A DNA stretch of 64,000 nt. Origin: Methanoregula sp. (GTDB taxonomy: Archaea; Halobacteriota; Methanomicrobia; Methanomicrobiales; Methanospirillaceae). The notes under the pieces are model-generated. The model worked only from the letters and a program-made list of their open reading frames with translations, was not told where the DNA came from and ran no database searches. Numbering within the stretch: the first letter of the stretch is position 1; each line of letters begins with the position of its first letter. Where the stretch lies: positions 14,697 through 78,696 of the forward strand of contig NZ_JBAYLY010000010.1 in the NCBI RefSeq assembly GCF_041663825.1, in the 5' to 3' direction. Both the position numbers and the translations under genes were made by a program. This document shows, in pieces, positions 1 through 64,000 of this stretch.

Positions 1-1
1 T

Positions 2-130
2 CCCAACCTGAAAAAAATTATCTTAAACGAGGACTGGCCCGAACATGAATATCCGTTGCGCAAGGACTGGAAACCCGGGCCGGATACGTTCTATGGCGGG
101 ATAAAAGTGGAAAGATCGGAGGGGAGTTAG
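2..130 (+). CDS. 3' end of NuoC-like (MbhK-type) subunit of a group 4 membrane-bound [NiFe] hydrogenase (partial, 5' end outside window)
   Basis: Frame 2 reads ...NEDWPEHEYPLRKDWKPGPDTFYGG... and ends at TAG 128-130, abutting the next ATG (TAGATG). DWP..PLRKD resembles the C-terminal signature of 30-kDa/NuoC-family subunits. Confidence 0.6.
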   Translation, partial: PNLKKIILNEDWPEHEYPLRKDWKPGPDTFYGGIKVERSEGS

Positions 131-1312
131 ATGCCCGAAGTCGTTATACCTATCGGACCCCAGCACCCGGCACTCAAGGAACCCGTGAATTTCCGGATTA
201 TTGCCGACGGGGAAAAGATCGTTCGCCTCGAACTTGAACTGTCCTATACCCACCGGGGGATCGAGAAGGCGGCCGAACAGCGGAACTTCATCCGGGTCCT
301 CCCGCTGCTGGAGCGGGTCTGCGGTATATGCTCGCATTCCCATGCGACGGTCTTTGCCAAAGGGATCGAGGAGATCATGCAGCTGGAAGTCCCCCCGCGA
401 GCGCAATATATCCGCACCATCATTGCCGAACTGGAGCGGATGCACAGCCATCTCCTCTGGCTGGGTGTTGCAGCGCACGAGATCGGGTTCAATACCCTGT
501 TCATGTGGACGTGGCGCGACCGCGAGGCGGTGCAGGACACGCTTGAGGAAATGAGCGGGAACCGGGTGCATTATAACATGAACGAGATCGGCGGTGTCCG
601 GTGTGACCTGAACCCGGCACAGGTAAATGCTGCCCTGTCCCGCCTGCCCTCCCTTGAGGAACGGATAAAAAAATACGTGGACATGGTAAACGACGAAGAG
701 ACCCTGTTGCTCCGGTTCCGGGGTGTCGGCAGGATGAGCAAAGAGGAGGCACTGAAATATGGGGCGGTCGGGCCGACGGCACGTGCAAGCGGTGTAGATT
801 ATGATGTACGCAGGGACGACCCGTATCTCGCCTACGCAGAGGTGCCCTGGAATGTCGTGACGGATACCGAGGGGGACGTGTATGGCAGAACACGTGTCCG
901 TATCGGGGAACTGCGGGAGAGCGTGCAGATTGTCAGGTACTGCCTGGAAAATATCCCGGCAGGACCGATCCGGGTTGATGCGCCAAAGAATGCGCCAAAA
1001 GGCGAGATCCTCTCGCGGTATGAAGCACCACGGGGGGAGCTGGCCCACTACATCCGGACGAACGGGACGGATAAGGTGGAGCGGGTTGATATCCGCACGC
1101 CGACTCTCGCGAACTGGACCTCGGTGGCAATGTGCCTTGTCAACCAGAACATCGCGGATATACCGGTAATTGTTGCCGCGATCGACCCCTGCCTCTCGTG
1201 CACATCACGGCTGACGGTCACTAACCGGCAGAACCGGCCGGGTGTTGCGGTGGTCCGGGCTGCACCGAACGGGAGGAGTCTTCCCGGTAGTGAGGGTGAA
1301 GAGAAACTATGA
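131..1312 (+). CDS. mbhL: [NiFe] hydrogenase large subunit, group 4 energy-converting type (NuoD-like)
   Basis: 393 aa. Has HRGIEK, an N-terminal Ni-binding CGICSHSH motif and a C-terminal DPCLSCTSR motif followed by a 33-aa tail. Gene order NuoC-like / large / NuoH-like / NuoI-like matches mbhK-L-M-N. Confidence 0.88.
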   Translation: MPEVVIPIGPQHPALKEPVNFRIIADGEKIVRLELELSYTHRGIEKAAEQRNFIRVLPLLERVCGICSHSHATVFAKGIEEIMQLEVPPRAQYIRTIIAELERMHSHLLWLGVAAHEIGFNTLFMWTWRDREAVQDTLEEMSGNRVHYNMNEIGGVRCDLNPAQVNAALSRLPSLEERIKKYVDMVNDEETLLLRFRGVGRMSKEEALKYGAVGPTARASGVDYDVRRDDPYLAYAEVPWNVVTDTEGDVYGRTRVRIGELRESVQIVRYCLENIPAGPIRVDAPKNAPKGEILSRYEAPRGELAHYIRTNGTDKVERVDIRTPTLANWTSVAMCLVNQNIADIPVIVAAIDPCLSCTSRLTVTNRQNRPGVAVVRAAPNGRSLPGSEGEEKL

Positions 1313-2283
1313 CCGATCCCGTGTTTATCCTTCTCTATATCGTCCTGTTCCCAGGATTCATCTTCCTGTTTGTTTACTCCCTGTTCCTGTCGTTTTTAGA
1401 CCGGAAGATCGTGGCCCGGATGCAGAACCGGGTCGGGCCGCCGTTCTACCAGCCGTTTGCAGACCTGGTAAAGATGCTGGCTAAAGAGGTGATCGACCCT
1501 GACGGGGTGGACCGGGCGCTGTTCGACGCGATACCCCTTGTCGCTCTCGCGGCGGTCATGACCGCGTTCCTCTACGTCCCGGTAACGGGATACAGCCCGC
1601 TTGCATTCCCGGGGGATCTTGTCGTCGTCCTCTACCTCATGCTTATCCCGACCTTCGCGCTCTTCCTTCTCGGCTGGCTCTCCCGCAATATCTTTTCCAC
1701 CATTGGTGGGATCCGGGCAGCGACGCAGATGTTTATTTACGAGGTGCCGTTCTTCCTTGCCCTCCTTGCGCCCGCCATCATGGCCGGCACCTGGTCGATA
1801 TCAGGGATCGTGGCCTGGCAGCAGCACAACACCTGGCTCGTGTTCTTCCAGCCGATCGGCTTTGTTGTTGCCCTGATCTGTCTCCAGGCAAAACTGGAGA
1901 GGACCCCGTTCGATATTCCCGAAGCGGAAACGGAGATCGTTGCCGGGCCCCTGACAGAGTTGACCGGGCGCAGGCTCGCCTTCATTCATCTGACGACCGA
2001 ACTATCGCTGGTGGTCGGCAGTGCCCTGATTGCCGCCCTGTTCCTTGGCGGCCCGATGATCCCGTGGACCCTTTCCCCATCGTGGCTGAACGAAGTTGCC
2101 GGTTTCTGCGTGTTCCTCGTAAAGACCCTCGCCGTGCTCCTGATACTCTCGTCGATCAAGGTAGCAACCGGGCGTATCCGTATCGACCAGCTCAACGATA
2201 TCGGCTGGAAATACATCGCCAGTGCAGCGTTAGTCCAGGTGGGGATGGTGCTTGTCATCAACTATCTCTGGGTGACCCTATGA
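1309..2283 (+). CDS. mbhM: Hydrogenase integral membrane subunit, NuoH/HycD/EchB-like
   Basis: 324-aa polytopic hydrophobic protein. Contains RKIVARMQNRVGPP and ERTPFDIPEAETEIVAG (NuoH-type motifs). Its start overlaps the mbhL stop (ATGA). Confidence 0.8.
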   Translation: MTDPVFILLYIVLFPGFIFLFVYSLFLSFLDRKIVARMQNRVGPPFYQPFADLVKMLAKEVIDPDGVDRALFDAIPLVALAAVMTAFLYVPVTGYSPLAFPGDLVVVLYLMLIPTFALFLLGWLSRNIFSTIGGIRAATQMFIYEVPFFLALLAPAIMAGTWSISGIVAWQQHNTWLVFFQPIGFVVALICLQAKLERTPFDIPEAETEIVAGPLTELTGRRLAFIHLTTELSLVVGSALIAALFLGGPMIPWTLSPSWLNEVAGFCVFLVKTLAVLLILSSIKVATGRIRIDQLNDIGWKYIASAALVQVGMVLVINYLWVTL

Positions 2284-2639
2284 GTGTCCTTTCGGAGATG
2301 ATCAAAAACCTCCTCTCCCGGCCGGTGACGATCCTCTATCCCCTGGAGCAGGTGCCGATACCGGTAACGTTTCGCGGGAGAGTGGCGATCACCGATGAGA
2401 AATGCATCGGGTGCTCGAAGTGCTCTCTTGTCTGCCCGGCACAGGTTATCACCATGATCGACGGCCCGAGGGAGGTTGAGTTCAAGGGAAAGAACCTTGC
2501 ACGGAAGAAACGGCCGCAGGTAAAACTGTACCAGTGCATCCGCTGCGGTCTCTGCGAGCGGCATTGTCCAACAGGCGCGATTCATCTTGAGCAGGTGCAC
2601 GGGGGTACGGGTACCGACCGGGAAGTTGTGGTAACATAA
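2280..2639 (+). CDS. mbhN: 2x[4Fe-4S] ferredoxin-like hydrogenase subunit (NuoI-like)
   Basis: Internal ATG at 2280 overlaps the mbhM stop (ATGA). Two CxxCxxCxxxCP motifs are present (CIGCSKCSLVCP, CIRCGLCERHCP). Confidence 0.85.
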   Translation: MSVLSEMIKNLLSRPVTILYPLEQVPIPVTFRGRVAITDEKCIGCSKCSLVCPAQVITMIDGPREVEFKGKNLARKKRPQVKLYQCIRCGLCERHCPTGAIHLEQVHGGTGTDREVVVT

Positions 2640-3133
2640 TGCAGAATAGAGAGCCTTTGACCGATACCCTTCAGCGCAGGGTAAAGGGTGCCTGCAGGCT
2701 GGCCGTTGTCGGTATCGGGGATGAACTCATCCCCCACGACCGGCTGGGAATGTTTGTGGCACGGGAGATCGAGCACCTGCATCTCCCGGGCGTGAAGGTT
2801 TTTTTTGCCGGTACGGTCCCGGAGAGTATCACCGGCCCCCTCCGCAGGTACCGGCCGGAGCATGTGCTTTTTCTCGACGCCGCCGACATGGGGGAACGGC
2901 CCGGAACGATCGCGGTTATCGGGCCGGGAGAGATCCGGGCCAGCCTGGTCTCGACGCACGTCCTCCCGCTTTCGGTTGTCATGGACTATGTTGAAGGGGA
3001 GATCGGGACAGATGTCACGCTGCTCGGGATCCAGCCGGATTTCACCCATCCGGAGAAGGACCTGTCAGAGGAAGACCGGGAATTCCTGAACCATAACCTG
3101 CGGGTAGTGTCTGATATTCTCCGGGAACGCTGA
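2639..3133 (+). CDS. hycI: Hydrogenase maturation endopeptidase (HycI/HybD family)
   Basis: 164 aa. LAVVGIGDELIPHDRLG near the N-terminus and FLDAADMG..PGT mid-protein are typical of this family. TAATG overlap with mbhN places it last in the hydrogenase operon. Confidence 0.82.
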   Translation: MQNREPLTDTLQRRVKGACRLAVVGIGDELIPHDRLGMFVAREIEHLHLPGVKVFFAGTVPESITGPLRRYRPEHVLFLDAADMGERPGTIAVIGPGEIRASLVSTHVLPLSVVMDYVEGEIGTDVTLLGIQPDFTHPEKDLSEEDREFLNHNLRVVSDILRER

Positions 3134-3194
3134 TGTACCCGGTGGTGCTCCCGGCCCCACCGCGATGCACCCTTGCTGCCCCAATCCCTGCTTT

Positions 3195-3230
3195 CATTTA
3201 CTTTAACTTTTAAGTAAATAACAAAGTAAA
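3195..3230. promoter_or_regulatory. AT-rich palindrome plus direct repeat upstream of the wHTH gene (candidate operator/promoter)
   Basis: ATTTACTT (3195-3202) and its exact reverse complement AAGTAAAT (3211-3218) are separated by 8 nt. A further AAGTAAAT copy lies at 3223-3230, about 20-55 nt upstream of the ATG at 3252. Confidence 0.4.
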
Positions 3231-3251
3231 TAACCCGGGCCGCTGATCATC

Positions 3252-3605
3252 ATGAAACAAACAAGGGAGGACCCCTCTATGCAGAATGATATCCTCTCGA
3301 TCCTGAATGAATCCGAAGGGCTCAACGCGAAAGTCTTCTCGCTTGTCCGCTTTAAACTGCTTGCGAGCCTTGCCGCTCTCGGGCAGGACGGGGCAACCTA
3401 CCGCGAGCTCAAAGCGGCGCTCGACATCAATGACGGCGTGCTGTTTGCGAATCTCAACGTCTTAAAAGACATGGGCTATCTTACTTCAGGGAAGATCACG
3501 TCCGAGGGAAAAGAACTCGAACTCTATACGATCACGCCCGAAGGACAGGATGAATGGAAGAGAACACGGACCTGGCTGTGCCGGTTCCTCCGCTGCGGAG
3601 TATAA
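3252..3605 (+). CDS. Winged-helix transcriptional regulator (HTH_34/ArsR-like)
   Basis: 117 aa. RFKLLASLAALGQDGATYRELKAALDINDGVLFANLNVLKDMGYL is a typical wHTH recognition helix plus wing. The start could instead be the ATG at 3279. Confidence 0.7.
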   Translation: MKQTREDPSMQNDILSILNESEGLNAKVFSLVRFKLLASLAALGQDGATYRELKAALDINDGVLFANLNVLKDMGYLTSGKITSEGKELELYTITPEGQDEWKRTRTWLCRFLRCGV

Positions 3606-3607
3606 CG

Positions 3608-4147
3608 ATGGAAAAATACCAGAAAGTAATAGCCTTCTTTAAGGAACTGGGTTTTCAGTTCGACATTTCCCGGTTCGACGACCGGCTGATCGCACAGAAA
3701 CTGGTCTGCCTGCTGGAACTCAAAGGTATAGACCTCGGGTATTCGTGCAGCCTGTATGTCCGCGGCCCGTACTCTCCGGACCTGACCCAGGACCTGTACG
3801 CATTCCCCGCCGAGTTTGCGGCCCTGGTCTCCGGCTCACGGCTGACCCCACAGGAGAAGGAGACGGCAGGCGAACTCGGCCGGATCTTCGGCCTCAAGCC
3901 TGTCTCTCTTGAAGTCGGGGCGACGTACGGCTATTATACCCTGCGGCAGGGAAGCGACCCGCTCGAAGCGGTCCGGCAGGTAAAACGGCTCAAGCCGTTC
4001 TATTCCGAGGCGCAGGTAGCACTAGGGGTATCGAAGGCAAAGCAGTTCCTCTTTACCCCGACAGAAAAGGATCTCGAAGCCTTAAAAGAGGAGACCGGGA
4101 TCTGGCAGCGGGCATCGCTCACGTCACGGGAGTACCGGGGCGAATGA
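3608..4147 (+). CDS. YwgA / DUF4065 (Panacea)-like protein, candidate antitoxin for the downstream MazF
   Basis: 179 aa, starting at an internal ATG 2 nt after the wHTH stop. DRLIAQKLVCLLELKGIDLGYSCSLYVRGPYSPDLTQDLY resembles the KLQKLxY...GPYS.EL core of YwgA/SocA-like proteins (recalled from memory). Its stop overlaps the mazF start (ATGA). Confidence 0.5.
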   Translation: MEKYQKVIAFFKELGFQFDISRFDDRLIAQKLVCLLELKGIDLGYSCSLYVRGPYSPDLTQDLYAFPAEFAALVSGSRLTPQEKETAGELGRIFGLKPVSLEVGATYGYYTLRQGSDPLEAVRQVKRLKPFYSEAQVALGVSKAKQFLFTPTEKDLEALKEETGIWQRASLTSREYRGE

Positions 4148-4470
4148 AGAACGGGGATATCTGGCTCGTGGATCTTTCCGATGCAAAAGGGCACGAGCAG
4201 CGGGGCGAACGACCGGCAATCGTGGTCGGGGGAGCAAACGGTCTTGTCCTTGTCGTCCCGCTCACGAGCAACACCGGCAGTGCCCGGTTCTCCCACACCC
4301 TCCCGATCTCCCCGGATACGCATAACGGTCTCGATGTGGAGAGTGTCGCCCTTGTTTTCCAGATTGTCTCGCTCGACCGGGAGCGGTTCCAGCACCGGAT
4401 CGGTACGGTGGGGGAACAGCACCGGCTCGCGATTGTGGCGCTGATCAGGAATTTGATGGGGATAGAGTAA
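4144..4470 (+). CDS. mazF: MazF/PemK-family endoribonuclease toxin
   Basis: 108 aa. GDIWLVDLSDAKGHEQRGERPAIVV and VVPLTSN are hallmark PemK/MazF motifs. Confidence 0.85.
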   Translation: MKNGDIWLVDLSDAKGHEQRGERPAIVVGGANGLVLVVPLTSNTGSARFSHTLPISPDTHNGLDVESVALVFQIVSLDRERFQHRIGTVGEQHRLAIVALIRNLMGIE

Positions 4471-4675
4471 ATTTGCCCGGATAAACCGGTTTTCCCAATC
4501 AAGTGCCTCGTGATGTAGTATCCGTATCCCGAGGTAAGATGATGAATGGGCGGAATCTACACGGAGATGGTCGCTGATCTGAAGAAGAAAGAACCGGCGC
4601 CGGCGGCTGCGGAAGGGACTGCACAACTAGAACAAAAAAGGAATAATCTTTCACGTTTGTTAAAAAGTTTGACAT

Positions 4676-6838
4676 TTATTGCGTTTGTTTAGTTTTCTTT
4701 TGTTTTTCAAGGTATGCCACCAAAAATTTATCGATAACCTCCTGTTGGTATTTGGATAAGTTTGAAAAAGCCATTTTATTCTCGTATATTTCTTTAATTC
4801 TGCAATTAATAAGGGAACAATCAACAAATTTTTCAAGGTCAGTTATATTGAAGGAGACGTTAATATTGTGATCATTAGCAGTTACATGGTATTCTACAAT
4901 CGCGAATTCTACGAGAATTTTTATTAACTCATTATCATTATTGGATAATTTTCGAACCCATTTACCACATACTTCTTTATCCGTATCCCAGTTATACCAA
5001 GAAAAAAGTATGATCTTTAAATTGGGACTTTTCAATAATTCATTTGAGTCTGCAAATTTATGTAATTTCAAGATCAGTAATTGTTTAAGATCTTCAATAT
5101 GCTCATTTGTGAGCGTATTTTTTTCTTTATTATTGTCGTTTTCGGTTGCAGCTCTTCGAATATCATGGACTATTGAATAGAATGTAGATGTAGAATTTAT
5201 GACAGTTTTCATTATTTCGTACCGTTCTTGTTCATTTAATCTTGAAAGCAACTGTTTTCGCAAAAATTGACATTCATCAAAAACGGTTATTGAATTTGCA
5301 TCTTGAGAATATTTATCGTGAAGAATCAGCAACGCATCTTGCAGGTCAAACAGTTCGGGTAATATTATTTTGACATTTTTTAAAGGAATATCATTTTCGG
5401 CATAATCGTTCAAGCGGGACAAAATATAATTTACTTTTCGACCCCCCATTTTATCTTTTGATGCCATTTCTAGCAGTTTTGATTTAAATTTTGTCTTATC
5501 CCCCGTCAAATCTAGGAGTTGCGCAATCTCATTATGGGGAATTCGATAATCGGGAATTGTCATCCAGAAATATGTTGGAAATATCTCTGTTATGCAAATA
5601 CGCAAATCTCGTCTCAATAGTCTCCAATCAGTACTAACATGTCTATTCAAATTCTCGCAGTACGCTGGAAAGAGTAGGGAGGATATCTGATCAACAGCAT
5701 GTTTTTTTGTTTTGGAATGGCTCAAAAAAATTTCATAAAAATTAGAATTATATCTAGGCTCTCTATCAGTTATCTTTCCAAATCCCGCAAATGCTAAAGG
5801 GTTTTCCCGAATTATTGCATATGTATCTGGTTGAAATATCCTTAATGATTCTATGGCAATGAAATCTATGGGGTTCACTTCACTATGGACTGAGGGGTAT
5901 GTAACAGAAATTGAATTAACAAATCTAATAATGTCTCTTGGAGTGTCGATTAGTTCTGAGATCCCCTCATCAAAAATTTTAATCCAATACGGGTCTTTGA
6001 AGAAATCATCATTGTATGATAAAAACAATTCTTCTAATCTTCTAGATAATAACTTTTTAATTTGAGATCTTTCTGGATATGGAACATCGAATGATGCTTG
6101 AATAATTTTTTCAAGATATTCCTCTCCAGATATATTCTCGCTTTCTTGAAGAATTTGTGTAACAATTTTTTTATCGAATGCTAAAAGAAAAACAACATTG
6201 GGAAAATCTGCGACAGTTTTAATTACTTGAAATAACTGTCGCATTTCTTCGGGATTTAAGCGATCAATATCATCGATTATTACCAAAATTTTCTTGTCCT
6301 GCGATAATTCCTTTGTAATCTCCTCTTTTAATTCTTCAACGCTTTTTTGGCCTGGATCAAATTGCTTTTTTATGTGCTCTACGCTATCTGTATATCCCTT
6401 ATTTATGGACTCATGAATCGCTTTAGGTATAATAATTGAGGAGAATGCAAGAAGATATTCTCCAAATAATTCTGTAATTTTTTCAGCGTTTTTTAGATTT
6501 TGGCTAATCCCCTTCCCAAAATGCATGAATAACTGTCGAATTAAATCATCTCTTCCTGAAAACCACCAAGGATTGAATTCAATGATTATAGGTTTTAAAT
6601 CTTCAGGCTGTTGGTTGAGATAATATTTTACATAATTTAAAATTGTGGACTTTCCTGAACCCCATTCCCCATTAATTGAAATAACAAATCCATGTGGATT
6701 AAACATATTCTGGATACCATTCGCCAAATGTCGAGCGAAGGGTCCATAATATAATTGATCATCTTTTGTAGGATCGTTTTTTGGGATATCACAAAGTATC
6801 GAAAAATGAGGATCTGAGGGCATCGTAATAAAATGCAC
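4676..6838 (-). CDS. KAP-family P-loop NTPase
   Basis: 720 aa. Walker A GEWGSGKST, then NPWWF, Walker B KILVIIDDIDRL and FLLAFD. The gene is strikingly AT-rich (about 30% G+C by eye) compared with its neighbours. Confidence 0.88.
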   Translation of the reverse strand: MHFITMPSDPHFSILCDIPKNDPTKDDQLYYGPFARHLANGIQNMFNPHGFVISINGEWGSGKSTILNYVKYYLNQQPEDLKPIIIEFNPWWFSGRDDLIRQLFMHFGKGISQNLKNAEKITELFGEYLLAFSSIIIPKAIHESINKGYTDSVEHIKKQFDPGQKSVEELKEEITKELSQDKKILVIIDDIDRLNPEEMRQLFQVIKTVADFPNVVFLLAFDKKIVTQILQESENISGEEYLEKIIQASFDVPYPERSQIKKLLSRRLEELFLSYNDDFFKDPYWIKIFDEGISELIDTPRDIIRFVNSISVTYPSVHSEVNPIDFIAIESLRIFQPDTYAIIRENPLAFAGFGKITDREPRYNSNFYEIFLSHSKTKKHAVDQISSLLFPAYCENLNRHVSTDWRLLRRDLRICITEIFPTYFWMTIPDYRIPHNEIAQLLDLTGDKTKFKSKLLEMASKDKMGGRKVNYILSRLNDYAENDIPLKNVKIILPELFDLQDALLILHDKYSQDANSITVFDECQFLRKQLLSRLNEQERYEIMKTVINSTSTFYSIVHDIRRAATENDNNKEKNTLTNEHIEDLKQLLILKLHKFADSNELLKSPNLKIILFSWYNWDTDKEVCGKWVRKLSNNDNELIKILVEFAIVEYHVTANDHNINVSFNITDLEKFVDCSLINCRIKEIYENKMAFSNLSKYQQEVIDKFLVAYLEKQKKTKQTQ

Positions 6839-6928
6839 TTTAGTATCTTAATTGAAATATGTTTTTGATCAGGTGTTATGATCCCAAAGATCACAATTGT
6901 TTTTTGAATTCCTGCCCCCGATAGAAAA

Positions 6929-7253
6929 GAGGGGTGGGTACCCCCCACCCGCCCCGGCACATGGGTGGGGGGGTGGCCCCCACTTACGCGGACAAAGGGG
7001 GAGGGGGGTAGGGGATCACCCCCCTCCACCGGATTTGGGACGCCCGCCATTTTTGCACGGGAAATGCAGGGTCGTTCGCGTGGAGGCTCCGACGGAGGAT
7101 TTTTGCCTGCGGTCGTTTTTTGGTGCGTGGTCGCGGGCCGGACCGGGCCAAAGGGGGGAGGGGGTACCCCCCTGCTGCTCCGGAACAAGGGTGGGGGGGT
7201 GATCCCCTGCTTGAGCGACAGAAGGGGAGGGGGGTGATCCCCTTACCCCCCAC
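6929..7253 (+). repeat. Composite G-tract/palindrome element, copy 1 (two ~100-bp units flanking a ~120-bp core)
   Basis: Each unit carries three modules in order: GGGGGTACCCCC, GGGTGGGGGGGTGRYCCCC and GGGGAGGGGGGTAGGGGATCACCCCCC (the last is shortened to GGGGAGGGGGGTGATCCCC in the second unit). The core shares TTCGCGTGGA and GGGCCGG.CCGGG with copy 2 at 28492-28820. Confidence 0.8.
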
Positions 7254-7345
7254 TTTTTTTAAAGAATGGAACAAAAACGGGCAGCCCCCCATCACAACCA
7301 GCGTAAAGTTATTGATAAATAGGTACTTTCACCCAATTTTGTTGT

Positions 7346-7912
7346 ATGAAAGAGAATGGGGGGAACATACTAAAGATCGAAAATATCGTCGCCTCCGGGT
7401 CGATTGCAGAGTCCGTCGACCTGGAATTACTTTCCGACAAAATACCGGGCTGCGTGCTCAATACAAAGAGGTTCCCCGGTGCGGTCTACCATATGCAGAA
7501 CCCGAAATCTGCTGCCCTCATTTTTGCATCCGGCAAGATCGTCATTACCGGACTCCACCGGCCGGAAGAATCAAAATCAGTTCTCCAAAATCTGATAAAT
7601 ACCCTCAAAGAAGCAGGAATTACCGTTCTGGATAACCCCCGGGTCAAAGTCACCAATATGGTCTGTTCCCATGATCTCGGGTACCCCTGCAACCTGAACA
7701 GGATCATGGTCGGATTAATGGACAGCGAGAATATCGAATATGAGCCGGAAGTCTTTCCGGGACTTGTCTGCCGGATTTCTGACCCCAAGGTAGTATTTCT
7801 TCTTTTCACCACGGGAAAACTCATTATAACCGGCGGAACGAATATGGCAGATATTGAAAAAGGACTTGTGATTCTTAAGGAAAAACTCAGTATTGTCGAC
7901 CACAAAATCTGA
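7346..7912 (+). CDS. tbp: TATA-box binding protein paralog
   Basis: 188 aa with two TBP repeats: LKIENIVASGS...FPGAVYHM..PKSAALIFASGKIVITG and NIEYEPEVFPGLVCRISDPKVVFLLFTTGKLIITGG. Confidence 0.88.
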   Translation: MKENGGNILKIENIVASGSIAESVDLELLSDKIPGCVLNTKRFPGAVYHMQNPKSAALIFASGKIVITGLHRPEESKSVLQNLINTLKEAGITVLDNPRVKVTNMVCSHDLGYPCNLNRIMVGLMDSENIEYEPEVFPGLVCRISDPKVVFLLFTTGKLIITGGTNMADIEKGLVILKEKLSIVDHKI

Positions 7913-8186
7913 AAAATCAAAAAATTTTACGTGGTAGAGAGCCTGAAAGCGGGAAAGCCTCCGGAAACGTCGCGTAAAAAGCCCATAAACCCCCCGCACG
8001 GTATGAAACGAGCGGACAGGCGGACGAGTGCGCCAATCCCTCCCGCATCAACTGCAAAAAAAGCAGAATTTCAAAGAGGATTTCAATTAACTGGCAAAAA
8101 TGCAGGATTTGCGGCAATACCTACGACGTAAAAATTAATCGCAGATCGTAAGAAAAAGGATTTTTTGAAATCATCTGAAATATTTT

Positions 8187-8753
8187 TTAATCGTTATTGT
8201 CAGCAATACAGAGTTTTCTCTTAAAAACCCCGACTCCCCGTTTAACATCGTCCATATTCGTCCCCCCTGTAATAATGGTCTTTCCCGAGGAGAAGAGCAG
8301 GAATACGAGTTTTGGGTCAGAAATCCGGCAGACAAGTCCCGGAAAGACTTCCGGTTCATATTCGATATTCTCGCTGTCCATTAATGTGATCATAATCCTG
8401 TTCAGGTTGCACGGGCTCCCGAGATTATAGGAGCAGACAATATTTTTGATGGCGACCTGCGGGTTATCCTCACAGGGTATTTCTGCACGTCTGAAGTCCT
8501 GTAAAAGATTTTGTAACGCTACCGGGATATCTTCAGGAGTAATGAGGCCGGTAATCACGATCCTGCCCGATGCAAAAATGAGGGCAGCGGATTTCGGGTT
8601 TTGCATGTGATAGACCGCACCCGGGAACCTCTTTTTGTTGAGTACACAGCCCGGTATTTTGTCGGAAGTGAGTTCCAGGTCGATAGCATCTGCAATCGAT
8701 CCGGAAACGACGACATTTTCGATTTTTAATGAGTGGAGTTCACTCTCTTTCAT
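8187..8753 (-). CDS. tbp: TATA-box binding protein paralog (convergent with 7346-7912)
   Basis: 188 aa. Colinear with the other copy, 130/188 identical residues by manual count, with the same repeat motifs. Confidence 0.88.
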   Translation of the reverse strand: MKESELHSLKIENVVVSGSIADAIDLELTSDKIPGCVLNKKRFPGAVYHMQNPKSAALIFASGRIVITGLITPEDIPVALQNLLQDFRRAEIPCEDNPQVAIKNIVCSYNLGSPCNLNRIMITLMDSENIEYEPEVFPGLVCRISDPKLVFLLFSSGKTIITGGTNMDDVKRGVGVFKRKLCIADNND

Positions 8754-8889
8754 AATCTAAAAATGGGACAGAAGACCCTATTAATAAATAACTCATCCGG
8801 GGTGAAAACCGGGAAATAACTCCAAGGGGAGGAGTTTTTTATTTCCGGGCAACCCCCGGTTCCACCAAAATACCCGATCCATCTCCCAC

Positions 8890-10143
8890 TTATTTCTGGG
8901 CAACCTGTGCCAGGGTATCGTGAGCTGCCACGGACGGGTTGTGCTTCTCCCTGATGAGCGCAACAAGATACGGCACCGCGAGCAGGAGCGCGATGCATCC
9001 AAATGCAAGGAACATATTACTGTATGTTGCCACGAGTGCAATGACGGGCAATACCGCAAGTGCGGAAGCAAACTGGCCGATGTTCAAGGACACCGAGAAC
9101 CCGCCCATCGCCCGCCCGAGAAATTGTCGTGGCGTGATTGCAGCAATCCAGGTTAAGATCGTCGGCATCAGGAGCCCTTCGCCAATACCGACCAGGACCA
9201 CGGCGACCCCTACGAGGACAAGCGACGTGGCAAACCCGAGAATGCACAGGCCCAGGCCAAAGGAGAGAAGAGTCACGGTGAGGATCGTGTACCGGTGGAA
9301 TCTCCAGGCAATTCTCCCGTAAAAGATCCCGAGGATTGCCGAGGCACAGCCCCCGATCCCGAGGAATATCCCTGCGGTAAGCGCGGTGTTTTCTCCCATG
9401 ATCCGTGCGGCATCCATATGGGCAATCAGGAAGGGGAACTTCGTCGGCATCAAAAAGAACAGCAGGTTCCCCATAAAGAGGGTGATATATGCCAGGAGAA
9501 GGGGAGTGGCCGGGAATTTTTCATCGGACTCCGCCTTTCTCTCACCGGGTGCTGCCCTGATTTCCTCGCATTTGCGGGCGGGCTCTCTCATCGTTAAGAG
9601 AACGCCGGCGAGAATGACAATCCCCAGGAGGTAGATGAGGAACGCTGCACGCCAGGAAATACCGGCGAGTAATCCACCGCTCACTTCAAGGATCAGTACC
9701 CCGACACCCATGGCCGCTGCCTGGTAACCGAGAATCCTCGCCCGGGTCAGCCCGTCATAATAACAGACAATCAGGGCAGATGTCGTGCAGATGATACCGG
9801 CAATACCGACCCCGAGGAAGAACCTGCCCACGAGTATTGCGGGAATTGAGTTGAGATAATATCCCGAACTTCCTGCAATGGTAAAGACCGCAACGGAGAT
9901 GGCAAGGACCCTGATTTTGCCGATCTTATCCGAAAGGATCCCGAGGAATAAGCCCGTGATGGCAATGGCAAGCGCGGGGAGCGTAACAATTAAGGAGATG
10001 CTTGCATCTGATGCGTCGGGAAATGCTGCGCTGATTAACGGCAGAGCCGGCGCGACTGCTGCTCCTCCCATGAGGATCATCATGGCAGCAAGCATGAGGA
10101 AAAGAAATGTCCATTTTGATGGTTTGAACTGTGCCGAAGTCAT
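8890..10143 (-). CDS. MFS transporter
   Basis: 417 aa, about 12 hydrophobic segments in two six-helix halves joined by a charged central loop (REPARKCEEIRAAPGERK). Confidence 0.78.
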   Translation of the reverse strand: MTSAQFKPSKWTFLFLMLAAMMILMGGAAVAPALPLISAAFPDASDASISLIVTLPALAIAITGLFLGILSDKIGKIRVLAISVAVFTIAGSSGYYLNSIPAILVGRFFLGVGIAGIICTTSALIVCYYDGLTRARILGYQAAAMGVGVLILEVSGGLLAGISWRAAFLIYLLGIVILAGVLLTMREPARKCEEIRAAPGERKAESDEKFPATPLLLAYITLFMGNLLFFLMPTKFPFLIAHMDAARIMGENTALTAGIFLGIGGCASAILGIFYGRIAWRFHRYTILTVTLLSFGLGLCILGFATSLVLVGVAVVLVGIGEGLLMPTILTWIAAITPRQFLGRAMGGFSVSLNIGQFASALAVLPVIALVATYSNMFLAFGCIALLLAVPYLVALIREKHNPSVAAHDTLAQVAQK

Positions 10144-10206
10144 GTCCTATTAAATCGTTAAGGACAGAATATTAAGAAAGTGCTCCTGAAAAGAGTAGCT
10201 GATGTT

Positions 10207-10977
10207 ATGATTGATGATTCGTTACTTTCGCAGCTCAAAGGCATCGGGATGAGTGAATACGAGGCGAAGGTATACGTGATTCTCTCAGCTCTGCGGGTGG
10301 CAAGTGCCCGGGAAATCCACGAACAGACAAAGATCCCCCGGGGCAGGATCTATGAAACGCTTAACTCGCTCCTGGAGAGAGGGTTTATTGTCTCTTCGGG
10401 GAAGGCGCCGGTCCGGTACTCGCCGGTCGATGTCACCGCGACGTTTGAGCGGCTGAAACGCGAATCCGTGGCGTCTCTTGATGGATTGTATGAGCGTGTG
10501 AAAACCCTCGAAACCGAGACACCGGCCCCGCTCATGCAGGGATATAAACTGTATACCGAATGGACCCGGGATAACCAGATCCGGATGATGCTCAGGAGGG
10601 CGAAATCAGAGGTTATCCTGCTCTGCAATGATGAAGCATTCCTCACCCGGTATGGCAGCGATATTTCACGTGCGGCAAAACGGGTCGTCGTGTACCTTAT
10701 TGTCGGGAGAAAAGAACTTGCGGAGTTTGCGCCGGTAAAATGCTATGTTGGAGGGAACGATATGGAGTCCTCCCTCATTCATCCCGAGGTGGGAGAACAC
10801 ATCGGGCTCTCGATGAAATTGTTATTGCTGGCCGACCGCCGGGAGTCCCTTTCGGTCATGGAAGAGAACGGTAAACTGACGGCGATCTTCATATCCCCTG
10901 ATATTTTCGCCGGCTACCTGTCGCGAAAATTTGTGCAGGAGATAGAGCCGGTTGAGCGGTCGCGGAAGAGAACCTGA
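10207..10977 (+). CDS. TrmB-family transcriptional regulator
   Basis: GMSEYEAKVYVILSALRVASAREIHEQTKIPRGRIYETLNSLLERGFI is the TrmB N-terminal wHTH. The track ORF starts at GTG 10180; ATG 10207 is preferred. Confidence 0.78.
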   Translation: MIDDSLLSQLKGIGMSEYEAKVYVILSALRVASAREIHEQTKIPRGRIYETLNSLLERGFIVSSGKAPVRYSPVDVTATFERLKRESVASLDGLYERVKTLETETPAPLMQGYKLYTEWTRDNQIRMMLRRAKSEVILLCNDEAFLTRYGSDISRAAKRVVVYLIVGRKELAEFAPVKCYVGGNDMESSLIHPEVGEHIGLSMKLLLLADRRESLSVMEENGKLTAIFISPDIFAGYLSRKFVQEIEPVERSRKRT

Positions 10978-11120
10978 AAGGGACAGCTACCGGATACCCG
11001 GAAAACTATACTGTTTTGAATTTTTTATCGTAGTCGGGTCCCGAAGATCGCAGGTTTTTCTCGCGCGGCCGGCTCCGGCAGATGGCCGTACCACGTACCC
11101 TCTTCAGGTTCCCGCAGACC

Positions 11121-12269
11121 TCAGGCCTGCTGCCCGGCCGGGCCGGCAAACCGCGTTTTCATCAGGTACGCCATCAGGGCAACGAGTATCCCGAGGATGC
11201 CGGCCACCACAAAGACCGCGTCGAGGCCGAAGAAGACCAGGACTATCCCGAGAACAATGGGGGCAGCGCTCTGGCCCACGTATTTCATGCAGCTGTGGAT
11301 CGCGATCACCCCGCCCCGGGTCGTCGGGGGCGAGAGCTGGATGAGCTGCACGTCAATCGCGGTCTGGGCAAGGATCAGCCCCACGCCAAAGACCAGCAGC
11401 AGCAGGACGACCGCCGCAACCGATTGCGCACAGGCTAAAAACAGAAGCGAGAGTCCGACGGCGATAAATCCCGCAGCAATCACCACCGGCAGGGAATGTT
11501 TCCCGGTCAGCGGCTTAACCTGCGGTGCAAAGAGGATGCACGTGATCCCCGGGACCGCGAGCATCAGGCCCGATGCCCCCGACGCGTACCCGAACGTTCC
11601 CTTGAGCATGAAGGGCACGTAGATCATCATCGCAAACAACAGGAAAAAGATCGAAAAGCCCATGAAGACCGTTGCGAGGATCGGCAGGTCTTTGAGGCAT
11701 TTGAGCGCCCCGCCCATCCCCTCGTGGTGCACAACCGTGGCCTGGTCCCGGGTCTCTGGGAGAAACAGGATCACAAGCACCGCAAACGGCAGGGAGAGTG
11801 CAAAGAAGAGGAAGGCATAGTTCCATCCGAACAGGGCGAGCCCTCCCCCGATCACCGGGGCAAATACCGACCCAAGGGCAAACGTGATGCTGATCTTGCT
11901 CATCGCCGCCACCCGGTCAAGGCCGGTGTAGACGTCCCCGATCACGAGCATGGCAAGCGTTGTCATCCCCGCAACGCCGATCCCCTGCATGAACCGTAAG
12001 ACAAGAAGAGACGCGAAATCAGCGACAAAAAAACTCACGAGCCCGGTGAGGCCGTAGATTAAAAGGCAGGGAATCAGGATCCGTTTCCGGTTCACGCGGT
12101 CGGTGAAATGCCCGATCACCAGGGTGAAAAACGCTGTTGAGATCGTAAACACGGACATCAAGAGCGCGACATTCTGCGCTGTTGTGTGCAGGGGACCTAC
12201 CATCTCCGGCAGTACCGGTGCAAGGAGCGCCCCCCCGGCCATGGAAAAAAATGCCACGATGCAGAGCAT
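11121..12269 (-). CDS. MFS transporter
   Basis: 382 aa polytopic protein. DRVNRKRILI is the MFS loop 2-3 motif (D-R-x-x-R-K/R). Confidence 0.78.
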   Translation of the reverse strand: MLCIVAFFSMAGGALLAPVLPEMVGPLHTTAQNVALLMSVFTISTAFFTLVIGHFTDRVNRKRILIPCLLIYGLTGLVSFFVADFASLLVLRFMQGIGVAGMTTLAMLVIGDVYTGLDRVAAMSKISITFALGSVFAPVIGGGLALFGWNYAFLFFALSLPFAVLVILFLPETRDQATVVHHEGMGGALKCLKDLPILATVFMGFSIFFLLFAMMIYVPFMLKGTFGYASGASGLMLAVPGITCILFAPQVKPLTGKHSLPVVIAAGFIAVGLSLLFLACAQSVAAVVLLLLVFGVGLILAQTAIDVQLIQLSPPTTRGGVIAIHSCMKYVGQSAAPIVLGIVLVFFGLDAVFVVAGILGILVALMAYLMKTRFAGPAGQQA

Positions 12270-12464
12270 CAGGAGATCGGTTTTATTAAATTCCGTGATT
12301 CGCCTCTTTACCTTTCCCGTATATGGAGTACCGTTTTGATCCTGTCCTCAAATAGACATCGCGCTCCTCTGATCTGGGTGTGCGGCCCCGGGAAAAAGGA
12401 CAACGAACCGGGACCCGAGACCCTCCCGTCAGGACCGGTTGGCGGTACTCCCGGTAAAAAAGAA

Positions 12465-13076
12465 TTAACTGTCCGCCCGCTCGGGATAATACATCTCATT
12501 CGTCAGCTTTTCACGCGCCTTTGGCAGGGAATCGATCTCATACTGGCTCACGATATGCTCGTTTATGGTCTCCCCGGTCTCCTTGTCGATGGACGCGGGC
12601 ACCCGCGTATATTCCCGGAAGATCTGGGAGCCGCCAGAAGAGGCCGGGATGGAAACCCGGTATTTGTTGTCCCCAATCTTTTGCCAGGTACCGGACATCT
12701 TGAGCTGAGAAACAATCCTGAAGCTCGATCCGGAATTTATCGGTACGCCAAAGGTATAGGTCACGCTCCCGTCCGATAAGAATACGAAATCGTAGGCCGC
12801 CCATGGCATTTCTGAGGTAAACGTGGGGTATTCCCGAACCCATCGGCGGAGAATCGGATCGGATTCCAGCGTTGCGGTGGTCGTTGGCGTCTGTGTTGGG
12901 CTTGTCGTTATTGCTGTCGCAGGGGTGATCAGGATCTGTGTGGTCACCGGTGCAGATGTGACAGGCACGGTGGTTGTGGGCACGGCTGCGGAACTACCGG
13001 ACGAACTCGTACATCCCGCAGCCAGAAGAACTGCGATGGTAATGATCGTGAGAGAAAAAAGAGTGATTTTTCTCAT
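12465..13076 (-). CDS. Secreted/lipobox-like protein with Thr-rich linker, unknown function
   Basis: 203 aa. Signal peptide MRKITLFSLTIITIAVLLAAGC followed by an S/T/P-rich stretch. Confidence 0.55.
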   Translation of the reverse strand: MRKITLFSLTIITIAVLLAAGCTSSSGSSAAVPTTTVPVTSAPVTTQILITPATAITTSPTQTPTTTATLESDPILRRWVREYPTFTSEMPWAAYDFVFLSDGSVTYTFGVPINSGSSFRIVSQLKMSGTWQKIGDNKYRVSIPASSGGSQIFREYTRVPASIDKETGETINEHIVSQYEIDSLPKAREKLTNEMYYPERADS

Positions 13077-13255
13077 AGATCACCAGTTATATCGTGATCC
13101 TATAATCCTTCTCTTTTGCCTCCTTAAGGGAGCCCCCGCTCTCCCCTCACTTTTTTACAGCGTTTTTGGACAGGGTCGACACATGCAAGGAACCAAATAA
13201 AAGCCCCTGCCCCAACCATTAAACTGTCAAACGGTGCAGGGATGAGTAGACATCC

Positions 13256-13426
13256 ATGTCACCTGTCATCCGGGCCGACTGCCCCTGCCCGAAAACAACC
13301 TGCAGCCGCCACACGCTCTGCGACGAATGCGAGGCGTTCCGCGTAGCACGGGGGAAAGTGCCGTTCTGCCGGCAGCAGAAGGTCTCGTTCCTTGGCAGGA
13401 TCCGGAAGATGCTGGGCCTGAGGTGA
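13256..13426 (+). CDS. Small Cys-rich protein (56 aa, DUF6485-like pattern), absent from the ORF track because it is shorter than 60 aa
   Basis: MSPVIRADCPCPKTTCSRHTLCDECEAFRVARGKVPFCRQQKVSFLGRIRKMLGLR*. Six Cys are spaced C-x-C-x4-C-x5-C-x2-C-x12-C, and third codon positions are GC-rich like host genes. Confidence 0.5.
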   Translation: MSPVIRADCPCPKTTCSRHTLCDECEAFRVARGKVPFCRQQKVSFLGRIRKMLGLR

Positions 13427-13544
13427 ACGTTTCCACGATCCGGTTGGCCCGGGGATCCGGCTTTTTTACGAATGTTCATCATGTCATCGATCATAAAAAA
13501 AATGCTAAAGTCCGGTTGGGTAACACCGGGCGGAGTGTGATACC

Positions 13545-14876
13545 GTGTGGGCCCTCGATATAATAACCCTCTTTCTGATCCTCTTCCTCGTCAATGTCGT
13601 CCTCACGCTGATGCTCTTTACCTTCTGGAGAACCCAGAAGACCTATGACGGCTTCCGGATATGGATGCTTTCCCTGCTGGTCACGTCCTGCGGGTATTTC
13701 CTGTACCTGCTCTATGGATCCGTGCCCGTCTGGATCTCCTCAACCGGGGCAAATCTTTTGATCGTGCTCTCGGTCATGATGCGGCTTGACAGTACCGGGA
13801 AATATTTCCGGTCATGGGCGCTCCCTAAGATCGTGTACGGCATCCTGGTACCGGCCGGGCTCCTCTTGTTCTGGTTTATGATCGTGACCGATTCGGTGGT
13901 CGCCCGTGGCGTCATCGTAGGGTTACTCATTGTCCCCTGCTTTGTTGCGACATCCGTCATTGCGATACGGTCAAAGGAACCGGAGACCCGGTCGCTCAGG
14001 TACAGTTTCAGTACGGCACTTCTGGTCCTGGCGCTCCTCTGGACCGCGATAGTCATCAACGGGGTTACAACCCCCGGGAATCACTCGCTGGAAGGTCCGG
14101 ATCTCATCAATTCTGTCTTCTTTATCGTTACGATCCTCATGGACATCGTCCTCACGGCATCCTTCCTGATGCTTAATATGGCCCGGTCCCAGATCGAACT
14201 CCGAAAAAGCGAGGATGCACTCTCCCGGGCAAACAAAAAACTCACGATTCTCTCTTCAATAACCAGGCACGATATCAAGAACCAGCTCACGGCCCTCGCG
14301 TTATATCTCGAGCTTTCGAAAGACGAACTTAGTACCCATCCCGGCGCATCAGAGTATCTCAAAAAAGAGATGGCGATCGCTGAAATAATCGGGCTCCAGA
14401 TCGACTTTTCAAAGGCCTACGAGGATATGGGAACAACGGCACCGGTCTGGCAGAATATCAATGAAAGTATCCGGCGGGCTGTTGCGGCCCTGCCGATGCA
14501 GGCGGTAAGGGTGGAGGTTGACCGGTCTGACCTCGCACTGTATGCAGATCCCTTGTTCGAGAAGGTCTTCTATAACCTGATTGATAATGCCCTCAGGCAT
14601 GGCGGGAATACCCTTACGAAGATCCGCATCTCCTGCCATGAGACTGAAAAGGGGCTCGTCCTTATCTGTGAGGATGACGGTGCCGGGATTACCAGAGAGG
14701 ACAAAGATCACCTGTTTATGCAGGGCTGCGGGAAACATACCGGCCTCGGGCTCTTCCTCTCCCGCGAGATCCTCTCGATCACCGGCATTACCATCGCGGA
14801 AACCAGCGAACCGGGGAAAGGGGCCCGGTTCGAGATGAACGTGCCGAAAGGGGCGTACCGGTTCGGACAGTCATGA
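13545..14876 (+). CDS. Membrane sensor histidine kinase (multi-TM sensor domain + HisKA-like + HATPase_c)
   Basis: About 7 TM segments. H-box SSITRHDIKNQLTAL, N-box YNLIDNALRHG, then DDGAGI and GLGLFLSREI. GTG start. Confidence 0.85.
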   Translation: MWALDIITLFLILFLVNVVLTLMLFTFWRTQKTYDGFRIWMLSLLVTSCGYFLYLLYGSVPVWISSTGANLLIVLSVMMRLDSTGKYFRSWALPKIVYGILVPAGLLLFWFMIVTDSVVARGVIVGLLIVPCFVATSVIAIRSKEPETRSLRYSFSTALLVLALLWTAIVINGVTTPGNHSLEGPDLINSVFFIVTILMDIVLTASFLMLNMARSQIELRKSEDALSRANKKLTILSSITRHDIKNQLTALALYLELSKDELSTHPGASEYLKKEMAIAEIIGLQIDFSKAYEDMGTTAPVWQNINESIRRAVAALPMQAVRVEVDRSDLALYADPLFEKVFYNLIDNALRHGGNTLTKIRISCHETEKGLVLICEDDGAGITREDKDHLFMQGCGKHTGLGLFLSREILSITGITIAETSEPGKGARFEMNVPKGAYRFGQS

Positions 14877-14946
14877 TACCGGCAGAAAACAAAAAAAACC
14901 CCGGATTTCCCGCAAAGCAGGTATCGATCTCCCGGTGACGTGTACC

Positions 14947-15759
14947 ATGGACCCAAAAGAACACATCCACATCATCAGTGCAGGAGAAAAGATCCACGAG
15001 GCCTATCCTGCGGCACTCAGGGACCTGCCGACGATCACCCATACCATCATTTTTGCCGAAAAAGAGGTCTATACCAACTCGGCCCGGGACGATACCAAGA
15101 AACGGATGTGGAAGTGCGCCATCCGCGACGCGATTGAGGCGGTGAACGCCCTCTCCATCTCCAAAAATATACCCTGTTCCCTGGTCCGTATCGATGCGGC
15201 AACGTTTGATGCGATCCGTGACCCGGTGCTCGGGATCTACAGCGATCACCCGGATGCACGGTATTCGTTTGATATATCCGCCGGGTCAAAACGCCTCTCG
15301 CTTGGACTCTTCTCAATGTCGCTCTGGGTGGAGGGCGATTCCTATTACGCGTTTGGGGATTCCCCGATCCGGCGGGTTCCAGTACCGGTATTTCCCGTAA
15401 AGAACCTTGCAGCAAACCCGTATTATCTTGTGATCCTCACCATCCTCTTCCGGGGCCAGGAGACCGGGAAGCAGACAAGGACGCTCGTCCCAAAAGAGAC
15501 CCTTTTTAACGAGACAAAAACCTGGCAGATCCCGGCGAGCGCTTTTAGTTCGGGCACCGACCGGCCCGAACTGTCACCGGCCGTGTTCTCCCGGTTAGTA
15601 TCGACGCTGGTGGGCTGGAACCTTATTTGTGAGGAGTCCGATCCGGGGAATGACCGGGAGAAACTCTATTGCCTCACCCCGGATGGCGAACTCGCGATAT
15701 ACGTGTACCTGGCGCGCCTGAAAAAGCGGAATCCCGGGAGTGCACCGGGTCTCACGTGA
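14947..15759 (+). CDS. Rossmann-like (Csa3/CARF-like) N-domain + C-terminal wHTH protein, putative ligand-responsive regulator
   Basis: 270 aa. HIHIISAGEK / HTIIFAEKE / FDISAGSKRLSLGLFSMSL resemble the strand-loop pattern of Csa3-type CARF domains. The C-terminal LSPAVFSRLVSTLVGWNLI...LYCLTPDGE looks like a wHTH. The function call is tentative. Confidence 0.5.
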   Translation: MDPKEHIHIISAGEKIHEAYPAALRDLPTITHTIIFAEKEVYTNSARDDTKKRMWKCAIRDAIEAVNALSISKNIPCSLVRIDAATFDAIRDPVLGIYSDHPDARYSFDISAGSKRLSLGLFSMSLWVEGDSYYAFGDSPIRRVPVPVFPVKNLAANPYYLVILTILFRGQETGKQTRTLVPKETLFNETKTWQIPASAFSSGTDRPELSPAVFSRLVSTLVGWNLICEESDPGNDREKLYCLTPDGELAIYVYLARLKKRNPGSAPGLT

Positions 15760-15782
15760 TTTGCCGCGAGAAAAACGAATCC

Positions 15783-16583
15783 TTACTCCTCTTTTAAGGT
15801 GCGTTCGTCTTCTTCGATCCATTTCTCGAAATTCTGGATACCCGCTTTGATCTCGTTTATCCGCCGTTCCACATCTGCCAGTTGGGCGGTGGCCCGTGCA
15901 CGTTTCTCCGGATCGTCGGAGCTGGCAAGAAATTTTCGGATATGCGCTGCAGTGAGCTGGAAATTCTCAAGGGCTGTCGCCGCTTTCTGGTACCGTTCCG
16001 TATTGACCTCGAGATTCTTTTGGACCCGGGATCTATTTTCCGATTTCGGGTGCGGTTTTCCTGCGTTAAGTGTATTCCAGAGGCCGTCGTGAAGGGTGCG
16101 GGTTGCCTGGATGCGATCAAAACAGGTTTTTTTGTGCTTGGCGAGCATCTCGTGCTTGTACTTCCCCAGCAGATCACCGGCGGTTTTAAGTTCCTGGCCG
16201 CGTTCTACAAGTGCATGGATATTCCGGGGCGGGGCACCGGCAGGGAACTGTGCGAGTTCCACGTGTTTTATAATCTCGTCGAAATGACTCCGGGAAACCG
16301 ATTCCAGTGTCCCGTACTCCGATTTCTGGTTCTCCTTTACTTCCCGGCACAGGGTATTAAACTGGTTCCAGAGCAGATCCCGGTCATCATGGGCAAGCGG
16401 TTTTAATTCTTTGAACAACCCGGTGATCTGTTTTGCCTTGTTCCAGAAATCCTGGTATTTGGTGATGATGGGGAGATTTTGCCGGATCGGGTCGGTTAAT
16501 GACGCCAGTTTCTCGATCTCCCCTGCCAGATGTTCTGCATTTTTATGGGCATTGATAAGCCACGGATCATCTTCAGGTTTCAT
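15783..16583 (-). CDS. Hypothetical coiled-coil protein
   Basis: Long ORF with host-like codon usage and a helical, charged composition. The start is ambiguous (ATG 16583 or 16649). Confidence 0.6.
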   Translation of the reverse strand: MKPEDDPWLINAHKNAEHLAGEIEKLASLTDPIRQNLPIITKYQDFWNKAKQITGLFKELKPLAHDDRDLLWNQFNTLCREVKENQKSEYGTLESVSRSHFDEIIKHVELAQFPAGAPPRNIHALVERGQELKTAGDLLGKYKHEMLAKHKKTCFDRIQATRTLHDGLWNTLNAGKPHPKSENRSRVQKNLEVNTERYQKAATALENFQLTAAHIRKFLASSDDPEKRARATAQLADVERRINEIKAGIQNFEKWIEEDERTLKEE

Positions 16584-16808
16584 GGAGCATCTCTTCTGTT
16601 CACTGGTTATGGATCGTCTTATTTGTTTCTGCCGGGTGTTATTACCCATCTCTCCAGTACCGGAACGTAACTGTGAGAAGGGCACGAAATTTTGTCGTCG
16701 GTAAAAAAGGGAGGGCTGACACCATGTCAAAAAAAGATGGGATGAGGTATCCCCCGATCCCCTCAAGGCCCCTTACGTGCTTGTGCAGGGCTCTAAACTA
16801 TGCCGTTT

Positions 16809-17309
16809 TTAGCAGCGCGAATTCTTGGCGTGACAAGATCCCGCGCCTGCGTCAATGGTGGAGTTGCCCCCGCGCCGGATCTCCAGTTTCATGGTACCGT
16901 CGGACTGCATGATACGGACCATCTTGGGCTCTGCCGGGGCGACCGGGACATCCGGCTGGCGTGCGGCGCTTCGTGGCAGGATTACCGTGCTGCACTCTTT
17001 TTGGGCTGCAACAAGCGGGGCTGCGGACGGCTCTTCAGGCATCGGAGATGCTGTGTCCGGCACTACCGGCTCCTGCGTAAACTCCACAAGGCCGGGTTTC
17101 CCGTTCTGCCTGGACATCGTCCTTGTGATCGCCTTGAAGTCGAGCATCTCATCGATCAGTCCCCGGACCGGGGTTTCCATTGCCGATACCTTTCTCTCAA
17201 GTGCTGTGATCCGGTCATCTGATGCACCGGTTTCAGAAAATTCCATACTCGTAATCAGGTTCTCCTGGTGATCAGGTTCATCACGGGGTTTGATCTTTGC
17301 ATCTGACAT
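16809..17309 (-). CDS. Hypothetical protein (N-terminal coiled coil, Pro-rich linker)
   Basis: This ORF is the only long frame without a better competitor here. The start at MSDAKIKP was chosen arbitrarily among several Met codons. Confidence 0.4.
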   Translation of the reverse strand: MSDAKIKPRDEPDHQENLITSMEFSETGASDDRITALERKVSAMETPVRGLIDEMLDFKAITRTMSRQNGKPGLVEFTQEPVVPDTASPMPEEPSAAPLVAAQKECSTVILPRSAARQPDVPVAPAEPKMVRIMQSDGTMKLEIRRGGNSTIDAGAGSCHAKNSRC

Positions 17310-17482
17310 CGCATATAAATCACTACAGATGTTTCCTGACATGTTAAAGGGATAAGTCGGCCTCAGGCACGGGATTTGTCTGGTATCTATACTTTCAGCA
17401 TGATCATTTTCACACCTCAAGGACACTCATTTATAAGGCCTGCCATCCGGTGTGAACTAAGAGAACAAACGAGCATACGCAA

Positions 17483-18535
17483 ATGAGCAGCAGTCCCGTC
17501 ACGGAACCCGTCACACGGTCGCAAATCCTCTTTTTCCAGTCCGAAGACGGGAGGAGCCGCATCGAAGTCCGGCTTGACGGGAACACGGTCTGGTTATCAC
17601 AAAACCTGATTGCGGAGTTGTACCAGATCACAAAACAAACGACCGGTCACCATATCCAGAATATTTTTGACGAAAATGAACTCTCCCCGGAGGCAACTGT
17701 AAGACAATATCTTACAGTTCAAACCGAGGGATCACGAACCGTTCAGCGCTCCATCGAGTATTACAATCTTGATATGATCCTCGCCATTGGCTACCGGGTC
17801 CGGTCCTCCCGGGGCACCCAGTTCCGTAGGTGGGCGACGGAACGGCTGCGTGAATACCTTATTAAGGGATTCGTGATCGATGATGAACGCTTAAAGGACG
17901 GTCGCAGCATCGGGGCCGATTATTTCGACGAATTGCTTGAACGCATCCGCGATATCAGGGCATCGGAGAAACGGTTCTACCAGAAAATCCGGGAGATCTA
18001 CAAACTTGCCGTCGATTACGATCCCCGTGCTGAAATCACCCTTGAATTTTTCAGAACCGTGCAGAACAAACTTCACTGGGCGATCACCGGCCATACCGCT
18101 GCGGAGATCATTGCAGAAAGGGCGGATGCAGCACGTCCCAACATGGGCCTCACTTCGTGGAAAGGGGCGAAGGTGCGGAAATGCGACGTCACGGTTGCAA
18201 AAAATTATCTCAATGAGACCGAAGTGAAAAATCTCAACCGCATCATTACCATGTATCTCGATTACGCAGAGATGCAGGCCGAACAGAAACGGCCGGTGTA
18301 CATGAACGAGTGGAAGGAGAAACTCGATGCCTTCCTCCGGTTCAACGAGCAGGAAATCTTAAGTGACAAAGGGAAGGTATCGATGGAGGTTGCACAGCAT
18401 CTTGCACTCGGGGAATACGATAAGTTTTCTGCCCGGAGGCTTGTGGAGGAGGCTGCCCTGCCCGATACGGAATTCGATGCGATAGCACACCGGATCGAGC
18501 ATAAAAAACGCGATCGGAAAAATCTGGCTCGTTAA
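17483..18535 (+). CDS. RhuM-family protein (virulence-protein RhuM / Fic-DOC-associated family)
   Basis: 350 aa. VWLSQNLIAELYQ..., YYNLDMILAIGYRVRSSRGTQFRRWATERLREYLIKGF and IRASEKRFYQKI match the RhuM family as remembered. Confidence 0.78.
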   Translation: MSSSPVTEPVTRSQILFFQSEDGRSRIEVRLDGNTVWLSQNLIAELYQITKQTTGHHIQNIFDENELSPEATVRQYLTVQTEGSRTVQRSIEYYNLDMILAIGYRVRSSRGTQFRRWATERLREYLIKGFVIDDERLKDGRSIGADYFDELLERIRDIRASEKRFYQKIREIYKLAVDYDPRAEITLEFFRTVQNKLHWAITGHTAAEIIAERADAARPNMGLTSWKGAKVRKCDVTVAKNYLNETEVKNLNRIITMYLDYAEMQAEQKRPVYMNEWKEKLDAFLRFNEQEILSDKGKVSMEVAQHLALGEYDKFSARRLVEEAALPDTEFDAIAHRIEHKKRDRKNLAR

Positions 18536-18589
18536 CATTCGGTCCTTTGGTATCTTTTTTCGGTCGAAAACATGTTTGCCGGATTTCTC

Positions 18590-19987
18590 TCACAAAAACG
18601 TAAACGTCTCCGGCACGAGCGTCTGGAGATCGACCATCACGGCCCGGGCCGGGGTCGGGTTCACGTTCATCTGCTTCTGGAACGCGGTCTGGGACTGCCA
18701 GGTACCGGCATTGACCCCGAGCACTCCCCGGTATTGGGTGAGTCCCGATATATGTACGTGTCCCGTGTGCAGGATCTCGGGAAGCGGGTCGATAATGAGG
18801 CGGTCGGCCTTTCCTGCCGCAATCGGGGTCCGCCTGCCATACGCGGGTGCGAGGTGCCGGCGCTGGAGCATCTCCTCCATCATTCTCCCGCTCTGCTCGT
18901 AGGAGGCACCCGGGATGAGTCCGATCATGTCATCGATCGACCGACCATGGTACATCAGCACCCGCACCCCCTGCAGGTTCACCATCGCCGGGTTCTCGAC
19001 CAGCATGCAGTTCTCGGGGAACTTCTTTGTGAATTGTTCCGGGATCACCGGCTGGGGCTCGGCGCCCCGCACAACGTCGTGGTTACCCGGCGCGACAATA
19101 ATTTTGATCCGGTGCGGGATCGCACTGATCAGATCGCCGAACGCGTCGTACTGCTCGTAGATGTTCTTGATCGTCAGTTCCTGCTCCTGGCCCGGGAAGA
19201 CCCCGATCCCGTCCACGAGGTCGCCGGCGATGAGAAGGTAAGAAGCGTCGGATTCCGCGATCCAGTCGACAAACCGGTTCCAGGCGTCAGGAAGGAACGT
19301 GTTACTCCCCACGTGGACATCGGAGATCAGGACTGCTTTTCCCGGGGTTTCGCTTACGTAGGGCTTGTTGTCGATCCTGATATCGGGCCGGTACATCTGT
19401 TCGGCAAAGAAGAGTTTCCCGTCGTTTGAGAGCTTGCCCTTGACGCCTATTACCTCGTCCATGATCAGGCGCTCGGCATCGGCAAAGACCGGCCGGTCTT
19501 TCCGGAAAAGCACCGTGAGGTTAGCGGTCGTATCCTCGATCTCCGCGATCCGGTGGCCGTTAGTTGTGGTCTTGACCTCGGAGACCATCCCGATCACGGT
19601 GCACTCTTCCTGCCGGTACCGGTTCGAGCGGGTCAGCGCCTCAAGGGGTATCGCCCCGCACCGGCTCCGGATCATATTCCCGAGTTTGCTGAACCGGTCC
19701 CGGAAATAGTGGAGATAGTCCTCGGTGCCGTTGATGCTCCCCGAGGTCCCCGGGCACCCGGAGACGATTTCGACGGTCGGGTCGGTCAGGAAACGCATCC
19801 CGTCCCGGGTCAGGTTCATGCCCGGGATGTGCTTTGCCGAGACCACCACGGTATCCTCGGGCACTCCTGCGATGATGCGATCGATCAGCTCCAGGTTGTC
19901 CTGCTCCTGGATGTACCGCACGACGTCGGGGTGCACCTGGAGCCGGGTATCGAGGAACCGGAGCGTGATCTCCTGCGCATCAATCAT
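18590..19987 (-). CDS. DNA polymerase II (PolD) small subunit DP1
   Basis: Calcineurin-like phosphodiesterase motifs (LISDVHVGS, IAGDLVDG, APGNHD, HTGHVH) follow an OB-fold region. ATG 19987 (MIDAQEITLRF) is preferred over the ORF start. Confidence 0.85.
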   Translation of the reverse strand: MIDAQEITLRFLDTRLQVHPDVVRYIQEQDNLELIDRIIAGVPEDTVVVSAKHIPGMNLTRDGMRFLTDPTVEIVSGCPGTSGSINGTEDYLHYFRDRFSKLGNMIRSRCGAIPLEALTRSNRYRQEECTVIGMVSEVKTTTNGHRIAEIEDTTANLTVLFRKDRPVFADAERLIMDEVIGVKGKLSNDGKLFFAEQMYRPDIRIDNKPYVSETPGKAVLISDVHVGSNTFLPDAWNRFVDWIAESDASYLLIAGDLVDGIGVFPGQEQELTIKNIYEQYDAFGDLISAIPHRIKIIVAPGNHDVVRGAEPQPVIPEQFTKKFPENCMLVENPAMVNLQGVRVLMYHGRSIDDMIGLIPGASYEQSGRMMEEMLQRRHLAPAYGRRTPIAAGKADRLIIDPLPEILHTGHVHISGLTQYRGVLGVNAGTWQSQTAFQKQMNVNPTPARAVMVDLQTLVPETFTFL

Positions 19988-20128
19988 AGTGATAGTATAT
20001 TGCAGCATCGGGAAAATAATCATATCACCTTTGCATGTGCTCCCCCGGCACCGGTGTCGGGGAATCCTTGATATCATCGTCCGCTCAAACCCTGTTCACT
20101 TGACGGGTGCAAACTCCCTCCCGATACC

Positions 20129-20761
20129 ATGCTCGATACCCTCCAGATATTTATCCTGGCATTTGCCCTCGGCCTGACCGGCGCCCTCGCACCGGGCCCC
20201 ACGCTCGTCGCCACCATCAACGCATCGATCGCCGGAGGCTGGACGATGGGGCCGAAGGTGACACTCGGCCACATGCTCTCCGAACTGGTCGTTGTCCTCT
20301 TAATCGTGGCTGGCCTTGCCACCGTTGCCCTGCGGTACACAACGGCGGTCGCGGTCATTGGGGGCGTGGCGCTCATCATCTTTGGGGTTCTCACGATTGC
20401 AGGGAGCCGGGGGGCCTCGCTTGCGGGGAGCGGCACCGGGCCCTCCGCCGTTGCGGCAAACCCGTACTTTGCCGGTTTTTTCACGAGTGTTGCAAACCCC
20501 TACTTCTGGATCTGGTGGCTCACGGTCGGGAGCGCGATGGTGATCGCCGGCCTTGCCGGAGGTATCTTCCTTGCCTGCGTCTTCATGGCCGGGCACTGGT
20601 GTGCAGACCTCGGGTGGTACACCGTGGTATCGACCGGCATCTCCAAGGGAAAGACCCTCCTCTCCGACACCACGTACCGGCGGATCATGATCGCGTGCGG
20701 GATCTTCCTCGTCCTCTTCGGGGCCTGGTACCTCGTGCGGGTCGTTATCTCGTCGGCCTGA
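20129..20761 (+). CDS. LysE/RhtB-family amino-acid exporter
   Basis: 210 aa, about 6 TM. N-terminal FILAFALGLTGALAPGPTL motif. Confidence 0.78.
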   Translation: MLDTLQIFILAFALGLTGALAPGPTLVATINASIAGGWTMGPKVTLGHMLSELVVVLLIVAGLATVALRYTTAVAVIGGVALIIFGVLTIAGSRGASLAGSGTGPSAVAANPYFAGFFTSVANPYFWIWWLTVGSAMVIAGLAGGIFLACVFMAGHWCADLGWYTVVSTGISKGKTLLSDTTYRRIMIACGIFLVLFGAWYLVRVVISSA

Positions 20762-20817
20762 CAGCTGGGGAACAGGGAGCGGTATATTAACAAAAAACGC
20801 CAATAGAGCGATGAGCA

Positions 20818-21780
20818 ATGGCAGAGAAAGAACCGTCGCGGGATATCCGCACGATGATCCATGAGTTTCGGACAAGCGAGCACTGGGCGGTCTCCCTTGC
20901 CCGGGATCTTCTCTGGGTAGTGGCGGTCGTGGGCGGTATCGCGCTCGCGCTCTACCTTATCTGCGGGACGTGGCCGGCGGTCGTTACCGTGGAATCGGGG
21001 AGCATGGAGCCCCACATGAATATCGGTGATCTCGTCGTTGTCGTGCAGCAGGACCGGTTCGGGCCCGTCCAGACCTGGGACGAGGCGAAAGTGACCGGCT
21101 TTACGAAGTTCGGCGATTACGGGGACGTGATCATCTACCGCCCGAACGGCGAGACGGACTTCTGGGCACAGGTCGGCCTTCTCCCGCTTTCAAAGCAGCA
21201 CCCGATCATCCACCGGGCCATGACCTGGGTCGATGCCGGGGAACCGGAGCCGTCGTACCTCAACCCGTACCGCGGGTCGGTCACGCCCTCAGGGTACATC
21301 CCGCTTGAATCTAGTAATACCACCGTGTACGGGTACCATATCCTCTACCCGGAGAATGCCACGCCCCCGGAAAATATCTCGACCGATGCGAAGGGCATGG
21401 GATTTTCCACGGCCACCCAGAAGTACTTCCTTCCCGAGCAGTACGTGACAAACGGGTCCGGGTATATCCGGTACATCAATGTGACGACGCATGGCGGCTA
21501 CATCACCAAGGGAGACAATAACCCGGTGAGCGACGAAGGGTATCTCACTGTCGGCGACATCACCGAGATCGAACCGGTGGAAAAGGAATGGGTTGTGGGT
21601 AAAGCCCTCTTTACCGTTCCCTATGTCGGCCTTCTCCCGCTCCATATCTGGGAAGTGATCATCGTCGTTATCGTTGCGATGGTTGCCTGGGACTGGTATG
21701 CGAAAAGAAAGGAAGCAGAGTCCGGTAAAAAGGCCGGGAAATCCCGGAACCCGTCCAAAGGTTCCCGGCAGAAAAAATAA
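20818..21780 (+). CDS. Archaeal-type signal peptidase I (S26B/Sec11-like) with long C-terminal extension and TM anchor
   Basis: VESGSMEPHMNIGDLVVV (catalytic Ser box), HRAM and ITKGDNN boxes. Confidence 0.8.
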   Translation: MAEKEPSRDIRTMIHEFRTSEHWAVSLARDLLWVVAVVGGIALALYLICGTWPAVVTVESGSMEPHMNIGDLVVVVQQDRFGPVQTWDEAKVTGFTKFGDYGDVIIYRPNGETDFWAQVGLLPLSKQHPIIHRAMTWVDAGEPEPSYLNPYRGSVTPSGYIPLESSNTTVYGYHILYPENATPPENISTDAKGMGFSTATQKYFLPEQYVTNGSGYIRYINVTTHGGYITKGDNNPVSDEGYLTVGDITEIEPVEKEWVVGKALFTVPYVGLLPLHIWEVIIVVIVAMVAWDWYAKRKEAESGKKAGKSRNPSKGSRQKK

Positions 21781-21800
21781 CAGGATACGGTCTAACGACA

Positions 21801-22889
21801 ATGACATCCGCACTTTCCACGCTCCTGCGCGACGTACAGGCCGGCCACCGGCTCAGCCCTGACGAAGGCGAATACCTTATGAAGACCACCGGCCGCGATA
21901 TCTTCCGCGTCACTGCGGCAGCCGACGAGGTGCGGGAGGAAAAGGTCGGCGATATCGTCACGTACGTCAGAAACCAGAACCTGCACGTGACAAACATCTG
22001 CAAGAACCTCTGCGGGTTCTGCGGGTTCGGGAAGAAAGCGACCGACCCCGGGGCCTACTGCCAGGACCTTGACGCGACCCGGGCCGGTGTGCGGCTGGCG
22101 CAGGAACGCCATGTCACTGAGATCTGTTTTCTCTCGGGAGTCAACCCCGCGTTTAACCTCGACACCTACACCGCTCTCCTCGCCGCGGTGCACGAGATCG
22201 CCCCCGATATCCACATCCACGCGTTCAGCCCGGACGAAGTGGCCCACGCGGCAAAGAGAAGCCAGTGCACCACGGCGGAGGTGCTTGCCGCTTTCAAAGC
22301 CGCCGGCCTCGGATCGCTCCAGGGAACCGCAGCCGAGATCCTGATCGAGTCTGTGCGCAAGGTCATCTGCCCCCGGAAAGTCTCCGGTGCCGAATGGGAG
22401 CGGATCATCAGGGAAGCGCACGCGATGGGCATCCGCACGTCCGCGACGATCATGTACGGCTCGTACGAGTCAGCCCGCGACCAGGTGGATCACCTGGAGA
22501 TCGTCCGGGAGATCCAGGACGATACCCACGGCTTCTCCGAGTTCATCCCGATGTCGTATATTCACACCAACACCCCGCTCTATACACAGGGGATCGGCCG
22601 GGCCGGGGCGACGGGCAGGGAGGACCTCCTGATGATCGCGGTCTCCCGTTTATTCCTTGACAATTTCACCAACGTCCAGGTTTCGTGGGGCAAGCTCGGG
22701 CTCAAGATGACACAGCTTGCGCTCCTGTGCGGGGGAAACGACCTTGCGGGAACGATGTTTACCGACGAGGTCTCGGTGGATGCCGGCGCAGGAGATGCGA
22801 GCTACCTTCCACCTGAAGTCATGGATCGGATGGTGACGGATCTGGGCCGGACGCTCCGGCAGCGGACGACGCTATACGATCTCTTATAA
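21801..22889 (+). CDS. Radical SAM enzyme, CofH/MqnC/MqnE family
   Basis: 362 aa. VTYVRNQNLHVTNICKNLCGFCGF (CxxxCxxC) and GGNDLAGTMFTDEVSVDAG near the C-terminus. Confidence 0.75.
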   Translation: MTSALSTLLRDVQAGHRLSPDEGEYLMKTTGRDIFRVTAAADEVREEKVGDIVTYVRNQNLHVTNICKNLCGFCGFGKKATDPGAYCQDLDATRAGVRLAQERHVTEICFLSGVNPAFNLDTYTALLAAVHEIAPDIHIHAFSPDEVAHAAKRSQCTTAEVLAAFKAAGLGSLQGTAAEILIESVRKVICPRKVSGAEWERIIREAHAMGIRTSATIMYGSYESARDQVDHLEIVREIQDDTHGFSEFIPMSYIHTNTPLYTQGIGRAGATGREDLLMIAVSRLFLDNFTNVQVSWGKLGLKMTQLALLCGGNDLAGTMFTDEVSVDAGAGDASYLPPEVMDRMVTDLGRTLRQRTTLYDLL

Positions 22890-22950
22890 TCCTCTGAAAC
22901 GAAGGGAATTAAAAAAGGGTTTTTGGATATTTTTTCGGGGCCGAATCTGA

Positions 22951-23250
22951 TCAGAGCAGTTCCAGCGCCTGTTTGCCGGTCATGCCGTTGGTGATCCCGC
23001 GGCTCATCGCGCCCCGGTTTGTCTCTTTTACGATACCGGTGAGAATGTCATCGGTGGTGACAATGGACGGTCCTTTTGCGGGCCGGACCTTTGCCGCAGG
23101 ATAGCTGAACGAGTCAAGCGCAGCGACATCGAAGGCACCGCACCCGACGAGGCCCACATCGGTGATAATTGCGACCAGGTTTGCCGGCCCCAGCGGGATA
23201 ACATACCCTTCTGCGACCTTCTTTGACAGATGAACAGAGACCTTTTGCAT
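22951..23250 (-). CDS. DUF1805 (YunC-like) protein
   Basis: GYVIPLGPANLVAIITDVGLVGCGAFDVAALD and GMTGKQALELL match the YunC/DUF1805 family as remembered. Confidence 0.65.
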   Translation of the reverse strand: MQKVSVHLSKKVAEGYVIPLGPANLVAIITDVGLVGCGAFDVAALDSFSYPAAKVRPAKGPSIVTTDDILTGIVKETNRGAMSRGITNGMTGKQALELL

Positions 23251-23370
23251 AATCCTCTTATGATGCACATTGGCGCCACGGTGTAATAATTATGACGGGG
23301 CCCGCAGGGGCCGACAGGTTTATCGTAAGTATGACACAGTGTGACACACAGAACAATGGATGGTGCCGGT

Positions 23371-24459
23371 ATGGATACGAACCTTCAAACGATGCTCTCC
23401 GATGCGGTAAGCGGAAACCGGATCAGCGAAGCGGATGCACTGCGCCTTTTTGGGACACGCGACCGCGATATCTGGAAGATTGCAGCGGCGGCCGATGAAA
23501 AGCGGGAAAATGTCGTGGGTAATGCCGTCACCTATGTCCGCAACCAGAATATCAACGTGACCAACCTCTGTGTCAATACCTGCGGCTTCTGCGGTTTTAG
23601 TAAAAAGCCGGGCGACGAGGGGATCTATTTCCACGACCGGCAGGTGATCGAAGAGAAGGCACGGCTCGCGAAGTGCCGGGGCGTGTCCGAGATCTGCACG
23701 GTGAGCGGTCTGCACCCTGAATTTACCGCGCAGTCTTATATCGACGTCTACCGCTGGATCTGCGAAGCGGCGCCGGGGGTGCACCTGCACGCGAGTAACC
23801 CGATGGAGGTCGCGTATGCGGCGCGGCAGAGCGACATGAGCACAAAGGAGGTGCTCTCGCAGATGAAGGCGGCGGGGCTCAATTCGATGTGCGGGACGGC
23901 GGCGGAGATCCTTGTCGACAGCGTCCGGGGGAAGATATGTCCCAACAAGATCCCGACAGCCGAGTGGATCCGGATCATCAGAGAGGCACACGGCCTTGGC
24001 ATCCCGACGACTGCGACGATCATGTACGGCCACTGCGAGAGCGATGCGGACCGGGTCCGGCACCTCGCGATCCTCCGGGAGATCCAGGATGAGACCCACG
24101 GCTTTACGGAATTTGTCCCGCTCTCGTTTGTCCACATGAATACGCCGATCTACCGGGCCGGGCTCGCCCGGGCAGGGGCCACCGGCCGCGAGGACGGGCT
24201 GATGGTCGCGGTCGCCCGGCTCTTCCTCGACAATTTCAGGAATATCCAGGTCTCATGGGTAAAAGAAGGTATCAAGATGGCGCAGCTGGGCCTTCTTGCG
24301 GGGGCAAATGACCTCGGCGGTACGATGTATGAGGAGAGTATCTCAAAAGGGGCCGGGGCGCAGAACACGGATTATCTCGATCCGGCCGAGATGCAGCGGG
24401 TGGCAGAGGATATCGGACGGCCGCTGTGCCGGCGCACGACGCTCTATAAAAAAGCATAA
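23371..24459 (+). CDS. Radical SAM enzyme, CofH/MqnC/MqnE family (paralog of 21801-22889)
   Basis: VTYVRNQNINVTNLCVNTCGFCGF and GANDLGGTMYEESISKGAG. With a start at ATG 23371 the product is 362 aa, the same length as its paralog. Confidence 0.75.
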   Translation: MDTNLQTMLSDAVSGNRISEADALRLFGTRDRDIWKIAAAADEKRENVVGNAVTYVRNQNINVTNLCVNTCGFCGFSKKPGDEGIYFHDRQVIEEKARLAKCRGVSEICTVSGLHPEFTAQSYIDVYRWICEAAPGVHLHASNPMEVAYAARQSDMSTKEVLSQMKAAGLNSMCGTAAEILVDSVRGKICPNKIPTAEWIRIIREAHGLGIPTTATIMYGHCESDADRVRHLAILREIQDETHGFTEFVPLSFVHMNTPIYRAGLARAGATGREDGLMVAVARLFLDNFRNIQVSWVKEGIKMAQLGLLAGANDLGGTMYEESISKGAGAQNTDYLDPAEMQRVAEDIGRPLCRRTTLYKKA

Positions 24460-24500
24460 CCGGGAAACACCGGGGTACTGGTCCCGCACCGGTACTCCCA

Positions 24501-25049
24501 TCACCTGGGCTTGAGCAGCCTGACGATCTTGTCCCCGGTCTTTTTTGCATGCGCCACGGCTTTTGCATCTTTCATGATATCCCCTTCATCCGTTCCCGTG
24601 CCGGTGACCGCACCGAGCGATGCAAACTCGTGTGCGCCAAGGAACCCCTCGATCGTTGCTGCCGCCCTTTCTGCTCCCATTGAGGCGTTGACCGCGACGG
24701 CAATGCCCTTTTTCCCGGAGAGCCTGCGGTCATGGTAGAGCGAGTACGACCGGTCGATAAAATTCTTGAGCTGACCCGTGATATCGTAGTAATACGTCGG
24801 CGACCCGATCACGAGCACCTCGCACTCCAGCACCTTCTGCGCGATCTCCCCCCAGTCGTCATTCTCGATCACGCACCATTTCTTCTCCATGCATTTCAGG
24901 CAGCCCAGGCACGGGTGGATCTTCTTCCCGGCGAGGGTGACAAACTCCGTTTTGAGTCCTGCATTCTTGCACTGCCCGAGGATCACCTGGATGAGCTGTG
25001 CGGTGTTCCCCTCCTTTCGCATGCTGCCCGACAACCCGAGGACTTTCAT
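24501..25049 (-). CDS. Iron-sulfur flavoprotein (Isf) / NADPH-dependent FMN reductase family
   Basis: MKVLGLSGSMRKEGNT flavodoxin-like N-terminus and a compact Cys cluster CLGCLKCMEKKWC (C-x2-C-x2-C-x5-C). Confidence 0.75.
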   Translation of the reverse strand: MKVLGLSGSMRKEGNTAQLIQVILGQCKNAGLKTEFVTLAGKKIHPCLGCLKCMEKKWCVIENDDWGEIAQKVLECEVLVIGSPTYYYDITGQLKNFIDRSYSLYHDRRLSGKKGIAVAVNASMGAERAAATIEGFLGAHEFASLGAVTGTGTDEGDIMKDAKAVAHAKKTGDKIVRLLKPR

Positions 25050-25063
25050 ACGTTACCCTGTCC

Positions 25064-25507
25064 TTATGGGATAATGATAGTTTTGATCCCGGGGGAAAGA
25101 CCGAGACCGGAGAACGCCGCGACGATCTCTTTTTGCGGGTTGCGGGACCGGTACATGAGGTGGGACGGGCAGTCGCAGTCACTGCACCCGAATTGTGGCA
25201 CACTTGTTCCGCCCCGGGCAAGGGCGGCAGCGAGCCGGCATTCAAGGCGCTCTTCTGTCGGGGCGCTCACGGCATACGCGACACAAAACCGGGGATCGGT
25301 GAGCAGGTAATCGATATGCCACTTCGGCTGCCTGTCCCTGTGCTCCGCGAGGCCGATATGGCGTTCGAGCCGCACGAGGCCGCCGGGCCCGAGGGCAGAC
25401 CCGATGTAGCAGTGCCAGCCGACCGCAAACGGGAGCGGGCCAAGCGCCCCGACCCGTACCGTGCAGGCGGGATTTTTTAAAACGAGGCAGTAGATTCCCT
25501 TATCCAT
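25064..25507 (-). CDS. DUF123 / GIY-YIG superfamily protein
   Basis: GIYCLVL..., YIGSALGPGGLVRLERH and KWHIDYL match the DUF123 pattern. Confidence 0.68.
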   Translation of the reverse strand: MDKGIYCLVLKNPACTVRVGALGPLPFAVGWHCYIGSALGPGGLVRLERHIGLAEHRDRQPKWHIDYLLTDPRFCVAYAVSAPTEERLECRLAAALARGGTSVPQFGCSDCDCPSHLMYRSRNPQKEIVAAFSGLGLSPGIKTIIIP

Positions 25508-26102
25508 ACCCGCCCTTCATGAGCTGGTTTGCCGCCGCGATGTGGCGTTTCCCACCGCAGTCCACCGGTTCCCCGTGTCCTGGGTAGAGCCCTTCCACGT
25601 CGAGCGGCACGAGCCGTTCAAGGGATTTGGCCAGTGTCTGCCTGCTCCCCCCAGGGAAATCGAAACGGCCAAACGCCCCGTCGGTAAAGACCGTATCGCC
25701 ACTGATGAGCACCTTGTCCGGCTCTGAAAAGAGGCAGATGCACCCCGGGGTGTGGCCCGGTGTGTGAATGACCGTGAGGCCACCGATCGTGTCGCCGTCC
25801 GAGAGCACGATGTCCGGCACAATGCCGGGCGAGCGGGCGCCAAACTGCATCGAGAGACTTTTCCCGTCATCGATAAGCCCCCCGGCATCGTCCCGGTGGA
25901 TCGCGATCTTCGCCTTGCACATGTGGGCGATCTCTTTGACGTGTGCGGTATGGTCGAAGTGGCAGTGGGTGAGGACAATCGTATCGATCTCATCTTTGTA
26001 CGGCTGGATCGCCATCGGGAAAACACCGGCGTCCACGAGGACCGTGCCGAAAATATACGAGTTCGCGAGCGCCCCCTGTCCGGGAATCCACCTGACCTTC
26101 AT
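25500..26102 (-). CDS. MBL-fold metallo-hydrolase
   Basis: THCHFDH (HxHxDH) and HTPGHTPG motifs. The start at ATG 26102 (MKVRWIP) gives 200 aa; the upstream part of the track ORF lies antisense to thiC. Confidence 0.85.
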   Translation of the reverse strand: MKVRWIPGQGALANSYIFGTVLVDAGVFPMAIQPYKDEIDTIVLTHCHFDHTAHVKEIAHMCKAKIAIHRDDAGGLIDDGKSLSMQFGARSPGIVPDIVLSDGDTIGGLTVIHTPGHTPGCICLFSEPDKVLISGDTVFTDGAFGRFDFPGGSRQTLAKSLERLVPLDVEGLYPGHGEPVDCGGKRHIAAANQLMKGGYG

Positions 26103-26127
26103 GCACAATAATAAAGCATACCAACAG

Positions 26128-27432
26128 ATGTTTGTTATGGATATGCTCATCCGCAGGTGCTCCTCTTCTGTTCCCGAAAACGTCGCTGTTGCGGCACGGG
26201 CTGAGGACATGGACGCGGAACAGATGGCCCGGCTCGTGGCTGCCGGGCGGATCGTGATCCCGGCAAACCCGCACCGGCCGCACCGGCTCTGTGCAATCGG
26301 CGAAGGGTGTACGGTCAAGGTGAACGTGAACGTCGGGACATCGGGCACCCGGTGCGATTACGCTCTTGAGGAGAAGAAGGCACAGGCAGCGCTTGACAAC
26401 GGGGCCGACGCGATCATGGACCTCTCGACCGGCGGGGATCTTGTCGCAATACGGAAGAAGATGCTCGCCCTCGACACCACGGTCGGGACGGTGCCGATAT
26501 ACGAGGCGGTGCGCCGAGCGGGAAATGCAGCGGACGTGGACGCCGACCTGCTCTTCAAGGTCATCCGGGAGCACTGCGAGCAGGGCGTGGATTTCTTAAC
26601 GCTCCACTGCGGGGTGAACCGGCAGGTGCTCGATGCCTTAAAACTTGACCCGCGCCTGATGGGTGTCGTGAGCCGGGGCGGGACGTTCCACTGCGCGATG
26701 ATGATGCTCCGGGAGGAGGAGAACCCGCTCTTTTCAGAGTTTGATTACCTCCTCGATATCCTCGCGGAATACGACGTCACGATCAGCCTCGGGGACGGGA
26801 TGCGGCCCGGCTGCCAGCAGGACGCAGGCAAACTTGCAAAGTCGGTGGAGTACGTGACGCTCGGGACGCTCGCGAAGCGCTCCCTTGCCCGGGGCGTCCA
26901 GCGGATGATCGAGGGCCCGGGGCACATGCCGCTTGACCAGGTGGGCTACAATGTGCGGATGATAAAGGAGATCACCGACAACGCCCCGCTCTACCTGCTC
27001 GGGCCGATCGTGACCGATATTGCGCCGGGCTACGACCACGTGGTCGCGGCTATCGGGGGAGCGGAGGCCTGCCGGAACGGGGCCGACTTCCTCTGCATGG
27101 TCTCGCCAAGTGAGCACCTTGCCCTGCCGGACGTTGAGGATATTATTGCCGGGACCCGGGTCGCAAAGATCGCGGCACACGTGGGGGACACGGTGCGCCG
27201 GCCCGAGGGATACAAGATGGAGCGCGAGGTAAAGATGGCCGAGGCCCGGCACCTGCTTGACTGGGATGCCCAGTTTAAGCTGGCGCTCTACGGCGACCAT
27301 GCAAAAGCGATCCACTGCCGGGACGGGGACACTGATACCTGCTCGATGTGCGGGGATTTGTGTGCGGTGAAGATGGTGAATGAGCTGTTCGGGACCGGGA
27401 AGAAGAAAGGGAAGAGCGCGAAAGGGAAATAA
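26128..27432 (+). CDS. thiC: Phosphomethylpyrimidine synthase ThiC
   Basis: VNVNVGTS, DAIMDLSTGG, FLTLHCG, SRGG, EGPGHMPL and a C-terminal CSMCGDLC cluster. First plausible ATG is at 26128. Confidence 0.92.
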   Translation: MFVMDMLIRRCSSSVPENVAVAARAEDMDAEQMARLVAAGRIVIPANPHRPHRLCAIGEGCTVKVNVNVGTSGTRCDYALEEKKAQAALDNGADAIMDLSTGGDLVAIRKKMLALDTTVGTVPIYEAVRRAGNAADVDADLLFKVIREHCEQGVDFLTLHCGVNRQVLDALKLDPRLMGVVSRGGTFHCAMMMLREEENPLFSEFDYLLDILAEYDVTISLGDGMRPGCQQDAGKLAKSVEYVTLGTLAKRSLARGVQRMIEGPGHMPLDQVGYNVRMIKEITDNAPLYLLGPIVTDIAPGYDHVVAAIGGAEACRNGADFLCMVSPSEHLALPDVEDIIAGTRVAKIAAHVGDTVRRPEGYKMEREVKMAEARHLLDWDAQFKLALYGDHAKAIHCRDGDTDTCSMCGDLCAVKMVNELFGTGKKKGKSAKGK

Positions 27433-27480
27433 TCCCACACAATAACTTTAAGATCAAAAAGGAATCCTTGTTGATGAATT

Positions 27481-28386
27481 ATGCCAATTGACCCTGCAAC
27501 CGCAGCAACATTTGGAACATTCTCCAATCTTTCTTTTCAATTTGGGAAAAAAAATATGTCAGAAGTTCTGACATCAATGAAAGATTCCTGGTTGTTATGG
27601 AATCTTAGAAGACATATTAAAAATCGAAAACCGGACAATATAATTTATGACGACATATACGCCATAAGAAAATGTTTAATTGATGGAATTAGAAATCCTG
27701 ATAGTTCTCGTATGAGATTTCTCACATTTAACTTATTGAATAAATCCGGGAACTTAAGTGAAATATCTCGCTTGGGAATCTCTCTAATGATTGAAGATAT
27801 TATTGAAAACTATTCAAATCAGCCTTTTGTTATTGAGGATAGTTTATTCATAATAGAAACTTCTTTTTGCACTTTCTTAACAGAATGGGAGCAAAAATAT
27901 CATCCACAAATCAATGGGAACGACTTTTTCATTCCAAATCCCTCTAAAAAAAACGAAGCTGAATTTTTTTTAGATCACACATTTCAGGGTACTTCGAACA
28001 GTGCACATATTCTCTATGATATTTGTTTAAAATTGGGATGCAAATCTAATGAAAATTTAATTCGAGTGGCGAATCATTTACATTTTAGAGCAGCTGCTGA
28101 CAATTCTTTTCTGTATTCGAATCCGTTTTACAGTCGTATGTTCCTAATCGTAACAATTCAGATCGCCGCAAAGGCTCGTAATTTAAATCTGCATCCTACT
28201 ATGGAAAAAATGATTGAAGTAATAAATTTTGCAAATCAAGAAGTTATCAAAGATGCTTTCCAATGGGCCCAAAATAAAAAAGATAATAACTTCGCTCAAA
28301 TGGGTAATATGACCCTCTTTCTTGCAACAAAAGATGAGATTCATTCTTTTGAGGAATATTACTTTAATCTCTATCAGTTGAACTAA
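27481..28386 (+). CDS. Orphan AT-rich ORF, unknown function
   Basis: 301 aa uninterrupted ORF in a roughly one-third G+C patch. No family recognised. Confidence 0.6.
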   Translation: MPIDPATAATFGTFSNLSFQFGKKNMSEVLTSMKDSWLLWNLRRHIKNRKPDNIIYDDIYAIRKCLIDGIRNPDSSRMRFLTFNLLNKSGNLSEISRLGISLMIEDIIENYSNQPFVIEDSLFIIETSFCTFLTEWEQKYHPQINGNDFFIPNPSKKNEAEFFLDHTFQGTSNSAHILYDICLKLGCKSNENLIRVANHLHFRAAADNSFLYSNPFYSRMFLIVTIQIAAKARNLNLHPTMEKMIEVINFANQEVIKDAFQWAQNKKDNNFAQMGNMTLFLATKDEIHSFEEYYFNLYQLN

Positions 28387-28491
28387 TCCTTTTTTGGCTC
28401 TGTAGATGTCATCAAAAACTTCTCGTAACTTTGCTATGGATAAGTTACCGTGGGTCTTATCCATGGGTCCCAGGTGCTCAACGATCTAAAT

Positions 28492-28820
28492 GAGGGAGGG
28501 GGTACCCCCACCTACCCGGACACAAGGGTGGGGGGGTGACCCCCTTCTAAAAAAAGAGAGTGTGGGGGGTAGGGGGATCACCCCCCTCCCCCTATGGCCG
28601 CGAACCGGCTCCTTTTCTGCATGGCCAAATCCTGTGTTTCGCGTGGAATCACCGGCGTGAAGTGTGGTTTCTGGTGGTTTTCCGGAATTGTGGTGGAAGG
28701 GCCCGGCCGGGACCAGGGGGAGGGGGGTACACCCCTGTTGGGCCGGCACATGGGTGGGGGGGTGATCCCCTCCTAGAAAAAAGAAGGAGGGGGGTAGGGG
28801 GATCACCCCCCTCCCCCCCA
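28492..28820 (+). repeat. Composite G-tract/palindrome element, copy 2
   Basis: Same unit-core-unit architecture and module order as 6929-7253, with the G-rich strand again on +. Confidence 0.8.
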
Positions 28821-28915
28821 CGGCGAATTGCCGGGCCGGGTGGAATGTTCACTGACACTACTGCGGATATTCCCATAACGCTGATATATCCCGGGAGTAA
28901 ACAAAACCTGTATCC

Positions 28916-29119
28916 ATGGAAAGAAAAGAAAAATCCGTGCTCGCAGCCAAAGCGATATTCCTTGTCGGCGGGATCGTTTTTGTTTCCGGTGCAGCACTCT
29001 CAATTTTTGCAAACAGTCCCTTTGGCATCCCGCTCTGCGGTATCGGCGCAGTCCTGATGGCGGCCGGGTTTATCCTGATCAGGCGACCGGAATATATCTT
29101 CCTGCTTCTTGGGCTGTAA
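28916..29119 (+). CDS. Small two-TM membrane protein (hypothetical)
   Basis: 67 aa with two hydrophobic helices (AIFLVGGIVFVSGAAL, LCGIGAVLMAAGFILI). No other support. Confidence 0.35.
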   Translation: MERKEKSVLAAKAIFLVGGIVFVSGAALSIFANSPFGIPLCGIGAVLMAAGFILIRRPEYIFLLLGL

Positions 29120-29165
29120 AGATCCCGGCGAACATTTTCGCCCGCGGATAAATTATCTGTTTTTC

Positions 29166-29245
29166 TTCTGTCCGGTCACATATGGGCGATCTCTCCTGCC
29201 GCGACCGGCATGGTCAGGGAGAAGGGGACCTATTTAGGGCTCATC
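29166..29245 (-). pseudogene. Remnant of a LEA14-like gene 3' end (left copy of an imperfect direct repeat)
   Basis: About 84% identical (manual alignment, including a perfect 17-mer ATATGGGCGATCTCTCC) to 32136-32216 inside the LEA14-like gene. The minus strand reads VPFSLTMPVAAGEIAHM* against VPFTRTVPVTVGEIAHMVTG in the intact gene. Confidence 0.6.
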
Positions 29246-29281
29246 CGGAATGTTATTTTGGCAGTCCTGTCTATGGTCTGG

Positions 29282-30541
29282 TTATTGTTCAAGCCCGTCC
29301 CGCTCCAGCCATTTCCAGAGCGGCTCGTAGATAATCGTGCCTTTATTGCCAAACCACTCCTCCACAGTTTCCCGTTCTTCGTTTTCGGTCAGGATGCGGA
29401 GCTTGGTACAATGAAGCTCGTGTCCGGCCTTGAGAAGTGCCCGGATTTCCCGCTCTCTTGTGGCAGGAGTGGAGAGATGCGCACAGACCTGGATCAGCTC
29501 CGTGATCCGGTTCTTTTTCCGGATCACAAAATCCACTTCTTCCTGCTGCACATTTTTCCACGTGGAACAGGTCAGGATGCCGTTCATCTCGTGCCGTTTC
29601 AAGGTGATCGCGACGAGGTTTTCATAGAGCCGCCCTTTGTTCTCGGAAAATTGTGCGGCTTTTGCCTGTACAAACCCGTTGTCAATACAGTAGATCTTCC
29701 GGTTCGCGGTGATCTGCTCTTTTACCTTAAACGAGAACCTCGGGATGGAGAAGAAGAGGAATGTCTGTTCCAGGTAATCCAGATATTTTTTGACCGTATG
29801 AACGCTCCGGCTGCCGGTAACCTTTGCAAGCGTCGAGTAGGAATATTCACAGGCAATATTCGAGATAAGATACATTGCCAGATCTTCGATAGCGGGTATC
29901 GAACGGATGCGGTACCGTTTCACGATATCTTTGTACACGATGGCATCAAAAAGGGTGGACAGGTATTCATTTCCGTCTATCTCTTTCAGGATTACCTCCG
30001 GGAATCCGCCGTTTTTTGCGTACCGGGCAAGTATTGCCTGCTTTTCCGCGGAAGTTACTGGTTTTTCCCGGGTGCGCAGAACCTCCCGGTAGGAGAAAGG
30101 AAAGATGGTTGTCTGGAGGTATCTTCCGGTAAGGTGCGTGGCAAGTTCGGAGCTGAGAAGCTGGGAGTTGCTGCCGGTGAGAAGCAGGCGATAGCCTTCC
30201 CGCTGGAGCCGGTTGACAAAAAGTTCCCAGTTTGGCAGGTTCTGGATCTCATCGAGGAAAAGGATTTTCGGGGAGTCAAACACTTCGTTTACTGCCGCGA
30301 TGACCTCGTCGCCTTCCCTTGTTACGAGCCGCTCATCGTCAAAGTTTACATAACCGAATTTTCCCTCAGGGGGCATCTGGTGCATGGCAAAAAATGATTT
30401 TCCCGCTCTTCTTGGTCCTGAGATCACCCGTATCAGGTTGCCCGTTTTTCCACCGGCCGCTGCATCCCGTTCTATATACCTCTCCTTGAGCCTGTTCTCG
30501 ATCTCGCGCCGCTGCGTGATCAGTGCGTCGCTTACCTCCAT
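29282..30541 (-). CDS. AAA+ ATPase with DUF4143 C-terminal domain (AAA_14 family)
   Basis: 419 aa. Walker A GPRRAGKS and Walker B ILFLDEIQNLPNWE, with a C-terminal DUF4143-like region. Confidence 0.82.
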   Translation of the reverse strand: MEVSDALITQRREIENRLKERYIERDAAAGGKTGNLIRVISGPRRAGKSFFAMHQMPPEGKFGYVNFDDERLVTREGDEVIAAVNEVFDSPKILFLDEIQNLPNWELFVNRLQREGYRLLLTGSNSQLLSSELATHLTGRYLQTTIFPFSYREVLRTREKPVTSAEKQAILARYAKNGGFPEVILKEIDGNEYLSTLFDAIVYKDIVKRYRIRSIPAIEDLAMYLISNIACEYSYSTLAKVTGSRSVHTVKKYLDYLEQTFLFFSIPRFSFKVKEQITANRKIYCIDNGFVQAKAAQFSENKGRLYENLVAITLKRHEMNGILTCSTWKNVQQEEVDFVIRKKNRITELIQVCAHLSTPATREREIRALLKAGHELHCTKLRILTENEERETVEEWFGNKGTIIYEPLWKWLERDGLEQ

Positions 30542-30656
30542 ACGCTCACCATTGATCCATCATAGTGCACGAAAATAGATAAAATCGTGCATTATGATGT
30601 AACCAATACATGAAAAAACAAGGACCGTACTGATGGGACCCGGCGCTTGTCACGGA

Positions 30657-31349
30657 TCAGATCTCATCTTCCGGTGGAATAACCGCGTACAGGATCGGTA
30701 TAATCATGGGGACAACATCCCATGCTATTTCCCTGATTAGTTCCCTGTCGGGCCTGCAAAAGTCTGCTTCAAATGTATCGTATGTTTCCATGAGGCGATC
30801 CCAAGGGATATCCGGGTATTTTTGGCGGGTCGGGGCATCGACTCTGTGAGCGGAGACGGCCAGCCACCGGCAGTTATAGGATATTGCGTGGAAGAGCATC
30901 TCATCCCTGTCGGGAATTTCGGCAGACGGGTTCCCGGTGATCTTTTGGATGTTTCGTGCAGAGATGAGCATATCGAGAAGGTAGGACATCTGGCGGAGGA
31001 CGGGGGGTTTCCCGGAGAGCATTCCCTTCCTTCGGATATAGTTCTCGCTCTGCTCCACCGATTTGCGATCCGCGAGATCGATTTTACGGGAGAAGAGTGC
31101 TTCGAGTTCTTCCTGCATGGCGCTCATGTCCGGCAATGAGGTCTTGTCATCCGGAAAAAATTCGATCATCACATCGATATCACTGTCGGGCCGGAAATCG
31201 TCCCGCATGATGGAGCCGTAAAAACAAAAACTGCGGATATTCCACTTTTTACAGAATGCCCGAATGGTTTCTTCGGGTATGGCCATATGCCGGTTTGCGA
31301 TACGGAGTTCGGGCTCGTTTGTGTCGCATTCAGATTTTTCACTCATCAT
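30657..31349 (-). CDS. Fused nucleotidyltransferase (MntA-like) + DUF86/HEPN (HepT-like) protein
   Basis: The N-terminal half has FYGSIMRDDFRPDSDIDVMIEF (GS..x..DxD NTase motif). The C-terminal half is colinear with DUF86 (YPDIPWDRL...IAWDVV), but the expected RNxxxH is replaced by ETYDTFE. The start ATGATGA overlaps the upstream stop. Confidence 0.65.
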   Translation of the reverse strand: MMSEKSECDTNEPELRIANRHMAIPEETIRAFCKKWNIRSFCFYGSIMRDDFRPDSDIDVMIEFFPDDKTSLPDMSAMQEELEALFSRKIDLADRKSVEQSENYIRRKGMLSGKPPVLRQMSYLLDMLISARNIQKITGNPSAEIPDRDEMLFHAISYNCRWLAVSAHRVDAPTRQKYPDIPWDRLMETYDTFEADFCRPDRELIREIAWDVVPMIIPILYAVIPPEDEI

Positions 31350-31738
31350 CTGATCTGTTCTGCTGCCCAGCGGGTGACGGCCTGTGCATGCACAACAGCC
31401 GTGTCGTACTCTTTCTCTGTTACCGGCAGTTCGAAGCCCGGGTACCGCGTATCTGATGCATATGAGGTCAGGGTAACCGCGCCCCACAGATCTTCGGGAA
31501 TGGTAAGGCCGTGCTGTCCGAGCGCGGAGAGGAGGGCGTTGATATCGTGAGTGTACGGATATGGGATCTTCCGGGCGACAAACACGGCTTTGAGCGCTTT
31601 TTCAGCGGCCTGTTGTGCCTGGTAGCAGAGGTCTTCATAGAGCACCCCCGGGGTTTTTGCACCGGCAAGCATAAGGGAACTCTCTGCCCGGCGGAGCCAT
31701 TCGTCCGGGTTATCGGGCGAGCGCTTTTTTCCTTTCAT
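31346..31738 (-). CDS. HEPN-domain protein (PF05168-like)
   Basis: DEWLRRAESSLMLA...QAAEKALKAVF...YTHDINALL is the classical archaeal HEPN pattern. The start is ATG 31738 or 31753, and the gene overlaps the upstream MNT gene. Confidence 0.78.
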   Translation of the reverse strand: MKGKKRSPDNPDEWLRRAESSLMLAGAKTPGVLYEDLCYQAQQAAEKALKAVFVARKIPYPYTHDINALLSALGQHGLTIPEDLWGAVTLTSYASDTRYPGFELPVTEKEYDTAVVHAQAVTRWAAEQIR

Positions 31739-32060
31739 ACACCACCCTGCCATCTTTGAGTGCCGGGTGTACCACGCTGAAGGGGGAGTTCCGGTATTTC
31801 TCAACCTGTTGAGGTGTGACCACGACCAGATCGATTGCCCGTGCGATGCCCCGCATCCGCAGGTAGATCTCTCCTGCAACGGTTCTCGGGTTATACCTGC
31901 CTGCCTTTACCACGAGGAAATCGAGATCGCTTTCCGGGCCTGCCGTGCCGCGTGCAGCGGAGCCGAAGAGGAGAACCTGTTCGGGGCTGGCGGCCTCTAC
32001 TATACGGCAGATGATCTCGTCGAGCTCGGTGTTCTGCCGGGGCGGTACTGGGGGGGTCAT
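31710..32060 (-). CDS. Minimal nucleotidyltransferase (MNT) partner of the HEPN protein
   Basis: 116 aa. LLFGSAARGTAGPESDLDFLVV is the GS-x9-DxD NTase motif. Confidence 0.85.
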   Translation of the reverse strand: MTPPVPPRQNTELDEIICRIVEAASPEQVLLFGSAARGTAGPESDLDFLVVKAGRYNPRTVAGEIYLRMRGIARAIDLVVVTPQQVEKYRNSPFSVVHPALKDGRVVYERKKALAR

Positions 32061-32116
32061 CTCTTCCTTAGTGTGGATGGGCGGGAGGAATAATCAACGT
32101 TTGGCCGGGACCCGTT

Positions 32117-32560
32117 TTACGGGTAGTCCTGCTTTTTCTGCCCGGTCACCATATGGGCGATCTCTCCCACGGTTACCGGCACGGTCCGGGTGAAGGGGAC
32201 CTGTTTTGGGATCATCAAAAATTTTAGTTTGGCGGTCCCCTCGATTGTCAGCTCCAGTTTCCCTCCCGCCACAAATGCGGCGAGTGCCCCCAGGAGCGCG
32301 GCGTTGTGGGATGTGACCGGTACCGGAAGCACGGTCGCTGCATTCGCGGGGATCTTTGCGCTGCCGGTATCGCCGGTCGCAATCACCAGTGGCGTCCCGG
32401 CATTCCTGTACGAAACGGTAAACGGGCACGATTCCAGTGTCGCCCCCACGGGGTTCGGGTTTTCCACCCGGATCGAAACATCGAGATCGAGCGTGGAAAA
32501 TGAGAGGTTCTTCAGTGCGACCCCCTCAAGGGTCACGACGGGATCTGAGAGGACAGACAT
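32117..32560 (-). CDS. LEA14-like / WHy-domain (late embryogenesis abundant type 2) protein
   Basis: 147 aa from ATG 32560. LDLDVSIRVENPNPVGATL... and GKLELTIEGTAKLKF fit the LEA_2 beta-sandwich pattern. Its 3' end (32136-32216) is the right copy of the direct repeat. Confidence 0.68.
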   Translation of the reverse strand: MSVLSDPVVTLEGVALKNLSFSTLDLDVSIRVENPNPVGATLESCPFTVSYRNAGTPLVIATGDTGSAKIPANAATVLPVPVTSHNAALLGALAAFVAGGKLELTIEGTAKLKFLMIPKQVPFTRTVPVTVGEIAHMVTGQKKQDYP

Positions 32561-33137
32561 CGTACGAGCATTGGCGAGGCGGGAAGATAATCCTTGACCG
32601 TAATTCCGTGTGAAGTATTCAGGGATCGATCCGCTCGATCCTGAACACCACCGGTCGGATCCCGTCCGAGCAGCAGGCAATCATCGTCCGTTCGTCCTTC
32701 ATCCAGCCCTCATCAGGGGGCATGGGCTCCGGAGGACCGGGCAGCAGCTCCGATTCATCGTAGTACACGTTCAGCGGAACCTATACGCTCAATGGCGGGG
32801 GAACGCTCACGCCGGCGTAAAAACCCTTAAAAATTTTTCTTTTTTTTAGGAGTCCATAAGGATTTCGGATTTTTTTGGGCAGAAGATCATTTTGCATATT
32901 CAGATGCTTTGTCAAATCTGCAGCAATTCCGGCTTTTGCTCCATCAGGATTTTGTGGTATCCCCATAGCGATGGTACCGAATTACCCGTAATAAAAAAAC
33001 CATATCCGCCATCAGATTATCAACATCACAATACGCTACGCTTAAAACCAGTCAGGATAATAAAAAATCTAGGAGAAAATATACGGATCCTGCAATATCC
33101 GGTTTCATTTCAGAAGATTTTTAAAAAGAGTGTATCT

Positions 33138-35804
33138 ATGCGATCGACAATTCATGCACCCGTTTCCTGTATTTTTTTAACGACCCATTCCTCCGAGGGA
33201 AGACCCATTAAAACCAGTAAGGGTATACGAGCCGGATGGCGGCTGACCTGCTCTTTTCTGGCTGTGGCGATCGTGCTTTGCATGGTACCGCTCCTGGCAG
33301 TCCCGGTGGCTGCCGATACTGGTGAATCCTATGTATTCCAGTGGGCAATTCCAGCCCAGGTCAGTATAAAATATCCGTATGGTATCGCACAGGACGTAGC
33401 AGGAAACGTATATGTTACCGATACGGAAAACATGTCAGTCTGGAAATTTTCCCCCGATGGTACGAACCTTGCAAAATGGGGGAAGGAAGGTACCGGGAAC
33501 GGGGAGTTTCGCGATCCCAGAGGAATCGCAACCGATCCTGACGGCTATGTCTATGTTGCTGACAGGGGAAATCACCGAATCCAGAAATTTTCGTCAGATG
33601 GGACCTACCTGATGCAATGGGGAACGAATGGGACCGGTGACGGTCAATTTATCGATCCTGTGGGTATCGGAACAGATCCGGGCGGCAATATCTATGTCAC
33701 CGATACCGGGAGCGACAGGATCCAGAAGTTCTTCCCGAACGGCACGTACCGTACAAAATGGGGATCCGAAGGAACCGGCAACGGACAGTTCAAGGAACCT
33801 GCCGGTATTACAGCAGATGCGGCCGGGAACCTCTACGTCACGGATGGAGGAAATTACCGGGTCCAGAAGTTTGCACCGGACGGGACGTTCCTGGCCACGT
33901 GGGGGTCCAAAGGAAGCGGGCCCGGGCAGTTCAATGATCCAGTCGGGATCACGGCAGATATCACGGGCAATATCTCTGTCATCGACAGGGGTAACCAGAA
34001 TATAACAAAGTTTGCATCTGACGGTACGTACCTGGCAGGATTCGGGGAGTACGGGACCGGCGACGGGACGTTTTTCAATCCGACCGGTATTACCGCTGAC
34101 GCGGCCGGGCATTTCTATGTCGCCGACTTCTGGAACGACCGGATCCAGAAATTCTCCACCGATGGAAAATTCCTGGCCCAATGGGGAACCCCGGGACATG
34201 GAAACGGGCAGTTCTTTTATGCAGAAGGGGTTGCGGAAGATTCCTCCGGAAATATCTTTATCGCAGACACCCACAACCACCGGGTCCAGGTGTTCAGCCA
34301 CGACGGCACCTACCTGTACCAGTGGGGATCCAAGGGAAGCGGGAACGGCCAGTTTCTCTACCCGACCTCCATCAAAATCGATGCCAATGGATATGTCTAC
34401 GTTCTGGAGCCCATGAACAGCCGGATGCAGAAGTTCCTGCCAGACGGCACGTTCGTTGACAAGTGGGGATCTGATGGAGACGGGCCCGGGCAGTTGCATA
34501 AACCCTGCGCATTTGCCCTTGGTCCCAGGGATGAAATTTACATTGCTGATACCTACAACAACCGGGTCGTGAAGTACCTGACGAATGGTACGTTTGTTAC
34601 GCAGTGGGGATCACTGGGAAGCGGAAACGGGCAATTCTACGCGCCCCATGGCGCTGCTGTCGATCCGGACGGGTCTGTCTATATCCTCGATACTGCGAAT
34701 AACCGGATCCAGAAGTTCACGCCGGATGGCACGTACCTGATGCAGTGGGGATCGTTTGGGGCCGAACCGGGACAGTTCAAGCAGCCGTGCGGGATGGAGC
34801 GCGATGCCAGCGGGAATCTCTATGTCTCTGACACCTACAATTACCGGGTCCAGAAATTTACGTCCGCCGGTACATTCCTGATGCAGTGGGGATCCCATGG
34901 AAGCCTCCCGGGGCAGTTCGATAACCCCGAAGGCATCCTGATAGATTTTCGGGGGGATGTGTATGTCGCGGATCCCGGCAACCACCGGATCCAGAAATTC
35001 ATCCGCCAGGTGAGCCCCCCTCCCGTTACCCTCGATGTGGGCGGCGACAGCTCCGGTGTTGGAGGGGCAGCGGTTGCCACCGGTACCGCAATTGCGGGAC
35101 AGCCGGTAACCTTCGCCTATCACCAGAATCCCGATCCCCAGAGCCCGGTAGCCCTGGACCGGGTGGAGATCACCTTTTCCCAAAGCCTGGGAAACGTGGA
35201 AGTTGTTGGCACGCCCGTCATGAATGCCGGGAACCCCCCGGGAAATATCGTTGTCGGTTTCCTCCAGATAGTACCGGTGGGAATTAACGAGGATACAATA
35301 AGCCAGGGTATCATCACCTTCTCCGTGAACAGCCCATGGCTTACCGGCCACAACGTGGAACCGGGACAGGTTGTCCTGATGCGGAGCCATGACAACGCAT
35401 GGACCCCGCTTGCGACCACGCTCGTCCGCACGGATGGGGATACCTTGTATTTCCAGGCAAAATCTCCGGGTTTCTCGTACTTTGCCGTTGTGGCGGGAAC
35501 TTCCGGGATGACCGCAAATACAAGTGAAGTCCTGCCGGAATCCCGCAATGAAACAGCCGTTATTCATAACGAGCCACCGGAGACTCTTCCGGCAACGCAG
35601 CCTGTTATCCCGCAGGTCACGACCACAAAACCGGTGACAACCGAGACGACTGCGGTCCCGGCAGGGCCGTCCCCGGCCACCGGCATTCCGGTCATGGCTG
35701 TGGCGGGTATTGTCCTTGCTCTCGCGCTCCTGGGGGGATTTGTCCTTCTTCGCAGGATGTGGATCCACAGACAGAACCCGGCGCTTTTCCGGAAGTACCC
35801 ATGA
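33138..35804 (+). CDS. Large NHL-repeat (beta-propeller) surface protein with PGF-pre-PGF-like domain and C-terminal TM anchor
   Basis: Signal/TM segment LAVAIVLCMVPLLAVPVAA. About 14 repeats of G.GNGQF..P.GIA.D..GNIYV.D..N.RIQKF. Then KSPGFSYFAVV, a Thr/Pro-rich linker and the hydrophobic tail VAGIVLALALLGGFVLL. Confidence 0.85.
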   Translation: MRSTIHAPVSCIFLTTHSSEGRPIKTSKGIRAGWRLTCSFLAVAIVLCMVPLLAVPVAADTGESYVFQWAIPAQVSIKYPYGIAQDVAGNVYVTDTENMSVWKFSPDGTNLAKWGKEGTGNGEFRDPRGIATDPDGYVYVADRGNHRIQKFSSDGTYLMQWGTNGTGDGQFIDPVGIGTDPGGNIYVTDTGSDRIQKFFPNGTYRTKWGSEGTGNGQFKEPAGITADAAGNLYVTDGGNYRVQKFAPDGTFLATWGSKGSGPGQFNDPVGITADITGNISVIDRGNQNITKFASDGTYLAGFGEYGTGDGTFFNPTGITADAAGHFYVADFWNDRIQKFSTDGKFLAQWGTPGHGNGQFFYAEGVAEDSSGNIFIADTHNHRVQVFSHDGTYLYQWGSKGSGNGQFLYPTSIKIDANGYVYVLEPMNSRMQKFLPDGTFVDKWGSDGDGPGQLHKPCAFALGPRDEIYIADTYNNRVVKYLTNGTFVTQWGSLGSGNGQFYAPHGAAVDPDGSVYILDTANNRIQKFTPDGTYLMQWGSFGAEPGQFKQPCGMERDASGNLYVSDTYNYRVQKFTSAGTFLMQWGSHGSLPGQFDNPEGILIDFRGDVYVADPGNHRIQKFIRQVSPPPVTLDVGGDSSGVGGAAVATGTAIAGQPVTFAYHQNPDPQSPVALDRVEITFSQSLGNVEVVGTPVMNAGNPPGNIVVGFLQIVPVGINEDTISQGIITFSVNSPWLTGHNVEPGQVVLMRSHDNAWTPLATTLVRTDGDTLYFQAKSPGFSYFAVVAGTSGMTANTSEVLPESRNETAVIHNEPPETLPATQPVIPQVTTTKPVTTETTAVPAGPSPATGIPVMAVAGIVLALALLGGFVLLRRMWIHRQNPALFRKYP

Positions 35805-36025
35805 TCCTGGTTCAGTCCACGGTACAAGTGAAGGTTTTTTGCTCTGTTGAAATCCTAAATCAAAAATAGGTGTACCGGCGATCCAAACGATCTAAGGATA
35901 CATGAGTCTCCTTCGTTTAATCTGTGGATAAAAATGCCGGGTCCATCATATCAGCCATGCAGGGCTATTGCTTTTGGCAAGGTCATAAAAACCGAAGATC
36001 TTTTGTGGTATGCTAGGGATAGGGG

Positions 36026-36430
36026 TTATGACTCCCAGGAAAGTTTCAGGATCCGGATCGCAAGGTGCGCCGCGTTGTCCCCGTTATCAACACCCACGCA
36101 CGCGACCGGCACACCTTTTGGCATCTGAACGATCGAAAGCAGGGCGTCAAGGCCGTTTAAGGTCCCGCTGACCGGGACACCGATCACCGGCTTGTCGGTC
36201 TTTGACGCGATCACGCCCGGCAGCGCGGCCGAGAGCCCGGCAATCGCGATGAAAACCTTACAGGTACTGCTTTTGACATACGCATCCAGCTTGTCCGGGT
36301 CCCGGTGGGCAGAGATCACCTGGTAATCCCAGGAAACCTTGTGCTCGTCAAGGACCTTCTTTGCCTTGTCGGCAATCGCGGCATCGGATGCTGATCCGCA
36401 GATGATAGCGACGTCTGCCATATAAGCCAT
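36026..36430 (-). CDS. purE: N5-CAIR mutase / AIR carboxylase catalytic subunit PurE
   Basis: [18 protein letters not shown] and [24 protein letters not shown]. Confidence 0.9.
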
Positions 36431-36476
36431 CCAAACTTATATCCTGCCCATATAAATATAGTATTGGCAGATCCAC

Positions 36477-38065
<1,589 letters not shown>

Positions 38066-38109
38066 GAACCATCTACAGATTTATGAAGATAAAAATGAGA
38101 TGATCAGCT

Positions 38110-38529
38110 ATGTGCGATACAAAACCGACAAAACTGGGATTTGTCGTTGCGGAATTCAACCGTGACATCACCTACATGATGGAGATCGAAGCAAGGGAAC
38201 ACGCTGCATTCCTCGGAGCAGAAGTGACCGAGTGCCTGTATGTGCCGGGCGCCTTTGACATGCCGCTTGCAATCAAGAAGATGCTTGCCGCCGGCAAGGT
38301 GGACGCGGTCGTCACTATCGGCTGCGTGATCGAGGGCGCAACCCAGCACGACGAGATTGTCGTGCAGCACGCGGCCCGGAAGATTATCGACCTCTCGCTG
38401 GAGTTCGGGAAGCCCGTAACGCTTGGCATCTCCGGGCCCGGCATGAGCCGTCTCGAAGCGAACGAGCGGATCGATTACGCGAAGCGCGCCGTTGAATCAG
38501 CCGTAAAACTTGTCAAACGATTACAATGA
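38110..38529 (+). CDS. ribH: 6,7-dimethyl-8-ribityllumazine synthase
   Basis: [24 protein letters not shown] and [16 protein letters not shown]. Confidence 0.9.
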
Positions 38530-39665
38530 GATCGCTTTCGGAGAAAGTTGCGGGGATCGCCCCCTCTGCGACCATCGAGATCTCCAACCGGGCAAAGAAG
38601 ATGCAGCGGGAGGGCATCGATGTCATCAGCCTCTCGATCGGCGAGCCTGACTTCGATACCCCGAAGCACATCAGGGACGCCTGCATCGATGCGCTGAACC
38701 GGGGCGAGACGCATTACGCGCCCAGCAACGGCATTCCCGAACTGCTCTCTGCGGTCAGCGAGAAGATTACAAACGAGAACAGGTTCCCCTGCAAGCCCGA
38801 ACAGGTGATCGTCACCTGCGGGGCCAAGGATGCAATTTATGAGGGTATGGAGGCCGTCTTAAATCCCGGCGACGAAGTCCTCCTTCTCACCCCGGCCTGG
38901 GTCTCGTACGAGCCCTGCGTCCAGATGGCGGGCGGGAAGATCGTCAAGCACGCGGTCAACCAGAAGACCTTCCAGCTCGACGACTCGATTCTCGAACGGG
39001 TCAACGCCCGCACGAAGATGATCGTGGTGAACTCTCCCTCGAACCCGTCCGGCGCGGTGTTCGATAAAAAGTCCATGAACCTTGTCGCAGATCTCTGCCA
39101 GGACTTCGATCTCTACGCGATGTCGGACGAGATCTACGAGAAGATGGTGTACGGGAAAGAGCATCTCTCGCTTGCCGCCATCGGCGACATGGCCGGGCGG
39201 ACGATCACCATCAATGGGTTCTCGAAGGCGTACGCGATGACCGGCTGGCGGCTCGGGTACGCGGTGGCTCCCACAGAGATCATCAAACAGATGTCCAAGG
39301 TGCAGCAGCACTCGGTTTCCCAGGCAACCACGTTTGCGATGTGGGGTGCGGTTGCGGCACTCAGGGGCGACCAGCGCTGTGTCGAGGAGATGCGGGCCGA
39401 GTTTGACCGGCGGCGCAAGTTCGTCATATCAGAACTCAACCTGATGGGCTACACGACTGCCCCGGCCGATGGCGCATTCTATGCGTTCGTGAAAGTGTCC
39501 GGAGACGATATGGAGATCGCGACAAAGTGGCTTGAACAGGGCCACGTGGCGGCAACCCCGGGCAGTGCATTCTATGCACCCGGGTGGATCCGGCTCTCGT
39601 ACGCGACATCGATGGAGAAACTCAGGGAAGCGCTCCAGCGGATCCGGAAAACCGGCGGGAACTGA
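38526..39665 (+). CDS. Class I/II (aspartate-type) aminotransferase
   Basis: NSPSNPSG and [16 protein letters not shown] (PLP Lys), with C-terminal RLSYA. Confidence 0.85.
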
Positions 39666-39806
39666 TCCTTACCTGTTGGTCTGCTGTATATTTTTTTCAA
39701 TGATAGTACCCTCAAATCCGGGTTTTCCGATAATATCCCCGGGATGGAAACCCCGGCGTCACCGGTTCAAATACCAGCAGCCCCTCTCCCGTTTACCCGT
39801 ATCAGA

Positions 39807-41549
39807 TCATTCTACCGTCACACTTTTTGCAAGATTTCTTGGTTTGTCAATGTCCCTCTCCAGTGCCACTGCGGTCCGGTATGCTAGAATCTGGAGCACC
39901 ACGAGACTCGTGAGTACCTGGACAAAGGGATGTGTCTTAGGCAAGGGGATAAACCGGTCGACAATATCGGGCAGTTCCGAGTCCCCTTCGCTCCCGAGCG
40001 CGATCACCGGCGCTCCCCGGGCCTTGATCTCCTTGATATTGGAGATCATCACCCCATACGTTTCCCCTGGCATGCAGATGGCAATAACCGGTGTTTCCGG
40101 TGAAAGGAGGGCAAAGGGCCCGTGTTTTAACTCCCCTGCCGCGTATCCTTCTGCATGGATATAGGAGATCTCCTTCATCTTGAGGGCACCTTCCAGTGCA
40201 ACGGGATAAAATGGCCCCCTCCCGATGTAAAAAATGCTCTGTGCACCTTTGCACTGCTCAACCGCTTCCGAGAGATCCATCAGGAGGACCTCTTCGATTG
40301 CCTGGTGCGCGTGCAGGAGAACCTCTTCGTACCTGCCCTCCGATTGGGCATCAATGATCTGCATGAGAACTGCCAGTTGGGCGACAAACGATTTGGTGGC
40401 GGCGACGCTGATCTCGGGTCCTGCACGCATAAAGAGTGTGGCATCGGCAACCCTGCTCGCAGAACTGCCGAGCACATTTGTTATGGCCAGGGTCCGGCAG
40501 TTATGTACCCGGGCCTGCCTGAGGGCGGTCAGCGTATCGGCAGTCTCTCCCGACTGGGTGATCCCGATCACGAGGCCGTTCATGGGCGGAGGAAAATACC
40601 TGAACTCCGAGGCAAAATCCACGCGTGCAGGTACCCCACAGGACTCTTCGAGCAGGTATTTGAAGATCAGTCCGGCATGGTACGATGAACCGCAGGCAAC
40701 AAGAGTTACTGACGGGAACTGACAGACAAATTTCGGGAGGGACCCTTTGTTGACTGCCCGTATAGTGTTGAAGAATGCCTGTGGTTGTTCGTAGATCTCC
40801 TTGAGCATGTAGTGGGGAAACCCGCCTTTCCTCGCGTCTTCCGGTGACCAGTCGATCAGTTCAACCTGGTGGTTCACCGGTTCTGTACCTTGGTAAATAT
40901 CCACACCGTTTCTGGTCAGGCAGGCAATATCCCCGTCTTCGAGAAATATGGCACGCTCCGTGTACTCCAATACGGGTGTCATATCCGATGCGGCAAAATA
41001 CTCCTTGTCGCCGATCCCGAGTACCAGCGGACTTCCGTTCCGTGCTGCGATCAGGTAGTCTGCCCCGTCCGCAATAACCAGGATGGCATACGAACCTGTA
41101 AGACGTGGGAGTGTACTTTTGACGGCAGACAGCAGATCCGCGGTTTTTCCAAATTCTTCCTCGATAAGGTGAACCACGACCTCCGTGTCGGTCTCTGACC
41201 GGAACACATGACCTTTTGCGGTCAGTTCTTTTTTTAGTTCCGCATAATTTTCGATGATCCCGTTGTGGACTATCGCGATCCGATTGTTGCAGTCCATATG
41301 TGGATGGGCATTTACATCGTTTGGAATACCATGCGTTGCCCAGCGGGTGTGACCGATACCAATGGTGCCATGCAACCTGATCCCCCCCGTGTATTCGGAG
41401 ATCCGGCCTTTGTGCTTGTCAATTTCAATGTGGCTTTGAAGCGTTGCAATCCCAAACGAGTCGTACCCCCGGTATTCGAGTTTTTTTAAGCCGTCGAGGA
41501 TCAGGGGTGCCGCCTGCCGCCTGCCAATGTAACCGACAATTCCGCACAC
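39807..41549 (-). CDS. glmS: Glutamine--fructose-6-phosphate aminotransferase
   Basis: MCGIVGY N-terminal nucleophile, two SIS domains and a C-terminal ...KPRNLAKSVTVE. Confidence 0.95.
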   Translation of the reverse strand: MCGIVGYIGRRQAAPLILDGLKKLEYRGYDSFGIATLQSHIEIDKHKGRISEYTGGIRLHGTIGIGHTRWATHGIPNDVNAHPHMDCNNRIAIVHNGIIENYAELKKELTAKGHVFRSETDTEVVVHLIEEEFGKTADLLSAVKSTLPRLTGSYAILVIADGADYLIAARNGSPLVLGIGDKEYFAASDMTPVLEYTERAIFLEDGDIACLTRNGVDIYQGTEPVNHQVELIDWSPEDARKGGFPHYMLKEIYEQPQAFFNTIRAVNKGSLPKFVCQFPSVTLVACGSSYHAGLIFKYLLEESCGVPARVDFASEFRYFPPPMNGLVIGITQSGETADTLTALRQARVHNCRTLAITNVLGSSASRVADATLFMRAGPEISVAATKSFVAQLAVLMQIIDAQSEGRYEEVLLHAHQAIEEVLLMDLSEAVEQCKGAQSIFYIGRGPFYPVALEGALKMKEISYIHAEGYAAGELKHGPFALLSPETPVIAICMPGETYGVMISNIKEIKARGAPVIALGSEGDSELPDIVDRFIPLPKTHPFVQVLTSLVVLQILAYRTAVALERDIDKPRNLAKSVTVE

Positions 41550-41550
41550 G

Positions 41551-42705
41551 TCATATCACCAGGGAACTGTCGGGGATGATCCGGGAACACACATCCCGGT
41601 TTCCTTCCAGCGTGACATTGTTCCCGACGATGCAGTTTTTGAACCGGGCAAATGAACCGCTTTTTACATGATCCCCTATAATAGCCCCGAACTCCGAGCG
41701 GGTTGGGATCCCCTCGATCTCCAGGATGCCCCCAACCGTCTCTGTTGAGGTATGATCGGCGAGCGTGCAACGCTCACCAATAACAGAGTCCACGATGCGG
41801 GAATGCGAGGAGATGGTCGTGTCATCCATAACGATCGCGTTCCCAATCAGGCTCAGTGGTTCGATCGTGACCCGGGAACCGATACTGGTGTCGGGCTGGA
41901 TACAGCAGTTCGGCCCGATCGTGCAGTCATTTCCGATGATGACCGGGCCTGAGATAACCGTATTCGGCCCGATTGTCGTACCCTTCCCGATATAGACCGG
42001 CCCGTGGATCGTGGCATGACTGCTGGATGTACCTTCCCGCATCGCAGGGAGATGTTTGAGGAGGCGCAGGTTCAGTTTGAGCAGATCCCATGGGTAGATT
42101 GCATCCTGCCAGTCATCAGCGGTGACGGCGTTGATGTCAGTACCGGCTTCTATCATGCAGGAAATGGCGTCTGTGATATCATTGCCCCGGACATACCGGA
42201 AAAAATCTTTGTTTAATGAATAGATCCCGGTACTTACCAGGAAACTGGGTGCATGGTCAGGCTTTTCCACGATACTGTCAACCCGCCCGTCCCGGAGTGT
42301 GACCACGCCAAAATTAGAGGGACTGGGATGCTCTTTGATGAGAACTGCATTTTTGATGTCCTTGATCTTTGCAATAGACAGTGCGTCAATGTAATTGTCT
42401 CCGGGCAGGAGCAGGAAATCACCCTTGATACGGGACTCCGCCTGCTGGAGTGCATGTGCTGTCCCGAGTTGCTTTTCCTGAACGACTACTTCAATGGGCA
42501 GATCGAGCTGGTTTAAGAACCTTGTCACCTGTTCCTTACGGTATCCTACAACGACTATAATGTCGCGGATGCCATTTTTTACGAGTGCATCGATCGTATA
42601 CGCGATGATGGGACGGTTTGCCACCGATATCATCGCTTTTGGCCGGCTCCACGTGAGCGGGCGGACCCGTTTTCCCTCTCCTGCTGCCAGAATGACTGCC
42701 TGCAT
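41551..42705 (-). CDS. glmU: Sugar-1-phosphate nucleotidylyltransferase/acetyltransferase (archaeal GlmU-like)
   Basis: AVILAAGEGKRVRPLT followed by left-handed beta-helix hexapeptide repeats. Lies between glmS and glmM. Confidence 0.78.
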   Translation of the reverse strand: MQAVILAAGEGKRVRPLTWSRPKAMISVANRPIIAYTIDALVKNGIRDIIVVVGYRKEQVTRFLNQLDLPIEVVVQEKQLGTAHALQQAESRIKGDFLLLPGDNYIDALSIAKIKDIKNAVLIKEHPSPSNFGVVTLRDGRVDSIVEKPDHAPSFLVSTGIYSLNKDFFRYVRGNDITDAISCMIEAGTDINAVTADDWQDAIYPWDLLKLNLRLLKHLPAMREGTSSSHATIHGPVYIGKGTTIGPNTVISGPVIIGNDCTIGPNCCIQPDTSIGSRVTIEPLSLIGNAIVMDDTTISSHSRIVDSVIGERCTLADHTSTETVGGILEIEGIPTRSEFGAIIGDHVKSGSFARFKNCIVGNNVTLEGNRDVCSRIIPDSSLVI

Positions 42706-42717
42706 AATTTTTCTCTC

Positions 42718-43917
42718 CTACTGGATCGTTGAGTTCTCTCCAAAATTCCCTTTGATGTATGAACCGGGCGCGAAAGCCGCATTACTACCGATCACCGAAC
42801 CGACGTTGACCGAACAGTTGATTCCAAACCTCACGTTGTCCCCGATAACGGCGCCAAACTTGGTGTGTCGGGTATCCTTTTCGCCTACCCTGACCGGGGC
42901 ATGATCGTGCCTGAGGTTTGCAATCTTTGTACCGGCACCGAAGTTGCACCCGCTCCCGATGACTGAATCCCCGATATAGTTGAAATGGGGGATCTTTGTC
43001 CCTGCCATTACGATGGAATTTTTAAGTTCCGTACAGTGCCCGATGTGGCAGTCGTCCCCAATGCTGGTGGCTCCCCGGATGTACGCGTGGGGGCCGATAC
43101 GGCAGTTGTTCCCGATAATACAGGGGCCCTCGATGTATGTTCCCGATTTTACCACGGTGCCTTTTCCAATGACCACCGGACCGGAAAGGTGCACCCCTTC
43201 TTCCACGGTTCCGTAATTTTCTGAAGCGAGTGCAGTAAGAAGTGTAGCGTTTGCATCAAGCAGATCCCAGGGATAGCCGACATCCATCCATGTCGAAAGA
43301 GGAACGGCCCGGAGCCGGCGTTCTCCAATTAAGAGATTAAGGGCGTCGGTTAGTTCGAGTTCACCGCGTGAGGAGAGTCCGACCCGTGTCAGCAGGTCAA
43401 AAATCTCCGGGGTAAAAAGGTATGCACCGGCGTTTATGATGTTGGATCTGGGCTGCTTTGACTTCTCTTCAAGAGCCGTGACCAGATCGTTCTCTACGAG
43501 AACAACCCCGAAATCACCGGGATGATCGGTTGTGCTCGTGCCCATACAGGGTGCCGGTGTCCGGATCATGCATGCGATATCGGCACTCGTGAGGATCATA
43601 TCCCCGTTCATGGCAAGGAATGGCCCGGTAATGAGATCCTGTGCGGAACGGAGCGCGTCGGCAGTCCCCATCTGCTGGCGCTGCGGGGCATACGAGATAT
43701 GAATCCCGAAGCATGACCCATCCCCAAAGTGACCCCGGACTTCACGCTCCCCGTACCCGACCACAAATACAAATTCCGTTATACCGGCATCACGGGCTGC
43801 GAGAACGAGATGCTCCATCATCGGGTGGTTTGCCACCGGGAGCATCACTTTCGGGCGCCTGGCGGTGAGAGGACGCATGCGTTTTCCTTCACCGGCCGCC
43901 AGAACAACGCATTCCAT
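42718..43917 (-). CDS. Second sugar-1-phosphate nucleotidylyltransferase/acetyltransferase paralog
   Basis: MECVVLAAGEGKRMRPLT (ATG 43917) plus hexapeptide repeats. Confidence 0.78.
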   Translation of the reverse strand: MECVVLAAGEGKRMRPLTARRPKVMLPVANHPMMEHLVLAARDAGITEFVFVVGYGEREVRGHFGDGSCFGIHISYAPQRQQMGTADALRSAQDLITGPFLAMNGDMILTSADIACMIRTPAPCMGTSTTDHPGDFGVVLVENDLVTALEEKSKQPRSNIINAGAYLFTPEIFDLLTRVGLSSRGELELTDALNLLIGERRLRAVPLSTWMDVGYPWDLLDANATLLTALASENYGTVEEGVHLSGPVVIGKGTVVKSGTYIEGPCIIGNNCRIGPHAYIRGATSIGDDCHIGHCTELKNSIVMAGTKIPHFNYIGDSVIGSGCNFGAGTKIANLRHDHAPVRVGEKDTRHTKFGAVIGDNVRFGINCSVNVGSVIGSNAAFAPGSYIKGNFGENSTIQ

Positions 43918-43940
43918 AGGTACAACTCCTCCTGCAATAT

Positions 43941-45191
43941 TTAAGCAGTTTTCCCCTGCCGGATGAGGATTTTTGCCTCTTCCAGCATCTCCTTTGCCCA
44001 CGGGAGCGTGGTGCCTTCAGCGGTAATCCGGATCTTGGGCTCGGTGCCACTCGCCCGTACAAGATACCACCCGTTTTCCCGTGCAACACGGATGCCATCT
44101 GTCGGGTTTGCTGCGCCAAGACCGGTGACTATCTCGCGTGCCCTCTCGTTCTGGATCGATTCCCTGAGGATCGGGTATGCCGGCATGGCATCCAGACGCT
44201 CCGCGACATCGCAGCCTGACGCGATTTCGCAGAAGAGGGCTGCTGCAAAGGGACCATCCGGACAGTACGAGTGGTGCGGGAATATCCAGGCACCGCTTGG
44301 CTCACCCCCGAAATCTCCCCACGAAAGCAGTTCTTCTGAGACAAATGCATCCCCAACAGGGGTGCGGTGAACCTCTGCAACATCCTCGATGATCATAGAG
44401 GCGTCGCTCGTTGTCACTACTTTTTTTGCTCCGAGGTGCTCGGCAAAGAGCATGAGCAGGTGATCACCGTCGATATACCGGCCCCTGTTGTCAAATGCCA
44501 TCATACGGTCGGCATCGCCATCGTGGACTACCGCACAGCCTGCCCCCGTCTTTTTTACCATTTCTCCCACGTAATCCAGATATTCTTTGAGTGGTTCCGA
44601 GGGTCGGGAGAAATGCCCGGCCGGGTTACATGAGAGACAGACCGGTTTTACCCCGGCATCGGTTAAAAGACCGGGTGTCAGCACGGAACCGGCACCATTC
44701 CCGCAATCGATGACAACCGAAAGACCGGGATCGATGGAGACTGCATCCAGGATCGCTTTTTTATGGGGGGTGAGCGCATCGAAAGCACATTCTTCGCCCT
44801 GGTGGCGCCAGTCTGCCCAGTGCGGTTCTTTCAAGGATTCCTCGACCTCTTTCTGCTGGGCCTGCGTGAACGAGGAGCCCTCCGGGTTAAACAGTTTGAT
44901 CCCGTTGTACTCCTCGGGATTGTGGGAAGCGGTGATCATACACCCGGCTTTAGCAGTGCGGGCACTGTATGCGACAGACGGTGTGGGAGCAATCCCGGTG
45001 AACCGTGCGTGTCCCCCTGCTCCCAGTATGCCGGCAAGTATGGTCCGGGCAAGCACCGGGCTTGTGGTTCGCGTGTCTGTCCCCACAATGCAATCGGGGA
45101 ATCGTTCCCCCATGACTGCACCGACCGCAAGTGCGGTCTCCACCAGCGACCGGTCAAAACGCTGACGGATGCCCGATGATCCAAAAAGCAT
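43941..45191 (-). CDS. glmM: Phosphoglucosamine mutase / phosphohexomutase
   Basis: LFGSSGIRQ, active-site TASHNPEEYNGIK and DGDADR. Confidence 0.85.
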   Translation of the reverse strand: MLFGSSGIRQRFDRSLVETALAVGAVMGERFPDCIVGTDTRTTSPVLARTILAGILGAGGHARFTGIAPTPSVAYSARTAKAGCMITASHNPEEYNGIKLFNPEGSSFTQAQQKEVEESLKEPHWADWRHQGEECAFDALTPHKKAILDAVSIDPGLSVVIDCGNGAGSVLTPGLLTDAGVKPVCLSCNPAGHFSRPSEPLKEYLDYVGEMVKKTGAGCAVVHDGDADRMMAFDNRGRYIDGDHLLMLFAEHLGAKKVVTTSDASMIIEDVAEVHRTPVGDAFVSEELLSWGDFGGEPSGAWIFPHHSYCPDGPFAAALFCEIASGCDVAERLDAMPAYPILRESIQNERAREIVTGLGAANPTDGIRVARENGWYLVRASGTEPKIRITAEGTTLPWAKEMLEEAKILIRQGKTA

Positions 45192-45234
45192 GCATCATGG
45201 TGGGTGTTTTGTATAAAAAGAGTTTTAGCAGTTT

Positions 45235-45873
45235 TCACTGTGATGGAGCCGGGCAGATGTCCGGCGTTTGCTTCCCGTACGGGCACCAGTGTTCCCCCTG
45301 CTGGAGCCGGCAGACCCCCGCAGTGGATGGCCCAAGGAATATGATCTGTTTTTTCTCACGCAATTTGGCCACCAGATCCCCGGTCCCCGGTGCGATAATC
45401 CCTTCGTTGTTAATAAGGATGATATCCGCTTCATCAATATTCGTGGTCACGGTCAGGCCACGTGCCCGCTCCAGTGCCGGTATCTTTCCGACACAGAATA
45501 CATGGTGCCCTTTGAGTTTTTCTGTCAGTTCACCCAGACAGGCTGCGTGCGATGCCACCGGGCAGGCATGCATTACCCGGGAGAGGCAGAAGAATCCTGT
45601 CGCAACGTTGATGATGGCGCATGCGGCACTGCGGACATTCGGGGTTTCCAGGGGTATCCCGAACATGAAGGAGATCTTTGTCATTGCCCGGATCGGATCG
45701 TCCGTAACAAACTCCGCATTTCTCCCTCCGAACGAAGCGACCATGCAGGCACCCCGTTCGTACTGGCAGGTTTTTGCATCGGGATCGACGTCGATATGGA
45801 CTCCCGTGTCCTCGCAGCCGCAGTGTTCGAGATGTTCCTGAAGCCGGTTAACTGAATCCGTGACAATATCCAT
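45235..45873 (-). CDS. Conserved-looking Cys-rich hypothetical protein (possibly DUF364-like Rossmann C-terminal half)
   Basis: 212 aa with host-like composition. ADIILINNEGIIAPGTGD...IIFLGPS is reminiscent of DUF364. Family assignment is uncertain. Confidence 0.5.
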   Translation of the reverse strand: MDIVTDSVNRLQEHLEHCGCEDTGVHIDVDPDAKTCQYERGACMVASFGGRNAEFVTDDPIRAMTKISFMFGIPLETPNVRSAACAIINVATGFFCLSRVMHACPVASHAACLGELTEKLKGHHVFCVGKIPALERARGLTVTTNIDEADIILINNEGIIAPGTGDLVAKLREKKQIIFLGPSTAGVCRLQQGEHWCPYGKQTPDICPAPSQ

Positions 45874-46487
45874 TATTGCACTCCGTCTTTTTGCATGAGC
45901 ACGACCCGGGCAGGTGCACCGTCGAGTCCGGAAAGCCGGAGGGGAAGTGCTGCCAACTCGTACTCTCCCTCATCTGCCGGGGAAAGGTCGAGGAGTTCAA
46001 TAACCAGGCAGCCCCCGCCAAGCAGCGTGCGATGGACCGACCCGTCGCAGACTGACGCCTCGATCGAGAACGAGTCGATTCCGACAGAGAGCATGCCGTT
46101 TTTGATCAGCAGGTCCGCTGCATCTTTGGTAAGATGGGGGTAGTCCTCCCGGAATTGTGTCTCATGGGAAAAGGCTGTCTTTAAGAGGATCCTTTTCGCT
46201 CCCCCGAGCCTGCCTTCGAGTGCCGCTGCCGTGATAGCGTTCCCGGCGTCGGTCACATCAATTACCCGGCAGGGCCCGATAATGTGATCGAGCGGGACGG
46301 TGTCTATCGTATCTCCGGTTTTTAAGTAATGGACCGGGGCATCGATGTGGGTGCCCGAATGGCTGCTCATGCGTATCTCGCTTATCAGGTACAGCCCTGC
46401 GTCCCGCTGGGAAAACTGCGAAGGGGCATCCCCGGGGTAGGCTGCGGTCGTATTGGAAAGCGGGCGCGTAATGTCGATAATTTTCAT
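45873..46487 (-). CDS. Cyclase-family protein (arylformamidase/kynurenine formamidase-like)
   Basis: MKIIDITRPL and SSHSGTHIDAPVHY motifs. Confidence 0.8.
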   Translation of the reverse strand: MKIIDITRPLSNTTAAYPGDAPSQFSQRDAGLYLISEIRMSSHSGTHIDAPVHYLKTGDTIDTVPLDHIIGPCRVIDVTDAGNAITAAALEGRLGGAKRILLKTAFSHETQFREDYPHLTKDAADLLIKNGMLSVGIDSFSIEASVCDGSVHRTLLGGGCLVIELLDLSPADEGEYELAALPLRLSGLDGAPARVVLMQKDGVQ

Positions 46488-46490
46488 GAT

Positions 46491-47147
46491 TTAGTTCTCC
46501 TCCCAGCCGTGTTCCCCGATGAGCGGAACAAACCGGACGCCACCGTGTCGTTCCTCTGTGAACCGGTCCCCGTGCCGTTCGAGCACGACCAGTTCCTGAA
46601 GGATGCGGTCCCCGACCGGGGCGACCAACCGTCCTCCCTCTGCGATCTGGGTTTTGAGCGGGCCGGGTATTTCAGGTGTTGCGGCTGTTATGATAATCCC
46701 GTTGTACGGGGCTGCGGGAGGATACCCGAGTGTTCCGTCCCCGAGAACAATTGTCACGTTGTCGGCATGAACTGCCTCAAGGTTGGCTTTCGCACGTGCT
46801 GCAACCTCTTTGATACGTTCGATCGTAATCACCTTTCGTACGAGTGCCGAGAGGATCGCTGCCTGGTACCCGCTCCCCGCCCCGATCTCAAGGACCGTGT
46901 CCGTGGCTTTGGGGTGGAGCAGTCCGGTCATGAGCGCAACGATATACGGTTGCGATATGGTCTGGTTGTTCCCAATCGGGAGCGGTGTATCCGCGTACGC
47001 GTCCTGGTCGCAGGGTGACGGGATAAAAAGGTGACGGGGCACGTCCCGCATTGCGGCAAGGACACGGGGGTCGGTGATCCCCCGGGCCTCGATCTGCTGT
47101 TCTACCATCCTCCGGCGCTCGTCCGATCGCGGGTACTGGGGAGTCAT
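46491..47147 (-). CDS. pcm: Protein-L-isoaspartate O-methyltransferase
   Basis: VPRHLFIP, TISQPYIVALM and VLEIGAGSGYQAAIL. ATG 47147 gives 218 aa. Confidence 0.9.
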   Translation of the reverse strand: MTPQYPRSDERRRMVEQQIEARGITDPRVLAAMRDVPRHLFIPSPCDQDAYADTPLPIGNNQTISQPYIVALMTGLLHPKATDTVLEIGAGSGYQAAILSALVRKVITIERIKEVAARAKANLEAVHADNVTIVLGDGTLGYPPAAPYNGIIITAATPEIPGPLKTQIAEGGRLVAPVGDRILQELVVLERHGDRFTEERHGGVRFVPLIGEHGWEEN

Positions 47148-47163
47148 AACAGATTCTTTTAAT

Positions 47164-48279
47164 CTAAAACCCGGCCTTTTCTGCCACATCGATGGTGGCA
47201 TCGATCTGTTTCTGGAGCGCTTCAGGAAGACCGGTGATCTTAATGTCAAGGAACCCCCGGATGATCGTCGCCGTCGCCTCGTCCTCCGAGAGTCCCCGGG
47301 CCATCAGGTACTCGATCTCGTCCTGCGCGAGTTTCCCGACCGCTGCTTCGTGCGAGAGTTCGGTCCCGACAACTCTCCCGTCGATCTCCGGGATTGCATA
47401 GATTGTCCCGTCCCTGAGGATCAGGCCCTTGCATTCGAGATGGCCCCGGGTGCCGGCAGTCTTCCCGATGATCTGGCCCCGGGAGATGATGGTCCCTCCC
47501 TTGGTGATCGCCCGGGTCAGGAGCTCTGCGCTTGCGCCCTTCCCTTCAAGGATCGCCCGCGACCCCACATCGATATACGATGTAGGGGAAGCAATGGTGA
47601 TCGTGGAGAACCGGGCAACGGAATTCTCGCCTTTTAAGGTGGCGGTCGGGTACATCTGGACCTTTTTCACCGGCTGCATGCAGACATAGTTCGAGAGAAA
47701 AACCCCGTTCTCTTCGACAATGGATGCACTCCGGGGGAAGACCTCGACGTTCTCGTTCCAGGTGTGGATCATGGTAAAACTGATCTTCGCATCCTTTTTA
47801 ATGTAAAACTCGGAGACCCCGTAGTGCTTTGCCCCTTCCCCGACATGCCCGCTGCTTGCACAGCCCGAGATCATGTGGAGCTCTGCACCCTCTTCGGCGA
47901 TGATAATGTTATGCACGTGCTGGATGGTCTCGCGGCCGAGGTACAGGCAGGCCTGGATCGGGAGGATGTTCTTTGACCCTTTGTGGGCGATGATCACGTA
48001 GCCCTTCGGGTCGGGCTGTTCCGCAACGTATTTTGTGATCTCGTCCTTGTCCTGTGCAACCGCCTTCCAGAGGTAATCCCTGAGCCAGGCGTGCTTTTCC
48101 ATTGCTTTTTTAAACGAGAGGACCTCGATACCCTCCTCGCGGCACTCGGACTCTACCACATTCTGGTCCACCTGAAGGTAGCTGCCGCACCGGTTCTCAA
48201 GGTTGAAATCGATACCTGACTGGACGATCCGTTCCTGGTCGTCCTTTGCAATTCCCGGTGTGTTCAGTTGCGACGACAT
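47164..48279 (-). CDS. Fe-S cluster assembly protein, SufB/SufD family
   Basis: The C-terminal half has the SufBD beta-helix pattern, LSHEAAVGKL..DEIEYLMARGLSEDEA. The start overlaps the sufC stop region. Confidence 0.85.
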   Translation of the reverse strand: MSSQLNTPGIAKDDQERIVQSGIDFNLENRCGSYLQVDQNVVESECREEGIEVLSFKKAMEKHAWLRDYLWKAVAQDKDEITKYVAEQPDPKGYVIIAHKGSKNILPIQACLYLGRETIQHVHNIIIAEEGAELHMISGCASSGHVGEGAKHYGVSEFYIKKDAKISFTMIHTWNENVEVFPRSASIVEENGVFLSNYVCMQPVKKVQMYPTATLKGENSVARFSTITIASPTSYIDVGSRAILEGKGASAELLTRAITKGGTIISRGQIIGKTAGTRGHLECKGLILRDGTIYAIPEIDGRVVGTELSHEAAVGKLAQDEIEYLMARGLSEDEATATIIRGFLDIKITGLPEALQKQIDATIDVAEKAGF

Positions 48280-49031
48280 TCCCGACACTCCGTGTATCCT
48301 CTCTGTTTGATGTCCTTTAAGATCTCCCTTGGGTTCCCGTGGCAGGAGATCATGCCGTCGCACATCACATGCCCCTTGTCTGCGTCAATATAATCGAGAA
48401 TAAATCCCGTGTGGGTGATCACAAGGCCGCTTTTTTCCCGTTTTGCCATGCGCTTGTCTTTTTCGAGCAGGTCGCCGATGGCCTTTCCTATGAGCGATAT
48501 ATTTTCGAGGTCGACCCCGCTCTCGGGTTCATCAAGCATGACAAAACCCGGGTTCTGGATCATCAGCTGGAGCACCTCGCTCCTCTTGATCTCCCCACCG
48601 GAAAACCCCTTGTTGATGTCCCGTTCAAGGAACCCGCCCATGTGCACCGATGCAGCAAGCCCCGGGATGTCCACGATCTTGTCGTGCGAGATGGCCGTGA
48701 GGAGCTTTCCCAGTTTGAGCCCCGATATCGTGGGCGGACGCTGGAAGAGCATCCCGATCCCGCGCTTTGACCGTTCGTCGGCGTGCATCGCGGTCACGTC
48801 CTCTCCGTTGAAGGTGATCGTTCCTTTCGTTATTTTATAGCCGGAAAATCCCATCAGCGTCATTAAAAGCGTGGTCTTCCCGGAGCCGTTCGGGCCCATG
48901 AGCACATGGGTCTCCCCGGCATCGATGTGGAGGTTGATGCCATGCAGCACCTCTTTGTCACCGACATTCACATGCAGATCCTTGATGTCCAGCATACGTG
49001 TAACCGGATGAGTGTATGTCGATGTCTGCAT
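48264..49031 (-). CDS. sufC: Fe-S cluster assembly ATPase SufC
   Basis: GPNGSGKTT, FSGGEIKRSEVLQL and MLDEPESGVD. The true start may be ATG 48995 (MLDIKDLHV). Confidence 0.92.
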   Translation of the reverse strand: MQTSTYTHPVTRMLDIKDLHVNVGDKEVLHGINLHIDAGETHVLMGPNGSGKTTLLMTLMGFSGYKITKGTITFNGEDVTAMHADERSKRGIGMLFQRPPTISGLKLGKLLTAISHDKIVDIPGLAASVHMGGFLERDINKGFSGGEIKRSEVLQLMIQNPGFVMLDEPESGVDLENISLIGKAIGDLLEKDKRMAKREKSGLVITHTGFILDYIDADKGHVMCDGMISCHGNPREILKDIKQRGYTECRECRRN

Positions 49032-49089
49032 TAAACGCTTTTAATGTGCTAAGGAGAGGGGCGTGCCAGCCGGAAATGAGGCAGGCCCG

Positions 49090-49114
49090 ACCGATCCCTG
49101 AGATCGATCGGTCA
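49090..49114. repeat. Solo 25-bp hairpin module GACCGATCCCTGAGATCGATCGGTC (left bracket of the Fic cassette)
   Basis: Identical except for one base to 50867-50891. GACCGATC and GATCGGTC are reverse complements. Confidence 0.7.
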
Positions 49115-49202
49115 GATCCCGCAGGAGGGGATAGCCGGGTTCCCGGATCTCTGCAAGGGTGTATTCTCCGGGATAGGATTCGGTGATACGGGCTTGCGGG
49201 GC

Positions 49203-50576
49203 TTATGGGGCCACAGTACGTGACTGATGTTTACCGTTAGCATCGTTTTTTACATTTTGTTTCCAATGTTCACTGTTTTCGTTGAAGATGAAGATGAATT
49301 CCCGGCCCCGTTTTTCCCTGATGAGGTACCCGAGATCGGCAAGGTGGAGGAGATCCGTCCGGGCGGTCTCATAGACGGTGTTATACTGCTGCATGATCTC
49401 GCGGATGGTGAAATATTCATCGCTCTGCTCTATCATCGTGCGGAGGATGTCCCCTTCCCGCTGGTTGATATCCGGTATCTTTTTTATGAGGGCTTTTGTG
49501 GCGTTCTGCTCAGTCTGTTTTTCTTCCAGATAGTTCATCAGATCTCTTTTTGCCGCATTGATACAGTCAAGATTGTAGAGGAAGAAATACGTGAGATCCA
49601 TCTCATCGTATTCGGTATGGAGGTATGCGAGAGAGTATTTCTTCTTTGACCGGAGGATGATCCGGGAGATCGGCATGTATTCGAAGAGCCAGTATCCCCG
49701 TGAGATAACATACCAGTAGAAAAGGCTGCGTGCGGTCCGCCCGTTTCCGTCATTGAACGGGTGGATGTACCCGATGAGGAAGTGCAGGATGATCCCCTTT
49801 ATTACCGGGTGGATATAATCCCCGTCTCCGCTGTCGGTATCTTCTTTTTCGAGGTTTGCAAAGGTACACAAGTCCGTGATGTACCGGGGGATCTCAGGGT
49901 ATTCAGGAGGCGTATGATATACGACGCCGGTTGCCGGGTTTGCGACAACGATATCGTTGTTTGTCCTGAACTGCCCGACAGCTTCCTCATCGATCGTTCC
50001 CTTTGTTACCAGCCTGTGGATCTCAAGGAGGAGGGCAGGGGTGAGTGGGTCGTCCCTGTGTTCGAGGATGAAATTCATCGCCTCGTAATTGTTGAGCACC
50101 ATCTGCTCGGAGCTGTTTTTGGGTTTCCTGCCTTTTTTGAGCATCTCTTTTGCGACGTTCCGGGTCGTTGCTGCGCCTTCGAGGATGCTTGAGGCGATTG
50201 CCTCCTCCATGAACGAATTGATGATGTAAGACCGTTCGAGCCGGATGGTTTTGTTGTGGATGCGTATTGTGCCGGTGAGGTAACTGTCGATTGCATGGAG
50301 GCTTTTCACGATTTCCGGAATAATCGAATATGTGAGCCTGAAATGCGGATAGGGAATCTGTTCCTGCCGCATCGACCGGTACAACTTCATGACCGCCCAG
50401 GCCTTCCTCTGCTGATCAGGGTTTGGCACCCGGTATTTCAGCTCGTCCCAGGAGAGGTAGCGCCGGTTGTATTCCGTTACCTCTTTTTTGAACTGATCGT
50501 CAGCAAAATAATTTACCTGCCCGTCGGTGATATCCTGCGTCCAGTCAGAGGGTGGTTTGTCAGGTAATTGAGTCAT
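49203..50576 (-). CDS. fic: Fic-family protein (class II, N-terminal inhibitory helix; C-terminal wHTH)
   Basis: 457 aa. Fic core motif HPFNDGNGRTARSL, inhibitory-type motif SSILEG upstream, and a wHTH-like C-terminus (LHLADLGYLIREKRGREFIF). Confidence 0.88.
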   Translation of the reverse strand: MTQLPDKPPSDWTQDITDGQVNYFADDQFKKEVTEYNRRYLSWDELKYRVPNPDQQRKAWAVMKLYRSMRQEQIPYPHFRLTYSIIPEIVKSLHAIDSYLTGTIRIHNKTIRLERSYIINSFMEEAIASSILEGAATTRNVAKEMLKKGRKPKNSSEQMVLNNYEAMNFILEHRDDPLTPALLLEIHRLVTKGTIDEEAVGQFRTNNDIVVANPATGVVYHTPPEYPEIPRYITDLCTFANLEKEDTDSGDGDYIHPVIKGIILHFLIGYIHPFNDGNGRTARSLFYWYVISRGYWLFEYMPISRIILRSKKKYSLAYLHTEYDEMDLTYFFLYNLDCINAAKRDLMNYLEEKQTEQNATKALIKKIPDINQREGDILRTMIEQSDEYFTIREIMQQYNTVYETARTDLLHLADLGYLIREKRGREFIFIFNENSEHWKQNVKNDANGKHQSRTVAP

Positions 50577-50590
50577 GGCACCGGCTCGCT

Positions 50591-50708
50591 AACTACTAAA
50601 TTAGAACAAATTAGTATTTATTGGTAATTGGGATTCAGATACGGTATTTTAAGAAACCAGCCTTCGAAGCAACTACTAATTTAGCAGGAATTAGTATATT
50701 TTAGTAAT
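50591..50708. promoter_or_regulatory. Two ~38-bp AT-rich direct repeats upstream of fic (candidate operators/promoter)
   Basis: AACTACTAAATTAGAACAAATTAGTATTTATTGGTAAT (50591-50627) against AACTACTAATTTAGCAGGAATTAGTATATTTTAGTAAT (50671-50708). They start 15 nt upstream of the fic ATG (50576, minus strand). Confidence 0.5.
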
Positions 50709-50857
50709 AAGAAATACGATGGGAAAAGACAAAATCCCGGCTGTTCCCACAGTCCGGGAAATTGGCATCTGATCCTAGGTCCTGCCGTCCGGCACTCTGC
50801 CAGCGTGTTTCCTGAAATACTCCGCCTCACATCCGCGTTGTTGTGGAGCTTGTCAGC

Positions 50858-51190
50858 GGTCGCCCTGACCGATCCCTGATATCGATCGGTCCGACCGGTT
50901 TTTCTGCTGAGTGAGTGGTAGGGGGGAGGGGGGTGATCTCAAATCCGCGTGGATCAATGGTCGCCCTGACCAATGATCATGATCGGTCGGTCCGACCTCT
51001 TGTCAAGTACGGTCGGGGCGATCCCCCGTTCTCGTCTGAACCTTCAGTGGAAACACAGGTCATGGCACTGGAAAAGGAGAGGTCGCCCCGACAGATTTTA
51101 AAATTGATCGGTCCGACCATTTTTTCTGCTGAGTGGGAGGTAGGGGGGAGGGGGGTGACCGATTTTTTTGGAGGGAGGGGTGGGTGATCG
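50858..51190 (+). repeat. Composite G-tract/hairpin element, copy 3 (variant architecture)
   Basis: ~80-bp units at 50858-50938 and 51081-51160: GGTCGCCCYGAC + hairpin + CGACC + TTTTTCTGCTGAGTG + GGTAGGGGGGAGGGGGGTGA. A partial unit lies at 50959-50997. AAATCCGCGTGGA resembles the cores of copies 1 and 2. Confidence 0.75.
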
Positions 51191-51432
51191 TGATAAAGGG
51201 TAAGGGTGTTACTATTCGGTAATTGAGGACACTAAAAAAAGAGCACGCAGCATTACCTAAAGAAAAATGCTGATGATGATCCCCCGCCCCGGCTGTCTTT
51301 TGTGCAAATCCGTTTTACCAGTTACTGCCGCACCCCTGAGTATCCTTCTTTCCGGCCCCGGCAGGTGCTTATGGCCCGGGCAAGTGGATGCGTTCTTAAT
51401 CTTTCCCGGGATACCAGTACGTTACAAGCAGC

Positions 51433-52320
51433 GTGGTCTTTTTGCGGCAGGAAAAAGTAAAGGACAAAGCAGGAAAGGCCCGGGTCCGGAAGGGTTCAAA
51501 GGATGCCAAAGAGATCCACCTCCCCCGTGAAAACCCGGCAATCGAACCGTTCCTCAACCGGATCATCTGCGGCGACGCGGCAGAGGTCCTTGCCACAATC
51601 CCGTCCGAAAGCGTCGATCTTGTTATCACCTCGCCGCCCTATAACTTCGGCCACGCATACGCCCATGACCCCCACGATGACACCCACGAGTGGAACGAGT
51701 ACTTCGCGACCCTCAACCGGGTCTGGATCGAGTGTTTTCGGGTGCTCAAACCCGGGGGCAGGATGGCAATAAACGTCCAGCCGCTCTTCTCCGACTACGT
51801 CCCGACACACCACATCATCTCCCGGCAGCTCGCCGGGCTCGGTCTGCTCTGGAAAGCGGAGTTTTTGTGGGAGAAGAACAACTACAATGCGAAGTACACC
51901 GCTTGGGGGAGCTGGAAATCGCCGTCCATGCCCTACATCAAGTACACATGGGAGTTTGTCGAGGTCTTTGACAAGGAGACTCACAAGAAGACCGGCCGGC
52001 GCGAGGACATCGATATCACCGCTGACGAGTTCAAGGAGTGGGTGATCGGCCGGTGGACGATCCCTCCCGAACACCACATGAAAGAGTACGATCACCCGGC
52101 AATGTTTCCCGAGGAACTCCCCCGTCGGATCATGAAACTCTTTTCATACAAAAACGATATCGTGCTCGATCCCTTTAACGGTGCGGGAACGACCACGCTT
52201 GTCGCCGCAAAACAGGGACGCCGGTTTATCGGGATCGATGTGTCGGAGCAGTACTGCGACACCGCCCGGCAGCGGCTGGAGACGGTACCGGGCGTTGGTG
52301 AAGTGGCTGCCCGGTCATAA
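51433..52320 (+). CDS. Beta-class DNA methyltransferase (N4-cytosine or N6-adenine), apparently orphan
   Basis: Motif IV DLVITSPPY precedes motif I VLDPFNGAGTT (the beta-class order). There is no in-frame ATG upstream of motif IV, so the start must be GTG 51433 or TTG 51442. Confidence 0.82.
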   Translation: MVFLRQEKVKDKAGKARVRKGSKDAKEIHLPRENPAIEPFLNRIICGDAAEVLATIPSESVDLVITSPPYNFGHAYAHDPHDDTHEWNEYFATLNRVWIECFRVLKPGGRMAINVQPLFSDYVPTHHIISRQLAGLGLLWKAEFLWEKNNYNAKYTAWGSWKSPSMPYIKYTWEFVEVFDKETHKKTGRREDIDITADEFKEWVIGRWTIPPEHHMKEYDHPAMFPEELPRRIMKLFSYKNDIVLDPFNGAGTTTLVAAKQGRRFIGIDVSEQYCDTARQRLETVPGVGEVAARS

Positions 52321-52332
52321 CTTTTTTCCTTT

Positions 52333-52632
52333 TCACTCCGGCATATTTGCTTTTACCCACTCATATGTACCTTTCCGGTCATATGCGTGGGTCACGATGT
52401 AATTGTGGACCTGCGCATAGGTATCGTACGAGGAGACGAGACTCCTGTACGTGGCAAGTTCGGCGTTATAGGCCGCGACGAGCGCGTTGTGATTCGAGAC
52501 CTGTGCGTTGTAGGCCCCGACGTTTCCTGAACGTTTCAGGGCCTGCATCTGCGATTCGAGTCTCGCGATCGGGTCCTGCTTTGCTGTAAGGTCAGCAGCA
52601 AGCGGTTTGATCTGCGTTTCCATGCCCGGCAC
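52333..52632 (-). CDS. Small hypothetical coiled-coil protein
   Basis: 99-aa ORF with host-like GC3, downstream of and codirectional with the HAD gene. No family recognised. Confidence 0.4.
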   Translation of the reverse strand: MPGMETQIKPLAADLTAKQDPIARLESQMQALKRSGNVGAYNAQVSNHNALVAAYNAELATYRSLVSSYDTYAQVHNYIVTHAYDRKGTYEWVKANMPE

Positions 52633-52707
52633 CTTCTGTTCAGAACTGGAGGAAATATTGTGAATGTAGGTAGTCTCGATGCCGCTGCTGTACCTGCTCT
52701 TCTCCGG

Positions 52708-53484
52708 TTACAGGATCGTTCTTATATCTCCGAGAGAGTTTATGACAGCAGCGGGTTTTACCCGGGCGTTTTCGAGCGTGTCCTCCCGGAACTTGCCGGT
52801 CCGGACAAGAACGCCCCGCATCCCGGCTCCCTGTGCCCCACCGATATCGGTAAGGATATCATCGCCGATCATCACCACCCCGCGTGCGTCAAGCCCCCTA
52901 TCGCGCAACGCGAGATCGAAGAATGCCTTTGCAGGTTTCCCCACGACAGTTGCCGTTTTACCGGTCGCAGATTCCAGTGCCGCCACAAACGGCCCGGCCG
53001 AGAGCGAGAGCCCGTCTTTGTCCATCCAGTACCGGTCTTTTTCAAGCGCAATGAGATCTGCTCCCTCCATCAGGCAGCGGAAGGCGTGGTTCATGCTGGC
53101 ATACGTTACCCTGTCCCCTGCGTCTCCGACAATTACGTAATCAACGGCTATGGAACCGTCATCGGTGCAGGTTCCGGCAAAGTCCCGGTCCACATCCCCG
53201 GTTGTGAGGAGGTATGCCCGGTGTTTCCCGGTCTCCTGCATGAACCGGACTGCCGCAAGCGGCGGGGTGAAGATCGCGGATTCAGGAATGTCAAAACCCA
53301 TTGTTTCGAGTTTTGCTGCAATGGTCGCCCGGCATTTGCGGGTCGAGTTGGAGACGCACCGGAACGGGTATCCCTGATCCATAAGATATGCGATCGCCTC
53401 ACGGGCACCGGGGACCGGGGTGTCACCAGTGTAGAGCACGCCGTCAATATCGATAAGAAACCCGGTTATCTTCTGGCCATCCAT
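52708..53484 (-). CDS. HAD-superfamily hydrolase, subfamily IIA (NagD-like)
   Basis: FLIDIDGVLY (DxDG), CVSNST and MIGDDILTDIGGAQ. ATG 53484 is preferred. Confidence 0.85.
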   Translation of the reverse strand: MDGQKITGFLIDIDGVLYTGDTPVPGAREAIAYLMDQGYPFRCVSNSTRKCRATIAAKLETMGFDIPESAIFTPPLAAVRFMQETGKHRAYLLTTGDVDRDFAGTCTDDGSIAVDYVIVGDAGDRVTYASMNHAFRCLMEGADLIALEKDRYWMDKDGLSLSAGPFVAALESATGKTATVVGKPAKAFFDLALRDRGLDARGVVMIGDDILTDIGGAQGAGMRGVLVRTGKFREDTLENARVKPAAVINSLGDIRTIL

Positions 53485-53495
53485 CCCCGCACCTG

Positions 53496-54152
53496 TCACA
53501 TCTTCCAGCCGTTGAGGAACGCATTCACGATCGCATCGCACAGTACCCGGTTGCCATCCGTTTTTGTTGCGGTATCTTTCATTATCGCGAGCCGTTCGTG
53601 GTCGCCGAGATCCTTTGCCCAGAACGCGATCACCGGTTCCGTCACTTCCGGGTGGAACTGGACGCCGAGCGTGTGGCCGAGCAGGAATGCCTGGTTTTTC
53701 ACTGCGGTTCCTGTTGCAAGGAGGCGTGCCCCCTCCGGGAGATCGAAAGTCTCCTTATGCCAGTGGAAGACCTCAACCTCCCCCGGGAAGAAACGGTGCC
53801 CGGAAGTATTGCAACCCTGGATCTTCCGCCAGCCCAGTTCCTTCTCGCCCGCACAGACTTTCTTCCCGCACGCGGCCGCGATCATCTGGGCGCCGAGGCA
53901 GATCCCAAGTACGGTCGCGTCGCGGGCGATCGCTTTTCTCACCAGCGCTTTTTCGGGCGCAAGGAACGGGTACTTGCTCTCATCGTTGACGCTCATCTGG
54001 CCGCCAAGAACAATAAGCCGGCCGGGCGGATCGTCCGGGAGCGCATCGCCTTCGTAGAGCCGGAGGATCCGGAAGGGTTCGTTTCGGGCCGCCAGGCATT
54101 CCTCTACGGTACCTGCCGGTTCGTGTTCCCCGTGCTGGAGGATCGTGATCAT
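53496..54152 (-). CDS. Class I glutamine amidotransferase-like protein
   Basis: LGICLGAQMIA (nucleophile elbow) and GVQFHPE. Confidence 0.85.
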   Translation of the reverse strand: MITILQHGEHEPAGTVEECLAARNEPFRILRLYEGDALPDDPPGRLIVLGGQMSVNDESKYPFLAPEKALVRKAIARDATVLGICLGAQMIAAACGKKVCAGEKELGWRKIQGCNTSGHRFFPGEVEVFHWHKETFDLPEGARLLATGTAVKNQAFLLGHTLGVQFHPEVTEPVIAFWAKDLGDHERLAIMKDTATKTDGNRVLCDAIVNAFLNGWKM

Positions 54153-54251
54153 TAAAAACCGGTGTGCGTGGGATCATGATGAGGGTTCGCATCACTTTCA
54201 CCCCCCACGGCCGGCCTTTAATCATCCGGTCCCCGGATTTCCTTATTACAG

Positions 54252-55337
54252 ATGGCTGTCATGCAGGCAGAAAGCAGGATCGGGGCGCTCTGGCAGCAGC
54301 GGATGGATTCCCTGAGAGAGTATGATGTTGTCCGTGACGGGAACGTCTTTGGTGCGGGCCTTGCCGGCAGCTGCCTCTTCTCTTCTGAATATGACAAGGC
54401 CCGTGCCCTTCTCGGAGATCTCATCGCCCGGTACGAAGGCATTGCATTCGAGACCCTTTTCCCCGGGAAGGAGATCTCAAATGATGGCGGCACCTGCATC
54501 GCGCTTGAGAGCCGTCATATCCTGCCCAGAACCGCAATCGACACGGAACGCCTCTCCCGGGAGATGCTCTCCGATCTCACGCTCGTGCATGGGGTAGGCG
54601 ATCTGTCGGAGCGGCGCCTGAAGGCCCGGGGCTACCGGACGATCGCTGACCTTGCAGAGCACCCGAAGTTCCGGTCTGCGGCCCGGCAGGTGCTCGGACG
54701 GCTGACCCGGGCTGACCCGGGTGATGTCATGGACCTTGTCGGCAGCCGGCATGCAAAGTCCCATCCGTTTGCGCTTGGGACGGCCGGTTCGTTTGAACCG
54801 GAGGATTACGTTTTTCTTGATATCGAGACGCTCGGGCTCTTCTCCCGGCCGATCATCCTCTTTGGTGTCGGCACGATCCAAGAGGACCATCTTGTCGTCC
54901 ACCAGTACCTGCTGCGCGATATCAGCGAGGAAGCTGCCGCGCTTGCCGCGACCGTGGAACAGGTATCTGGAGATCGCCCGGCACTCGTGACCTTCAACGG
55001 GAAGGCGTTCGATCTACCCTACGTGCAGGACCGGCTGGCCTACTACGGCCTTCGTGCGATCTCACGGATCCCGCATTTCGATGTACTGCACTTCTCCCGG
55101 CGCCGGTGGAAAGGGCAGTTTGCCTCATGCCGGCTCTCCGCGCTTGAATCCGAGGTCCTTGGCGTTACCCGGACTGACGACGTCCCCGGCCAGATGGTGC
55201 CGGAGTTTTATGCGACCTACTTAAAGACAAAGAACTGTGGCCCCCTTGTCCCGGTAGTCGACCACAACCGGCAGGATGTGGTCTCGCTCGCGCTTCTCTT
55301 CTTTTACCTGCTGGGGGAGACCTGTGGCTGTCGCTGA
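54252..55337 (+). CDS. YprB/MrfB-like RNase H-fold exonuclease with HhH motif
   Basis: LVHGVGDLSERRLKARGYRTIADL (HhH), then YVFLDIETLGL, LVTFNGKAFDLPY and DHNRQDV (DEDD-like exonuclease fold, PF13482-like). Confidence 0.68.
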   Translation: MAVMQAESRIGALWQQRMDSLREYDVVRDGNVFGAGLAGSCLFSSEYDKARALLGDLIARYEGIAFETLFPGKEISNDGGTCIALESRHILPRTAIDTERLSREMLSDLTLVHGVGDLSERRLKARGYRTIADLAEHPKFRSAARQVLGRLTRADPGDVMDLVGSRHAKSHPFALGTAGSFEPEDYVFLDIETLGLFSRPIILFGVGTIQEDHLVVHQYLLRDISEEAAALAATVEQVSGDRPALVTFNGKAFDLPYVQDRLAYYGLRAISRIPHFDVLHFSRRRWKGQFASCRLSALESEVLGVTRTDDVPGQMVPEFYATYLKTKNCGPLVPVVDHNRQDVVSLALLFFYLLGETCGCR

Positions 55338-57633
55338 CGTGGTCCGGCTCCTCCTGACGAACCCTGTGTACCGCAGCCGGGTCACCTGCCACCAGGTCTT
55401 TGACCCTGAGCCGGCCCGGTACGGCACGCTGGATGCACCGCTCCCCGCGGCTATCGAAGCGTATCTTACTCACAGCGGCATCCGGCTGTACTCCCACCAG
55501 TGCGAGGCGATCAACGTGCTCCGGTCCGGGAAAAATGTGATCATCATCACGCCCACGGCAAGCGGGAAGACCCTCGCGTTCAACATACCCGTGTTTGCCG
55601 GCCTCACGGCAGACCCCAACGCCCGGGCGCTCTACCTCTACCCCACAAAAGCCCTCTCGAACGACCAGTTTGCCACCCTCAAAGCGATGGAAAAATTCAC
55701 CGGAATCCCGGCAAAACCGGCGATCTACGATGGCGACACGCCGCAGTCAAAAAGGGCAGCCATCCGGGAGAATGCCCGGATCGTCATCTCCAACCCCCAC
55801 GAGATCCACCAGGTCCTCTCGTGGCACGCGAAATGGAGCCCGTTTTTCTCGAACCTGAAGTTTATCGTGCTTGACGAAGCCCACCGGTACCGGGGGGTTT
55901 TCGGTTCCCAGATTGCACTGTTGATCCGGCGTCTCCTGCGGGTCGCACGATTCTACGGCTCCGACCCGCAGTTTGTCCTCTCGACTGCAACCCTTGCAAA
56001 CCCGGAGGAATTTGCCGGTCGGCTCGTGGGCCGTCCCTTTACTCTCGTCGACATTGACGGTTCACCGCACGGGACCCGGCACTTTGTCCTCTACAATCCC
56101 TTCTATGACGGGATCGGCGAACGCTCCTCCCACCAGGAGACAAAAGACATCCTGCTCTCCTGCGTGAAAGGGGACCTCCAGACGCTGTGCTTTACCGGCT
56201 CTCGGAAGATGGCCGAGCTCGTCACCATCTGGACCCGGGAGGATGCCCGGCGTACTTCCGCACGGCTTGCAGAGAGTATCTCCGCGTACCGGGCCGGCTA
56301 CCTGCCCGAAGAGCGGCGCACGATCGAGCGGCAGCTCAAAAGCGGGGAGATCCGGGGTGTCGTCTCCACGAACGCGCTCGAACTCGGTATCGATATCGGC
56401 TCGCTCGATGCGGTGATCATCGACGGGTACCCGGGCACGATGATGTCGACCCGACAGCAGGCCGGGCGTGCCGGCCGGAAAGGCGGGGAGTCGCTTGCTG
56501 TGCTCGTGGCGCAGGCAAACCCGCTCGACCAGTACTTCATGCACCACCCGGATGCGTTCTTCTCCCGCTCCCACGAGCACGCGATCATCGATACCGAAAA
56601 TCCCTACATCGTCTCGGGGCACCTGCTCTGCGCGGCGGCGGAACTGCCCCTCCGCGAAGAGACCGATGCCGGGTTTTTCGGTGAATCGTTTGTGCCCCTG
56701 CTTGCGGAGCTGGCAGAAAGCGGCCTCGTTACAAAGACGCCGCGCGGGTGGGTGTATGCGGGTCGGGGCCGGGCTGCCGACGCGGTGAGACTCGATGGCA
56801 TGGCGGCCGAGAGTTTCCGGATCATGTGCCAGGGCCGGCTGCTTGAGACGATGGACCGGGCGCAGGCCTACCGCGAGGCGCACAAGGGAGCGATCATGCT
56901 CCACCAGGGCGAGACCTACGTGGTAAACGAGATGGACCTCGAAACCCACACGGTACGGGTGACCGAGACGGATGTCGATTACTACACGCAGCCGTTAAAA
57001 GAGGTGGACCTCCGCGTCATCGAAACGCTGGAGACCCGGGACGTACAGGGCACACAATGTGCGTTTGGCGATGTCGAAGTGACCGAGCAGTACACCGGTT
57101 ACAAGATCAAGAAGGGCGACACGATCATCGGTGTCGAACCCCTCTCGCTCCCTCCGCTCACCTTCCGGACAAAAGCCTTCTGGCTTGTCCTTTCGGACCC
57201 GGTCGCCACCGCCGTCTCCGCTGCCGGCCTCGATCTCGCCGGCGGGCTGCACGGCGCCGAACACGCCATCATCGCTCTCATGCCCCTCCATGTCATGTGC
57301 GACCGGTGGGATATCGGAGGCCTCTCCACGCCCGCGTTTGGCGAAAACGGCGAGCCGACCATTTTCGTCTATGACGGGTATGAAGGAGGCATCGGCCTTG
57401 CGGAGAAAGCGTTCGGTCTCCTGCCCGCGCTCTTTTTGAGCGCATACGAACTGGTGCGCGACTGCCCGTGCAAAAAAGGCTGCCCGTCCTGCATCTACTC
57501 CCCCAAGTGCGGCAACGACAACGTCCCGCTCGACAAGGAAGCGACCGTAAAAATTCTCTGCGAACTCTCACGGGTGCCGGAAAAATATGATGGTACCGGG
57601 ATCACGGCCGGGCCGGAACCTGCCGCCCCGTAA
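55276..57633 (+). CDS. DEAD/DEAH-box helicase with C-terminal DUF1998 (YprA/MrfA-like)
   Basis: TPTASGKT, VLDEAHRY, QQAGRAGR and the C-terminal zinc motif CPCKKGCPSCIYSPKCGNDN. The true start is probably GTG 55324 or 55339, overlapping the yprB-like stop. Confidence 0.85.
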   Translation: MWSRSRFSSFTCWGRPVAVADVVRLLLTNPVYRSRVTCHQVFDPEPARYGTLDAPLPAAIEAYLTHSGIRLYSHQCEAINVLRSGKNVIIITPTASGKTLAFNIPVFAGLTADPNARALYLYPTKALSNDQFATLKAMEKFTGIPAKPAIYDGDTPQSKRAAIRENARIVISNPHEIHQVLSWHAKWSPFFSNLKFIVLDEAHRYRGVFGSQIALLIRRLLRVARFYGSDPQFVLSTATLANPEEFAGRLVGRPFTLVDIDGSPHGTRHFVLYNPFYDGIGERSSHQETKDILLSCVKGDLQTLCFTGSRKMAELVTIWTREDARRTSARLAESISAYRAGYLPEERRTIERQLKSGEIRGVVSTNALELGIDIGSLDAVIIDGYPGTMMSTRQQAGRAGRKGGESLAVLVAQANPLDQYFMHHPDAFFSRSHEHAIIDTENPYIVSGHLLCAAAELPLREETDAGFFGESFVPLLAELAESGLVTKTPRGWVYAGRGRAADAVRLDGMAAESFRIMCQGRLLETMDRAQAYREAHKGAIMLHQGETYVVNEMDLETHTVRVTETDVDYYTQPLKEVDLRVIETLETRDVQGTQCAFGDVEVTEQYTGYKIKKGDTIIGVEPLSLPPLTFRTKAFWLVLSDPVATAVSAAGLDLAGGLHGAEHAIIALMPLHVMCDRWDIGGLSTPAFGENGEPTIFVYDGYEGGIGLAEKAFGLLPALFLSAYELVRDCPCKKGCPSCIYSPKCGNDNVPLDKEATVKILCELSRVPEKYDGTGITAGPEPAAP

Positions 57634-57654
57634 ATACCGTGTGAATTTTCTGGT

Positions 57655-57891
57655 TTAATCTACGAGCACGACACGGCTCTCGGGCTCCGGCTCATCGCCC
57701 TCAAAGATGAACAGGTCGTCGATACTCGCGTGCAGGGCCTTTGCAACATCATGCGCCAGCTTGAGCGACGGGTTGTACTTTCCCTGTTCAAGAAAGACGA
57801 TCGTCTCGCGGCGCACCCCGACTTTTTTTGCGAGGTCGTCCTGGGTAAGGGAGTGCCGGGCCCGGTATTCTTTGATTCGGGTGATCATCAT
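57655..57891 (-). CDS. XRE-family HTH transcriptional regulator
   Basis: 78 aa. [39 protein letters not shown]. Confidence 0.85.
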
Positions 57892-57906
57892 CCCACTCCT
57901 TGAGTT

Positions 57907-58320
57907 TTATTCTCCATTGATGTCGCCCTTCCTGTTATAATACCGTGACAAGAGAGTGGAACTCAGTCCCATGGTAAAGAAAATTATCATAATTACTGAA
58001 CGGGCATCCAGATCCAGCAATCCCGAAAAGTCAAGCATAGCGAGAATGCAGACCACTGTGAAGGAAAAAGAAAACGCTTTCATGAATGTATGAGCCCGGA
58101 TTTTCAGGATCCGTTCATCTAAAACACTGGATTTTTCATTAAAACCCTGTTGTTGAAATATTGAAATTACGATAAACAGAAGGCCTGCTGAAATAAGAAC
58201 ACTGGAGAGGAATATGATCGTTTGGGGCTGGGGCATCCCGTTCCGAATTAGGACAAGGAGTAATCCCACAGCTGTTGTACAACCGCCGATTACCAGGTTC
58301 CGGCGAATTGTTGTCATCAT
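57907..58320 (-). CDS. Four-TM membrane protein (DUF2178-like), operon partner of the XRE regulator
   Basis: 137 aa from ATG 58320 (TAATG overlap with the upstream gene). Hydrophobic segments are separated by a short soluble loop. Confidence 0.6.
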   Translation of the reverse strand: MMTTIRRNLVIGGCTTAVGLLLVLIRNGMPQPQTIIFLSSVLISAGLLFIVISIFQQQGFNEKSSVLDERILKIRAHTFMKAFSFSFTVVCILAMLDFSGLLDLDARSVIMIIFFTMGLSSTLLSRYYNRKGDINGE

Positions 58321-58706
58321 TACTCGACATCTCCTTTCCGGAAAAGGTACATCTGGTAAACGATCGCTGAAAATGCCAGCAGGAGCACAGAGACTGCGAA
58401 TGCATTTTGTGCGCTCATTTTTACGATCCCGAAATAATCTGCCCAGAACAACAGCGTGATCCCGATAATCCCGGTCAGCCATGCATATGAAAGTCCGTAA
58501 GCCCCAATCTTTCTGGACCGCTCGTCCGATTCCGGGTCGTCCCCGTACCGCTTGTTCCGGATAATCCCGGTGACGAGGAATGCACACCCGGCCGCGAGGA
58601 GGGCAGCCGGCAGGATGGCGTCGTCGGGGGTTGTGACAATCGATGCGCCCCCGGTCAGGATGAAGAGTATCCCGATGACAATACGGTAGACATTTCTCGG
58701 TTTCAT
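58320..58706 (-). CDS. Four-TM membrane protein (DUF2178-like paralog)
   Basis: 128 aa with the same topology as the downstream gene (two TM pairs around a charged loop, RNKRYGDDPESDERSRK). Confidence 0.6.
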   Translation of the reverse strand: MKPRNVYRIVIGILFILTGGASIVTTPDDAILPAALLAAGCAFLVTGIIRNKRYGDDPESDERSRKIGAYGLSYAWLTGIIGITLLFWADYFGIVKMSAQNAFAVSVLLLAFSAIVYQMYLFRKGDVE

Positions 58707-58722
58707 TTTTTCTCACCTTTAT

Positions 58723-58772
58723 GTTATCTATTTCTAACACAATAAACATCTTAAAGTTATCTATTTCTAACA
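58723..58772. promoter_or_regulatory. Perfect 17-bp direct repeat GTTATCTATTTCTAACA x2 in the divergent intergenic region
   Basis: Copies at 58723-58739 and 58756-58772 (33-bp period), 17-66 nt upstream of the membrane-protein/XRE operon start. Candidate XRE operator. Confidence 0.45.
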
Positions 58773-58846
58773 TTCACCGGTGACAAAATCCGGCTATTCC
58801 GTGACGCGATCTTAATGACCGATGGCATCGCAGGTACCGTTACACT

Positions 58847-59815
58847 ATGCCCCGCATCCCCCCCTTCAAGGAGATTATCGCCCGGTCGCCGCTCGTCTTT
58901 GTCATCGGTGTCGCCGGCGACAGCGGGTCGGGGAAGACGACGTTCACAAACGCCATCCGCCAGATCTTCGGGCCCGACCTTGTTGCCACGATCACGCTTG
59001 ACGATTACCACAAGTACGACCGGGAGGAGCGGAAAAAACTCGACATCACCCCGCTCCACCCGGACGCGAACAACCTCGCGCAGCTCGAAGCGGATGTGGC
59101 CCGGTTAAAGGAAGGGTACGCGATCACAAAGCCGGTTTACAACCACGCGACCGGGACCTTCGATCCCCCGGTCCCATTTGCATCCAAAAAGATCATTATC
59201 CTCGAAGGCCTCCACACGCTCTTTACCCCGACACTCCGGGAACTGCTGGACTTCTCGGTCTTTGTCGACCCGGACCGTGAGGTAAAATACGCGTGGAAAC
59301 AAAAGCGCGACACGAAAAACCGGGGGTATTCCCCGGCTGAAGTCACTGAAGCGATCGCCCGGCGCGAGAAGGACTACGAAGAGTTCATCGCCCCTCAGCG
59401 CTGCCTTGCCGATGCCGTGATCCGGATCAGTGCGTCCCGGTACGGGAAGGAGAAGGGAGCGTCGGAGAATATCTACCGGATCTCGCTGTTGCAGCACCGG
59501 ATGAACGGGACAATTGCCGGCGCCGCCGACCTTACGATTGACCTCAACTCGCTCCTCCTCTTTCATGACCGGGACTTCTCCATCGAATTCTCGACCGAGA
59601 ACGTGGCCTGCGCACGGATGCGGGCGCTCACCTTCGATGGCGAGATGAACTACGAGACGGTACGGAAACTCGAAAAGAGCATCGAGCAGCAGACCGGCGT
59701 CCACCCGATCACGCTCTTTGAGAACCGCACCACCGTCACCGCGACCGATCTTGTCCAGCTTGTCCTCTCGTGGCGGATCATCCACCGGCGGATCTTTTTG
59801 CAGGAACGGGGCTGA
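58847..59815 (+). CDS. prk: Phosphoribulokinase/uridine kinase family protein, archaeal PRK type
   Basis: 322 aa. P-loop IGVAGDSGSGKTT, TLDDYHKYDR and ILEGLH. The length and motifs fit archaeal PRK. Confidence 0.75.
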   Translation: MPRIPPFKEIIARSPLVFVIGVAGDSGSGKTTFTNAIRQIFGPDLVATITLDDYHKYDREERKKLDITPLHPDANNLAQLEADVARLKEGYAITKPVYNHATGTFDPPVPFASKKIIILEGLHTLFTPTLRELLDFSVFVDPDREVKYAWKQKRDTKNRGYSPAEVTEAIARREKDYEEFIAPQRCLADAVIRISASRYGKEKGASENIYRISLLQHRMNGTIAGAADLTIDLNSLLLFHDRDFSIEFSTENVACARMRALTFDGEMNYETVRKLEKSIEQQTGVHPITLFENRTTVTATDLVQLVLSWRIIHRRIFLQERG

Positions 59816-59922
59816 AAAAAAAAGAAAAAATTACTTTGCAGAAAACCCTTTTTTAAAATATGCGGCCCCCTAGAGCGTTATTTGACCTCTTTTGGGTGTT
59901 CTACAGAGCGCAGAAAAAAAGA

Positions 59923-61506
59923 TTATCCGGAGATCTCGGATTTTACCGCCAGGAAGACCGGTCCCCTGACATCGATCTTCTTCTTGTTGTCGGTGATCGC
60001 CCGCATCGCGTACTCTTCGATCCTGAGATTGATGTCGCTCGGGTGCTTTGCCATCTTGACCTGCACGAGTGTCCCCTTGCCGCACCGGGCTGCCTGCTCG
60101 ATCTCCGCTGCCGCAAACGCGGACGCGGCGGCAAGGTAGGAGATCCCGGTCGGGACGCCGGTTGTCCTCACGTCCTTCCACTTCTCGGCGTCGGGCACAC
60201 CGAGGATGTTTCCTTCGTGGACGAAGATCTCGTTTGCGCACGCCGGCCCGCAGAGCTTTGCGTTCGCCTCGGTCTCCTCGACCGTCACCTTCACGTGCGT
60301 GCCAAGCAGGGTGCCGTTCCATGCCTCAAATGAGCAGGGTCCCTGTGCCGTGGCATTCGCTGCTGCGACCTGTGCAATCGCGAGCGCGAGCGCCTTTCCT
60401 TCCACGGTCGCCGGCTCTGCTTTAAGGTGCACCGCCCGTGCGGTCTCCCGGTCGGTGAGCGGCCGGGGGAAGAACTGGGGGTACGAGAGCTGCCGGATAT
60501 CGTTTGCACTGTACGCGATCATCGCGAGCCGTTCGACCCCAAGGCCGAGATTCATGACCGGGATCCCGACACCGTACTCCCCAAGGGCCGAGGGCGAGTA
60601 CATACCAAAAGTTGCGACCTCGACCCAGCCGTGGACCGGGTGCTTCGCGTAGACCTCGGTCTGCGAGTCCGGCATGTAATACTTGGAGCGCTTGTCGTCG
60701 GGCTGGAACCGGAAGTCCTCGTACCCGAACGCTGAGAGGAGCGCCTCGCTGATCGCTTTCCCGTCCTCAAGCGTGACATCGTCACCGGCAACAACGCAGG
60801 ACGCGGAATGGTAGGCCATGAGCCGGGTCGGCCCTTCGGCCTGCTCGCGCCGGAAGCAGCGGTCGACCGAGAAGAGCTTAATGGGGAGAGGAGTCTTCTC
60901 CCAGATCGAGCCAAGCGTCATGAACCAGCCGCTCGTCATGTGGCTTCTCAAGGTACTCCGCGAGGACTCGGGCACGAGCGACTTGAACTCGGGGAAGACC
61001 GAGTCGAGGATGTGCACCACGTTTCCGTCGTCCGTGTCGAGCACTTTTGCCAGTTCGTGCGTGAGTTCGTCCCCGTCGATCTCCGACTTCTTGTACGCGT
61101 GGAGGGTCTCCCTCAGTTTTTCCTCGGTCGCGGTTGGCATCTGTTTCTTTAAAATCTCGTTTATCGCGTCGAGCTCTGCCCGTGCGATCCCGACGTTCGG
61201 GCGCGGGAGCCCGCCGATGTAGAAGACTCTGTCGAGGACCGCCATCGCTTCGGGGCCGAACTGCCGGTAGATGTCGCTCTCCTCCACGATCACCGGGTTC
61301 TCGATCTCGTCAAATCCCATCGAGAGATAAATTTCCCGTAACCGGTTGATGGTCTCGAAGATCGGGTGCGGCTGTGCCCGTTTGTACTGAAGGCGGGGGT
61401 ATTTTCTATCCTCGCATGGCGGGGTGATGACCGATGGCCCCTCGTGCCACGCCCCCTCGAAGTTCGCATGCGATTTTTCTTTCCATTCCTGCGGGTTGAA
61501 TCTCAA
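59923..61506 (-). CDS. sepS: O-phosphoserine--tRNA(Cys) ligase (SepRS)
   Basis: 527 aa class II PheRS-alpha-like core with [21 protein letters not shown] and a long C-terminal anticodon-binding extension. A methanogen-specific enzyme. Confidence 0.82.
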
Positions 61507-62432
61507 GTTTCCTCACGCTCCAGGCAGATGACCCTGCTTAAAGGATTTTCATCCCGGATCTTATAATCGCACGATGCAGTAATCCGCTCTGCGAACTCCC
61601 GCACCTGTGCATGCTCCGGCATGTTGTTCCGTTGCAAACGATTTCTACTGTATCCCAGATACATGTATCCTTTTACCTCGACAAAGGTTGCTCCTGCGTC
61701 CTGCAGGAGCCGTGCGTAGCCCTCCGGCTTCGTGTCATTGTGCCCGGCAACGAGCGTGATCCGCACGGCCGAGCGTTTTGTCGAGAGCCGGGCAAGGCTC
61801 TCCTGTATCCGGCTCCAGTATCCGTCCGCGTCGCCCATGGGCCGGCAGGTCTTTTCGTATGTTTCCAGATCGGGTGCATCGAGCGAGACATACTGCTGGA
61901 ACGGCCGGCATTGTGCGAGCACATCCGGGTTCGTGCCGTTACTGACGACAAACGTGGTGTAGCCGTTCGCGTTAAAGAGGTCCACGAGTTCCGGGAGCCG
62001 GCTGTACAGCGTGGGCTCGCCCGAGAGCGATATCGCCACATGCTTTGGCGCGAGCGCCTCCTTCCACTTCTCTTCGGTCACGGTGTTGCCGAGCACGGAA
62101 TTATACCCGGCGAGGGCTTGTTTCTGGAGCTTGTGGACGCCGGCAAGAATCGTCTCGGGCGGGCACTCCTCGACTTCCGCCATCTCGTGCTCGAACGACC
62201 GCCAGCAGAAGAGGCAGCGCTGGTTGCACCGGAGCGTCGGGGTCATCTGGACGCAGCGGTGGCTGTCGATCCCGTAGAACTGGTGCTTGTAGCACATATC
62301 TCCGCCGGCGAGCGCCCGCTTGCACCAGAGGCAGGGCTTGAGCGCGGCAGTGGATGTAGGCGAAAAAAAGAGGTATCCCTGTTTATTCAGGGCCTTACAT
62401 GGTTCGGATGGCATCGATCCCGAGCGTCTCAA
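61503..62432 (-). CDS. taw1: tRNA 4-demethylwyosine synthase Taw1 (radical SAM, TYW1 family)
   Basis: [19 protein letters not shown] and [10 protein letters not shown] (CxxxCxxC). The start is ATG 62432 or 62414, and the gene overlaps the argS stop. Confidence 0.88.
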
Positions 62433-64000
62433 GCGATTCTATTAAGGTGTTCTGCACGGCCTTCACAAGCGTAAGCCGGCGGTCCCGGACTTTTCCCTCG
62501 CTCTTTAAGACCGGTTCAAAGTGGTAGAACGAGTTGAAGGTGTCGGCGAGCTCGTGGGTGTAGGTGGCAAGAATGTGCGGGCGGAGTTCAGCAACCACTT
62601 TCTCTATGACACCGGGGAACTTTGCGATCTTCTTTGCGAGCGCGATCTCCTGTTCGGTTTCGAGCTCGTAGCATTCGGTAAAGTCGCCGGCCTTTTCTAA
62701 GATGCTGCACGCACGGGCGTGGGCGTACTGGATGTAGGGCCCGCTCTGGCGCTCGAAGTCAAGCGCCTCCTTCCAGTCAAAGACCGTGCTCTTCTCGGGC
62801 GAGATCTTCACGATATCGTACCGGATGCCGGCAAGGGCGACGGAAGTTGCGATACTCTTGCGGGTCGCTTCATCGAGTTCGGGCCTGCGGGTCGTGACCT
62901 CATCAAAGGCACGCTTCGTGACCTCGGTGATCAGATCGTCTGCCGAGACAAACTTTCCCGCCCGGGTTCTCATCGAGCCTTCTGGCAGCGAGACAAACTC
63001 GAAGTTCACGATCTCCGGGGCTTTCTCACCGAGGAGTTTTAACGTGCACTGGAGCTGCGCCCCGATCAGCTTGTGGTCGGCGCCCAGCACATCGATCGCC
63101 CGGTCGAAGTTCACGCTCTTCCAGGTGTGGAACGCAAGGTCACGGGCCGCGTAGACCGAGGTGCCGTCGCTCCGCCGGATCACGTACTTGTTGGTAAAGC
63201 CAAACTCGGCGAGGTCAAGCGCGATAAGGGTGTCCTCGTGCCTTGCCTGCGGGAGTTTCTCTATTTTCCCTATCACCCTTTTCGTGTCGCCGTTCCTGAC
63301 AAAGTCGCTCTCCCAGACAAACCGGTCGTGCTTCACGTTGAGGTTCTTTAACGTGACCGCAAACCCGTCAAGGCAGCGGGAGACTTCGTTCCGGAATTTC
63401 TTTACCGTTTCCGCATCGCCGCTCTCAACAAGCTGCATCAGTTTGTCGACCTGCTGGGTGATACCGGGGTCTTTTTCAATCTCCCGGTTCGCCTCGATAT
63501 AGATCCGGGCGATGTGGGCATCCTCCTTCTCGCCCTCGTGCTGTGCGTGTTCGAGGTGGTCAAATCCCCAGGTCACAATCGCGATCTGCCTGCCCATGTC
63601 GTTTACATAGTACTGGACTTCGAGCCGGTAGCCGGCCTTCCGGAACGCCCGGGCAAGCGTATCGCCGATGATCGAGTTCCGGATGTGTCCCACGTGAAGC
63701 GGGCCATTGGGATTAGCGCTCGTGTGTTCGAGTACGATACGGGTGTCCTTTGCCGGGAGCGAGCCGTAGCCGGGCTGTGTCGCTGCTTTGACGGCCGCAC
63801 TGACGTAGGCACTGCCGAAGACAAAGTTGATGTACGGCCCTTTTGCCTCGACCGTGATCCCCTGCGCTGCGAGCTCTTTGTTGTTTTTGAGGGCGGCAAC
63901 AATCTCCTGCGCTATTTTTACCGGTGCCTGTTTTTTTGTTTTTGCAAGGGAGAACGCGATGGTCGAGGCAAGATCCGCATGCTCCCCGCCATCGATGAGC
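62395..64000 (-). CDS. argS: Arginine--tRNA ligase (partial; N-terminus beyond the window end)
   Basis: The frame stays open from 63693 to the window edge and reads ...ANPNGPLHVGHIRNSIIGD (HIGH motif); GSMRTRAG lies downstream. The track ORF start at 63693 is an internal GTG. Confidence 0.92.
   Translation of the reverse strand, partial: LIDGGEHADLASTIAFSLAKTKKQAPVKIAQEIVAALKNNKELAAQGITVEAKGPYINFVFGSAYVSAAVKAATQPGYGSLPAKDTRIVLEHTSANPNGPLHVGHIRNSIIGDTLARAFRKAGYRLEVQYYVNDMGRQIAIVTWGFDHLEHAQHEGEKEDAHIARIYIEANREIEKDPGITQQVDKLMQLVESGDAETVKKFRNEVSRCLDGFAVTLKNLNVKHDRFVWESDFVRNGDTKRVIGKIEKLPQARHEDTLIALDLAEFGFTNKYVIRRSDGTSVYAARDLAFHTWKSVNFDRAIDVLGADHKLIGAQLQCTLKLLGEKAPEIVNFEFVSLPEGSMRTRAGKFVSADDLITEVTKRAFDEVTTRRPELDEATRKSIATSVALAGIRYDIVKISPEKSTVFDWKEALDFERQSGPYIQYAHARACSILEKAGDFTECYELETEQEIALAKKIAKFPGVIEKVVAELRPHILATYTHELADTFNSFYHFEPVLKSEGKVRDRRLTLVKAVQNTLIESLETLGIDAIRTM

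Follow-up and report, generated by a model that had tools for sequence, protein, structure and literature searches.

The window analysed here, a stretch of 64,000 nucleotides from Methanoregula sp., raises the question of what a short G-rich noncoding element does at the edge of low-GC genes. The main family of this element is present twice in the window, at 6926-7253 (copy 1) and 28492-28821 (copy 2), each about 330 bp long. Each copy consists of a G/C-hairpin unit of about 100 nt, a core of about 120 nt and a second unit, a build that had been described in the initial annotation and is found in both copies. The start-to-start distance of the units is exactly 226 nt in copies 1 and 2; the copies are better viewed as 1.5 periods of a 226-nt tandem repeat. 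Unit a of copy 1 (6926-7030, + strand, nhmmer E=4.5e-23) contains the module 1 palindrome at 6931-6946, module 2 (GGGTGGGGGGGTGGCCCCC) at 6963-6981 and module 3 at 6997-7030. Module 1 is a 12-bp palindrome (GGGGG-TA-CCCCC, GGGGTGATCCCC); an extended pairing first suspected in this module was dropped, the palindrome being only 12 bp. Module 3 includes GTAG (GGTAGGGGG). Unit b of copy 1 (7152-7260, + strand) has module 1 at 7160-7172, module 2 at 7189-7207 and module 3 at 7224-7251, the last inverted relative to module 3 of the other three units. A T7 run (7254-7260) follows and is terminator-like on the + strand. In copy 2, unit a (28492-28596, + strand, E=9e-28) has its modules at 28498-28509, 28526-28544 and 28562-28592, and unit b spans 28715-28821 (+ strand, E=1.6e-27).

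The cores are of two types. The type A core of copy 1 (7031-7151, + strand, E=3.9e-27) carries an ORB-like box, TTGCACGGGAAATGCAGGGT, at 7053-7072 on the + strand; the inverted partner of this box lies around TTCGCGTGGA (7075-7084), T-runs and a CTCCGACGGAG hairpin are also present, and the 3' end has GGGCCGGACCGGGCC. The type B core of copy 2 (28597-28714, + strand) has its ORB-like box, TTCCACGCGAAACACAGGAT, at 28629-28648 on the - strand, with TTCGCGTGGA (28638-28647) inside it. TTTTTGCA, TTCGCGTGGA and GGGCCGG.CCGGG are common to both cores, in agreement with the motifs originally listed for 6929-7253 and 28492-28820. The initial annotation contained neither the ORB-like boxes nor the tandem nature of the repeat, nor its restriction to Methanoregulaceae and the remoteness of the third copy, both described below.

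The G-runs give the element a low-complexity look, and nothing more speaks for chance G/C sequence or an assembly artefact. GGGTGGGGGGGTGRYCCCC has four exact and six near matches in the window, all within copies 1 and 2, with 0.18 expected; GGGGGGTAGGGGATCACCCCCC and GGGGGTACCCCC have four matches each, with 0.01 and 0.21 expected, and these counts are far above those of shuffled sequence. A JGI contig from another sample aligns to window positions 4997-8479 with three mismatches and no gaps, so that the region is present, gap-free, in independent assemblies, and there are more than 30 homologous copies in other genomes. An artefact, named at the outset as what would refute the element, is already refuted and can be put aside with near certainty.

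Of the 73 genome loci fetched, 29 carry the unit, every one of them from Methanoregulaceae; the repeat family is confined to this group. The count of copies among relatives that had been suggested as a check gave at least 30 in the DNA fetched, again only in Methanoregulaceae, with nine unit-bearing loci in a single MAG. None of the seven IMG/VR viral matches to a 19-mer carries the unit, and a viral origin was ruled out. Literature searches on Methanoregula repeats and islands, archaeal REPs and the module sequences found no description of the family, and no coding signal was detected, so the earlier view of a noncoding, undescribed repeat family stands. Protein coding is rejected because 1- and 2-nt indels break the frame between orthologous copies; the ORFs spanning the element are artefacts of high GC. 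Copy 1 is orthologous to elements at loci L047, L072, L011 and L021 and copy 2 to those at L034 and L032. Orthologous elements are 83-87% identical, with different adjoining DNA. The copies are inherited at fixed chromosomal sites across species, and copies at different sites swap sequence among themselves. Modules of 12-30 nt vary in order and orientation, with dense arrays at L018, L001 and L016, and core segments are found inverted relative to the units.

What varies is the DNA on one side. Cassette 1 (4640-6925, GC 0.33) ends at the first G-run of copy 1 and encodes a KAP-family NTPase (ORF 4676-6838, - strand, gene GC 0.32), whose start is probably the ATG at 6823, given a gene call of 715 aa at L081. 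Cassette 2 (27433-28491, GC 0.33) lies between the stop codon of thiC and copy 2 and contains an orphan ORF (27481-28386, + strand, GC 0.32). The site of cassette 2 has another filling or is empty in related genomes. The element is present at thiC in 13 of 80 metagenome loci. In the empty sites (L092, L096 and L099) the thiC stop codon is followed by a 75-nt spacer and then by the element; elsewhere at least five different fillings of 0.65-3.5 kb, unrelated and usually low in GC, lie between the two. At this locus every right junction falls at the element's first G-run, and the left junction drifts within about 50 nt of the thiC stop. Some junctions are at hairpin centres or edges (L047, L110 and L035), and the break in L047 is exactly at the palindrome centre (between ...CCCTC and TACCCCCC).

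The same polarity is seen in the family as a whole. In 13 of 26 copies the GC of the left 500 nt (5' side of the G-rich strand) does not exceed 0.40, the background being 4.2% (p=8e-12), for a sample drawn from many genomes in which orthologous loci are not fully independent. On the right this applies to one of 25 copies (L053); at L048 and L064 lower-GC DNA (0.38-0.45) lies further right of the element. Low-GC DNA is absent on the left of the other 13 copies. These statistics, together with synteny that includes empty sites, bear out the description of the element as marking one edge of AT-rich cassettes, and supply the association with low-GC islands that was to be checked. The cassette genes are mostly defence-like (KAP NTPase, FRG domain, Eco57I-type methylase, SIR2 with STAND NTPase, PLD-like nuclease, orphans). 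The element does not move along with the cassette: the related cassettes of L034 and L101 adjoin elements of different types, and a single element type is found next to various cassettes or at an empty site.

The element is a Methanoregulaceae-specific mosaic DNA repeat, with two units of G-run/loop/C-run palindromes around a core with ORB-like boxes, and the foreign, low-GC, mostly defence-type cassettes at the 5' edge of its G-rich strand vary from genome to genome. Because the cassettes differ at this edge, the element is a marker, and most likely the cause, of a polar hot spot at which cassettes are inserted and replaced; it would act in cis at the level of DNA. An integration or recombination hot spot was among the roles first proposed, and it is the best supported of them. 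As an overall explanation we prefer a DNA-level polar recombination hot spot that may be bound by an Orc1-type protein; the mechanism is conjectural, and our confidence in the explanation as a whole falls a little short of even. Modules prone to hairpin and G4 formation, to which an ORB-binding protein of the Orc1/Cdc6 type may be bound, would stall replication forks or be cut as hairpins. The break would be repaired with incoming DNA. The repeat would serve on one side as a protected or homologous anchor, giving the precise junction, and the other end would be resected and joined illegitimately, giving the variable one. A cassette-borne recombinase would not be needed. Two observations were counted as signs of hairpin activity at the DNA level: both orientations occur among the modules and for the loop that separates the two ORB-like boxes, and some junctions are at hairpin centres or edges. 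The sharp junctions could also merely reflect purifying selection on thiC and the element as two functional neighbours.

The routes by which archaea gain and turn over their defence genes are poorly understood, and those that are known depend, to our knowledge, on integrases directed at tRNA genes. Across a family of environmentally important methanogens, this short repeat predicts the position of foreign genes in a polar manner and to the nucleotide on one side, with no recombinase seen. Genomes and metagenomes of Methanoregulaceae can also be searched for variable defence cassettes with the repeat as a simple marker.

Alternatively, the element could be the attachment site, comparable to integron attI, of a site-specific recombinase whose gene lies elsewhere in the genome. 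The 12-bp palindromes would be the core sites, with circular cassettes entering at the first of them. The precise right junction at or within module 1 and the break in L047 fit this, and palindromic sites would permit inversion as well as insertion, matching the inverted modules and cores. However, no cassette of the main family has a second site or half-site at its far end, the left junction is spread over tens of nucleotides and intrudes on the tail of thiC, and the left arm of module 1 does not follow cassette identity cleanly. Nor was a recombinase found: the gene content of the cassettes includes no integrase or transposase, and the Pfam-annotated gene calls of the window (1-15022 and 19282-60576) include no recombinase, as the initial annotation had also stated for the surroundings of the element. 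The locus used to annotate the left part, L081, matches the window only to 12367, so that annotation on the window's own sequence covers 1-12367 and 19282-60576. We regard such an attachment site as unlikely. The resemblance to integrons lies in single-gene, mostly promoter-independent foreign cassettes beside a repeated hairpin-forming site, and in cassette content that differs between strains at one locus. In contrast to integrons, no IntI and no R/L boxes (GTTRRRY) were found, there is one site per cassette and no array, and the cassette genes are in either orientation. The element stays while the cassettes change and is thus not an attC; this identity was ruled out, as the site does not travel with the cassette and GTTRRRY boxes and an integrase are lacking.

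An attachment-like arrangement is present at a distant relative of the family (50853-51190, + strand), previously called a variant copy at 50858-51190. It is built on GACCGATC..GATCGGTC hairpins at 50864-50894, 50965-50995 and 51081-51118, and has a pair of ORB-like boxes on the + strand (51043-51062 and 51064-51083) as well as G-modules at 50919-50938, 51141-51160 and 51173-51189. Only short motifs are common to it and the main family (CGCGTGGA, TTTTTCTGC, GGGGGGAGGGGGGTGA and an ORB-like box); the unit and core HMMs have no match at 50858-51190, and it has its own repeat with a 222-nt period. The adjacent Fic gene (49203-50576) is bracketed by 31-nt direct repeats of the hairpin, 49086-49116 (+ strand) and 50864-50894, identical at 28 of 31 positions and resembling attL and attR. 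These repeats suit a site-specific recombinase better than break repair. The search for other strains at this locus returned the same contig only. With a GC of 0.50 against 0.55 for the window, Fic is not really a low-GC gene, so that the claim of a low-GC gene beside every copy holds for the KAP NTPase and the orphan ORF but fails here.

The mosaic of short GC-rich palindromes, variable in order and orientation, the dense arrays and the several copies per genome also recall REP/BIME or MITE elements, intergenic repeats that are selfish or neutral; such a repeat would spread through a transposase encoded elsewhere and gather in permissive intergenic DNA near recently acquired genes. GTAG-type REPs have GTAG followed by a hairpin (PMC3733652), as does module 3. 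However, the copies in different species are orthologues and not polymorphic insertions, and at thiC the cassette varies rather than the element. The units are direct, not inverted, repeats, and the flanks share no duplication; both terminal inverted repeats and target duplications are thus absent. The core is about as conserved as the flanking genes, and no Y1 transposase is present among the fetched loci. We consider a repeat of this kind improbable, and the earlier suggestion of a MITE-like element is not upheld, given the synteny and the missing inverted repeats and duplications. Bacterial REP/BIME mosaics are targets of IS110- and IS3-type insertions. The element is like them in being an extragenic cluster of imperfect palindromes that is multi-copy, lineage-specific and located at spots that receive other DNA. 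It differs in its archaeal host (the REP survey consulted describes no archaeal REP), in its conserved non-palindromic core of about 120 nt, in having tens rather than hundreds of copies, syntenic across species, and in that no RAYT was identified among the fetched loci.

The ORB-like boxes in the cores were compared with the ORB regexes for Methanomicrobia and Halobacteriaceae from Ori-Finder 2 (PMC4164010). The core boxes conform to TCCA-N3-GGAAAC with N1-3 and then a G-run behind it, and match the regexes imperfectly, at 15-18 of 20 positions. Against the Halobacteriaceae regex the box of copy 1 scores 17/20 and that of copy 2 scores 18/20, the joint best match in the window; a distant family member also has an 18/20 match, TCCACGGGAAACAGAGGGGT. 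The cores make up 0.29% of the 1.27 Mb searched and contain 14 of 27 Halobacteriaceae-regex and 7 of 21 Methanomicrobia-regex matches. None of 1000 column-shuffled motifs equalled the ORB match. A likeness of TGTTTCGCGTGGAATC to parS (12/16) was dismissed by eye, the sequence being non-palindromic and confined to type B cores.

The primary role could then lie in replication or chromatin, with dispersed ORB-like sites for Orc1/Cdc6 and the cassettes as a by-product. Variants of this role would be a dormant or plasmid-derived origin, initiator titration like that of oriC2D of Haloarcula hispanica, or a boundary element. Besides the regex enrichment, haloarchaeal origins offer parallels to the extended G-string, GGGTGGGGGGGTG, and to the inverted repeat GGGGAGGGGG/CCCCCTCCCC. 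At haloarchaeal oriC1, G-strings and a G-rich inverted repeat have an essential or enhancing role, and haloarchaea also have a known ORB-rich region that is not an origin (PMC3936714; PMC3528665). That the copies are conserved at syntenic sites suggests that the host gains from them. The core boxes are alike in consensus and G-run to archaeal ORBs and mini-ORBs with a G-string, including those of the non-origin oriC2D. Compared with ORB clusters, however, the element has no adjacent orc1/cdc6: no such gene is present in the Pfam-annotated parts of the window (1-15022 and 19282-60576, of which 1-12367 and 19282-60576 are annotated on the window's own sequence), and tblastn across the fetched loci with an Orc1 query gave no match, which is weak evidence. 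The two core boxes are inverted and only about 9 nt apart, with no AT-rich unwinding element between them and a core GC of about 57-60%. The element is also present within 100-nt direct repeats and in many copies per genome (at least nine in one, far above known archaeal origin numbers), and replication alone leaves the one-sided cassette pattern unexplained. The literature search found no Methanoregula ORB. By sequence the boxes are candidate Orc1/Cdc6 sites, and a primary role in replication is distinctly unlikely. If the ORB likeness does mean binding of an Orc1/Cdc6-type protein, the replication initiation machinery or fork barriers would be tied to horizontal gene acquisition. In the boldest form of the hot-spot reading, which we think unlikely, dispersed hairpin-rich landing pads with ORB-like boxes would form a capture system in Methanoregulaceae, analogous to integrons but different in mechanism. 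An initiator-type protein or DNA structure, and not a cassette-borne or adjacent integrase, would direct defence genes to fixed chromosomal sites, where they would be inserted with polarity and exchanged.

Another reading takes the element for a small RNA gene or a transcribed structured element, beside which islands integrate as they do at tRNA genes. Both strands of the element fold better than shuffled sequence (z = -4.5 and -4.6), and both ends of copy 1 have a terminator-like hairpin and T-run, an output of a sigma-70 promoter scan of which only this part was used, the promoter calls not being meaningful for an archaeon. In addition, some compensatory changes, few in number, occur in the small hairpin that follows TTCGCGTGGA (CTCC/GGAG, TCAC/GTGA and TTAT/GTAA). 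However, Rfam gave no match at the gathering threshold, and E-value scans of both copies gave chance hairpin-type matches far below the gathering scores. RNAalifold gave a covariation term of 0.04 for whole elements and, on 29 cores, an energy of about zero with no consensus fold on either strand. The core segments inverted relative to the units fit an RNA poorly, and T5-T9 runs, present on both strands, would terminate archaeal transcription within the element. The islands have no integrase and no duplicated 3' end. The structured RNA first put forward is not supported, and we hold an RNA gene to be very improbable. The scan of the window for tRNA and tmRNA found none. Like tRNA/tmRNA island anchors and defence hot spots flanked by core genes, the element is a short conserved landmark with variable, defence-rich, low-GC DNA on one side; it differs in not being an RNA gene by the Rfam and covariation tests, in islands without integrase or duplicated att, and in being itself a dispersed repeat.

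The element has predicted G-quadruplex potential, as had been proposed. Each G-run is followed by a complementary C-run, so that hairpins would compete with G4 formation. The G4Hunter-type score (own implementation) reaches up to 2.5 at 6983-7022 in copy 1 and at 51124-51195, which are the maxima of the window.

Copy 1 (6926–7253) and copy 2 (28492–28821) of the element consist of a unit (~100 nt), a core (~120 nt) and a second unit, as inspection of the sequence confirmed for the description in the initial annotation. In both, the two units begin exactly 226 nt apart, which makes the element a 226-nt tandem repeat of ~1.5 periods. Each unit contains three short modules of G-run, loop and C-run: module 1 (GGGGGTACCCCC, a plain 12-bp palindrome), module 2 (GGGTGGGGGGGTGRYCCCC) and module 3 (GGGGGGTAGGGGGATCACCCCCC), the last being inverted in unit 1b relative to the other units. 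The module motifs occur 4–10 times in the window against 0.01–0.2 expected and are confined to the elements. The G-runs are not assembly noise, a possibility raised earlier, since window 4997–8479 aligns without gaps, and with three mismatches, to an independent JGI contig obtained from a different sample. Unrelated to the element, coding tandem repeats (at least 9 × 141 nt, 60–80% identical) lie at 33474–35000 and are rich in G.Y...D.....R.Q.F motifs (NHL or β-propeller-like).

Genomes, one per species, were scanned with the 19-mer of module 2, giving 73 loci. The unit HMM matches 29 of them, all in Methanoregula or Methanoregulaceae MAGs; by this test the bacterial loci are lone chance matches, and the viral contigs matching the 19-mer lack the element. 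The genes around the elements are archaeal (two TBP, an Ech-type hydrogenase operon, thiC, cofH and PolD DP1). A single MAG has nine loci over eight contigs. Extra copies came from a metagenome scan, and 19 full unit–core–unit composites were aligned. Among the related genome and metagenome loci (numbered L001 upwards), L001, L016, L036, L058 and L062 contain these modules in a different order and have inverted or rearranged core segments, L018 is a dense module array, and the more distant relatives L091, L102, L112, L118 and L142 have GGGGGTACCCCC palindromes around simpler cores. A literature search returned no paper with the module sequences and none reporting such repeats in methanogens; as far as this shows, the repeat family is new to the literature searched.

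A coding element was rejected on account of the 1- and 2-nt indels that distinguish orthologous copies. The MITE-like reading of the initial annotation also fell, as the element has neither terminal inverted repeats nor a target duplication and sits at orthologous sites. Its proposal of a structured RNA found no support: Rfam gave no match at the gathering threshold and only chance hairpin-type matches, far under each family's gathering score, in E-value scans; a tRNA scan of the window found none; and RNAalifold gave a covariation term of 0.04 for 18 composites and no consensus structure for 29 cores on either strand. On either strand, single element sequences form more stable folds than their shuffled versions, which is expected where G-runs are followed by C-runs. 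A conserved RNA family was accordingly rejected, and an RNA gene is among the less likely explanations.

Loci were compared with the window by blastn. Copy 2 is orthologous to the elements of L034 and L032; L034 1–5231 corresponds to window 22192–27377 at 91%, the element itself at 87%, and L034 7676–8000 matches window 32124–32448. Copy 1 is orthologous to the elements of L047, L072, L011 and L021 (83–85%). In every orthologous comparison, the element is retained and the adjoining DNA is different. The thiC locus was followed in 80 loci from metagenomes, each coding for a close relative of the ThiC C-terminus; the element is downstream of thiC in 13, on the same strand as thiC in 10 of these. 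L092, L096 and L099 are empty sites, in which the thiC stop is followed by a 75-nt AT-rich spacer and then the element. The window, L034/L101, L113, L083, L032 and the distant-type L118, L091, L102 and L112 each have their own filling of 0.65–3.5 kb, most with a GC content of 0.33–0.39. On the right, the junction invariably falls at the first G-run of module 1; on the left, it shifts within ~50 nt of the thiC stop and changes the ThiC tail. Close relatives at one locus differ in having core type A3 or B, and L011 is chimeric, indicating that copies at different sites exchange sequence. L034 and L101 have related cassettes beside different element types, and type A3 adjoins an empty site or different cassettes; thus, the element does not travel with the cassette. 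The repeat is lineage specific and vertically kept, and its copies swap sequence. A selfish REP/BIME-like repeat, which the mosaic of modules recalls, is a less likely reading. Separately, ENA contig k141_378228 is 99.8% identical to window 1–12367 and only 83–85% identical further on, and at the switch the two differ by 2.5 kb versus 0.36 kb. This step in identity, at ~12367, marks where a recent recombination tract between diverged lineages ends; the tract takes in the KAP cassette and copy 1.

The 500 nt located 5′ of the G-rich strand have a GC content of ≤0.40 in 13 of 26 copies, which include orthologous loci and are not fully independent although their cassettes differ, against 4.2% of 616 background windows taken from the same loci (binomial p = 8e-12); the count for the opposite side is 1 of 25. 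Together with the synteny, empty sites included, this upholds the claim that the element lies at one edge of AT-rich cassettes. That edge is the border, polar and defined to the nucleotide, of exchangeable foreign cassettes. These encode a KAP NTPase, an FRG-domain protein, an Eco57I/TaqI-type methylase, SIR2 with a STAND NTPase, a PLD-like nuclease, a C39-like peptidase, a DUF2254 protein and orphans. No integrase or transposase was found among the cassette genes or in the Pfam-annotated parts of the window (1–12367 and 19282–60576 on window sequence), in agreement with the earlier remark that no recombinase is encoded nearby.

Variable DNA is also found right of the element, but with normal GC. 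Copy 1 is separated from the conserved flank by two TBP genes, an MFS gene and a TrmB gene, and the TBP pair is missing from the corresponding position in L047, L072 and L011. The TBP paralogue genes, immediately right of copy 1, are convergent (tail-to-tail; 7346–7912 (+) and 8187–8753 (−)) and form an inverted repeat, 77–82% complementary (7332–7917 and 8182–8767). Right of copy 2, 100-nt direct repeats (29179–29278 and 32150–32249, 79% identical) enclose a 2.97-kb block whose genes code for an AAA_14/DUF4143 ATPase and NTP_transf_2/HEPN pairs. The second repeat is ~60 nt past the element in L083 and L110, so the block is an insertion. The hot spot also houses normal-GC accessory genes, as indicated by a gene for a PemK/MazF-type toxin and a PadR/HTH_34 gene (4144–4470) that separate the hydrogenase operon from the KAP cassette. 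A two-gene module of a ~150-aa HTH protein and a ~300–365-aa protein beginning MTRVSE... stands beside the element at two loci, on the right in L021 (2338–3899) and L011 (5633–7191, reverse-complement coordinates) and on the left in L101 (6333–7666). It points away from the element in all three and may be a mobile cassette common to several element copies.

The most conserved core sequence is TTCGCGTGGA(A), which reads TTCCACGCGAAAC on the opposite strand; the upstream core box is TTGCACGGGAAAT-GCA-GGGT. In the archaeal mini-ORB (origin recognition box), TTCC and GAA are perfectly conserved and spaced by four bases (PMC1904270). Both core boxes fit this pattern and continue into a short G-string. 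ORBs were scanned for with the Ori-Finder 2 regular expressions (PMC4164010, Table 1), which describe Halobacteriaceae and Methanomicrobia motifs rather than Methanoregula's own oriC. The cores, 0.29% of the 1.27 Mb scanned, contain 14 of 27 Halobacteriaceae and 7 of 21 Methanomicrobia matches; reversed or column-shuffled motifs give 0–1 matches within cores, and none of 1000 column shuffles reached the observed mean best ORB score. The best Halobacteriaceae matches in the window include 28629 (−) (18/20) and 7053 (+) (17/20); the same scan found TTCAGTGGAAACACAGGTCA at 51043 in the element beside the Fic gene, and a distant-type element with TCCACGGGAAACAGAGGGGT is an 18/20 ORB match. The resemblance is statistically solid, and the cores are candidate Orc1/Cdc6 sites only. 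A haloarchaeal ORB-like element terminates in GGGGTGGGGGGGT (PMC3528665), essentially module 2, and the Haloarcula hispanica oriC1 enhancer is a GGGGAGGGGG/CCCCCTCCCC inverted repeat (PMC3936714), the same as the module 3 arms. A primary role in replication or chromatin, to which these likenesses would point, is less likely; unlike an origin, the element has no AT-rich unwinding element between the boxes, its copies per genome are too many for origins, and no orc1/cdc6 gene is near the elements in the Pfam-annotated parts of the window. Individual parts of the element are akin to ORBs, REP/BIME mosaics and genomic-island anchors; what is new is the combination, in an archaeon, of ORB-like boxes within G/C-hairpin direct repeats and one-sided, recombinase-free cassette exchange.

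Several junctions with variable DNA fall at the centre or edge of a hairpin: at a palindrome centre in L047 (between ...CCCTC and TACCCCCC), at module 3 in L110, and in L035 where a single palindrome remains. Among copies, module 3 and the ~10-nt loop that separates the two core boxes are found in either orientation, as expected of inverted repeats extruding or template-switching in DNA. With our implementation of a G4Hunter-type score, the window maximum (2.5) lies in the elements; hairpins are equally likely, given the C-runs adjoining the G-runs. For an element with ORB-like boxes, no local recombinase and no sign of RNA or coding function, we tentatively favour a polar hot spot acting in cis on DNA, and are less sure of the details of its mechanism. 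A break or fork stall would arise at the hairpin- or G4-prone modules, perhaps protein-bound; repair anchored on the repeat would leave the precise junction, and the opposite end, resected and joined illegitimately, the ragged one. Such a scheme would explain why one junction is precise and the other ragged, and why a recombinase is absent. The chief rival reading is a site-specific recombinase acting in trans on the palindromes, which the L047 junction and the 31-nt hairpin repeats on both sides of the Fic gene favour. The interest would be greater should the element prove to be a dedicated cassette-capture system.

The Fic gene (49203–50576) lies between 31-nt direct repeats (49086–49116 and 50864–50894, 28/31 identical), both themselves GACCGATC..GATCGGTC hairpins, and the pair resembles the attL/attR of an inserted cassette. 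The right-hand repeat is the first hairpin of the element at 50853–51190, which the initial annotation had called a variant beside a low-GC gene. The Fic gene has a GC content of 0.50, contrary to that description. The element has short motifs in common with the main family, but it is unmatched by the unit or core HMMs and has its own 222-nt repeat made of GACCGATC..GATCGGTC hairpins; judged by motif content, it is at best a distant relative. The cumulative GC skew climbs from window position 1 to ~52 kb and then drops, with the turning point (~51000–52000) just right of this element; the turn may reflect noise or gene orientation.
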